A stretch of DNA of 60,729 nt, counting the filler, from Jimgerdemannia flammicorona (lineage: Eukaryota): NCBI GenBank assembly GCA_003990765.1. It is 2 parts of 2 records of this genome, joined end to end, with 100 filler letters (N's around TTAATTAATTAA, not from the genome) between each part and the next. Parts side by side here need not be neighbours in the genome. Positions count along the whole stretch, not along the records: positions 1 to 30,317 come from RBNJ01000448.1; 1 more part is not named here. One strand, given 5' to 3'. The notes below the pieces were generated by a model. It ran no database searches. It was given only the letters and a program-made list of their open reading frames with translations, and was not told where the DNA came from. Shown piece by piece: positions 1 to 60,729 of this stretch (position 1 is the stretch's first letter; each line of letters starts with the position of its first letter). The position numbers and the translations under genes are program-made.

Positions 1-16
1 AAAAAAAAAAAGGCAC

Positions 17-3533
<3,517 letters not shown>

Positions 3534-5672
3534 GGTGTTTCTCTACAAAATTTGTTGATTTCTTCGTCCTCGCCAAGCCACAACAGAAAATAACGGTCAC
3601 GCTCGAAGCCACTTTTTTGGCTAGTTTCTGTTTCTCCTGTTTCGTTTTATCATGCCATCTAAAGAAGTCTATAAATTTGGTCTACTATGCCTATTTGGCT
3701 GTGATAACTAGTATTGCTCACGAGTTAAATTAATATCCGGAAGTTCATCACGATATTTCAATCTTGAGCCCAAACTTCATTTTTGCGATCGTCCAAGTGG
3801 AACACAGGTACTAAGGTATAAAGGTCAACCTGCATAATCATGGGTCGACGTAGCTGTGCGCTGCTTACTTTTTCATTCTAACGAAGTTGGGAATCGACGT
3901 TTGGAAAGGAGGCGACCAAAATGGCTAACCAAGTATGAATCGGTCTCTGTCAATCTGCTTTTTTCCGTTTCAACATTTGTCAGCCCCCCTGGTTCTATGG
4001 GATTTATTTTTTTATCGTGCTCCTGCGTTTCTTGGTGGTTGTGTGTGATGGAGCTTGCTCCAAGATATTCAAAGATAAACGAGCTGATACATATCATCGA
4101 TAAGGAGACACGTTGCCAAGGTCCCACTCGGTTTAATCCCAAACGACGGTCGCATTACCTTTTCTCTACAAAATTGTAAACAGAGTTCTTTGTACCCCGA
4201 TCTGGCCATGTGGCCTCCTCGAGGGTGATACTGCTGTCTTATCGATCGTCATGCCTTCCTGCTTGGAGGCAAGAAGACCTCATGTTTATCGCCACTTGGT
4301 ACCGCGGGATGACGCTGTTTTTAATATCACTGAACCTCCCATCGCTTACCTTTCTCTTCTCCCAAGATATTGAGAATGCATATCGATCGGCGCATTATTC
4401 CTCAGTACTTTATCCGCAATGGATACCAAAGGCGTTAGACCGAGGCCCCGCATCCTGCAACTATATATTACGTCACTTCCAATAGTGGCCCTCCGCGCGA
4501 CGGCCTGGTCAGGCCCTGCGGAGAAAAAAAGATTGGTCTCATGACCACATAAACTAGTGGCATACCATGTTTGGATGTTGGTCTCGCACAGACGCCAAAT
4601 AGCGACATTGTCCGTCTTTTCTTGGAAGCTGAGGCGCTAAGGCCACGTTAGTCGGGCTTCTTTTTTTTTTTTTTTCCCCTTTATCGAGCTATTTACCAAC
4701 GGGATCTGCGTGGCAGCCAACAAGGAGTTTGTTTTTGTTTGACCGACTTGACATGACACACGTGCGGGAAGATGCGGGAAAAAGAGCCACCCAGAGCCAC
4801 CGTTTCTCAAACGTGATCGAAGTACAACATGGTTGTGGCTGTTTGAAAGGCCGTAAGGTAGGAGATTTTTCGATGTAAACAGGGCACAGAAAAACAATAT
4901 TTCAAACACTGTACCCATGCATTGGTATACGGCATCTTCGGCTTTCAGGTATCGAGATCTGATTGTTCTCATCGATCGTTTGTTATAATTATGCCACATA
5001 TATTACATAAATTGGATTGTACTTGCAACTGTGGCATATTGTACTGACCGCAATATACATACTGGACTATCGTGGAAACTTGACACGTCTATTTTGTTTA
5101 ACGGGCCATACGATCATTAAGATGTGACGCGGTTTTTGGGGTTACCGCTAAAATAGTAAATATAGTGAACGCGTTTGGGTTTATTTTCCCCTGCTTCTGT
5201 TCAGTGCGGGGGTCACATGGGAGCACAGCGGATTGTGCTACATGTGGAGCACACCTTCACAAATCGGTCCCCTAGGCTCATCGGTTCGGCTGACACTGAC
5301 GCGAGGCTATGTCATCTAGGTTCATCAGATTACAGCCCAAACAGTTTTTATCACTATCTTATCTGTCGGCCTTGATGGTGGATCCTCCAATGGATAAGCC
5401 AGAACTCTTAGTCATTGTAACTCAATAGCCCAGAAAGGACGGCAGGCCACGCTAACAGACTAACAGACGAAGGCCCTGCAAAAAACAACGCGACGCAAAT
5501 TTTTTTTTTTTGTTATTCGGAGACTCGCGGTGGATTCTGACCTGTTACCATCACAAGCCCCTCAACGGGACTGCCTTTCCATGTGAATCACAAAACCAAT
5601 ATAAATTTCCCCACTTCTTTTCATCCATCTCTTCCCATCTCTTCCCATCTTCTACCATTCATCCAAGCAAAT

Positions 5673-6916
5673 ATGACGACGCCCACCACGCCCCGGCGCT
5701 CCAACAGCACCTCCTCCATCAATAACAAGGGCCCCATATTTGTCACCGGTGCCGACGGCGAGAAGGGTACGCATCTGCTTTTTGCTCTTTAGCCACTTTG
5801 AGAAACTCCACCCGTTGCTTACCAATCACTTATTCCATCTTCCCCCAGGTTCCGCCATTGTGAGGTCGCTCCTCGAAATGCAGCTCCGGCACTCTCACCT
5901 CAACGGGTTCCCTGTCTACGCCGGCCTTCCAGACGCGTCCACGACTGAAGCTCGTGAGCTCGAGGTCCTCGGTGCGACTTTGATCGAGCTGGACCCGATC
6001 GTGAAGCCCGAAGCTGTTGTTGACGCCCTACGCGGCATGACAAAGCTGTGTCTCGTGGTTGACCCTCATGGGCAGCAAATCACGAGGGTAAACGCGGCTC
6101 CTTACGCCAGAGCGTGAGTACTTTCCGCACAAAAAGAAATTTTATGGATCTACCCAAATAGGCAAAACGTTAAATTTCTCACTCCCGCAATTTGTTTATA
6201 ACAGTTACATCGACGCTGCCAAACAAGCTGGTGTCGAACACGTCATCTTCTTGTCTCCCTTCTCACCATGCGACCCCACGACACCGCCTGGCACTCCGAC
6301 CCTGGATGCACGACGCCGCCCCAGTTTTCCCCTGTCCCCCAACACGTTCCGCATGCAATTTTCCATCATCGAGTCCCACCTCCAGCTCATTTTCTCTGCA
6401 GAGCAAATTACCACGATCCGCTACCCCGGTATCGTGCACCAGCACCTCCTTAAGTTCTTCGCCAACTACATCGCGACGCACTCGGCCCTGCCTCTCCCCA
6501 ACCATCCCCACATGACCATCGAATCCTCTGACCTGGGCGACATCGTCCGCGCCACCTGCTTCGTTGCCTTCTCGCCCACCTCGCGGCACGGCGGCAAGGA
6601 GTACAAGGTGACGGGCCCGCAGCTCATGACGCTCGAGGAGCTCGGCCACCGCGTCTCTGCCGGGTTGAGGCGCGATATCCGCGTCGACATGGTCGAGATG
6701 CCCTCGCTCCGTGAAATCTTGCTCGAGGTCGTGCCCAACGAGGAAAGCGTTGCATACACGCTCGAGATGTGGGGCCTGCAGTGGCGCTTGAACGGCCGTC
6801 GCTTCGAGGTCACACGCGATCTCGAGGCCTTGACGGGCCAGAGCGGCAAGACCTTGGTGGAGTATTTCGAAGATAACAGGAATGCATTCAGCGTGCCGAT
6901 ACAGTCTGTGAATTAA
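5673..6916 (+). CDS. NmrA-like / atypical SDR NAD(P)-binding Rossmann-fold protein, 3 exons
   Basis: Spliced N-terminus IFVTGADGEKGSAIVRSLL (GxxGxxG-like); YIDAAKQAGVEHVIFLS; DLGDIVRA...HGGKEYKVTGPQLMTLEEL...LEALTGQSGKTLVEYFEDN, typical of the NmrA family. Introns at about 5768-5848 and 6114-6204. Confidence 0.85.
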
Positions 6917-7122
6917 TGTTCATAGATATATATCAAAGTGTTACTCCCCCCTTTCTCCCAAAAACATTGCTCATTTTATCTTGAGAAAACAAGATGCTCC
7001 TTTTCCTCTTGTAAATTTCGGAACATCTCTGCACACCTGATATCGGCTGTACATGTAAATAACTAGCTAATCTTGTCCCGCTCTATTCGGCTCTCCTGTC
7101 TATACCCTCCCAGCCTTGCGGA

Positions 7123-7163
<41 letters not shown>

Positions 7164-7908
7164 CTTTTTCTTTTTTCCGCAAAACACTTGTCGCGCATAC
7201 ATAATTGTATATGTTCTTCGATTTGAACTTGATTTACAACTTTGTCTTCTGCTTATTGCCGATATTGAACGTAGTGCTCTTCTGCTGTGCGGATTTCTTT
7301 GCTTTATTTTTGTTAGAGCGTACATAAGAAATATAAACATTTGATATTACACATCGCAATATTGTGTTGGTTTTGATGATGCTTGTATGACGATGGCTGT
7401 TTGCAATATCCCTGGTGAGCGAAAATTACGCACGTATCCCATACCACCGTTTGGATGTCAACGATAAGAGGTTGCAAGCATCGCTAGCCGTTCAAGGCAG
7501 TCGACGAGGCAAAAGATCGCCCGGTTCCGCAACTCCGCTCCCGTTGCGGCTAGCCTGGCAGTAATACACGTACTTGTCAAATAAAAGGGAAACGCAATCT
7601 CGATGCTAACGCGACAGCAATTTCTTCATATGGACATAGTGCAGTTGGCCAAATCTGTCGACTGGGCTGAATTTCATGTGAAAAAGATTGCACCTGTGCG
7701 TCATCTCCCCACTAACAATGAAATCTCGAGGTGAAACCCAAGTCCATCCGTCGAGCGAGCGGAAATATTAGCCATTTAATCCATCGTGCTACATTAAAAT
7801 CCGTCCACTAGGGTCAACAACCGAGCATCAAATCCCCTCGGTATTGCATTTGTAACTATAAATGCCAAAAACCTGTTCGTGATGCCCACGTGGCGGTACG
7901 GGCTCAGC

Positions 7909-8043
7909 CAAAGAATGAGCAAGATAGGATGCATGTAGGTTTATCTCAAAGAATGAACAAGATGGCAGGTAATTTATCTCAGAGTGGACAAGATAGCATG
8001 TAGATTATCTCAAAGAGTGAACAAGATAGCATGTAGTTTATCA
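7909..8043. repeat. Minisatellite, about 4 imperfect copies of a ~33-bp unit (CAAAGARTGAACAAGATAGCATGTAGNTTATCT)
   Basis: Directly visible tandem units with no spacers, ending about 220 bp upstream of the ATG at 8266. Confidence 0.85.
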
Positions 8044-8265
8044 AGAATATCGCCGGTTCGTGTGTGTAGACGAGGACAAACCATGTCCAGGGATGACGAA
8101 AAATGTGTTTATTGTATTGCGATGAATAGATAGATGGTGTCGACAATGTAGACAGATCAGAGCTATGTATGATGTGAACAAGTGATGGATCAATAGTGAT
8201 GTCACTCGTCTCTTTTCTTCTTCCTTTGTAACCCTTCCCTTTCCACCCAAACTCTCGCAAAGGTC

Positions 8266-9648
8266 ATGACCGTTCCGAAGCTCACCAAGGCGACTGCGCG
8301 TGCTGTCCTCGAGGAAGTGGAGGTAGAACGGAGCTCGGAGGGCGGTAACAGCAATAGGTAAAAAAAGAATAAGATTCAGGGACCCGCGGCTGAAATAGCG
8401 ACCGAAAGAATTCTTGTTTAACCTGCGCTATCCCTTCAATCACCGGCCGGAATACTGTGCCTCACGCCTACTTCTGTCCGTCAGCGATGAATTCATCCAA
8501 ATGATCACCACTCTGAAGAGTAAGCGTCTCTTTGACCGTTTACCGCATGTGTATGGATCGTGCACTTCATTTTTTTTTTTTTTTTTCTTTTTTGTCAATC
8601 GCCTTTTACACGTTACACGCATTCACAGATGGCATCGACAAGAAATCCAAGCAGCAGCACAAGAAACTCTCGGCCGAATGCGACATGATCGCACAGGAGA
8701 TTGTCGAGCAGGCGCAAGAGCTGGAGGAGGGACAGGCGCGCGAGATGTGAGTTCACATGAATCCCTCGCATTTTCTATTTATGTCAGTTCCGATGAGATG
8801 ATTGTGAGATAATGTTTACCGGTCGCTGGTGTGCTCCACACCAATTTTTTTTATTCAACACTTTGCGCGATATGCAGGGAGCAGAACATCGCCAACTACA
8901 AGCGCAAAAATGACGAGTTGACGGAGGAGAAGGCCGACATTGTCAAGAAGCTTAAGGTGGAATTGGAGAAGTTTCAGGTGAGCCTCGATAGCGTCACTTT
9001 CACACAGTCGAAAGAAAATCATTCACTGTATATCGATGAATTGCAGCGGCGATGACGCTGTAGAAGTGGATGCGCGTAACTCAAGGCTTCTATCTGTTTC
9101 CGACATCGATAACATAGGAACTATGTAATTCAGCACTGACGGACCTTGAGAGAATACACGTGATTAACAACCAGGCAGAGAAGAAGCTTATGAAGGATGT
9201 GGAGGGGACGATTGATAGTGCGTGCAATTGTCTTTTTTCTCATTTGCATTTTCAATGTAGCTTGCCTCCGGTGAATCCATTGCCATGGATAAAGGAGGAG
9301 GCCAAACCAGCTCTTCGGGTACAATAAGTTTTGCCTCACATTTTCTCCGCGGTCGTCGTCCACAGTAGCTACGCTGAAAGTGGGGGGTAGCAGCGAGGCT
9401 CGTGACACCGACATCCTCGACGACCCCAATCGCGAACGTACTGACACGGGGAATGTGTCCAACGTCACCCCAAAAGTACGTTCGGCTTACTGCTCGAGTT
9501 TCTGAGATTTATTTTCCATAAAAACTTGTTCTTTCGTGGTCTGAAAACATTGTATTGTTCTACTGTTATCTAGAATCCTCCCCGTCGTAACAAGGATAAC
9601 GCTAACAAACCCAAAGGCAAGGCGACCACATCGAGGCGCAAAGCTTGA
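8266..9648 (+). CDS. Coiled-coil protein, paralogue A; candidate SYCP3/Cor1-like meiotic axis protein (~209 aa)
   Basis: Manual model with exons 8266-8357, 8485-8519, 8629-8746, 8878-8977, 9118-9217, 9366-9475, 9574-9648, all GT-AG and in frame. Translation MTVPKLTK...DEFIQMITTLKNGIDKKSKQQHKKL...EQNIANY...EKFQ... ending in a basic tail (NPPRRNK...SRRKA). The last two exons are less certain. Confidence 0.7.
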
Positions 9649-10014
9649 ATGTTTTGATTTCAGCAATGTTATCGGCCCCATCGTCGGGCGCTGGATGTTG
9701 TTGCTTTGATCGCCACTATCTTTCTTTTTTATATGAATGTAGATTTTTTTTTTTTGTCAATTAGCGCTACTTCCATTCGTGGTTACTTGTCACTTGAATT
9801 TCAGATATAATTCCATAATTTCTATCATTTACTTTCGCGCCATGCGTGCTGCCTACTTCGGGCCTGCTAGTTATAATTACATCGACCGGTTAAACCTTAT
9901 AATCGTTTGTGATCTCTCGACCGCCATCAATGACATAAACCTATGAAAATGATTTCATATGATGGCATGCAAAACCCAGTGCCGCTCAGCTTCCATCCAT
10001 TTCTCCTCCGAACC

Positions 10015-11316
10015 ATGCCCGCCCACAAAGGACCCCGGTACGCAAAGAAGAATACCCCAAAATCAAAGCATGTTCTCCAAGGTAGTCATCCATGCCACGC
10101 ATTCTCCTTTTGCCAGCGGGGCTCTACTGCAAAAAATAAACTTACGTTCGCACCCGCAAAGCACCCGCAACAGTCCCACGCCTCACCAAGAAGCAACGTC
10201 AGGTCGTGGACGAGGGCGACGAGGACGACGATACCTACGATAGCTCGACGCAACCCATGGCTTTCTCTTCCAAGGGTTCCAAGAGACATTCGGTCTCAAA
10301 CCCGATCGTGCACAGAGGTGACTCGCCGGGACCGAGCCAGGATATGACTCAGATACTGAATCTGTTGCATTGTAAGCTTTTTTTTTTTTTTTTGGTCATT
10401 CCCCGCGTCGTCGCGGCAATGGTCTTTCACACAAACACCCTTCACGTCTACTCATCAGCCCAGCAAAAAAAGAAAGCGAGTGCCCAGGCCAAGAAACTCG
10501 AACGTGACATCGAGACCAGACTGCAGGACGCGCAGCGCCAGTCGGAGGCCATTGTCGCGAGGTTCGAGCAGGATAGGTGAGGGTTTTGGCACATGTGCTT
10601 CCTCCCGCAACAATTGTTGTTCCCTTGCCTCACGAACTCCCACATCATGGCCCCAGCGAGGAGAGCCTGGCGCGCTATCTGGATACCCTCGACGCCGGCC
10701 TCGAATCGGCCGTCGACCATATCAAGGTGTTGAGGCAGACATTCGATGAGTTCCAGGTAGGCCCTTATCATTTTTTGTGCAAATACCGACGAGTGTCTCG
10801 GGTAATACTTTCTCAATCCAATAGCTTCATTTTCCTCTGCAACTAAACCCGATACATTCGCTACGCTTGCTTTCAGACCGCCAACCTGGCCCTAGTTGAC
10901 TCTCTCGAAAAACACGCTTCCCACGCCGGCAAGCGGAGGCGCGACCAGTCAAAAGAGGACGAGCAGATGCGTACGGTTCATACCCTTTTGATTCCTGCAT
11001 GGCTTGTTGAAGAACCATAATCTGGTCACACTTGAAACAACAACCCCCCCCCCTTTTCTCTCTGACACCTGCAACAGATAATGGGCATGCGGAAGATATC
11101 GCTCAGGCGTTTGGCCGCTTCGAGAAAGAGATCCTGGGGACCCGGAAAATGTTGAGGAAAATGAACAAGGTGTGGACGGTTGAATCTTGATTTGGATATT
11201 TGGAGAGAGAGCATATGGGTAATTACAATCTACACTTCTCAAACGTGGTTTTTATACAGGCTCACCATGACACCACCAAGTTCTCGCAGCACCTCCTCGC
11301 CTGTGTCAAGCCGTAA
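10015..11316 (+). CDS. Coiled-coil protein, paralogue B; candidate SYCP3/Cor1-like meiotic axis protein (~241 aa)
   Basis: Manual model with exons 10015-10081, 10174-10371, 10459-10576, 10657-10756, 10877-10970, 11078-11169, 11260-11316, all GT-AG and in frame. Basic/acidic disordered N-terminus, then a helical core ending RFEKEILGTRKMLRKMNK|AHHDTTKFSQHLLACVKP. Confidence 0.75.
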
Positions 11317-11887
11317 GGTCCTGCTCATCCTCCCGGTACATACGCAGCGGAGTAAGGACGGACGGAATCGGGGATTGGGTTTGAATGTTAACGGTGAAGG
11401 TTGCTGGGAGATGTGGGAACTGCACTCTCGGAATGCAAAGTGAATGTTGCAATTTATAAAAGTCATTTTATCGGTCGCGTCTTATGGCTATCAACAAACT
11501 ACATCTGCATTCTACATAATTAGTTTATATACCTGGCTAGATCTATACATGTAATCTCTGCTGACTTCGTTAAACATCGATATCGTTGTGTCGCTCTGTA
11601 ACATTTAACATATAATAGCCTATGGTTGCACTTTTCAATTAAACGCTTCCGAAAGCCAATAGCTTCTCAATCAAGCCATTGCAGTTCATCTATTCACTTC
11701 GTTTGATAAGGTATGTTCTATAATGATACAACCATCGAAAAACCAGAGAAGTATCTTCACGGAGTTACACGTTAAAAATCAGCAACTATTTACATGACGC
11801 ACCAATATTTGTGACTAGTATGGAGGAACGGAGGCTCGTCCCTTCCCACCGCCGATGCCCAACTTACAGTGCAATCCCCGTGCCAAC

Positions 11888-13642
11888 TCATATGGGATTG
11901 ATTCCCGAGATGCGCCTCAGCTGCTCAAAGATGATCAAGCTGACGATCGTGTGCGGACCAAGTCGTAGCCAACACATGAAAAACCTATTGGAGGAACGAG
12001 CAGACAAGCGTGAAAAAGCTGAAATACGGGCAACACGACAACCGCCCCACCCCAACCGACCACATAACCCACTCACCCCTTGTACAACGCGAGTGGCCCC
12101 TCCAACGCCACGGTCTTGCGCACGCATTCAAATGACGACGTGTATTTCAGCCCGCGGCCTGTCGCACTGTCAAAAGGTTGATTCATGTATCGGACCTTGA
12201 TCGTGTCGACCGGGGCGGAAGTGATGGAGCAAGCAAAGCCTGTGGGTATGAAAATGAGATTCGATATCGTGAAATCGTGTTCAGAACAGCATAAATTGAA
12301 GGGTCTTGATTCTTTCGACTTGTAGAATTTCTCTCAGTCCAAGTTCTCCACACAATCTTCCTTCCTCCATTGATTTCACTCGACACATTTTCCAAAAATT
12401 CTCCTCCAGAACACTCACCCGCAATGACCGAACTCGCCAAATGCGCCGGTAGCCCCTCCTTGACGACACCCTGCCCGATGAGCCAATGCTTCGTGTGATC
12501 ATAAGTGGCAAGCTGGCTGGCCGTGACCAGGGCTGCACGGGCCGTCGTGGGACCGACGCCGCGGTAGAGCCCAGCCAGACCCTCAGAGCGGTAGATCTCG
12601 GCGAAGGCGGAGAAAACCGAGCGGTAACGCGGAGTCGGGGACGGATTGTAGGCTTGTATTCGAACTGGAAGGAGGCGAATGGTGAGTTTTGGAAGGGCAG
12701 TGATGGAGAAGGAGGAGAACACGTTTGCAATGATGGAAGGCGGGGGTACCTTTCACTAAATCCGTTGGATTGGCGATGGCTAATCGATGATCGATCGGGG
12801 TCAATCGTGGATGGATGGTGAGAGTGCGGAATCAATACTGTCAGAAGACACGTCAAAGGCTCCACAGAGCATAGCATACTCATTCCAGCAATCAATAGCG
12901 CGACACGACCTAGACGAAATCCTTCTCGGCCACTAACCTGCTCCCGCCATCCCACTCGCCAACCCCGCCGCAATTTTCGTAACCAGCGCCTTTTCATTGA
13001 GCGTACCCCCCGAGGCACGGAACGCGAGGTTTTTGAACCAGTCGTAGGCACCAAAGCGTATCGTCGAGTAGGTGGCTGGAGGGAAGGGAAGAGAAGGAAG
13101 CTCAACCAGGGGAGAGGTTGTATAGTCCACAACATTTTGAAACCTCGACGCCAACCAGAAAAGAACATGTCAGGCAGTGATCATACCTTCTCGCAACATC
13201 CCCGCCGTGACCCCATTATAAAAAGACAGCGGCCCTTCATTCCTAAACATATTCAGTGCCACGCGCGCGAAGTTCTGATTGGCGGCCTTCTGCATGCCTT
13301 CGCCTTGAAGTTGTAACCGGACTTTGACAATATCGACCGGGTTTGTGACGAAGGAGCCCATCTATGGTAGATGAGCAACAGCGATCAAGGCTGAGCTTTA
13401 GGATACGGAAAAAATATTCACAAGTATTGGTCGAGAATGATTCTCCGACGAATATTTGAGCATACCACGCTACCCGTACCGGCGAACAAAAACTTCGCGG
13501 CAAGTTCTTTATTGTGTTGGCTGCTTGACACCGTAACGTGCGGTTTCGCTTCTGCTATGCTAGTGGTGGCGATGGTGGTAGTGGTGGGGCTCATAGATGA
13601 GGCGGGAAGCGTCATGGAAGATGTTGCTTCTGTCAAGGTCAT
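11888..13642 (-). CDS. Mitochondrial carrier (SLC25), UCP/dicarboxylate-oxoglutarate carrier-like; multi-exon
   Basis: Three PX[D/E]XX[K/R]X[K/R] signatures: PVDIVKVRLQ, PTDLVK|VRIQ, PVDTIKVRYM. Also GLYRGVGPTTARAALVTASQLATYDHTK and WLRLGPHTIVSLIIFEQLR. Confidence 0.9.
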
Positions 13643-14116
13643 GGTGTAGTATTTTTGGAACAAGAGAGCAAACGAAATGAATGTGGGAATGTTGTGACTA
13701 GTTTCGACATGCAAATGCCTGTTTTGGGTCAAACACCATGGCAACCAATTAAAGAATTCCTAGTCACACTTTCTAATTATACATTTACAAAGTTGGTTAA
13801 GAGAAAGAGTGATTACATGCAAAGGGTATTTGAAGACCGCAAATCGCTTGCTTTTTCCCATCAACACCTCTGATAATGTCAGAGCCCTATTTCTCCCCAA
13901 GCGAATAACGCAACCGCAACCGCAGCCAAACCGTGGCTCATCATTCACAAGTGGCCATGGTTGTGGCTCTTGCTACACTAAATCGCACTCGTCCGCACGC
14001 CTATAACATAGATATACGATGGGTCAGTAAGTGACATTGTGAGATAGATAGCCACAAGCCTCTTCGGACAGCATAAGGATGTGTTACATGCTTTCTAGCC
14101 CTCTCAATAGCCTTCT

Positions 14117-15309
14117 TCAGCACACCAAGCTGTCGGTCATTGTCGCGAATGTAGCCCAAGAGAAGGCGTTGGAGATCGCTGGGTCGTCAATATACGTAAA
14201 TATGACAACAACGTTAACAAAGCTCCGTAGCATCGAACCAATTGCATCGAAGCTATCCCGTCGATCGAAACCAATTTCTCTTTGGGCCAACTCACGCATT
14301 CGATGCAGTATTTGGATCTCCATCTGTTTGCAGCGCTCCGAGGATATCAGGCCTGTTTTGTTCTCGCATGGCAAAGTGATCGGGAGCTGTATCATCGGCG
14401 CGGGAACTATTGGGTGTGGATAGAGAGCGAGGATTCGGTGGAATGAAGAAAGAGACGCCATGTAGGATGGGCCTCACACTGCCTGTTCGCAAGCGTTAGC
14501 GGGAGTTCAACAAGAGGCGTCATAAATGTAATAAATATAAAAGATACAAAGGACTGGAGGTGACGAGTAGTGTAGTAACCTTTCAAGCCTTGGGGTTGAG
14601 TGATGTTGCATAGACTTTGGATTGAAGATTGCACTGACAAGACAGAAAGATAGAGCAAGTGATCGAGTTACTTGTTTGATAGAACCAATAGGCAAATTGA
14701 TAGTTATTGTGAGCGTTAAGCATTGGTATTCAACATCCCGAGCCCATCGGCTTAAAGGCCGCGACTAGTAGCTACATTCTGACATAAAGTCAAAATCCCA
14801 AAACTCACTCTTCCCGACTTTCTCCATGATATTGGGTTCGTCCCCAACTGATGCATCTGTGTCACGTGAGGGCGCTGGTGTCTTGTGCTCTCGCAACAGG
14901 TGGATCAACTTATCCACCCAATCTAGCATTGATGAGCGTGTCGCGTCCACATTGCGTTCAATGTGACTACTAAGATTATATGAAGGATCGGAGGCGACAA
15001 GAGGCAAAATTGAGAAGCAAACCGCGGTAAGAATCTCCTGCACATGAACGAAATGGACAGCATACCTCAGGCTTGTAATCTTCTCGCGCCACTCGTATAG
15101 CCTATGGTCGGCTTCAGCATTCGCCACCGCGAGCGTGGATAATTGTGAGTTGAGGCTTGGTTGATACCATGGAAGTTCCGGTAAGCAAACACGCCCGGGT
15201 TTGTCAATAAGGAGCAAGCACGGAGGTCATATTGTGGCGAGAGCAGGACTCACTCCTCAATGAGCAAGGTGTTGCGGTTGGTCTTGGTGAGAAGCGAAGA
15301 GTGGAGCAT
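14117..15309 (-). CDS. Hypothetical spliced, mostly helical protein
   Basis: ATG at 15309 followed by a short exon and GTGAGT donor; long open frames at 14765-15217 and 14117-14461. No family recognised and the exon structure is uncertain. Confidence 0.4.
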
Positions 15310-15505
15310 TGGGGGAGAGAGAGAGGAGGGGCGCTAGGTTGTGGCGGCTGAGCTAATTATTATATCAGCAGAAGTGCTTAATGACGTCACCACCTCCAAA
15401 TCCAGTATCCATTGAAACACTAATTTTCAGACCAGTTTTATTTTTAAAGAATGTTTGTCACCCCCAACAATTGGTGACTCCATTTCGAAAAAAAAAACCG
15501 CTTTC

Positions 15506-16892
15506 TTAGTTCCGCGCCTGCGTATCATTCTTAAACCCTTCCAACGCCGCCTTGGCTCTCCCGTCAATGATTGCTGCCCTCGCGATCTCTACTCCCTCCT
15601 TGAATGTCTGGGCCTTCTTCGCCACGACCAACACTGCCGCCGCGTTGAGCAGTACAAAATCCAGGATGGGGTTGTTCTCGGGCAATTCGTTTGCTAGGAG
15701 GCGTTCCAGCGTCTGGACGTTGTCTGCGGGGCCGCCGCCGCGAACCGAGTCAAGGGTGTGGGTTTGGAGCCCGAAGTCGTGCGTGGGGTGGATGGCCGTG
15801 AATGTAATTTGGCCATCCTCAGAGAGCGTCCAGGTCTACGGAGGGGTGGGGAAGGAAGAGAGATAGGTTATTAATAGGGATTTAACAATGCAAACTCATT
15901 CTGGTCGCGCCGTGCTTATACCCATAATGTAATACTTACAAAGGTCTCGCCAGCAGGACTTATCTGAAATGAATTGTATGTATGCATGTATCAAACACAG
16001 GAATGAAGTCCTCTCTTCATGCCATCAATGGAATAATAAAATCAACACTTACCTCATCCAAACCCTCGGCTCCACACACCACCATGGCCCTCTTTGCTCC
16101 CGACAGTTTCAACGCCTCGATCATAAACTCGCCCACCCACTTCGAATGCACGCCAACGACGCTCCGCTTCGGCTTCGCCGGGTTGCTCATCGGACCCAGG
16201 ATGTTGAAGATGGTCGGAACACCGATCTCGCGACGCGGCTTCGAGGCATTCTTCATGGCCGGGTGGTACTTCTCCGCGAAGAGGAAACAGAAATTATGTT
16301 CGGCAATCATGCCCGGCACGAGATCCGAGGTGACGTTCGTGAGGGCGCAGCCGTAGGATTCGAGAAAGTCGGCCGAGCCTGAGGACGAGGAGGAGGCGCG
16401 GTTGCCGTGCTGGTAGGATTGGATACGATATACATATTTTTGGAGAGGGAGGTTAGGGATCTTGTGTGGCGTCATAACGGCAGCGCCCCATATGTCCTAT
16501 ATTATACAATACGCGGATCTCACCTTGGCCACCTTGCACCCAGCCCCGGCCGCCACAATGGCGGCAGTTGTCGATACGTTGAATGTATTATGGCCGTCCC
16601 CGCCTGTGCCCACAATGTCCACAATCTCTTCCGCCAGCGCTTGATCATGGAAGTGGACATGAACGGCGTGCTCCTGCATGACCTTCCCGCACGAGGCGAT
16701 GATGACAGGGTCCGCGTCCTTGCGGTGCAGACGACAGGCAACAAGGAAAGCGGAGATCTGGGCGGGAGTAGCGAGGCCGCTCATAATCTCATGGAGGGCC
16801 TGGTGCGCTTGCTCGGCGGTAAAGTTATGAGGGTGCATGATAAGTGTTTTGAGGATCGATCTGATCTGCGGTTCGGAAGAATGGTCTGACAT
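15506..16892 (-). CDS. TRP4: Anthranilate phosphoribosyltransferase; multi-exon
   Basis: Motifs [43 protein letters not shown]...[19 protein letters not shown] and [12 protein letters not shown]. Confidence 0.95.
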
Positions 16893-17784
16893 GTTTCGTG
16901 GCAGTGGTGTTGGGTCTAGGGTAGGAGTGAAAGTGGATGCGCAGGTTGTAGTTGTCTGCTCCACTTGGAGTGTTGATAATGACAAGAAAATTGTATGGGT
17001 GTATGGTTACCTTGTGTAGTTCAGGGACAAGAAGCAAAGAAAAGGAGGTTATCGGTGGCTTACAGGTTGTCGCGCCAGGAACCAGTCACGAATGGATGAT
17101 ATCATGGATGCTGAGGGAAAACTCTGATCTTGAAAAACCCCTCCTCCACTTGTAATGGACTCCACCATTCGTACGCTGCCGTTCAAAAAAACGTCGCCAA
17201 CATTGTACACAGCAGCATGGGTGGGCGGGCATGCCCCGAACTCAAGCGAACCTGGGAGCCTGATTAATGATACATTGCACCACTGTTACGTATCTTTGCA
17301 TACCCGTCGGGTATCAAGTTTGATGACCCCCTATTTTCATTCATGGTGCGCTTGATATTAGGTTGCAATCGTTCCGCCACTGCTGCTTTATCATCACGAA
17401 TCACGAAATGCCCAACTTGTCGTGTGAGAATATTATTTATTTATTTATTTATTTCGAGATATGTCCGAAGCGTCAATGCTACACACGAGGAAAATGGTGC
17501 TGCAGAGGTATGCTTTTCTTGCTATTGGCAATTATATCAAGGCTATGGAAGAAATGACACGAAATGGCCTTTGGTGTGTGATAGGGACCAGTTAAAGCTT
17601 AGATGTGAGGCACAGAGAACTAAGGGATTTTATTAGGGAGGTGAGGGAGGTAGGAGAAAGGTATGAGAAGATGTAATGTGAGAGATGACATCATGCATTA
17701 ATGGAGTAGTCACGAACAGTTATCACAATTCCCTTTACAGCCGGCCGCCGCTCTCCGCCCTCCTGCCCTCCCAACACACACACA

Positions 17785-20043
17785 ATGTCTGCAGACCCTC
17801 AACCCCCAACCACTACCGCCAACACCACCGCTACTGCCAGCACCCGTCCCGAGCCTGACTTCGGGCCTGACGATGACGAGTGGTGGGATATCGATGACGA
17901 GGACGGCGATGAGGACGTTGACGACGAGGACGATGAGGAAGGGGAAGAAGAAGAGGATGTGGCGGAAGAGGTGGACCAGAACGGAACCGCGCCTGTCGGA
18001 CCACCTGTTGAGGCGTCCAATGGGCCGCTCGGAGTCGAACGACGAACAACTACGCCACTGAAGCCGGCGGCGAAGGTCGTTCCCAAAGTGGATGAGGTTG
18101 ATTTGCGGAAGAAAATTCTGGCTATCCAGCAGGAGGTGGGTTTGGACGCAAAGGACAGGGCTAGACGTATTCAGGTATGTGTTGCAAGTTTGAACTATAT
18201 GTGCTTATTGCTTTCGACAACGACTGTCGTATCTTTTGATCTCGAATTATGCCTGAACCACGACGTTTTTCTCGTTCTCAACTATCAATACGAAATATTT
18301 TGCTTCATTCCTTCAAGGAATTGATGACTTCCGGCTACTCTGGTAGAAAACTGGGATCTTCGTCGTCCTCGAAGAACGGCAAGGAAAGATTTGAGCCTGA
18401 CGCCGACATGAACGAGCTAACAGAAGAAGATTTGAGGACAACGTATAATGTGAGATTCCGATATTGGTTGACTATGACAGTTATTGTCTTTCAATTTACG
18501 TTGGTCAGCCTTGTGCAAAAACACTTACAAACCACATTTAATCATCAGAACGAAGCTCGGGGCATTATGGGGTGCAGCCATTACCAACGTGGTACTAAGT
18601 TGAAGGCTAATTGCTGCGGGAAGTGGTTTTCGTGCCGCTTCTGCCATGATGACATCTCAGATCATAGCATCATACGGTGATTACTTACTTCGACCACTGT
18701 GTCCATGTGGAGACGATCGTTGCTGAAACTTCTGATACACTCTAATCTAATCGGTCAACTCACAACACTCTCTCCCCTCTCCAGCCATGAAACCAAGACG
18801 ATGATGTGCACGCACTGCAAGACAGTCCAACCCGCCGCCCAAATTTGCTGCAACTCTTTGTGCAAAAAGCAGCTCGCGCGCTACTATTGTGACAAGTGTA
18901 AGTTGTGGGACGACGACGCGTCCAAGAACATCTATCACTGCGACCAGTGCGGCATCTGCCGGATCGGTAAGGGGCTCGGGCAGGATTACTTCCATTGCAC
19001 CAAGTGCAACGTGTGCATGAACATGTCGCTTAAGGATAAGCATCGATGCATCGAACGGAACCTCGAATGCGATTGCCCGATTTGCGGGGAGTACATGTTT
19101 ACGAGCACGACGGTGGTGATATTTATGGTATGTATTTTTATTTTTTATTTTATTTTATTTTTGGCAGGACGTTACAATCCAAGTCAACATGCTCGAGGCC
19201 ATCTGTGATAATTGGTGGTATAATATTTCGAGATATCTATTTAAATCAGCATATCAATTCTTCCCACAAAATTTCTTTGTCATTCTGCAGCGCTGTGGTC
19301 ACTGTATTCACCAGACATGCCACAACCAATACATCGAAACCTCGTACCAATGCCCCACCTGCCTTAAATCCCTCTGGCCTATGAACACCTATTTTGATCG
19401 GATCGACCGTGTTATGGAGCAGCAGCGGATGCCGCCTGAGTACGATGACTTCGTATCGCACATCCTCTGCAACGACTGCGAGAAGAAATCACATGCCAAG
19501 TACCACTTTTTGTACCACAAGTGCCAGCACTGCATGTCCTATAACACTACCGTCTTGCAGACGATTCAGGAATCCAGCGGCCAGAGCGTCGCCAATCTGG
19601 CCGCTGCCACCGCCGCGTCCAACGCCAACTCAGCGGGGCCCGTGCCTGGGCTGCTAGCAGGTCAGGTCGGCAGGACCGGAGTCACCGCAAGCCTGCCGAC
19701 CACGGCCGGGCCTAGTTCTACTGCTCAGGCGTCACCAGCAGCGTTGGCGACAGCGACGACCTTTACCCCGCCCCCGGTGCAGCCTGCCGCGGCGGAATCT
19801 ACTTTCACACCGCAGGAAAATATTGTGCTGCAAAACTTCTTCCAGGCAATGACTGAGCGGCAAGCTCGCGGCGAGGGTTCCGCTGCTCCTCAAGCTGTCA
19901 CCACAGAAGCATTGCCCTCACCGTCGTCATCTGCATCGGGGTTGACATCGCCAACAGCGCTAGTTGACTTCTTCCAGTCGCTAATGGCTAGGAGTGCGAA
20001 TGGAGATGCTCAGGGTGGCGGTGAACAGGAGCCAAGGGAGTAG
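17785..20043 (+). CDS. RCHY1: CHY/CTCHY/RING-H2/zinc-ribbon E3 ligase (Pirh2/RCHY1 family), with acidic N-terminus and low-complexity C-terminus
   Basis: GCSHYQRG...CCGKWFSCRFCHD (CHY); YYCDKCKLWDD...YHCDQCGICRIG (CTCHY); CPICGEYMF...CGHCIHQTC...CPTC (RING); ILCNDC...YHFLYHKCQHCMSYNT. Confidence 0.92.
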
Positions 20044-20409
20044 TCGTACGGTCCGGTATCTACAATGCGTGCAATGATTACAATTCGTGTTCTGTGCGAG
20101 TTCATAGCTGGGTGAATCATCTATTTTGTGCATGTAGACGAATAATCAAAGGTTCTTACGAATGAATTTATTTATAGGCGTTTTGGGTCTGATGAGGTCG
20201 TGGTATTTGATAATGGCACTGTCATAAAAGTTGCAAATTTGCATTCATTCATTCACTTGGCAATGAGCGCCATTAGCCACCATACCAAACAAGATAGCTT
20301 GTATGGTGCCAGCCAACAAGCAATTTAGTCAATTAAGGGGAGACTATCTAGTCCCCGATCAAGGCAATCAAGGTATTATATATTACAGTTTAATAAAAAA
20401 TAAAACTAT

Positions 20410-21896
20410 TCAGATTGACATCTTGGGGCAACGGCCCATAACAGCGAATTCATCCGCTTCCATCCCAAGACACGAGTCCTTCGCGTCCAACTCTACTTGG
20501 ATGGGCCCTTTACGTTCCTCGTACAAACCGCTCTTATCCCGCAGCCAGTCGTGGCACAGGCCGTTGAGCCAGACCATAGACTGCAGGAAATTGACAGGTT
20601 GTTCATAGTGGATGCCATCCGGTGTCTGGGTTCGCGCGTATTCGGTGTTGGTCATGTCGTAGTTGTCCAGCACCTCAATGTGGTCCGTGCTGCCGAAGCA
20701 GTGCGGCAGGCAGACGCGCGACTTGCGCTGTGCCTCGCGCCACCAAAACTGCCGCACGTCCGTGTTGCAGTTTGTGAAGACATCGTTCGTGCACAGGTCC
20801 GAGTGGAGCTTGTGCAGGTCGGCGAAGTACACCTTGGCCCTGGGCCATGTGGTGGGTGTGCTTTTGAAGTGGAGATTGGCGACGGTGTCGTGAAGGGCAC
20901 CGGTGAGACGGAAATGGAAGGGGTTCAAGCCTAAATTAAAGAAGCTCATGTCCCTGGAAGAAGAAAAAGGAAATCCAGAGACATGTAAATCAACCATTCA
21001 TCCTTTTTTCATTTCCACGCGTCTTCACCAAATACCCCCACGTTTTCTTCAGCAAAATGTTGAAAAGAAAAAGCAGCTTACCATATACCCATGGACAAGG
21101 CTATAGTATCAAAGATGGGGAATTGGTCGAACTCAGACGTCGATTGCGAGGAATTATGATCTGTTTGCCCATCGTCTGTCGGTGCCAGCATGGACGCCCT
21201 TTCATCACCAGGCCAATTACCCTTGATGACCGGTTCGTCGGACGAGCCCTTGGGCCTGAGCCAGCTCACGTCGGCGCCACCCCTTTCAATCCACTTTGGG
21301 CCGAAGCTCCATACGCTGGGAGTCCACAGGAAGTGGAAAGCGACGTGCCCCATGAACTCGTTCGTCTCGTAGTTCAGGAGGTGGATTATCTCGCGCTGGT
21401 CCTTCTGCATTAGACCGTCCCCCCAGTCGAAGGTGGGGATGATGTGCCTCAGGATGGTGGTGAGTATGTTGCGAAGCAGCGAGTCGCCGGAGACAATGAT
21501 GTGCCGGTCGAGCAGGCACTGACCGACCTCGGTACGCGTGAATGGGTGATACTGGCACTGATCTGGCTCCCAGTACGGGATATTCGTGGCAAACGTTGAG
21601 TTGGCAGGCTCTGGGTTGTACGTGCGGAATGACCAGACGCCCGCGTGCGAACGCGTGTCCGGGCAGAGCGGTTTGTCCTTGTAGGGCGTCGGGTTGTGGG
21701 CCTTAGGGTAGAGGAGGGGTTTCGTCGTGTTCACAAAAAGCCGGCCGCGTTTTAGGGGGAATGGCACGTCTTCAGTGACATCTTGGACATGGGTGGTCAT
21801 CATTTTGTAAAGCATGAAAAATGCCAACTGTAACATGACGAAGACTACAAGAATAGCGCGCTTTCGCGACAGTAGTACGAGTTGTGGGTTTATCAT
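20410..21896 (-). CDS. Type II membrane PC-esterase / SGNH-like protein (TBL/Cas1p/NXPE-like), putative glycan O-acyl transferase or esterase; 2 exons
   Basis: N-terminal transmembrane segment (AILVVFVMLQLAFFML), YWEPDQC, catalytic-type SGDSLLRN, MGIW|D across the intron (about 20954-21081), and DGIHY (DxxH). Confidence 0.72.
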
Positions 21897-22179
21897 TTTG
21901 TTTTGATGAGTTGGAGTCGAAAGCGAGGATCAGACATGTAGCTTTTCGCAGTCTTATTTGTATCAAATAATTGAGTCAAAAAAAGAAATGTAGCCAAATT
22001 TGGTTGCATTTCAATACCAATAAAGGCTTTAAGCCAGATTATAAAGTTACTTAGGCCCGCACCATAATTTCAGGTACATTACATTATTGGCCTGTGATTT
22101 CAGGCCCGCTTTCCCTGATATAAATTTGCGATTTGATATGTCAGATGTTTTTGGCGAAATGGTATCCAATCATGCTGTT

Positions 22180-22620
22180 CTTGGGCCTGTTGGAAAGCCC
22201 TGAGTCGTGATTTTCCAACAAGTCTAAGGACATTAATATTGGATGTGTTTTCACTGAGATACGCAGAACCATCGTGCATGGCCAATCGCGAGTTTTAAGT
22301 CGGAAATAGCGGGCTTTAAGTTGGCCGGAGACAGCGGGCTTTAGGTCGGAGAGAGCGGACTTTATTTAGGTCAGGGACAAAGCGGGCTTTTAAATCAAGG
22401 GCAGAAACATTTTAAAAGTGGCCGGCTCATATCTCGACGAAATGATGCCCGATCTTGCCATTCATAGACCTTTGGAAAGCCCTGAACCGTGGCCTTCTAA
22501 CAAGCCCAAGAACGTCATGATCGGATATTTTTTCGTCGAGATATAAGCAAAAACGTCTGTCACGTCAAATCGGTGTTCTTGAAAAAAGCCCGACCTAAAA
22601 CCCGCTCCTACATCAGGAAA
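22180..22620. repeat. Cluster of short direct and inverted repeats, MITE/hAT-like relic
   Basis: About 4 tandem AGCGGGCTTTA(A/G)GTCGG-like units at 22290-22400; an inverted copy AAAGCCCGACCTAAAACCCGCT near 22586; TTGGAAAGCCCTGA occurs twice (about 22190 and 22472). Confidence 0.45.
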
Positions 22621-22679
22621 ATAAAAATCAGTTTGTAGTTCATGTCCACAGCTATTTGAGTCCATGTTATGGATCTGTA

Positions 22680-23570
22680 GCTATTCTAGTTCATGTCATA
22701 AAATATAGTTTAGATCGACAGTTATTTAGTTTATATAACTGTGTCTTCGGGAAATGTGCTTCCATCGATTTGAATCAAATCAAATTGGGATTGATTTGAT
22801 TTAAATCAAATTAAGATTGATTTATGTTTTTTATGTTTTTTTTTCTAACTATAAAATATAATTTTTTAATAAAAATATATCAACTTTATTATATTAGATA
22901 TCTATCAGATAAATCCAATAAGCTAAGAATTATTAAATATTTTTAATCAATTTATTGAGCACTAACTGTATTTTTATATTATTTATTAAATTTACAAATA
23001 AAAAATTAATTATAAAATAAAATATTATACTATTATTAGTTAATTAGATTCTTATTAATTTTTATATATTTAATTAATTATAAATTTTTATTTTTATTTT
23101 TTTATTTAGTACTCTAAATAAGTTAGATTTAAATTAAATTAATTATATAATTTATATATTAATAGAGATAAAGAATATGTCCCCTTTCTCTTCTACCTTA
23201 CCGGTCACAATAGTTTTGTAGGCAACCTTCCGAGTTCACTTTCCCCAATTAATACCCCCTTTATTTTATTTTATAAAATTAAAATAAATTAAAAAAAAAA
23301 AAAAAAAAAAATCAATTTGTTAATTTTTATTTTATTTTTTTATTTTTATTAATATTATAAATATAATAAATATCAATTATAAATCTATTAATTAAACTAA
23401 TTTTAATATAATAAATTTTAATAATAGTTAATTTATAAATTATATTTAATATTAAAAATCTAAACAATCATATATGAAAATTATATAGTAATTTTCTTTT
23501 AAAATTTGAGTTCATAGAATTGTAGCAATCAAGCAAAGAATATTTATATGGTTTTAGTTTTGATATCATA
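22680..23570. other. Extremely AT-rich intergenic block, probably a decayed transposon
   Basis: Almost no G/C, no ORFs of 60 aa or more, and short GATTTGAATCAAATC-type palindromes at 22766-22820. Confidence 0.5.
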
Positions 23571-23713
23571 ATGATGACGTAACTTTAGCCGGTTTGGGAT
23601 CTTTTTAGCAGTCGCATATTTCCATTAAAGGCTGGTTCGACATTTACAAATTTAGCAGTAGCTAAGCCTCATTTCACCTTCTACACGACCGACTATAAAG
23701 CCTCCAAATCCCA

Positions 23714-24642
23714 ATGGCATCGCCCGAAGCATTCAGCTACCAAGCCGTTCCACCCATGGCCACGACTACCACACCACCCCGCGATAGCTGGCAGTCAGCT
23801 CGCGGTCTGGAGGAGGGCGAAGGGACGCGTACCCCGAGCACTAGCGAGAGCGACCGAAAGCTTTTACTGCGTCAGAGCTCCGAAAAACTCCGCAGCTGTC
23901 GCATATGCCACGGCGGCGAGGACGATGAGGCCGGCACGCTTTTCAGGAATCGGAAGAATCCACTGATCCACCCCTGCCCGTGCGCCGGGTCGATGGTGTA
24001 CGTGCATTTGGAGTGTGGCGCATAGGGTCGTCGCACCCGAGGTCTTACTACCAGTGTGAAACGTGCAGATACGACTACGACCTTGCGCGGCTCTGGTGGG
24101 CCAAGTTCTTTGGCGACGCCATCCTCCTCCACGTGTTGGCTACCGTCTTCTTTCTCCTCCTCATATTCGCGTCCTCCTGTCTGGGCAAGGTTGTGGACAT
24201 GTACGGGCTGCATCACCGACCGAACGGGATGGACGACAAGGAATGGCTCCGAATCCACGGTCAGACCTTCATCTGGATCGACCGCATATACCTGGCGGCT
24301 GGCGTGGTGTTTGTGGCGATCCTGGGGCTTATCTACATGATATGCCTGTGCTTGGCCAGGAGCCTAAATAAATCCGGTAACTCAAATGGTTCCGGTGACC
24401 TACCCTTTTGCATTGGCAGCAGTTGCGATTCCTCCCCCAGTTGGGATTTCTCAAGTTGAGACTGCGGCGACTGTGGCGACTGCGGCGATGGCGGCGAAGT
24501 TTTGTGCATTCTTATAATGTTGGGTGGGATACTGTTCGGGCTTTTCGCGGCTTTGGCCGCAGCGTATGTGGCCATCCAGCGTGCTATAAATAAGGTACTA
24601 TCCAATATTGAGTATTTCATCCTAGAGGTTTCTCTGAAATGA
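23714..24642 (+). pseudogene. RING-variant (C4HC3, MARCH/SSM4-like) membrane E3 ligase with a frameshift and an in-frame stop
   Basis: CRICHGG...LIHPCPCAGSMVYVHLEC breaks frame at about 24015 and resumes as WRIG...YYQCETCRYDY, followed by transmembrane helices. In-frame TGA at 24457-24459, then DCGDCGDCGDGG, a further hydrophobic helix, and a stop at 24642. No introns seen. Confidence 0.8.
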
Positions 24643-24760
24643 TTTGTCCAGCAGGTTTGTAATAGTTCATACCCTATAAATAATATTTAAATACCAAGAT
24701 TTCTACTGCGAGAAGCGAATAGAACTCGCTTCCTCGATATTACCCCACAACCACCACCTC

Positions 24761-24800
<40 letters not shown>

Positions 24801-24977
24801 ATGACTCGAAGTCCACAGTAGCACGTCTAATCATTATAGGTTGTGTTTATCAGGCGTAAATGAGACTAAAGAAGGGGGGGGCTATTTTGTACATTTCCGT
24901 ATCCCATCATCGTTTTACATCAATCTCCAAAGGAAGTACACTGCACCTCACGTGACCTCCATCCAATGCATCTTTGC

Positions 24978-26620
24978 TCAGAAGAAATACCACCTCAACC
25001 AAAGGAGGAACGAAAATGCCGTCACAACGATCGCTGGTATACCGTACTTGCGGTATAGCGCTTGCAAGTTCAAATTCCGCGCTCGGTCCTTGAAGAGCTT
25101 GGAACTATCCTTGAGTTCGTGCGCGATGTGGTCCATGCCTATTTATAAAAGGATATTATTATGTTAAGTATTGATCAGATAAACATCAGGATTATATTCT
25201 TCATCTCCAATACACCCTCCTTCCCCAAATCGAATGAACACAACGACGACATACGATCCAGACTATCTCCTCGCCACAGCAGGTCTTCCATGTTCTTGGT
25301 CATGATCCGGGTCACGTCCTGCAGGTCTTCGTTCAGTTTCGTCAGGTTGTGCTGCGTTCGCGTGTCTTGGTATAACCTTTTGGTTTTTTGCATGAATGTA
25401 TCTAAGGGGAGAGACATACAGAGCCACATGTTGGCGATGGGTATTGGTATGTGAATACCTTAACAAACTCACTCATGAATATCGTTACTGCTTTTTGCTG
25501 ATCGCTATCCCCCTCTTGTCTCTTGGCCCCATCCTCTTTCTTTGCATCACCCATCCCACTTAACGTAACGCTTTAGCATTAAACTGGCGAAAGATCCGGC
25601 CCTACCCTCCCACCCCAATGAATATAAACACTTTCCACTCACCAAATTTAACGAACGCGTACGGCCTCAACCCGACCTTCTCCACTTCATTGCCATAGCT
25701 CAGGTAAAACTCCTTGGATAGCTCCTCGAGGTAGCTGAAACCCAGCTTGCGCGGGTAGGACTTATCACAGATGCAAAGGTAGCACACGCCGTTTTCGATG
25801 ATGTAGCTGTTTGCGAGTAGTGTTTATGAGCGAATGTCGGAAGGACGAGTACCGAATTGGGCAAGCGAGACATGCGTGCGTCGACTCTTCCCCAATCCGA
25901 TGACCATGCGCCATAATGAATGGTACATCCTATTCGCAACTTCCAGCCATCTCCCTCAATCCCCTCCCCCTCTCCTCTAGCCCGATAAATGCGCCGCTTT
26001 TGGGCCTCATCCTATAACTCAGACATCCTTTTTCCAAGCATACTTCCACAGCAGTACCATCACCAATCCCTTCTCGTGCCCTCTTACACTTACTGCAAAA
26101 TGTAATTCCCTGATTCAATCGAGCATCTCGGTTCCGAATTCAGACTCAGGCGCCTGAAGATGAGCTTGGCTTGTCCCTTGTATTCCGAAAGTTCGGCTTC
26201 GACCTTTTTGTCGTGGTGGTGGTGGAATCAGAGAGGGGTTTTTTTTGGTCCCCAGGCCGTTATAGGGAGTTGGTGTATGTTGTGGAGTGTCATGGATCAA
26301 TCGATTGGTGGCGTACCATGCAAGATAAATGATTGTGAGCACTATTTAGTGGATCGCAAGACTCAGGGAGACGTTACCCCTATGAATGCAATGCAGTGCA
26401 ACCTATGTATTGTCTTGGCATCTCGGCCACCCTCTAGCCTTTCTCATCCTCTCCGACCTTGTTCCCCAATAGAACTTGTTTCCGGTCCTCGTTGCACTCC
26501 CTGGGTAATCGGCAGCACCGATTTCTCCGAATGTAGACAGACCCTCACCTGTTCATCGTCCATGGACGCGGCCAAAGGTAGGCCGTCGGACACCCTAGCG
26601 ACCATCGTTGTCCTGACCAT
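24978..26620 (-). CDS. SEC22: Longin R-SNARE Sec22; multi-exon
   Basis: MVRTTMVARVSDGLPLAASMDDEQ; YLCICDKSYPRKLGFSYLEEL; RPYAFVKF; LQDVTRIMTKNMEDLLWRGDSLDR; C-terminal transmembrane segment. Confidence 0.95.
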
Positions 26621-26808
26621 GTTTGCTTCGAGTGGGTGGTGGGGAAAGGGGGAAGAGGAGTTGTTGGTGGGGTCCACGTCGAGGATCTGCTGTAAGTATG
26701 TGGTTGTGGTGGTGGTCACTGATTGGCCAACCAGGTGTACAGGACGACGTCACCATCCTGCCATGTTGTCGCATAAATAGGGGTCGTTATATCTACGCAT
26801 CCAAAACA
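26621..26808. promoter_or_regulatory. Compact bidirectional promoter region between SEC22 and COX19
   Basis: Divergent ATGs 188 bp apart; ATTGG/CCAAT element at about 26722, a GACGTC palindrome at about 26746 and CATAAATAG at about 26772. Confidence 0.55.
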
Positions 26809-27228
26809 ATGAGTTTCGGAAGACCACCGAACATCGAGTCCTTCTCAGGCGACCCGCCGGCTCTCGGCAGCTTTCCGCTGGATCATCTAGGTACGTGTCG
26901 AATTGTGCTATGCAAGAACCTAGCGCTGCAACAACCGCCAGCTCACTCAGTCGACCTGTAACCGTGATATGTACAGGTGAATGCACGCACTTCATGAAAA
27001 AATTCTTGCAGTGTCTCAAAGACAACAAGGGCGACAATGGCGCGTGTAGACATATGTCAAAGTCTTATTTGCTATGCCGGATGGACAAGTGAGTCAAGGT
27101 GTCTGTTTCGTCAAGAGACCCTGACACCCAATTGCTTCTAACACACCAATAATGCCAGGGGTTTGATGGCGCCGGATGACCTAAGGAATTTGGGGTTCAA
27201 GGACTTGGAAGGAGAAAGGGACCCATAG
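26809..27228 (+). CDS. COX19: Cytochrome c oxidase assembly factor Cox19 (twin CX9C); 3 exons
   Basis: PPALGSFPLDHL|GECTHFMKKFLQCLKDNKGDNGACRHMSKSYLLCRMDK|GLMAPDDLRNLGF. Confidence 0.95.
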
Positions 27229-27369
27229 GCCCACTTGGTCATTTGTTACGAAATAGAATATGCTCTGAAATATTCAATTCTAAAGTGTGGTTTCTAATTT
27301 AAGGATGCTGTCAAATTTTTTTTCTGATAAATGGTCTTGGAGATCATCTTTTTTTTTTTTCTGCCATTT

Positions 27370-28100
27370 ATTACCAATCTATTAATAAGTTTACAGTAAT
27401 TCCTCTCACTACTTTGATCTTCATAGGGGAGTCTTTCTCTGTATTATTATAAATAAAAATTATCTTCTCTCTTACTACTTTCACTTTTCTCTTACTCTGC
27501 TTGTAAGTGTACAACCTCCAAGCCACCAAAATTGCATGGCATCCTCAGAACTAATTCGGAAACCACATGCGAGACTACAAAACAAAAGATTATCTGGTTA
27601 CACGAAATATGCCAGCCAGCACAAGAACCCACTGTCAAGATACAAGAATACTAGAAGAAGTACTACAACCATAAGACTGACTCTGAACTGCTATAACTAG
27701 TTTGGTATACTGTACTATTACAAAAGGAAACTGAAAGTACCAAACTCAAATTGAGACAAGAAGAACCCTATCTCATCTATCAAAAGGTTCACGAACTGCA
27801 CTTATCAACTCAAGACCAGGATATACCATAGCTATACAAGACCTCATTACTTAGCAGAAACAAAATACATTTGAACAACTCTGTTTGCTCTATCTGTATC
27901 ACCTCCGTTGGAGAGTGACAGACATTTCATCTAAACTCAAGAAAGCTGACAATGTCAAAACCAATCTCAAGCCATCTACATGATAGATATTACTATTAAA
28001 AATTGCCTCAGATTATAGAAAATATCATTTTCAAGAGGTTCGAACCCCCAGCCACGACATTGGGAGCCCTCACCCTAGACGAGAATAGCCAGTCCTCACA
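27370..28100 (+). mobile_element. Internally deleted, degenerate LINE ORF2 3' fragment
   Basis: Remnant SHYFDLHRGV (start of the RT RGVRQG motif) and zf-RVT-like NSVCSIC...ESDRHFI across a frameshift; stop codons and CpG depletion. Confidence 0.5.
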
Positions 28101-28239
28101 AATGTGCCAGCAGACCAAAAAAAAAAGAGAACCAAGACCTGTTATCCTTGTATAACTACCGCCACCGAGAATAGCCTTAATTTTGTAAGAGATAGAAGTG
28201 ACGACACCTTTTTTTTGTTTAACGGACTTATGTCTCATG

Positions 28240-28490
28240 GATTTTTATTGAAAGAGAACCTAGACTATATAGGCCAAAACCCTCCCCCACCACCCACCAA
28301 GCACTGCCTCCCCATTAACCTAGGCTAGCTATTGTCCAGCAGCTCAACCATGCTAGGCGTAGCAGGGCTGATAAGCCCGCACCTCATTCTGTGCACCATG
28401 CTCTTCCTACTACTAGAGGAAACCCAACTATACACCAATGACCGAAAGCACACACCTGAGAACCCATTGTATATACAAGGCCACGCCCAA
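28240..28490 (-). repeat. Repeat (probable non-LTR element 3' end) with an inverted copy at about 31490-31747
   Basis: ATTTTTATTGAAAGAGAACCTAGACTATATAGGCCAAAACC... is a near match to the reverse complement of ...GGTTTTGGCCTATATAGTCTAGGTTCCCTTCCAATAAAAATC; it terminates at an AATAAA. Confidence 0.8.
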
Positions 28491-29357
28491 GCTGAATAGA
28501 ATAGCCCCTGCCACCCTAAAGAGAATGACAGGCAAATAAAAAACTCTCATCAAAGTACAACATGGTGGGTAGGGCCTGGTTCTCTCAGTTGAGGTGAGTA
28601 AAGAACTTACATGTGAGACAGGAGGAAACCCCCAATACTCCACTACTCAAGCCTGCAGGCCTCGATCACGTTGCCGTGTCAGCTCTTGGTTCCAGTTGAG
28701 TGCAGCCAAGATGCCTGAAATGGGTAGCCTCAGGCCCCCCGACCCCCCCTGATGACTGGGGCCTCACCCCGCTACCTGTCAAAAGAAGCCGAGAGTGACA
28801 CCTACCACCTAACTGCACTGCACCAATCAAAAGGCCCCACCGAAGCAGCACCTGCCCCAGCCCCGACGACTGCCCCCAGCCTGGCACCCTACTGGTTCAC
28901 CATAATCGCCCTTCCTCCTATTTGTGATGGCCATCTCCCCTCCCATCCCGACAACACCCGAAAAGCAGTCACCTACGCCAGAACCATGCTCGTCGGGAAG
29001 CTCGCCAAAGCTAGAGGGCCCCACCACAGGCACCGAGGACCTGCAGGTAACCTATACTGAGTACTTGATGCCCAAGGTCAGCCAACTCCCTATATAGTCC
29101 GAGACACACCAAGACAACTCCTTGTTGGTGATGGCAAAAGGAAGAAGGCGCTGCACCAAAACAGGTACACCCCAGACACAGCTGAAGGCACCAGAATCCG
29201 TGAAAAAGTGGAGGAAGCACCAATCCGACACCGATAAAGAGGCAACCCATCACCATTGCCCTCCTCCCACCATGCCCCTATAGGCACAGCAAACCAACCC
29301 GAGGTAGAGGGGGTAATATTAGGGGAAAGGGGACTTGGAAGGTCGCCTACCAAACCT

Positions 29358-29900
29358 TGTGACCAGTAAGGTAGCAGAGAAAGGAGCTGAGCCATGAAGT
29401 GATGACACCTTGAAACTGATGATATCAGAAGTCAGAAAACTGCTCAGACTTTGCTAGTGATGATGTCATCAATAGTGATGTCATCAAAGACTAACCAGAC
29501 AGCACCTAAGCCTATAAATAGCTTAGCAGTTATAGTATAGTTAGATTAGCATTGTACAACATGACTGTGAACTGACTCAGCAGTCAGATGATCTCTTGAT
29601 ATATCAGATCACACTTGTACTACATGACTGCATTCCAACTCAGCAAGATACTTAGTGCTACATCCATATCTAGCATAGTCCAGATAGCCTCTCACTAGTA
29701 TAAATACCCCCTCTCCCAGACCTCAGAATCTCAGACTCGAACACATAAGAACATTTCTAAATACTTCCCCACAATATCCCTTTACATAACTACTTCTAGT
29801 ATAGCAATATCATAAATAGCAAATAGACCTATTCTATAACCCACAAATCACTCTTAAGTAAATCTGCTCCCTGTTAGGTCCCACTCCTAACCCTATCACA
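29358..29900 (+). mobile_element. Possible LTR
   Basis: TGTGA...TCACA termini with internal TATAAATA boxes (about 29513 and 29698), no ORF, CpG-depleted. No TSD or clear PBS seen. Confidence 0.35.
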
Positions 29901-30009
29901 AAATTTCCTAATTGGGTATTGTCTGCAGCGATACGCCAATTCAACTAAGCTGGTCTTAGTTTCTTGAACTTCCTGAAATACGGAAAATTCTGAACATCCA
30001 GAACTAGTC

Positions 30010-30180
30010 CGAAAAGGGACTCTGGTTGAGACATCAACCCAATCTTGAAATCAATAAGTGTAGAGGATGTACTCTATATGAAATTGATCTTGACCATAAG
30101 AAAACGGTCTTCCAGAACATCCAGAATATCTAGAAAAATCTTTTCAGAAATACATAATAGTTACCCTAAAAAGTAACCCT
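30010..30180. repeat. Direct repeat with a more AT-mutated copy at about 32177-32345
   Basis: AAAGGGACTCTGGTTGAGACATCAACCCAATCTTGAAATCAATAAGTGTAGA versus AAAGGACTTTGATTGAGATATTAATCTAATCTTGAAATCAATAAGTATAGA. Confidence 0.85.
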
Positions 30181-30257
30181 CTTACACTGCTAACAGATCT
30201 TCTCCACTAAGCAGTGTCTTTGTCTACCCTGCAACCCCCAACCAAACCACCAGCCTG

Positions 30258-30317
<60 letters not shown>

Positions 30318-30417
30318 NNNNNNNNNNNNNNNNNNNNNNNNNNNNNNNNNNNNNNNNNNNNTTAATTAATTAANNNNNNNNNNNNNNNNNNNNNNNNNNN
30401 NNNNNNNNNNNNNNNNN
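30318..30417. other. Assembly gap with an artificial linker
   Basis: A 100-nt block of Ns with a central TTAATTAATTAA (stops in all six frames) at 30362-30373. Confidence 0.95.
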
Positions 30418-32349
30418 TTTTTTAATAGACTTTCTTAACTTTATCAAAGTTTCCATTAGAGTATTTACTAGCTTATATTTACTCGTATTAAATTGTTTAA
30501 AAATAACTTAAATATAAGCTGATTATAAGAGAGGGCTACTAGGGGGACTTCTTTTGCTCAAACCACTTAGAGCAAGCTAAGCTATATAGGTATCTTTTTA
30601 TGAAAAGCAATATGTTTTCAAGTTTTCACTTTATCTACACTGGTATACTAGGTGTGGCAGGAGTTGGCAATAATAAACAATAAGTTTTGGCAAAATTTAT
30701 TAAGTTTTCATCTAATGGTAATCCAAGGTTCATTAAGCTCTGAGCATTTGGATTAGAGGAGGCCTGGCCTAGGCCTCTCCAAGAGTTTTGCTATAGTAGC
30801 TGGAGCTGGTACTGCTACTGGTGAGACAGGTGATCAGAGGAGGTCTACTGATATCAAAAGCTGGTATACTGTAGTGGGGGGCAGGAGGGCTACTGTTAGA
30901 CCCATGGAGATAGAACAGGGGAGATATAGTATTGATAGAAGGAGGAGTCAGATGACTGGTCAGATGACTGGTCAGGTGCCCAGCAGGAGACAGAGGTCTG
31001 AAGGCATGATAGTTGAGACTGGTTTTTCTGAGGCTGAGCCAGTGGCTGGTGGGAGAACTACTGGTGGACTTGAAGGAGCTGGAGGGATAACTATAGAAGT
31101 TTCAGGAAGTAAGAGGAGAGTGATAATAGCAGTAGGCTCTGGTGAACTAGTAGTGTATCCTTTCTTCCACAAATCAGTATCAATGTGGATAATCTCAGTA
31201 AACTTCTTGGAGCTGAGTATTTCTGCCAGAGAGATTTGGTAGCTAATAAGTGAGGAGGTTATTAGTGCAGATTCTCTGAAGTTTATTCTGTCAGTAGAGG
31301 CAGTAGAGATTGGCTTTATGAAGGAAGAGAAGATGGTGAAGACTCTGGAGAAAGGGTTGGTAGTCAAGAACATCAAGGTTGAAATGGTAAGGTGCTTGAG
31401 GTGGGATCAGCATATAGTATGTCTAATGGTAGAGAGGTTGTTGACATTGGGGAGACAGAAGGCTAAGAGAATTGTGACAGAGGCACTGGTGGGCTTGGGC
31501 ATGGCCTTGTATATAAATTGGGGTCTTGGGTGTATGCTTTTGGTCATTAGCATATGGCTGAGTTCCCCCTGGTGGTAGGGAGAGCATGGTGTGCAGAATG
31601 AGGTGTGGGCCAATGTAGGCCCTTCTGTGTCTGGCATGGTTGAGCTACTGGACAATAGCTAGTCTAGGTTAATGGGGGGGCAGTGCTTGATGGGTGGTGG
31701 GGAAGGGTTTTGGCCTATATAGTCTAGGTTCCCTTCCAATAAAAATCTGCAGGACTCTGAGTCTGTAAAACAAAAGAGAGACACTGGTGGGCTTTAGTAA
31801 GATGGTCAATTTCAGATTCATGTTCTGGAAGAAGATTAAGCTAAGAAATGGCAACTGTGAGATTATGGTGAGACTAGAGGGCAAGGAGGCCATGGGACTG
31901 ACCAGAGGTATGTAATTCATATTGGTGATCAGAAGTGCAAGGTTTGGAGAAGAAAGAGATCCAAACAGGAGGAGGAGGAATTGTTGCTAGCTTTGGAGAA
32001 GAGAGAGGCTGCAAAGGATTTGTGAAAGAGGAGATAAGAAGAGTTTACCAAGGACTGGATATGGATTTCAATGGATGAGAGAAGGAAGAGATAGTAGAAA
32101 GTGAATTGGAAATGTCTGCAGATGGTCCTTCAGGGTTTGAAAGTGGAGAAAGAAGTAAGGGCAAGAGTTAGCTCTAGAAAGGACTTTGATTGAGATATTA
32201 ATCTAATCTTGAAATCAATAAGTATAGATGATATACTCTATATAAAATTGAACTTAATCCAAAGAAAACAGTCTTTCAGAATATCTAGAACTTCTAGAAA
32301 AACCCTTCTAGAACTATATAATAGTACTCTAAAAAAGTACCCACTTAGC

Positions 32350-35300
32350 TTATATGAAAAATATATCACCATTATTGTCAGTTTTGATAATATTTGAATA
32401 ATATTGTTCTTTACTATTATATCTCTTTCTGCTACTCCTATACTGCCAATACTGGCTTCTATACTTATTTTCATTGTTTTTTATATCCTTATAATAGTAA
32501 TCATTTTACCTATATCTGTACTTACTGTAGTTATGGTAGTTTTTATTATATTTTTTATATTTTTGGTCTTATTGGCACTTCTTACTTTATCTGTATGACT
32601 TATAGAATACTTTCTTATCATTGTTGTTGCTACTGTTTCCTTGATATATCTCTTTATTAATTAGGCTCATTGTTACATAAATATAGTTCTCAAGTTTCCT
32701 ACTCATATATATAGCTACTACTATAATATTACATATCTTAGAGAGATCTTATATAAGGACCAGAATCTTGTTTTCATTGCTGATATACTCGGCTGGTATG
32801 CTTAGAAAATTCGCCTGATTTACTAAATTATCAATATGTTTGATATATTTATAAATACTCTACTTGAGTTTTATTTATAAATAAAATAGCTGAGATTTTA
32901 GATTGAATCAATTTGTTGAGAATACTTATATATAATGATTGCATAGAGTCTTTCATATATTATAAACTATTATAGTGTATATTATAAGCTTCATTTATTA
33001 GTTTAATAATATAAAGGTAATCTATTATAATATTTAATAATTATTTATAGTATCATAACCTTAAATCTATATCTACAGTTTTATATGCTTTGTTAAGCCA
33101 TACTCTACTCATATAGAATGCTCAAATAATATAATTCTTATTATTAAAGATAACAATTGACCTCTTGGCTATATTTATATTTACTGCAGAAACTGTGACT
33201 ATTGTCTCTATTTTAGAGATACTCATATCTACTGTATTCAGTATATTCATACTGGTTTCTGGATTTATCTATACAGTATCTTAATATAGAGTCTTAGAGT
33301 GGTATTTCTTGTTAGTCACTAAGTGGGATATATAATATTTATTATAACTTAGTAGAGTAGATACTAGAGAAAGAGAGAGTAAAATATTATTTATAATTTC
33401 AGATAGTATATATTTATCTATTAAGTAATATAACTCAAAGATAATATAGTTAAATATATAAGTATAGATTCTAAGAAGTAGTAAATAGTCTGAGTCAAGA
33501 TTGCTCTGAATTTATAAATTAAATAATAGAATTAAAATTATTTTCAAGCTAATCTAATTGATAAAGATAGAGATAGCTATTATTACTTATAAGTTTAATA
33601 TATTTTAAGTATCTTGTATAATTTGAGAGGTTATATAAAAGAATTTCTATATTTGATCTAGCTTGTATAGCTTGTATAGCTTATACAGCTTATATAGTTT
33701 ATATAGTTTATAATTTATATTAACTCCTATAGCTTAAATAGCTTAAATAACTTATATAGTCTTTATAACTTATATTTTTTAAAAAAGCTTAGATAGTATA
33801 GGTTTAAGTAAATCATATAAGCTTAATTTTTTATCAAATATAATATTCTAATTTTTATTATTTATTCAATTTTTATAAATTTTTTCAAATTTTTATTATA
33901 TATATATATTTTTGCTCAAATTTGTTATTAATTCAATTTGACTTTTTTTTTTGATCAAATTTTTTATAATTCTATGATTTGATAAATTTGATTCTAATAA
34001 TATATTATATATAAATACTAGTAGTAGTAGTGATAGTACTATTATAGATTTAATCTGAAGTAAAAGATCAGATAATAAATATATATTATAAGACTATAAT
34101 AGTGACTGAAGAAATAACTGACCAATATATAAGGGCTAGTCCAGAGATAGAAAATCTCTTTAGAATGAGTCTGAAAGTTAGGCAGCTTATAGAGGTACTC
34201 ATTCTGTACTTAGATTATATATTATATATAATCTATAAGATAAAGAGTTCTATAATTAATATTGTAAAGATATCTGTAACTAAGACTAATACTATGGAGA
34301 TTTCTGAAATCAATAGTAAAAGATTAGAAATTTAGAAGTTAGTATAGATATCAAGGCTAAATAATTGATAAAAAGATCAGAGTCAAAGACTATGTCAATA
34401 GTAGTAGAGATAGTTACTAATATATAGAATTTTTCTTAATAATTAATATAAATTAATAAAGTCTATATCAGCAGATCAAGGTATTGTATTAGATAATAGT
34501 ATTATAGAGATAGTAGATATTATAGGATATTGCTGGGTATAGAATTATATTTGAGAAGATAGTAGAGCACTCTTATTTGTATTTACTCTCAATATTGATA
34601 TATATATTAATAATATTAAGAATTGTAATGGAGTCTATATAGAGAGGGCATACATTTGACCCAGTTCAGTGATGGCTGGAAAATTGATTACTAGTAGTAT
34701 GATATATGAGGTAGGAGTTAAGAGTAATATATATAATAGGTAGTATTATTTGGATAATTAGTTATAGTGAGGTTTGTTTATTATTAGCATTTTTTTAATA
34801 TTTTTTTTTTTATATTAATAAACTGTAAAATATAAGTAGAATGTAAAAAATGCAGAGTAATAATATATATATATTTGAAGTCAGTATAAGTAAAAGAAAA
34901 CAAAATGAAAGTATAAAGAGATATAATTTTGCTTAAAATATATATGATAAAGAGTTAGGATTCCCTATTTATATAATTGTTGTGCCATATCTTTACATGC
35001 TATCTTTCTCAGAATCCCTTCAGTGAAATAGATAGTAGATAAGGTCCTATATTTCTGTGAGAAAGCATGCAATCATATTTCTTAATAAATCCAATATTAT
35101 GACAAAGTAAATAATAAATCAAATGACAGTATTGCAGATTAAAAGATCTGCTCACATCATGGCTTTTGAGAAATACATACCAAGTTGTAATGATTTAGGA
35201 AAAAGACAGAATATCAAAAAAAAAAAATTACCTTTAGAGTTGGTGGAAGTCATCCTGTAATCTTATTTACCAGAACCCATTTTGCAGACGAAATATTTAT

Positions 35301-35400
35301 TACATACAATATTCAAAATCCTGGTAACCCTCATGAACCCAAAATGAATGGCTGTACTTTGCTCTCATTTTTAAAATCTAATAATTTTCTAGGGCGGCAT
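32350..35400. mobile_element. Heavily decayed AT-rich transposon relics, family not identifiable; 9-bp minisatellite (AGCTTRTAT) at about 33660-33770
   Basis: Near absence of CpG, visible TpA excess, no credible ORF. Confidence 0.5.
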
Positions 35401-35699
35401 CCTAAACGAGGGTCATACTAACAATTGGGCTGAATTTCATGGTATGACAACGGATGTTTCTGCTTCCATGTGACCAAAACACTCTCTTATACGTACTCAA
35501 AGTGACGAAGTTCTCGAGCTGGAACGAGAAGCCGGCATGCTCGTTTTTTGAGTAAGACATAACTCTCTGATTTCAATCGGTGTGATATGATATGGACACC
35601 GCGACTTATTTGGCGGCTTAATTTTTGGATCGCGAGTAACTAACGGGAGCTTTATAGCAAAAAAAAACCTTTGACTTTGTTCAGTCATTCCATTACCGG

Positions 35700-37400
35700 A
35701 AATATTTTCTTTTAAGTATTTATTGAAAGGTTCCTGAATTACATTATCTGTTAGCCTACCCGCGGAAGTGACTTATATTACAGTATATCGCGCACTATTT
35801 CAATTGTGCTTTCGAAAATAAAATAAATAAAATCTATTCTGAAGTGGCCTGGTAATGGTTTCACTTTCCTCCAGATCTAGAACCTTTTGGGCTTGCGATT
35901 CTTTTAAACATTCTGGTAGATCACAAATGTTCGAACGACATTGGTAATACTTATTAGGTTTTTAGTCCACGTACCAATATCATCGCATCGTTCCTTCTTT
36001 CCATCAACCACGCCACAATTGACTGATTAGTAATTGTACAGGCTTTCTTCATTTGCATTATTATACGGAAAATGACCCAAAAGTGGTAAAGTCGTGGCTG
36101 GCGCAGGGGAACACGAGGCGTATATACATACCGGCAATAGTTCTGACCTTGAGGATATGTCGTCATGTCGATTTTGAGAAGTCTTAGTTTCAGCTCGCCA
36201 TTCTGACGGTTAAATATCACTACAGGACGAGAGTCCGGCGGATTGACAGATTTGGGATTTACTTATCCCGAGCCAGCATAGGCCATTCCAGGTTGTTGGA
36301 TACGGAGAAGCCAAGTAGTAATAGCGTTTGCTGGTTCGAACGCGACCCAAAACCCGGTACTCCGTGCCCTTTCAGATGGAATGGCACCACGATTCCGTTC
36401 TAAACCAAAGCGCAAATTGGATCTACCAACGAACGGGACGAATATATATATATATGTGGCTGGACCACAATAGTGTTCGTTCAATATAAATACTATTTTT
36501 ACATTAGTGTATGAATTTTGAAAATGTAATATTATCTCGTTCAGCAAAATGGCGAAATCATTTTATACAGGAGCCTGTGCCTCACCTTGCTCCTAATCAG
36601 AATGTTAAACGTTTTGGGATTTGCAACTCGTTACCTAGTAATTTGAGTAATTTGAGGTATATGTTATTTGTGGCTTACGTAAACGTATTCAATGGCGACG
36701 TCACTAGAAATCAATCACAACGCGTAACATATATTATCAATAAAGTTGCCGCTCTTCGCTAAGCGAAGTACGATCTACAAAACATTATATTACAGTAAAT
36801 CGCACATATAAGTTGTCTTCCTAATACACGTAAACGGAGATATTGCGCCAACCACCGCACCACTATTCTATCAAAAAAAAAAAAAATAAAAAAAAAGGGA
36901 CAGAAATTTCAGCGGGGTTTGGTTGCGGAGAGCGAAATCGCTTCCGCACCAATCACCAGCCACGTCCTCACATCATCCGCGAATCGGATAAAAAACTACA
37001 GCATCGACCAGCGCCCGGTGTACCGCACGGTGTACCGGGCGTTAATAATTAATGTGCAGTCGAATAATATTCCTTTTTTTTAAAAAATTTCTTCGGTGTG
37101 TTGTATGCTACCATTCTTTTGGATAAGGGTTTATTTTCAATGGTTTCGAACCGAGCTTTGTGATTGGCAGGATTTCGTACGCCATTTGGGACTTTTTAAT
37201 TTTTTACGCAACATTCCCCTCGAACATGAAGTCTATTTTCAATGGCAACGTTACAATGTAAACCCTTCCTCGTCGGCGTCAAGCCAGGCGTACATCCCTC
37301 CGTCATATAGTCCTCAAAGTCAGACGCAAGTGAAGCACATGACACGACAAAACCTGGAGACCCTGGCGTATAACGTCACGTATAGGTTGAATTGAATTGA
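35700..37400 (+). repeat. Module copy 1 (diverged; homeobox part absent)
   Basis: Collinear anchors shared with copies 2 and/or 3: TTAGCCTACCCGCGGAAG (35751), GCTTTCGAA (35808), AAATCGCTTCCGCA (36935), ATGGCAACGTTACAATG (37241), AAGTCAGACGC (37317). Confidence 0.7.
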
Positions 37401-37790
37401 GTTACGTTCAACTGATTACGTTGGTGCGAAATTCACTCCGCTCAATCGACGAAGGATAGGCGTGAAGCTTCCTAATATAAATTTCTGTATTTTAGACTTT
37501 TGGTAAATAATGTGATTAACTAAAAATAGGATTTAGCAAAATATATATATGGCATATTATTTTATTAAACTACATAACTATAGATTTATCATAATCTATA
37601 CATAACATATTGCATAGCCTTATAGTGCATAAACCATATAACTATAGATTAGATTTTTCATAATCTATACATGAAATATCATTGTACTAAACGAAATATA
37701 TTCGAAACAAATATTAATCATATGTATTTTTTTTTTTTTGAAACAAATACTGGTCCCTATAAGGTTTGTGACATATTTATAAATTCGAGA

Positions 37791-38234
37791 TCAAGAACTG
37801 GCTGATCCACGCTGACAAATGATACCGAAGTATTCACAACGTAAGCAAGGCATTCCTAGGCATTTTTTCCTGTGCCGTTTGCATTCAAAGCAAACGTTTC
37901 CCGGAGACTTCCTTTGTGTTTTTTTGGCGGCAGCGTGAATACCACATCGTTTCTTCTTCTTTAAACAGTGTGGACACTTCTTGTATGGAATGTGTTTATC
38001 GATTGTAGTTGCTGTGGTTACCGTGGGCGTATGTGAGAGAGTGAATGATGGTGGACTTGAAGGGAGGTGCCGCCAGTTTGACTCTGGCTCTAACGTTCCG
38101 TCGCCATTTGGCAGGTTGTCGTTGCAGGTCTCCGACAAGGGATGGTCTTCAGCGTTAGGCGGGAATTGGCAATTGAAACAGATTGATTGGTCACAAGGGT
38201 ACATGCTGAACGATGTTAATTTGCCTCTAGGCAT
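37791..38234 (-). CDS. Small intronless Zn(II)2Cys6 (Gal4-type)-like protein, 147 aa
   Basis: C-terminal CFECKRHRKKCLGMPCLRCEYFGIIC (C-x2-C-x6-C-x4-C-x2-C-x6-C), preceded by a half cluster CPHCLKKKKRC. A TATA-like sequence lies about 200 bp upstream on the minus strand. Confidence 0.65.
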   Translation of the reverse strand: MPRGKLTSFSMYPCDQSICFNCQFPPNAEDHPLSETCNDNLPNGDGTLEPESNWRHLPSSPPSFTLSHTPTVTTATTIDKHIPYKKCPHCLKKKKRCGIHAAAKKTQRKSPGNVCFECKRHRKKCLGMPCLRCEYFGIICQRGSASS

Positions 38235-38964
38235 TGGAAGAGTGACGGAATTAGATAGTGTGTGTGAAATGCTGTAAATGACTATGAGGCTACATTTTTT
38301 ACGTACGAAGTTTGTCCATCCCGATTTGTCATATTTTCTGGGTGCGCTCTGAGGTGGAAAGAGTGACGGGGGGTTTTTTTTTTGAACAAAAAATGAAATA
38401 GATGGGTGGTTCTTACCCCGTAGGAGGTGGCCAGCCTTTATAAAGTTCTGGCTGCGCGTTTGTGGAGTCTTGATTAAACATTAGAGTTTGCCAAGGATCA
38501 GAGACATTTTTGATATATTACATCCGCATTATGGAACTGCGGTGCGCATTTAAAAAACAGGAAAAGACAACGTGTTATTATTGCCTCAGACAGAAACGTT
38601 TATCCAGATATTCTATACATGCGTTTTCAGCTGCGGTGTGTTTCTAAAAGAAAGGTAGATTGCCTAAGAATAGGAGTACTAGACCAGAATCTCATTGCTC
38701 GAATGACTACTATCATCGGGACACTGGAGTTCTTGAGAGAATTTGCCACAGTAATATCAAGTGAGCACTGCTCCTAAGCCGTGCGGCTGATCACTCAGCC
38801 CATATTGCGGGGCAGTATGAGGTACATTTCTTAACAAATCTAAATGTCAAGAGGTATTCTGGAATTAATCCAAAAGCCGCATCAGAGACTAAACGAGTTT
38901 CCCATTTTTTTTCCTCTATTTGCGGTTATAATAATTTTTTTTTACAGCTCAAACGAATTATCCC

Positions 38965-40835
38965 TGTAAAGTCATTCTAACTAGTTCTGCATGGGGGATG
39001 ATCAAGGGAAATGTGCGATGATATTGCCAGCGAATGCTATTGCATTTGTACTACCGAACTGTCAAGTAGAATTTCCAAACGCCCAGGTAAAGGACACATT
39101 AATACAAATCACAGTATATATTAGTGATAAGCAAAACAGAAGATCATAATATGTCGATTCGCGTTAAGCATCCGTCTCGGAAGTGCTATCCAAGAATGTG
39201 CAGCGGCTTTGATTTTCTATGATCTGCATTGAGACTGATCCTAGTTCAGCTATTTTTGCACCCCATTTTTCTCGGGTGCTGTGCCCGTTGTCTCGGGTGT
39301 TGTGCCCCAAATTCGTCACATTTGGATCATTTTTTGCCTTTCTATCCACTTATTTAAACCCTTAATTCATAGAGACTATGTATACATAATCTCATTTCTA
39401 TGATAAAAACTGTGGCCAAATCCTAGCCAATATTGATGTCATAGCTGGTTTCTTTTGCGGAAGCGATTTCTATTCCTAAAATTATGCTTTCGAAGAAATC
39501 GATTTGGAATTAATTAACTTGCCTTCCAGATTCTTAGTGCTTGCTAAGTTTACAAAAGAGCTTTTTATAGAACCAGCTGATGGATGAGCTCATCACACTC
39601 GCCCCTGACCCAGCCTCGGACAGCAGAAGGAAAATCCATTATCGCGCAAATGGCTTGAGATTTTCGACGCAGAACACGGGAGCTCAAAGAGAAACGTCAT
39701 TCCGCATGTTTGTTTTGCTACCGTATCAACCGGCGAAGCCCTCGCGTATGACTCAACGTCACATGGCGTGACCCTTGAATTTATACTATTCGGAGCTAAT
39801 AAGCCGTCGCGCATATTTCGAGAGTTTTCGGTTTCAGCTCTCAATTCCCTAATCGACAGATATCGCTCCGGGACGAAGGCTCCGTAGATTGACATAGGAT
39901 ATTGCAGTGGCTCGAACCTGTCATCAAGGCCTGTGATACAAATTTACGGCGGAGGTATACCATTCTAGGCTGTAAGATACGGCGTTACGCCCGGATTCGT
40001 GTCTTCATCTCCTTACCTGGGTGATTGGAAATTTCGTCTAGTACAATTGTGTTAGCGTTTACCGGTTCGGATGCCGGAGTTACATCGGAGTAAATGCAAA
40101 ACGTTTTGTGAGGCTGACAATGTTGCCTTTGGTCTATATCGATGCGCATTTTAATATGCAACGAAGAAAATTTTAAACTTGTCACGTTCAATAAAATGGC
40201 GAAACCGTAATAACCCGATTTAATTCCCCCAGCAGCGGTACTCAATTTCCAGGCTTTGTTTTGCTCGTAAGCTGACCCGTAGTTCGCACACAAAGTCGTC
40301 ACGCGGAGGTCGAAATCGCTTCCGCAAGTCACGTGATCTGCTACATGCACCTATCACTCTCTGACCAGCGTGTGATTTTTTTTTTTTTTTTCGGTGTGTT
40401 TAATTTCGAGGAGTAAATCCTCACGCAAACTAATGCGTTTCAAGGGGTTACATAATGACAAGTCAGTATAGGTACCTCTCACATATTCCAGATGCCTAAC
40501 CGTCGTCCCCAGGTCAGAGCGTGCTCTCAATGCCGCGACAACAAACGTGGAAAACGACACATCTATAAAAGCACGTTTGAGGCGGTACAAATATCTCTGA
40601 AGTATTTCACGAATTCGGAAAACTTTGACCTGACTATCGAGAGGCAGCCCAAAAAGAATCGTCGTCCAACGAATCCGCTAGAGCTCGCCATCCTGGAAGC
40701 CACATTTAATAAAAACATCCTTCCGGATTGGAACACTAACAAATGGCTTGCAAACAAACCGGAAATTATTATATGCGCCATGTAAAGGTGGTTCCAAAAC
40801 TGGAGCCAGAATACGCGCAAAAAGGTGGATAGTGT
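38965..40835 (+). repeat. Module copy 2 (~2 kb), tandem with copy 3 (about 40990-43080)
   Basis: Anchors offset by about 2.0 kb: TCTAACTAGTTCTG (38976/41001), ATAGAACCAGCTGATGGAT (about 39567/41554), GCCGTCGCGC-TATTTCGAG (39803/41779), GCGAAACCGTAATAA (about 40199/42207). Confidence 0.85.
40492..40830 (+). pseudogene. Homeobox pseudogene, preceded by a Zn-cluster-like half motif
   Basis: RACSQCRDNKRGK...KKNRRPTNPLELAILEATFNKNILPDWNTNKWLANKPEIIICAM*RWFQNWSQNTRKK: a TAA stop falls just before WFQN, and WFQNRR has become WFQNWS. Confidence 0.8.
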
Positions 40836-42867
40836 GCAAAGCACTGTGGGGTTGCATGAATCGATAAATTTATATGTCGTGAGAAGCCTAGAATGAATTC
40901 AAGGCTCACACCGCAGACAAAACAAGCTTCTAAAATTTTACCTAAGGACTATATCCATAATAGATTTGGTAAAACCTCAAATGATGCAAGTCTGTATCAC
41001 TCTAACTAGTTCTGAACAAGGGAATGATCGAGGGAAATATGCGTTGATATTACAAGCGATTTCTACCGAACTGTCAGGAATGAATTTCCAAACACTCGCC
41101 TGAGGGAGATGTTGACTCGAATCAGCAACTATTTAGATGCACATATCAGAGGCCCTTCGGGTAAGGCAGATCGATACGTCATTTCACTGAAAAAAATGAC
41201 AATCCGCGATAAGTACCATTTCCAGATGTCCTAAAGGAAACAAAAACTTTTCGAAATTGCTTTTTCTATGATTGGCATTGGGCCGCACTTTCATCAATTA
41301 TTTTTACGTGCCTTAAAGCTATAATTAATGCGAACTCTATACTTTATATTGTTGTCACGACCTACCTTACATTGACGTCGTGCCAGGTTTCTTTAAATGC
41401 ACCTCTCCTCCCTATTTGTCTTTTACACGCCCTTGTTTATGAGTTAGCTTACCTGCGGAAGCAACTTCCATTCCCCAAATTGAGCTTTCGAAAAGTTCTA
41501 TAAACTTTTCTTCCAGATCATTTGTACTTACTAAGTTAAAAACCGATTTTTTCATAGAACCAGCTGATGGATTAGCCCATAGAACTCGTCCCTGGCACAG
41601 CATCTAAAACATATCACAGCACAAGTAGCTTGAGAAAAACTCCTCGAGCTCCACTCACCAAACTAGTAACTTAAAATGGAAAAATTCATGCTGCGGGAAC
41701 AGCGCTTGTTTGTTTCACCGCTGTATCAAAAGGCACCAGCTTCGGCCTTAAAATCCTGTGACCCCTCGGAGCCTCTATGCCGTCGCGCCTATTTCGAGTA
41801 GTCTCCATTTCGGTGCAAACTTCCTGAACCAAAGATATCGCTAGGGAAAGGGGCGAAAGTCAAGGCTCTGCGGATTGATGTAGGATATGGAAGTGACCCG
41901 AAGGTATCATCTGGCATGACCTATCAATTTACGTACCCCGATGACCGGTAGGCCTTTTCAGGCTGTCGGATACAAGTTACGCCCTGATTCGTGTTATCAT
42001 CTCCCTTACCTGGATACGCCCTACAATTAAATGTTACAATTTTGTCGGAATTCCATCGGGATAAATCCGATGCCTGCGTTAGGGAAAACCGAATAATCAA
42101 TAAACATGAAGAAGGTTTTTGCGGGACCGACAATGCAGCCTTTGGTCAGTGTTAATTCTATTTTATCGTAGGATATGCGTATAAAGTTGTCGCGTTCATC
42201 AAGGTAGCGAAACCGTAATAATCCCATTCAATCTGCTCAATATCCGTGCTTCGCTTTGCGCGTAAGCACCCGTTTTTATCGCAGACACGTTTATCGCACT
42301 TACATTGCACGCAAACGGGAGATCTGGGGTCCCCGGGTGACAAAAATTCATGGGGGTTAGTTCGGTTGCTGAGTCCAAAATCGTTTCCGCATCGATCACA
42401 TGATCGCAGACACCAGCACAAAGGGTAATCAAATTTCTGTATATAATGTATTTTATGATGCACATACGCGATTTGAGCCTTTTTTTTTTTTTTTTTTTTT
42501 TTTACTATTCTCATCACGCGTCACCCTCCTCTTTTCTCCACATCACACATCTTCCTCCCCTTTACTCCTAAACGTTATTTCGTTTCAGATATCGAGACAG
42601 CGCCCCCTTTTCAAATTTTTAATGGCAACATTACAATGGTATCATTACAACATAGACAGGTGTAGATCCTTCAATCATTAATTCCTTTAAGTCAGACGCC
42701 CAAACGTCGTCCCCCAGGTTAGAACACGCTCTCAAAGCCGCGTCAACAACCGCGACAAAACTACACGACCATAAGCACGCGTTTATCACGGTAAAACGCC
42801 GCAAGTATTCCACTGAGTCAACTCGGACTCGTAAAACTTACACCCGAAAACCGCGTGCCTGCTAAAA

Positions 42868-43080
42868 ATGCGTCGTCATCGCACCAACCCGCAAGAACTC
42901 GCCATCCTTGAGGCCGCCTTTAACAAAAACCGCCTGCCGGACTGGAGAGCAAAAGAATACCTCGCAAATAAACTGGAAACAACCTCGCGAGTCGAGCAAG
43001 TGTGGTTTCAAAACCGGAGGCAAAATTCGCGGAGAAGACGCAATGAACTGAGTGGTGGCATCTTCTCTAGATTTCGATAA
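42868..43080 (+). CDS. Homeodomain-only ORF (70 aa), Yox1/HD2-like; may be the remnant of a longer gene
   Basis: MRRHRTNPQELAILEAAFNKNRLPDWRAKEYLANKLETTSRVEQVWFQNRRQNSRRRR is a complete homeodomain with WFQNRR. The upstream region homologous to 40492-40620 is frameshifted. Confidence 0.7.
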   Translation: MRRHRTNPQELAILEAAFNKNRLPDWRAKEYLANKLETTSRVEQVWFQNRRQNSRRRRNELSGGIFSRFR

Positions 43081-43414
43081 CAAGGCCATTGTCGTTTGTG
43101 TGACGGTATGTTGGACATGCGCTATGCGGAGTGAAAACCACATGTACAACCGAGTGCACCGGCGACTATGAGGGCGCCGTGGCTGTAAAGGCAACCAAAT
43201 TAGAAAAAGCCAAGGAGAGCCGGGAAATTTCCTGACCATGCGGCTGAGCCGGTCTCAGGGACAATGGTGACTGCGACATACATTTCGAAAATCGAGGCAG
43301 ACGCTAAAAACCCCTCAGAATTTCCTTTACCGCAAAGGTCTGGCATCGCGGGCGCTCCACCTTCTGTAACTGCCGATTGCTCAAATTGCCAACTGACACG
43401 CCTAGCAAGTAGGA

Positions 43415-43640
43415 TCAAATTCTGCGATTTCGCGTTGACCCAATGGAATATTTGTGCGGCGTTTTGACGGCGTCAAACAAGTGTTTATGATCGTGTCTTT
43501 TGTGGCGTTTGTCGACGAGGATTTGAGAGCACGGTTTGACCTGGAGGATGAAGGTTTCGCTTCTGACTTTGAGGAACATTTGAGTGGGGGATCTACGCCT
43601 GGCTTGAATCCGACGGATGGTGTTTGAAAGAGGGAGGAGG
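43415..43640 (-). repeat. Module copy 4 (partial, inverted)
   Basis: Minus-strand translation QVKPCSQILVDKRHKRHDHKHLFDAVKTPHKYS matches copy 2 (QVRACSQCRDNKRGKRHIYKSTFEAV) and copy 3 (HDHKHAFITVKRRKYS). TCAAGCCAGGCGTA and CCTCAAAGTCAGA are shared with copy 1. Confidence 0.75.
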
Positions 43641-46600
43641 TCTTGGTGTCTTAGAATTGCTAACAAATAATGTTTAGGAGGAAAGGGGAGGAGTATGCGT
43701 GATGTAGAGAGGAATGTTAAAGAGCAAAGTGGGGGAGGACGCGTAATGAGGAGTGTAAAAAAACAAATAGGGTCAAAATGCGAGGCGATCCGACCAAAAA
43801 CCATTGTGAATCACAAAAATTGGGCCTGTGGAATTGACTAGCTTCTGGTTGGCATAATGCACGTGTTTTGTGATTTACGCGTCCTAATCTAGATTGTGGA
43901 GAAGGTCCTTCTTGCAAGTCGAACGGTTCTATGCGCATCCTCAAAACCCTTCCATAGCCTTACGCGTCGACCATTACGTAGTTTGTAGTATTGGTCAGAT
44001 AGGTCTCGGTCAATCTTTCCGAGTTGTGTGTCATGATGGTCATTCCTTTACAATAATATGAAGAGTCAAAAAATGAGCTTGACAGCCTCTTTATCAGGCA
44101 CACCATAGGTAAGTTGCAAATTGAGAAAGACTGTTGGACAGCGGGCCTTCGAAAATTTCGAAATGTCCGGTAATCCCACGCCATATTGCTTCCATTTGTT
44201 GTATCTCCCAAAATTATAACAGGTTGGGCCCGCTTGGGACCACAGGTCAATGTAAAATTGGGCGTAGGTTTCCTTTTATGGTATTAGCGCACTATTTCTA
44301 CATGTAATCTATCATTCCAACCCAATATTCTGCATGCGCCTTACACTTACACTCTACATTCGTATGCATTTTTCATTACAAACTCAACATAATCATTATT
44401 CCATTTGTAATATCAGTGAGATTACTGGTCAATGGATATGCAACGGGCGGTGCCGGATTAGGATTGGGTGGCGGTTACTTGCAGTTGCTCATTGGTATGC
44501 TGGTTTTAGATGCTGCGCCACCTGACTTAGCATAGGACTTGATGATATAGCATAGAGTGATCTGGACATTCTCCTTTGATGCTTATTTTGGTTTGACCAC
44601 TTGAACCTCCACCCTTTGTATTCACTTTATTCACCTCAATTTACCACTTACTGAATTGCTTTTACTAATGCCCTACTCTGCTAATACCTGCATTTTATAC
44701 CAATTCAACCCCTTATCTGAAGGCCAAAATGAAATCAGTTCACCAACTTGTCCTCACTGTGGGGACATTCTTTTTGTTGTGCAGATACTTCTGTTTCTTC
44801 AAGATAGTTCTACCAACAATGATATCAATACAGCTACTATGGCTTTCTTTCTTGCAGATCTTCAAGCCCCAGATGTCAATTTACAAGATGATGCTGGGGG
44901 CCCAGCTATCTGCTGTGCCACCTGTATCTCTACTCATGTCTCTTCCAAGCACCCAGTCTTGGGCACCATTCTGGATGATAGTATGGACAGATTTGCTATA
45001 TAACACCACTGCCTTGATATTCTCTTCAACCTTTTACAGTCTGCCTCACAGCTGCTTCCCACCATCCCTATATTCAGCTCTATTGATTATATCTCCAACT
45101 TCTTAATATTCATCCTACTGTCATGACTCTCTACTGCCAATCATGCCTTTCTTGATCATACTACTACATCTCTTTCCACTACTCTTAGATCTATTCCCTT
45201 ATCAGTAGTATTACCCAAAAGTATTAATATTGTTTTTGGTAAGTTCCCTTCCTTTTCTCTACTGGCCACCATTATATGTGGAATCAATCTTTTCTTAAAA
45301 TATAGGTACATACATCAATAAGTATCAGCTAGCCATAGTGGTTGATAAATCATTTCTTATAATTTTGCTTAGCCAGTTACTGGAACAATACTTAGCTTCT
45401 GAAGTTCTACTATATGAGACCCAATTTATCAAATCATTTAATGACTCTTGTATCTGTATTATTACTAAGTAGGTTATATCTTTATCAAAGAATCTCCTGG
45501 ATATTCCTTTATTTATCTCCAGCTTACTGACATATTTTGGTATTATCCATAATACTCATCCAGAGTTAATAGAGCCCACTTCATTTCTGACTTAACTTAT
45601 CAATTTTATTTCCCTGGCCTCAACATCACACAGGCTCTTCTCAATTACTATATTACTTTTCACATCAAATATATTGCCAAAGTTACAAATGATAAAATTT
45701 CAGTTAAATGATATATGTTTTAGACTTGATATAATTCTGACCTATTTATGTCTCTGAGCCTTTTTCAGAAGCTAAAGGTCCTGTTTACTTCTGCCACTTC
45801 ATTTTTAAAGAGCTTGTTCTGCCTCTACAATATATCTCACTCATCTCATCTAAACTATACTAACTCTTCTATCTACTGTAATTATATAACATACTTTCTA
45901 ATGGCTCTCTGATGTATAATCTGAACTACTGCCATTATAGCTGTCTATATACCTATATCTGCTTTAAGTGCAGCTTGGGCCACCCTTTGTATAACTGTCC
46001 AAACAACTCTGCTAAGTACTCTTAGGATTTTGTCTTGACAACATTTCATGGTATATCATTTTCCTTTCTATATCTCCTCTCATACTAAATATCTCTTTTT
46101 GCTGCTCTTTGTCTATACCTCTCAATACTGTCACTTATATTATTCAAGCCAGATTCCCCACTCTCTCCCCAGCCCTTCAGTTGACTGTCTGGTTATACAG
46201 CTGGACCTTGGTAATTTAGATAGGGCTGGCTTGATATTGGCTCTTTGTTTTTGAGAAAGGGTGGTAGTTAAGCCTTATAGAGAGGTTGTTAAGATAGAAT
46301 GGATTGATGGAGGATCTCATGACTGACTGGTGGATGGACTGGGGGTCTCAGGGTAGCCACCATAGATAGCTTATCAATAGGGTCTGCTAGCAAAGTAGGG
46401 GGTCAGGAGGTGATTGTAGGCCAAGTAGTGTTTAAATAAGTAGGAGTTAGTGGAGTTCCTCTTAGGGAGATTGGGTAGTGGGCAGAGTTGGATATTTTGT
46501 AATGTTGTATTTCTCTACATAAAATGCTTAATAATAAAGGAGTCCAAGTAACTATTAAAAATATATATATATATATATATCTTAGTCATCACTTGGTTGA

Positions 46601-47453
46601 TTGGACTACTACTCTGAATGGTTATTTATGGATAGATACCATTAATAAATATGGCCTGGGGATATATTTTAATGGGGCATGGTTTTTATCTTCTTAGTAT
46701 CTATCTATTCAATCTTTGGATATTTAGTTTAAAGAACTATTTACTATTAATTTGGCCATAGCTACCTGGGGTCAATCTTAATCATTCTAATATATTCTAC
46801 TCTATACTAATAACCAAGCTATCTCTATATTATAAACACTGGCAACACTACTAACCCAGCTCTTCTTGAACTTCTTCATTAACTTTCACCTATTAATAAC
46901 ATATTATATATTCTAACTTCATGCTATTTTTGTCTCTTTTAAGATAATGGCATAGCTGATACTCTCTCATGTGCTGGCCTCATTTGTTTCTGCTCTCTCA
47001 CCCCTCTCACACAGTCTCATCCAATGCTAATTAGATCTATAGCCATACCCCACTTCCACCTCTTGTGGCTTTCTTCTTTAGTTCAATCTAGTAAGATCTC
47101 TATATTGAATATACTCCTCTAACCTATGGAATTTTTTCTACTTCTGCATCCTCCACACTCCTACTGACCAACCTGCTCTCTCTATATCTGATCTGGTGCT
47201 AATGTGATTAGTTGATTCATTAGCCCTCTATTCCTATCATCAAGAAGAATCTTTCTATCAGTCTCTAAACATTGACTCTGGTCTGCCAGACTTTTTACCA
47301 GGTCCCCAGCAACTTCTGAGGGATTTATATGATATCAAATAATGGTTAGGTACTCAGCCTATTCATCCTTGACTTCCTCTAGCATCCTCTTGTCTTTGAT
47401 GACTACTTCTATATCTCTGGTTAAGTAGTGATACTTCTGATCTTATATTTATC

Positions 47454-50400
47454 TTTTTTTATTTTTTTATTTTTTTTTATAGTTACTTAAACTCCATCCT
47501 TTATTAATATACCTATCTAACCCATATATAATACACTGAGCCCACCCCTAACTGATCCCCCTAGGGGGACTCCCCCCCTCCCACAACTACTCAATTAAAG
47601 ACCAGGTTATTAACTATCTCCACCCACCCCTCACTTTGTTTATAGATCCCTTCTACTAGTTGGCACTGATGCCCACCCCATCCAACCCACCACCTAGTCA
47701 ACATATCTCCCAACAACCCTTTCCATCTTAGTAATCTTTCCTGTAATCCTATCTGTTGCCTCTCTTCAAAAACAAAGAGCCAATGTCCAGCCAGCCCTAC
47801 CCATACAGCTAAAACCCACTCTACAGTAAGCCATTCATTACCCACCCCCCCCATCAACCTGGTCCTCAAATTCTCCCAATGATCTCACTCTCCATCAGGC
47901 CTCCTCTTCATCCCCAGCCAGTCTCCTACTACTATCCAAAAGTCCCCCAGAACCTCACACTCTCCCAGCCAATGTTCTGGTATCTGTACAAACCCCCAAC
48001 CTATCCTACATTATAACACTCCTCACATTCTAGAAATCCTCCATCCATCAGATGTTCAGCACGAAAATTCAACATAATATTCCTCTGCAGCATCTACCAC
48101 CAAACCACCCAATATTTGGAAGAAAGCCACTTCTTTATCTCAGCACTCTATGACCAAATGTCTGCCCAATCCCACTTCTCTCCAATCCTTGCCACTTGTC
48201 AACTGCTAGGCCAGAGGTCCTGACCAAGTTCCCTCTGACACTCCACTCCCTCACCAATATCAAACTCCAGAAGTAGAGTGCCCCCCAACAGCAGTCTGTC
48301 CCATCTCTACATCACCAGTTCCCATAGCATCTCTCTTTCATTGCTATGCCAGCATAAGCCTATACAGTGTGCTCTATCTACCACCTCTCACCAAAAGTCT
48401 TTATATCATAGCTGATGACTTCTACCCAAACCTACCATAGATAGAAGGTCTCCTGAGGTCCCCCTCAGGGAGAATCTCATTTCTCACACCTTCTGCATTA
48501 GCAGCACCCATCTCCCCCCCCTGTAGTTCAGCAGCCCTCCTTAACCACCAAGCTCTCAGACAGTACAGCCTCTTAGGGAAATCCACCAACCCTAGTCCCC
48601 CATGGATCACTGGTTTAGAGAGCATATCCCAACTGATCTGGAACTGCCTCCTAGCCCAAATCCAATCCCTAGCCAGTTTCATCAGTCTCTTCACCACTCA
48701 AGCTGGAAAGTCCAAGCGATAAATAATATACCATAGCTTGAGGAATCAGTAGACATTCAGAATTGATATCTGGCCTGCTAGGGAGATATGGCAACCACCC
48801 CAACCTCAAAGAGCCTCCCCCCAGATATCCACCCTCCTCTCCCACCACACCCAGGGCAGGACAGAGCTATACACTGAAAGAAAGATGCCCAGATACCTCA
48901 CTGCCTCTCCTACAGGGACAATTGTTCCATTGATATCTCCTCCAACTAGCCCATTGCCTAACACCATTGTCTCACACTTATGCCAGTTGAGTTTTGCTCC
49001 AGAATGTATCTCATACCATTCTACCATCTCCTTGAGTGCCTCAACATCCACCACTGATCTAAGTCCAACCACTATGTTATCTGCAATACCCCCACCTTCC
49101 ACACTACACCATAGAGAGAGAGCCCTGCCACCTTCCATCCAATCCTATCCATTAAAGGCTCTAAGGAAAGGGTATACAAAATAGGAGACAGTGGATCCCC
49201 CTGAGGAACTCCTCTCACCAAGGGAAATACCAGACCTCAGTAGCAATTATACATCAGTACTGCCCTACTGCCCTCCAACAGACTCAATATAGAGGCTTGA
49301 AAGATTGGGGGGACTCCAATTCTATCCAGCATTTTGCCTAGCCATACCTACTAAATGTGGTCATAGGTCTTCTCCTGGTCCAAAAAGACCAGTCTTCCAT
49401 CCAATCCACTAGCCTGTGCTCCTTCAATGATGCCATGGATCCAAGCTGTCTTATATCTCTGATAAGTCTGCTACCAACAAAGCCCCACTGCTTTCTCCCC
49501 AGCACCTGTTAGGCAACCTTCTGTATTTGCACTACAACCACCTTAGTAATCGTCTTCCTGTCTATATCCAGAAGTATGATCAGTCTCCAGTTATTCCAGT
49601 CCTCTCTCCTCCCCTTGTCCTTGTACAACAGGGCCACCAGCCCCAGTTCTTACCCTCCAACCCACTGACCATTCAGATGAACATAGTCACAGAGGGCTGC
49701 CATCTCCCCTAGTACTCCTGGGATCCACACTATCTTCTTCCAAAAGTCCCAAGATAGACCATCCTCTTCTGGTGCCATTCTAAGCTTAGTGGCCACCAGA
49801 ACTCTCTGGATCTCCTCCTCTTAGACTGATAGGAGCAAATCCTCCAGGCCCTCCACTTGTGGCAGCTCCCAAACCTCTAAAGTGTCTTCAATTGTCTGAG
49901 CATCAGTATCTTCTTCCTCTTCACTCCATAGCCCTCTCCACTGCTTCTTCAACAGCCCCAAAATCTGTTGTGTACTATGTACCATTTCCCCCTCAGTGTC
50001 CAGAATACCATCTCATCAATGTCATACTCTACTTGTCTGGAGGAGCCTTGACAAGTACCATGTAGGCCTCTCACCCTCCTCAAGCCCTTGCTATCTCAGC
50101 TGAGCTGCCATTTTCTTCAAATGCGACTCTTTCTCCTCTCTCAACACCTGTTACATCTCCACTACTTCCAACTTAGCTCTCCCTAGCCTCCAATCATCCT
50201 CCTCTCCAGAGTTTAACAATGCAGCTCATCCATCTGCAATCTAACCAATCATATAGAAGCACACCTCACTCTTCTCCTTTGCTGTCTCCCAGCATCCCTT
50301 CCAACTCCTCCCCAGTAATCCCTCATAGCCTCTTTCAACTTCATCTACCTAATATCTACTGGCAAGCCCTCACATATCCAGCTGATGAGCCTCACCTGAA

Positions 50401-53115
50401 TGTCCTCCACTCAAGGGTCCTATAACCAATTCTCATCCAACAGGGAGGAGTTAGGGTACCAATGTCCAGGTTCATCTCTACTCCCCCCAAACTGCCCCTC
50501 CCATGTCTCTAGGCCACCACTCCTCCCACTGGCACTCCTCTCACCATCAGTTCTATCCAACTGTAGATTCTGCACTATATTAAAGTCATCTTCCAAAACA
50601 TTAACCCCATCCTCCAATAGAGCACCCTCCTCCAAAAGTCCCTTAATCTATGCAATATACTCTCTCCTATCTGTAGGGCAGTAGTAAGAGCCAACTCTCA
50701 CTGGCTCCCACCCTGGTTGACACCATTCTCCCCATACCAAATGGTCTCCCCAGCTCCTGATTCCACCTAGGTCCCCTTTATCACTCTGCACCAAAATTGC
50801 CACTTTGATAATCCAAACCATAGCTTCACTTCATTCTCTAGTTCCCTCCACTTAATTTACTTCATTCTCACACCATACATCCTGCAGCAGAAATAGATCA
50901 GCCTTCAATCTCTTGAGCTAAGCGAAAATGTTCTTATGCTGTCTAGATCCCCATAGTCCATTCACATTCAGAGAGAAAATATTAGTTATACTGTTCATTG
51001 AAAGTAATGTTTAGAAAAGGTCATGCTCATCCTCTACAAATCTACATTCATCTTCTTCTGAGCTACATCCAGATTATGTTCAACTGCCAATTTCTCCTCT
51101 TCAGCCCTCTTGGTCTCCAATCCAGCCAGAAGTTCAGCCATCTCTCTATCCTCTTTTTCCTTGAAGTCCTCATGATACTCCAGGCAGGCCTCCTGCTAGA
51201 GTTGCAAACCATGATGCTCTGCCCAACAGTAGGTGGCCCTCTTACCAGCAACAACCACAAGTTCAACCTCTCTCTCCTTATTGACCTCATACCCCTCCTC
51301 CTTCAGAAAGATTACCAGCACCTCTACCTTCAGTGCCTCTACTACCCCATCACTATGCAGAACCTGCACCCAGGACTCCTCACTCATCACTCTTAAGTCC
51401 ACTTCTCCCAATTCTTCAGCTGCAAAGTTATTCATCCACAGTAAGTTACCCACCTCCTTTCCTCCTGGCAATGCTGGCCTTCCTGTACTCAACATTATGG
51501 TATCTGCCACTGCACTTGCAGTCTCATCCCACTCTGCCTCCAGGACATCCACCAGCTCATCCTTGCCAACTGCCACCACCTGTCCCCCTTTTGCTATATC
51601 AGGGATGCCAAAGTATACTCACTGGGTACCCTGCATCATCATATCCTCTACCACTATGTTCTTCACAGCTGAGCCCCTTTTAACTAATAGTGGAGTGTTA
51701 TCCAAAACCTGCTCCCAGACTTCAAACATACCATTTGCATAAGGGTCTCTGTGTGGCATCTTCCTGACCCCCTCCTGACTCTTCTCTATCTCCCCTCCTC
51801 CCATACCTCACTATGATGCCCTCAGACTCTTCAGTGCCACCAGTATTCCTCTTTGCCCCTCCTTTCATACTTGCCAACAACTCCCTCTGCCTTTTGTACT
51901 CTTGAGCCCACTCCCATTGTCTCTTGTCAGTGCAGATATGCTTCCCCTCTACAATCTCCAAATATATCAACTATATATACATCTTCCAGGCCTTTGCTCT
52001 CTGCTCCACTGTTCTACTCATCTCCTCCAGAGCCTCCAACAGGTCCTCCTCCTCCTCCTCACTCCCTTTCACCCTCAATACCTTACAATTGAAGGCCTCC
52101 CACAGCAACACTAAAGGCCAGTCACTCATCTTCTCTGTGGCCTCTCTCCCAGCCAGTCGAATCCTGACATCAATATTATCAGTCCTGAAAATTGTCCCCT
52201 CCCATATCTGGAACCCTATATCTACCATATCCCCATACTCCACCATCACCTCCTCCACTCTCCTCCTAGTCTTCTCCTTTATCATTGTGGGCACCCCTTT
52301 TACTAGCAACTGAACCACTCTGGGGTCCCACCTCAAATACCACACCATAGGGACCACCACCTCACCTACTGCTACTCTAGTCTTCAGCACCTCCTCCAGT
52401 GGGCCTGCCTCCTCAAAACCCACTTCAACCCCCTCCAGCCCCTTCAGGAACTTTACTGAGGCTGCACCAGCCACTTACTTCAAGATAATCCCCAGGACCA
52501 TCCTTGCTGTAACTGCTAAGTCCTAGAAATACAAGGTGACTATGAACTCCAAAATAAACTTCTTGAGTAACAGTACCACTACCAGCCCTGTCACTCTATT
52601 GGTCAGGTCTCTCTTCCTTTTTGGTCCCTTCAGCCCAGCTCTCCTATCAGCAGTCACATCTGGATTTTTTTTCAGATTCCCAGTCATACTACTATCAGCA
52701 GTCCCCCCCTACCCCCAGCTGCTACTACTCCAACCCTTCTACCTACCAGCCTAGGAGCTGAACCTCCTGCTTCCCCTTCCCTCTACTTTTCTTTCTCCTC
52801 TGCCTGACCTCTCTGAGATCCAGTAGGCCATCCTCCACTCTTCAGCATCTCAGCAAAGCTCCTCTCCCTCTGCCCTCCTACCACTTCTCCAGTGCTGCTA
52901 CCACTACTAGTGCCACCCTGCCCACTTGGACCACTAAATAACCCTATCTCTATTCCATACCCTTATCCAATATGAAGGCTCCAGGTCCACCTGACCTAGT
53001 ATACATATTGGCTTGCTCATTGGTTGTCATATCCTTAGAACCTTTCTCATTAAATGACTTGAAAGAATGTAGTTAAAGTGTATGTAATGTGAATGGTAAC
53101 TGAGAAAGATATCTG
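47454..53115 (-). mobile_element. Near-full-length degenerate L1/Tx1-like LINE (ORF1 plus APE-RT-zf ORF2) with poly(A) tail and 15-bp TSD
   Basis: ORF2 starts at 50998 (MNSITNIFSLNVNGL); DDFNIV...DRTDG (endonuclease), QGDPLSP and IADNIVVGL (RT), GGLGLVD. T-rich tail at 47454-47480. TSD GATCTTATATTTA(T/C)C at 47439-47453 and 53116-53130. Confidence 0.9.
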
Positions 53116-53129
53116 GATCTTATATTTAC

Positions 53130-53630
53130 CACTACATTCACTCTTGCATATTTTGATTTCCTCAGGTTAAGCAAGATCACATGGAACCATCTCTTTGACT
53201 CTATCAAACATATCTCTTAGGGCTATATTACCTTCTATCTCTTAATCTCTAATCTCTCTTATCATTCTGATACTCTCTTTCTCCAAAACTAACCTTTTTC
53301 ACCACAGTATCCCTATCTACATTCCCTGGGCTCCCCCAGACTTGCTCTGTACTATTTCCCTCCTCTAATACCTTTATCTCTCTTTTCTGACAGCCAATAA
53401 TATACATTTATTTTCATTACTCAGTTAGCATATATTGTCTTGCTAGTGGCTAATTGACCATTTACTTTCTCTTTTATCCTATATTGGTCTTAACCCCTGT
53501 TTATATGCTGGATATAGTTTTCTGATCAGCACTACCTTAGATACTATAGCAGTCAGGCTATTAGACTATGAGATTCAGATTTTGGATCATTGCATAAGTA
53601 ATGTGTTTCACTTTTATATTTATATACCTA
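53130..53630 (+). pseudogene. Tyrosine recombinase C-terminal remnant of the Ngaro element
   Basis: Reads YAGYSFLISTTLDTIAVRLLDYEIQILDHCISNVFHFYI, which resembles the DIRS/Ngaro YR box GHSFRIGAAS...G.SDYEIQILGRW.SDAF.LYI after mostly C>T and G>A changes. Confidence 0.75.
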
Positions 53631-53729
53631 TCTCATATTTGCTTTCTCTCTACTCCTCCACTATCTCCATCCTTCTCTCTTCTATACTATATATGTATCT
53701 CTTTCTTAGACTAATCACTCATTACCTTC

Positions 53730-56700
53730 TTTTTTTTTTATAGTTACTCAGACTCCTATTTAATACCATGAATCTATATTATAATACAACTATTTCAAGA
53801 CCCATTACCCAATACCCCTCAATCCCCCTCACCCCTCTCTGTCCCTTTCTGCTGAAGCATGACCCAGCCGCCTACCACCTGAACCCTCCCTCCACTTTTC
53901 TGACTTATGCACTCAATCAACCTCCTACAACCACCCCCCCCCCTGGATCCCACCCTCTCTACCAATCATTCAGCATATCAAGCATTAACCATTCCCAACA
54001 TGCAATCTTAACCCCTACCAAAACCTGCCAACCCTCCTCAAAGACATGCAGTCAGTGACTGGCCAAACCCACCCATATGGCCAGAGTCTACCCCAGGGTC
54101 AGCCATTCATCCCCAACCCCACCCACCAACTGGTCATGAAGGTCTCCCCACCTCTCTCCTTCCCCCACCATTAAAGGCTATAATCCCAATCTTCCAGCAA
54201 TGTTTTTCCAAAAAAACCCCCAACACATTGTACTCCTCTAGCCAATGTTCAGGCATCTGTACCACTCCCCCCTCCTGGTCAATGTCTAAGCATTCTTCAC
54301 ACTCAAATACAAAGTGTTCTGTGCTAAAGTTTAACATCACATTCCACCATAGGAACCTCCACCAAACCACCCAGAACTTAGGGAGAAGTCATGTCATCAC
54401 CTTCTTGCTCCAAAGCCAAACTCTGTTCCAGTTCCACTCCTTACTAATCCCCACCCTCTGCCATATCTCAGGCCACAGGTCCCCCCTGGGCCCCTGCAGA
54501 CATTCCATGCCATCACTAAGCTGAAAGTCCTCTGCCAATGTACCACCCAGCAGAAGTCTGTCCCAATGCTACATCTGTAGTCCCCTGTCCTCCTCCTCTT
54601 CCTCCCCCTGCCACTGGAGACCAATCCTTCTTGCACCATCCACCACACCCTACCAGAAACCTGTATGTCTCATCCTCCTACTCCCCTCCAAGGCCACCAG
54701 AGCTAGTAGGTCGCCAGTAGAACCAAGGGGGGTATACCTCATCTCCCAGACCCACTGCAGAAGTGGCACCCACTCCTGGCCCCTCAACTCACTTGCTCTC
54801 TTCAGCCACCATACTAATAGACAGTGCAAATGCTTAGAGAGGTCCACCAGACCCAGTCTACCTCTATCCACAGATAGGGTCAGTACTTTCCAACTGAACT
54901 GACTTCATCACCTAGCCCAGATCCAGAATTTCACCAATTTCAGTAGACACTTGAACACCCATGCTGGGAAGTCCAGATGATATCCCACATACCACAGCTT
55001 TGGCAGCCAAAACATGTTCAACACCATCACCCTCCTGGCTGGGAGATATGTCGACCACCCCACTACAAGAGAATATTCCCCCATTTCTGCAGCTGCTGTT
55101 TCCACCATTCTTGGGGCAGAAGAGACCCATATACTGAGAAGTACATCCCCAAGTAACAGACTGGATCACCAGACAGTACAACTGTCCCAATTACTTCACC
55201 ACCAACCAATCCATCACTTAGTACCATAGTCTCACACTTATGCTAGTTGAGATGGGCTCTGGAGCCCCTTTCATACCATTCCACTATGTGCCATAGTTCC
55301 TCGACATCTTCCAAGGAATCCAAGCCTACCACTATATCATCTGCAAAGGCCCCAACCTTTCAAGTTATCTTCAAAATTTTCAGCCCCCCAATTTGATGCT
55401 GGATTCTATCTAATAGGGGCTCCAAAGAGAGTATATATAAAATAGAGAATAGAGGATCCCCCTATAGTACCCCATGTCCAAGAGGAAAGGCCACACCCCT
55501 ATGCCCATTCACTACTAAGACTGCCTGACTAGTCTCCAGTAGGTTGATCAATGACCTCCAAAAGCCTGGGAGAATTCCAACCCACCTCAGCACAGCTGTC
55601 AGCCAGACTCTCCTCACCCTATCTCTCCTCACCCTGTTATACGCCTTCTCCTGATCCAGAAACACCAATCTGCCTTAACTCCAACTGCCTGAGCACCTTC
55701 AATCACCCCATGCACACAGGCAGTCCCATCATGAATCAGCCACCCATCAATAAATCCTCTCTGCTCACTCCCCAGTACCTGCTGAGCAATTTGCTGTAGC
55801 TGAGTCACCACCACCTTCATTACCAGCTTATGATCCATATTCAGAAGCATGATCAGTCGCCAATTCCTCCAATTCTCTCTCCTCTCCTTCTCCTTGTAAA
55901 GTAAAGAGACCAGCCCAAGGCGCTGACCCCCAATCCAAGTTCCAGTCTGAAGAACTTCATCATACATCACCACCATTTCCCCCAAGACCACCTCCACCCC
56001 CATCATCTTATTTCAAAAATCCCATGAAAGGCCATCCTCCCCAGGAGCAGTCCTCTTACTCATCAAAGCCAAGACCTTGCACACTTCCTCCTTTAGTACT
56101 GGGGCTCCCAGAGTCCCCAGATCCAGTGCTGGACTCAGGTGCCAATTCTCCAACTGCTGCTCAATGTCCATGACATCTGTACCCCCATCTGCCTCACTCC
56201 ATAGATTTCCCCACTGCATCCTCAGCAGGTCCAGAACATGTGGGGTCCTCTCCACCAATGTCTCATTCTCATCCAGAATACCATTCCATCACTTTCTTGA
56301 CTTCTAGACTTGAAGCATCTGAGATAGAAATCTTGAGGACCTCTCTCTCTCTTCCAATCCCTGTCACCTCAACCTTGCCATGATCCCCTTCAGCCTAGTC
56401 TCCTCCTCCACTCGCAGTACCTCCTTCAGCTCATCCACCTCCTTCTGTTGCCTCGAAACTCTCCAATCATCTGTCCCCCTATCCTCCAACAAACCTGCCC
56501 ACCTTTCCAAAAGGGTCCCCAATTACTGTGAAGCCCATTGTACCCTCTTCTGACATTGAACACTCCTTCCTATCCCCACCTCCCTCCAGTACCTCTGAGC
56601 TACTGACTTCAGCCACTGCCAGCAGTCTCTAATCCCTAAGCCCTGCTCCTGCCACCCAACAACCTTTCCAATAATTTCGACCTCCCATACTGCCCATAAT

Positions 56701-59500
56701 GGGCCCTCCTCCAACAAAGAAGAATTCAGCTGCCAATGTCCAGGCCCATCCCCACTCCCACCAAATCTCCCATTCCCTAATAGCCCCCAGTGATCTGGCC
56801 ATAGGCACTAGACCACCTCCATCTTATCCCAAACATCCCCACCCCAACATTCTGCTGTCAACACCCAGTCTATCCTAGAGCCCTGCCCTGCTGCTCAGTG
56901 GGTATAGACCTGGTGATCCAACCAGAGCTGCTGCCCTGAGTCCATCAGAGAGCTCAACCTTTCAACCTCTAACCAATTGTCCAACCCATCACTCCTGCCC
57001 CTCATTCCTCTCCTGCCATCAGTCCTGTCAACCTTATAATCACACACTATATTAAAATCCCCCCCAGACAATCCAACCCTACCTCCCCCATCACTCCAGC
57101 CTCTTTTAAGTCTCTGATCCCATTGATGCATCTCCTCCTCTCTACTGGGCAATAGTACAATCCCACTGTTAGTGGGTTCCACCCTGGCCTCTGCTACACC
57201 CCCCACACTAGTCTACTCCCCCAATGTCCAATGTTCTCAATGTCCCCCATTCCCTTATAAACCAGAATGCCCACCCTCCCGGTCTATACTACTGTCCCAC
57301 CCCACTCCCTAGTCTAGTCCTGGAAGTCAACATTGGCCTCATACTGCACATCCTGTAGTAAGAAGAGATTGGCATTCAGTCCTTGCAACCAGCCAAAGAT
57401 ATTCTATCACTGTGCTGCCCTTCTCAGCCCATTTGCATTCAAAGAAAAGATATGGATTGTACTGTTCATAATGAATAATGTTGTAATGAGACCTCTTTTC
57501 AGAATTTCATACTCATCCCATCCCCAGCCAGATGCAAGTATCTCTCTGCCTCTAGCTCATCACCTTCCACAGCCTGAGCATCCAGTGCCTCCAATAGTTC
57601 CTGACACTCTGCTCCATCCACAACCTCCATCTCAACACAATAATCCCCACACACTGTTCACCACTTCTCCAGTCCCTTCCTAGAGCCCCACAAGAATGCT
57701 GCCTGGTCATTTGCCACCTTATGGAAATTCTCCTCCCTCTGATCATCTATCTGATATTCAATGGACTCTAAGAGTACCACCAGAATCTCATCCTGAATCT
57801 TCCTTAGCACCTCCTCCCCCCAAAGAATTTCCTCCCAGTACCTATCCCCCATTACTCAGAAGTCCTCACCCCCAAGCTCCTCTGCTGCCACCCCTTCCAG
57901 AGTCTTCCACAGCCACTTCTCATCTACTGCCTCTGTAACACCCCAGGTGATTTCTTCCACCTCTACTCCTGGATCCACCAATGTACTCCTCCTAACTGAC
58001 TCATTCCACTCCTCCTCTAACACATCTTGCAATTCCTCCTCCCCTCTCTCCACACCCAGAACACTGTACTAAAGGGGCACCCCCTCTCCCATTTCAGCAT
58101 CCTCTACTATACAACCCTGCTTCCCCCCACTGGTTCCACCCTGAGCTGCACCCTGGGCTGGCCAACACTCCTCTACCCAAACAATCTCTCTTAACCTGAT
58201 GCCTCCTTCTCCTGCATCTCTGCCTGCCTCACTCCCTCCCAGTTTCTCCAACAACTCCTTCTGGATCTGCCTCCTCTGCGCCCTCTCTCAAGCCACCTGG
58301 TCCATTCTGATTCTCTTCCTGTCCATGATCTCCAATACTGTCTTCACCTCATACTCCTTCCAAGCCAATTGCCTCCTCTCCACAGCTCCTGCCAGATCCT
58401 CCAAAGCCTTCAATAAGTCCTCCTCCTCCTCCTCCTCCTGCATCCCTCTCATTCAAGTGACCTTGCATTCCACTGGTCCCCACTTGAGAAAGACTGGCCA
58501 GTCCCTTGCCTTCCCTGTATTCTCCTTCCCAGCCAGCCTCACCTTGATGTCGAAATCCCCAGTCCTAAGATCAGTCCCCTCCTAGACCCAGAAGCCAATG
58601 TTCATAATCTCCCCATACTCCTTGACCACCTTGATGATCAGCTCCCTAGCTCTCTCCTTCAATACTGTGGGAAGATCCAGCACTATCAACTAGACCACTC
58701 AGAGGTCCCATCTCATATATCTGGCCATTGGAACCACCATCCTGCCCACTACTACCCCTTTCTCTACCATCTCTAGCAGTGCTGCTTCCTCCTCAAATCC
58801 CACCTTGACCTCTTTCTTCTCCTTCAAGAATTTCACTGAAGTAGCCCCCTTTACCTCTTGTGCCACCAGCCCCAGAATCATCCTCACAGTCACTGCTAAG
58901 CCTCAGAAGCATAGTGTGATGGCAAACTCTGATCTTGACTTTTTGAGTAACAGTGCTGACACTATGCCCATCACTCCATCTGCTAGATCTCAGGGCCTCA
59001 TACCCACCCCCTGACCAGATCTGCCTACAGCCATCACATCTGGATTTTTTTCCAGATTCACTATCACTCTACCATCAGCAGTCACATCTCCCACTGCTAC
59101 TCCCCCAGTCCTACCGCCTGCTCCTCCCAAGGGGAGTTCTCTCTGACCCCCAACTGCAGCTTATATTATCTTCCCCAGGCCCAGCCAACTATCCAGACCT
59201 GACAACATCTTCCCCATCCTAACTTTGTCTGCTAAGGTCATCCTCTCTCCTCCTCTTTGCTTTAATCCACCCCTTCCTCCACTGCCATCACTGTGCCCAG
59301 CCATAGATGGCCCCAGCATCCCCAAACTATCTTCTCTCCTCCCTACATACTGTCAGTCAAAGGCACTGCTGCCCCCCTGGCTGGCATGCTCACTAGTACT
59401 ATTGTTGCTATCTATGTTGATAGCCTTCTTTTACCAAAAATATTGTGAAAAGTGTTGCCTAAGTCTTGTGTCATCTGAATGTTACCAGTAAAAGGTCTGG
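53730..59500 (-). mobile_element. Second near-full-length degenerate L1/Tx1-like LINE, a diverged relative of 47454-53115
   Basis: ORF2 starts at 57469 (MNSTIHIFSLNANGL); GGDFNIV...DRTDG, APGEDGL, NWRLIMLLNMDHKL, FLDQEKAYNRV, VGAFADDIVVGL. Same T-run/ATAGTTACT 3' end as the first LINE, and ORF1 similarity (GATSVKFLK versus GAASVKFLK). No clear TSD. Confidence 0.88.
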
Positions 59501-60660
59501 GGCTTCTACTCACATCTCTATCACTCTCTGCTCTTCTATTACTACTACCCTCACTTTATCCGCACTGTTTGTACACCATTAGTGTGGGCTGATCACTTGT
59601 TGCCCCAACTCCCTCACTACTATTTTGCTCTCTCTGATCTTCTTTTCTCTATATCACTCTGTATCTTCCTTTCAGACTGACTGCATATTATCCTCTCTCT
59701 CTTTTTTACCACTTTTCACAACTGCTCATCACTTCTCTACTATACTGCTCACTTGTTCCTTTTAGGACTGATCAAATATTACTCTAGTTTACCCTATACT
59801 ACTCACACTGCCTTTACTCTTTTGGTGCATCTCTAGTTGAATTTACTGCTCTTTCCTTTTACAGCCCCTTTTCCTTTTATAAATATCCCAAATTAGATAT
59901 ATGCATATATACATATATATATATTTATTATATATAATATATTTAAGGGTTAGTTGGCTATATAGAGATATTAAATTGATAATATTTAGTAAGATTACTA
60001 ATTAATGAATATATAATGAATGATCACTTGCAGCTGCTGGGTTAGGATTGGGTGGCAGTTATTTGTAGTTATTGGGTTAGAACAGATGTAGAGGTCGTAT
60101 AATACTCATTAGTATACCAGTTTTAGACATCATACTATCTGACTTAATATAGAACTAGATGATATATATAGAGTGATCTAGATATTCCTCTTTGATGCTT
60201 ATTTTGATTTGACTACTTGAACCTCCTCTCTTTGCATTTTCTTTATTTATCCAATTTTACTACTTACTGAATTGCTTCTCTCTCACCCATACTTATTCTA
60301 TTCAATCATTATATATATATATATATAGATTGGGCTGAATTTACTGCTCTTTTCTTTTACAGCCCCTTTTTCCTTTTATGGACTTCCCAAATAAGACATA
60401 TATATACATAAATATATATTTATTATACATAATTATTTGAGAGTGGGTTAGTTATATAGTGATATTAAATTATCTAACACTTTATCCCATTGTCCTCTCT
60501 GCAAATTCTTGACATATAACCCTTTCCTTATATTGAAGAGCTAATACAATTTGGGCTCTGACATCTGTCCTTTCTACTCCTATATTACTTTCATAGAACA
60601 CTTACTCTGTTTTTTTGCATAATGACCAAGACTCTGATAGTGAGAACTTCAATGCTGGTA

Positions 60661-60729
<69 letters not shown>

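What the first reader, a model, noticed from the sequence alone, without database searches (positions are those of the whole stretch)
8266..11316. Tandem pair of SYCP3/Cor1-like genes: a candidate two-subunit meiotic chromosome-axis system in an early-diverging fungus
Seen in the sequence: two adjacent same-strand genes encoding ~209 and ~241 aa helical proteins with charged, disordered ends. Recalled, not searched: human SYCP3 from about residue 68 ([25 protein letters not shown]...Q..........Y) aligns without gaps to gene A DEFIQMITTLKNGIDKKSKQQHKKL...Q..........Y, with E, M, I, K, K, L, Q and Y identical. Gene B's end (RFEKEILGTRKML...|AHHDTTKFSQHLLAC) resembles the SYCP3 end (EFKKEMAMLQKKI...|QQQEIASVRKSLQSM). 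In that alignment the phase-1, phase-2 and phase-0 introns fall at SYCP3 V79, R118 and L151, where I recall human SYCP3 having its 118- and 100-nt exons; this needs verifying. Established: axis cores are four-helix coiled-coil filaments, often heteromeric (SYCP2/SYCP3, ASY3/ASY4), and fungal Red1/Rec10 show little sequence similarity to SYCP3. Inference: recognisable SYCP3-type proteins persist in this fungal lineage as a linked A/B pair, which would bridge animal and fungal axis proteins and imply meiotic capacity.
Basis: partly seen in the sequence, partly recalled or inferred. Interest (0 to 1): 0.85.

Follow-up and report, generated by a model that had tools for sequence, protein, structure and literature searches.

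The report
Tandem coiled-coil gene pair, possibly SYCP3-like
Two neighbouring, expressed genes of an Endogone-type fungus encode related long-helix proteins of an unnamed family found in early-diverging fungi; they may be the fungal counterpart of the meiotic chromosome-axis protein SYCP3, but this rests on indirect evidence only.

Summary
Two same-strand, 7-exon genes lie at 8266-9648 (A, 209 aa) and 10015-11316 (B, 245 aa, not about 241). Spliced RNA-type contigs confirm all 12 introns. A and B are paralogues: exons 3 and 4 are 118 and 100 nt in both, intron phases match, and B fits the family profile colinearly.

A belongs to a small unnamed family. Members were found in Endogonales, Glomeromycotina, Spizellomyces and Paraphysoderma.

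The SYCP3 reading is only partly supported.
- No Pfam Cor1 match in 9 exon pieces or 7 family proteins at E<=10.
- No SYCP3 chain in 6 PDB sequence searches.

Against that, a protein-language-model search of two family members puts SYCP3/Cor1, XLR and ASY3-like clusters among the nearest neighbours. The fold is one helix of about 127 residues with disordered charged ends.

The claim that intron positions are shared with human SYCP3 could not be tested. SYCP2/3-family genes are already reported in fungi, including Spizellomyces (PMC8131943). I put a SYCP3-type axis protein at about 0.5. Interest is moderate.

The parts
8266..9648 (+). Gene A. It has 7 coding exons (8266-8357, 8485-8519, 8629-8746, 8878-8977, 9118-9217, 9366-9475, 9574-9648) and encodes 209 aa. 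It is the conserved member of the fungal family.
   Evidence: Gene model. All 6 introns appear as GT..AG joints in spliced contigs. It scores 97.9 bits against a family profile built without the Endogonales members. Exon 3 is 95% identical to database protein P0001.
10015..11316 (+). Gene B. It has 7 coding exons (10015-10081, 10162-10371, 10459-10576, 10657-10756, 10877-10970, 11078-11169, 11260-11316) and encodes 245 aa. It is a divergent paralogue of A with a longer disordered N-terminus and a helical part that runs to the C-terminus.
   Evidence: Gene model. All 6 introns appear as joints in X1, and 5 of them also in X2. It scores 28.7 bits against the same profile, colinear with A (E 1e-10 for 2 targets). 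BLASTP against A gives 25% identity over 118 aa.
8629..8977 (+). Gene A exons 3 (118 nt) and 4 (100 nt) with the intron between them. This is the most conserved core of the family.
   Evidence: In a six-frame scan of the window with the family profile, these two exons gave the best hits, 30.3 and 28.1 bits. Invariant family columns lie here.
10459..10756 (+). Gene B exons 3 (118 nt) and 4 (100 nt). They have the same lengths and the same entry and exit phases (1 to 2 to 0) as A exons 3 and 4.
   Evidence: The alignment between A and B is gapless across both exons, so three introns lie at homologous positions.
9649..9902 (+). 3' untranslated region of gene A. B's start codon follows about 113 nt after the end of this region.
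   Evidence: RNA-type contigs of X1 and X2 run on to 9899-9902 (table 8).

Best explanation
A and B are tandem paralogues that encode small coiled-coil-only proteins. Each has a short basic/acidic disordered head and one uninterrupted amphipathic helix. The helix is about 125 residues in A-type proteins and probably about 160 in B. A also has a basic tail.

A is the Endogonales member of an uncharacterised family that is also present in Glomeromycotina, a chytrid genus and a blastocladiomycete.

[quoted passage not shown] B would be a lineage-specific second subunit or a specialised variant.

What is shown: the gene models, splicing and expression, the paralogy, the family and its taxa, and the single-long-helix model. 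What is inferred: kinship with SYCP3/ASY4-type proteins, oligomerisation, the meiotic role, and any A:B pairing.
For: - Language-model feature search of the Spizellomyces member P0007: the first hit is a cluster named synaptonemal complex protein 3 (Cor1 on 83% of members), score 0.92, with 194 of 256 features shared. 11 of 30 hits fall in that family set. An XLR cluster (Cor1 92%) scores 0.89 and an ASY3-like cluster 0.87.
- The same search on residues 44-207 of the Endogone orthologue P0002: the SYCP3 cluster is second at 0.89 (185 of 256) and ASY3-like scores 0.85. An ASY3-like cluster is also second by predicted structure, TM 0.61/0.46.
- Architecture: the AlphaFold2 model shows one helix, 27-153, with pLDDT above 90 and disordered ends. 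It superposes on 141 of 143 residues of human SYCP3 chain 4cpc_A, but at a Z tied with many other long coiled coils.
- Size (150-245 aa) and a basic N-terminus match the SYCP3/ASY4 type described in PMC6349405 (passages read).
- Taxa: members were found in lineages where PMC8131943 reports SYCP2/3-family genes (Spizellomyces punctatus is named; Diversispora epigaea is used in its search path). None came up from Mucoromycetes or Zoopagomycota, where that paper reports loss of HOP1 and SYCP2/3.
- Both genes are intact, correctly spliced and present in RNA-type contigs of two studies. 2 of the 3 exonic differences seen are synonymous.
Against: - No Pfam Cor1, ASY3-like or Red1 match at E<=10 in 9 of 9 exon pieces or 7 of 7 family proteins.
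- No SYCP3 chain among the hits of 6 PDB sequence searches, including a family profile. The best hits were designed helical bundles, WTAP, haemagglutinin HA2 and similar.
- The language-model search gives no alignment and no E-value. The tool states that shuffled proteins reach a first hit of 0.9 or more 4 to 10 times in 100. The two queries are homologues of each other, so they are not independent.
- The structural match to SYCP3 is not discriminating: rank 21, Z 7.8, with the top hit at 8.2 and 871 chains at Z>=5. Foldseek found nothing.
- The A-type helix (about 127 residues) is shorter than the roughly 160-175-residue SYCP3 unit.
- Gene A transcripts also occur in root metatranscriptomes, meaning vegetative or symbiotic tissue. 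A strictly meiosis-specific gene would not be expected there.
- No SYCP2-type or HOP1 partner could be sought, because no genome is held.
Confidence: 0.5

Rival explanations
1. A and B belong to a lineage-restricted coiled-coil family with no evolutionary or functional link to the chromosome axis, for example a nuclear, cytoskeletal or vesicle-tethering adaptor. The SYCP3-like neighbours in the language-model search would then reflect only shared generic features: length, one long charged helix and disordered ends.
For: All alignment-based tests were negative: Pfam and PDB sequence searches. The single-helix model ties with hundreds of unrelated coiled coils. The top neighbour of P0002 is an unnamed cluster, not Cor1. 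Gene A is present in root metatranscriptomes.
Against: Two family members independently land on Cor1, and both also on ASY3-like. Those are two different families of the same meiotic structure, picked out of 7.7 million clusters. For P0007, 9 of the ten best hits that carry a family share the family or clan of the best one. The taxa parallel the reported distribution of SYCP2/3 and HOP1.
Confidence: 0.35
2. The two genes do not form a two-subunit system. B is a fast-evolving duplicate of A that is redundant, neofunctionalised or on its way to loss, and the conserved working unit is an A-type homo-oligomer as in the other fungi.
For: Every relative found is A-like: 7 proteins at E<=0.001 among 1.84 billion representatives and 5 in the profile search. 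Only one gene per species was seen in other lineages. B is only 25% identical to A and scores 28.7 bits against 97.9 for A. A search with B's 69-aa exon 2 found no relative.
Against: B keeps an intact 245-codon frame across 7 exons, all 6 of its introns are spliced, and it is present in RNA-type contigs of two studies. The one exonic difference seen in B is synonymous. Known axis cores are often heteromers of paralogous coiled coils (PMC6349405; PMC8131943).
Confidence: 0.4

Closest known systems
Metazoan SYCP3 / Cor1-Xlr-Xmr family (Pfam PF04803; human SYCP3 structure 4CPC)
   Same: Both are small coiled-coil-only proteins with a disordered charged N-terminus and one very long helix. SYCP3/Cor1 is the nearest named neighbour in the language-model feature search for two family members. 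The model superposes on the whole 4cpc_A chain.
   Different: There is no Pfam Cor1 match and no sequence match to solved SYCP3 chains. The A-type helix is about 40 residues shorter. A-type proteins have a basic disordered C-terminal tail, whereas SYCP3's helix runs almost to its C-terminus. Oligomeric state and meiotic role are untested.
Plant ASY3/ASY4 and fission-yeast Rec10/Rec27 (SYCP2-type plus SYCP3-type pairs of the SYCP2/3 gene family, PMC8131943 and PMC6349405)
   Same: In each case a short coiled-coil-only protein accompanies a paralogous coiled coil. PMC8131943 infers recurrent, lineage-specific duplication of the coiled coil. ASY3-like clusters are among the neighbours.
   Different: Here both partners would be coiled-coil-only and sit in tandem. 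No ARM-PH (SYCP2-type) gene lies in the window, and none could be sought elsewhere. No sequence-level link was shown.
Uncharacterised proteins of early-diverging fungi: Jimgerdemannia flammicorona BC936DRAFT_149766, Endogone sp. BC937DRAFT_91263, Spizellomyces punctatus SPPG_07945, Spizellomyces sp. 'palustris' SpCBS45565_g02160, Paraphysoderma sedebokerense BKA69DRAFT_506783, and unnamed proteins of Acaulospora morrowiae and Diversispora eburnea
   Same: These are true homologues of gene A (E 5e-14 to 5e-6; profile E 1e-49 or better), with the same architecture and 9-10 invariant columns.
   Different: None carries a name, a Pfam domain or a described function. The deposited J. flammicorona model disagrees with the RNA-supported splicing at exons 1-2 and exon 5. 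No second, B-type copy was seen in them.

Membership tests
SYCP3 / Cor1 (Pfam PF04803) | Match to the Pfam Cor1 profile | tested here: not met
   hmmscan at E<=10 gave 0 of 9 exon pieces and 0 of 7 family proteins P0001-P0007. P0008 and the full spliced A and B proteins were not scanned, because joined sequences could not be handed to the tool.
SYCP3 / Cor1 (Pfam PF04803) | Detectable sequence similarity to solved SYCP3 chains | tested here: not met
   Six PDB sequence searches at E<=10 (A exon 3, B exons 3 and 6, P0002, P0007, profile A1) returned no SYCP3 chain.
SYCP3 / Cor1 (Pfam PF04803) | One long continuous helix with disordered N-terminus | tested here: met
   The AlphaFold2 model of P0003 built with alignment A2 has a helix at 27-153 with pLDDT above 90. 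VIA-align gives 4cpc_A Z 7.8, rmsd 7.1, 141 residues aligned, tied with many coiled coils, so the feature is not specific.
SYCP3 / Cor1 (Pfam PF04803) | Antiparallel tetramer that assembles into fibres | tested here: inconclusive
   One four-copy complex job gave no verdict.
SYCP3 / Cor1 (Pfam PF04803) | Intron positions and phases shared with metazoan SYCP3 genes | not testable with these tools
No metazoan gene structure is on hand. The only external anchor is that a human exon starts at c.553 (variant c.553-16_19del, PMC8935243, passages read).
SYCP3 / Cor1 (Pfam PF04803) | Meiosis-specific expression and localisation on chromosome axes | not testable with these tools
   Only the presence of spliced transcripts is shown: X1 and X2, and gene A also in root metatranscriptomes X3 and X4.
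SYCP3-type members of the SYCP2/3 gene family as defined in PMC8131943 | [quoted passage not shown] | not testable with these tools
   The coiled-coil-only part is met. No profile-profile library was available.
Unnamed early-diverging-fungal coiled-coil family (P0001-P0008) | Significant colinear match to the family profile | tested here: met
   With a profile built from the four non-Endogonales members, A scores 97.9 bits and B 28.7 bits (E 1e-10 for 2 targets, filters off), over the same exons. No third copy was found among 1936 six-frame pieces of the window.

The most novel reading that the evidence does not exclude
A and B are orthologue-grade relatives of metazoan SYCP3 and retain three or four ancestral intron positions: the phase 1, 2 and 0 introns that flank the 118- and 100-nt exons, and one near human c.553. 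A coiled-coil-only SYCP3 gene would then predate the animal-fungal split, rather than arising by duplication in the metazoan ancestor as PMC8131943 infers. In Endogonales the gene would have duplicated in tandem into an A/B pair that builds a hetero-tetrameric axis core from two SYCP3-type subunits.
Probability: 0.2. Interest if true: 0.7.

Novelty: new member of a known kind. Interest (0 to 1): 0.45.

Why it matters
If the family is SYCP3-type, it gives early-diverging fungi a small, easily recognised marker gene for a canonical meiotic chromosome axis. That includes arbuscular mycorrhizal fungi, whose meiosis has never been observed. It would also allow a test of whether the coiled-coil-only axis subunit is older than animals.

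The tandem A/B pair would be a natural case of a freshly split axis subunit.

If the family is not SYCP3-type, the finding is still a correctly modelled, expressed pair from an unnamed conserved fungal family. It also corrects one deposited gene model.

Tried and rejected
- **Whole genome.** None is held, so SYCP2/Red1, HOP1 and further copies could not be sought.
- **Spliced proteins.** The spliced A and B proteins could not be given to Pfam, PDB, structure or complex tools, because joined sequences may not be typed. Database orthologues were used as stand-ins, and A and B were analysed only in local scripts.
- **B exon 2 search.** A search for longer relatives with this 69-aa exon found none.
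- **Metagenome scan with P0002.** It returned three AT-rich loci (L001-L003). These match only the untranslated-leader part of that partial record and consist of a repeated element, so they are unrelated.
- **Foldseek against PDB.** No matches.
- **VIA-align wide search.** Only ties among long helices.
- **Four-copy complex prediction of the P0003 core.** No verdict, score 0.00. This is neither for nor against binding.
- **Earlier-findings look-ups.** Nothing relevant by place, words or sequence.
- **Literature: human SYCP3 exon boundaries.** A search for c.353+, c.354-, c.453+, c.454- and c.552+ together with SYCP3 found no paper linking them.
- **Literature: gene structure.** A gene-structure search was uninformative.
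- **Literature: papers and files not available.** PMC2668043 and PMC4171419 are not held.
- **Depth in RNA contigs.** Depth was not used to rank expression.
- **Apolipoprotein Pfam hit of P0007.** It scored 19.1 bits against a cut-off of 90 and is treated as coiled-coil noise. PMC8131943 mentions the same artefact for SYCP2/3 profiles.
Full report
**Anatomy.** The region carries two genes on the + strand. I built the models from GT..AG sites that keep the frame.

Gene A has 7 exons: 8266-8357, 8485-8519, 8629-8746, 8878-8977, 9118-9217, 9366-9475 and 9574-9648. It encodes 209 aa. Gene B has 7 exons: 10015-10081, 10162-10371, 10459-10576, 10657-10756, 10877-10970, 11078-11169 and 11260-11316. 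It encodes 245 aa.

**Expression and splicing.** One search for public runs found four holders. Laying them on 8200-11400 gave 12 joints, and these are exactly the 12 modelled introns.
- Gene A introns: intron 1 in X2; intron 2 in X2; intron 3 in X2 and X3; introns 4 and 5 in X1 and X2; intron 6 in X1, X2 and X3.
- Gene B introns: intron 1 in X1; introns 2-6 in X1 and X2.

X1 and X2 are labelled RNA only by guess, but contigs that lack all introns must derive from RNA. X3 and X4 are root metatranscriptomes and hold parts of gene A only. Contigs cannot rank expression.

Three exonic differences were seen: L56I and one synonymous change in A, and one synonymous change in B. A's transcript runs to about 9900, roughly 113 nt before B's start codon.

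**Paralogy.** Exons 3 and 4 are 118 and 100 nt in both genes. They are entered in phase 1 and left in phases 2 and 0. Introns 5 and 6 are phase 1 and phase 0 in both genes. BLASTP of A against B gives 25% identity over 118 aa, with E 2e-8 in a one-sequence search space and composition correction off.

A profile built only from the four non-Endogonales relatives scores A at 97.9 bits and B at 28.7 bits (E 1e-10 for two targets), colinear over the same exons. The same profile finds no third copy among 1936 six-frame pieces of the window. A and B are therefore an old or fast-diverged tandem duplication.

**Relatives.**
- A search with A's exon 3, lengthened to 42 aa, found Jimgerdemannia flammicorona BC936DRAFT_149766 (95% identity) and Endogone sp. 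BC937DRAFT_91263 (75%). The window therefore comes from an Endogonales fungus.
- The deposited J. flammicorona model differs from the RNA-supported splicing at exons 1-2 and lacks exon 5.
- phmmer with the Endogone protein against 1,835,955,588 representatives gave only 7 proteins at E<=0.001.
- A word-seeded profile search gave 5 proteins at E<=1 among 2737 candidates.
- Names: Spizellomyces punctatus SPPG_07945 and Spizellomyces sp. 'palustris' (the latter); Paraphysoderma sedebokerense; Acaulospora morrowiae and Diversispora eburnea. One 79-aa fragment is unnamed.
- All are called hypothetical or uncharacterised and carry no precomputed Pfam domain.

The alignment has 9-10 invariant columns, including one cysteine. 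I can state where the family was found. I cannot state where it is absent.

**Test of the SYCP3/Cor1 reading by alignment methods.** Pfam hmmscan at E<=10 found no Cor1 in 9 of 9 exon pieces or in 7 of 7 family proteins. Every listed match was below its curated cut-off and of a generic helical kind.

Six PDB sequence searches at E<=10 never listed an SYCP3 chain. It shows that the family is not a recognisable Cor1 member at HMMER level. It does not exclude a remote relation: PMC8131943 (passages read) needed up to 16 iterations and profile hopping to connect the fungal, plant and animal axis coiled coils.

**Indirect evidence for the reading.** The language-model feature search gave the following.
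- For P0007, an SYCP3 cluster (Cor1 83%) was first hit at 0.92 with 194 of 256 shared features. 11 of 30 hits were in that set. An XLR cluster scored 0.89 and an ASY3-like cluster 0.87.
- For P0002 residues 44-207, an unnamed mainly apicomplexan cluster was first (0.90). The SYCP3 cluster was second (0.89, 185 of 256) and ASY3-like scored 0.85. An ASY3-like cluster was second by structure.

By the tool's own figures, a first hit of 0.9 or more occurs for 4-10 in 100 shuffled proteins, while 170 or more shared features is typical of true family members. The two queries are homologues, so this counts as one line of evidence and a lead.

The AlphaFold2 model of P0003 with alignment A2 is one helix, 27-153, at high confidence with disordered ends. 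It aligns to 141 of 143 residues of 4cpc_A (Z 7.8), but so do many long coiled coils (top Z 8.2).

PMC8131943 states that SYCP2/3-family genes occur in a wide variety of fungi, including Spizellomyces punctatus. It also states that HOP1 and SYCP2/3 are absent from Mucoromycetes and Zoopagomycota. The taxa in which I found the family fit that picture.

**Intron argument.** I could confirm the phases and exon sizes in A and B, but not the human ones. The only outside anchor I found is the variant name c.553-16_19del (PMC8935243, passages read). It places a human exon start at c.553. This is suggestive at most.

[quoted passage not shown] They would form tetrameric rods and filaments in the way described for SYCP3, SYCP2:SYCP3 and ASY3:ASY4 (PMC6349405, passages read). 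I give this a confidence of about 0.5. Nothing shows that A and B bind each other.

The main rival is an unrelated lineage-restricted coiled-coil family, at about 0.35. Because fungal SYCP2/3-family genes are already in print, this is at most a new member of a known kind. The tandem duplication and the possible shared introns are the new elements.

Searches for prior mention found nothing in main texts:
- SYCP3 with fungal lineage names: none of the 15 listed papers mentions SYCP3.
- SYCP3 with arbuscular mycorrhizal: 0 papers.
- SPPG_07945: 0 papers.
- Jimgerdemannia with meiosis: 2 unrelated papers, seen as a listing only.

The supplements of PMC8131943 could not be read and may already list these proteins.

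Noticed in passing
window 7931-8042: A 33-bp unit is repeated 3.4 times (81% matches) just upstream of gene A, in its promoter or leader region. The leader of the X2 transcript contig includes sequence from about 8071-8100, which holds an upstream ATG out of frame with the main ORF. This is a possible uORF.
   Followed up: partly
P0001 (J. flammicorona BC936DRAFT_149766) compared with window 8266-9648: The deposited gene model reads intron 1 sequence as coding. It also replaces exon 5 (9118-9217) with a stretch translated from inside intron 5. Both conflict with the spliced contigs and with the Endogone orthologue.
   Followed up: yes
window 48000-60729: About 12 kb has strong strand asymmetry (GC skew -0.39 to -0.50); the + strand is C/T-rich and G-poor. 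This may be a large retroelement on the minus strand. It ends in a 64-T run at 60666-60729.
   Followed up: no
window 32000-36000: An AT-rich island (GC 24-29%) carries 9-bp and 55-bp tandem repeats at 33659-33796. Long poly-T runs also occur at 7125-7176 and 30260-30317.
   Followed up: no
window 724-2971 (-), 12183-13180 (-), 16497-17006 (-), 19120-20043 (+): Neighbouring genes, identified by Pfam hits on open frames: an AAA ATPase with lid domain, a mitochondrial carrier, an anthranilate phosphoribosyltransferase-type enzyme (Glycos_transf_3), and a CHY/RING zinc-ribbon protein. The X1 contig that covers gene B runs on for about 2.1 kb past 11400, probably into the convergent carrier gene.
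   Followed up: partly
gene B, exons 5-6 (10877-11169): B's C-terminal part shows a faint second match to the start of the family domain (1.0 bit). This hints at an internal repeat of the first helix segment, but it is not significant.
   Followed up: no
L001-L003 (metagenome contigs): AT-rich contigs (GC 33%) carry a repeated element whose translation resembles the untranslated-leader part of the partial Endogone record P0002. They are unrelated to the gene family.
   Followed up: partly
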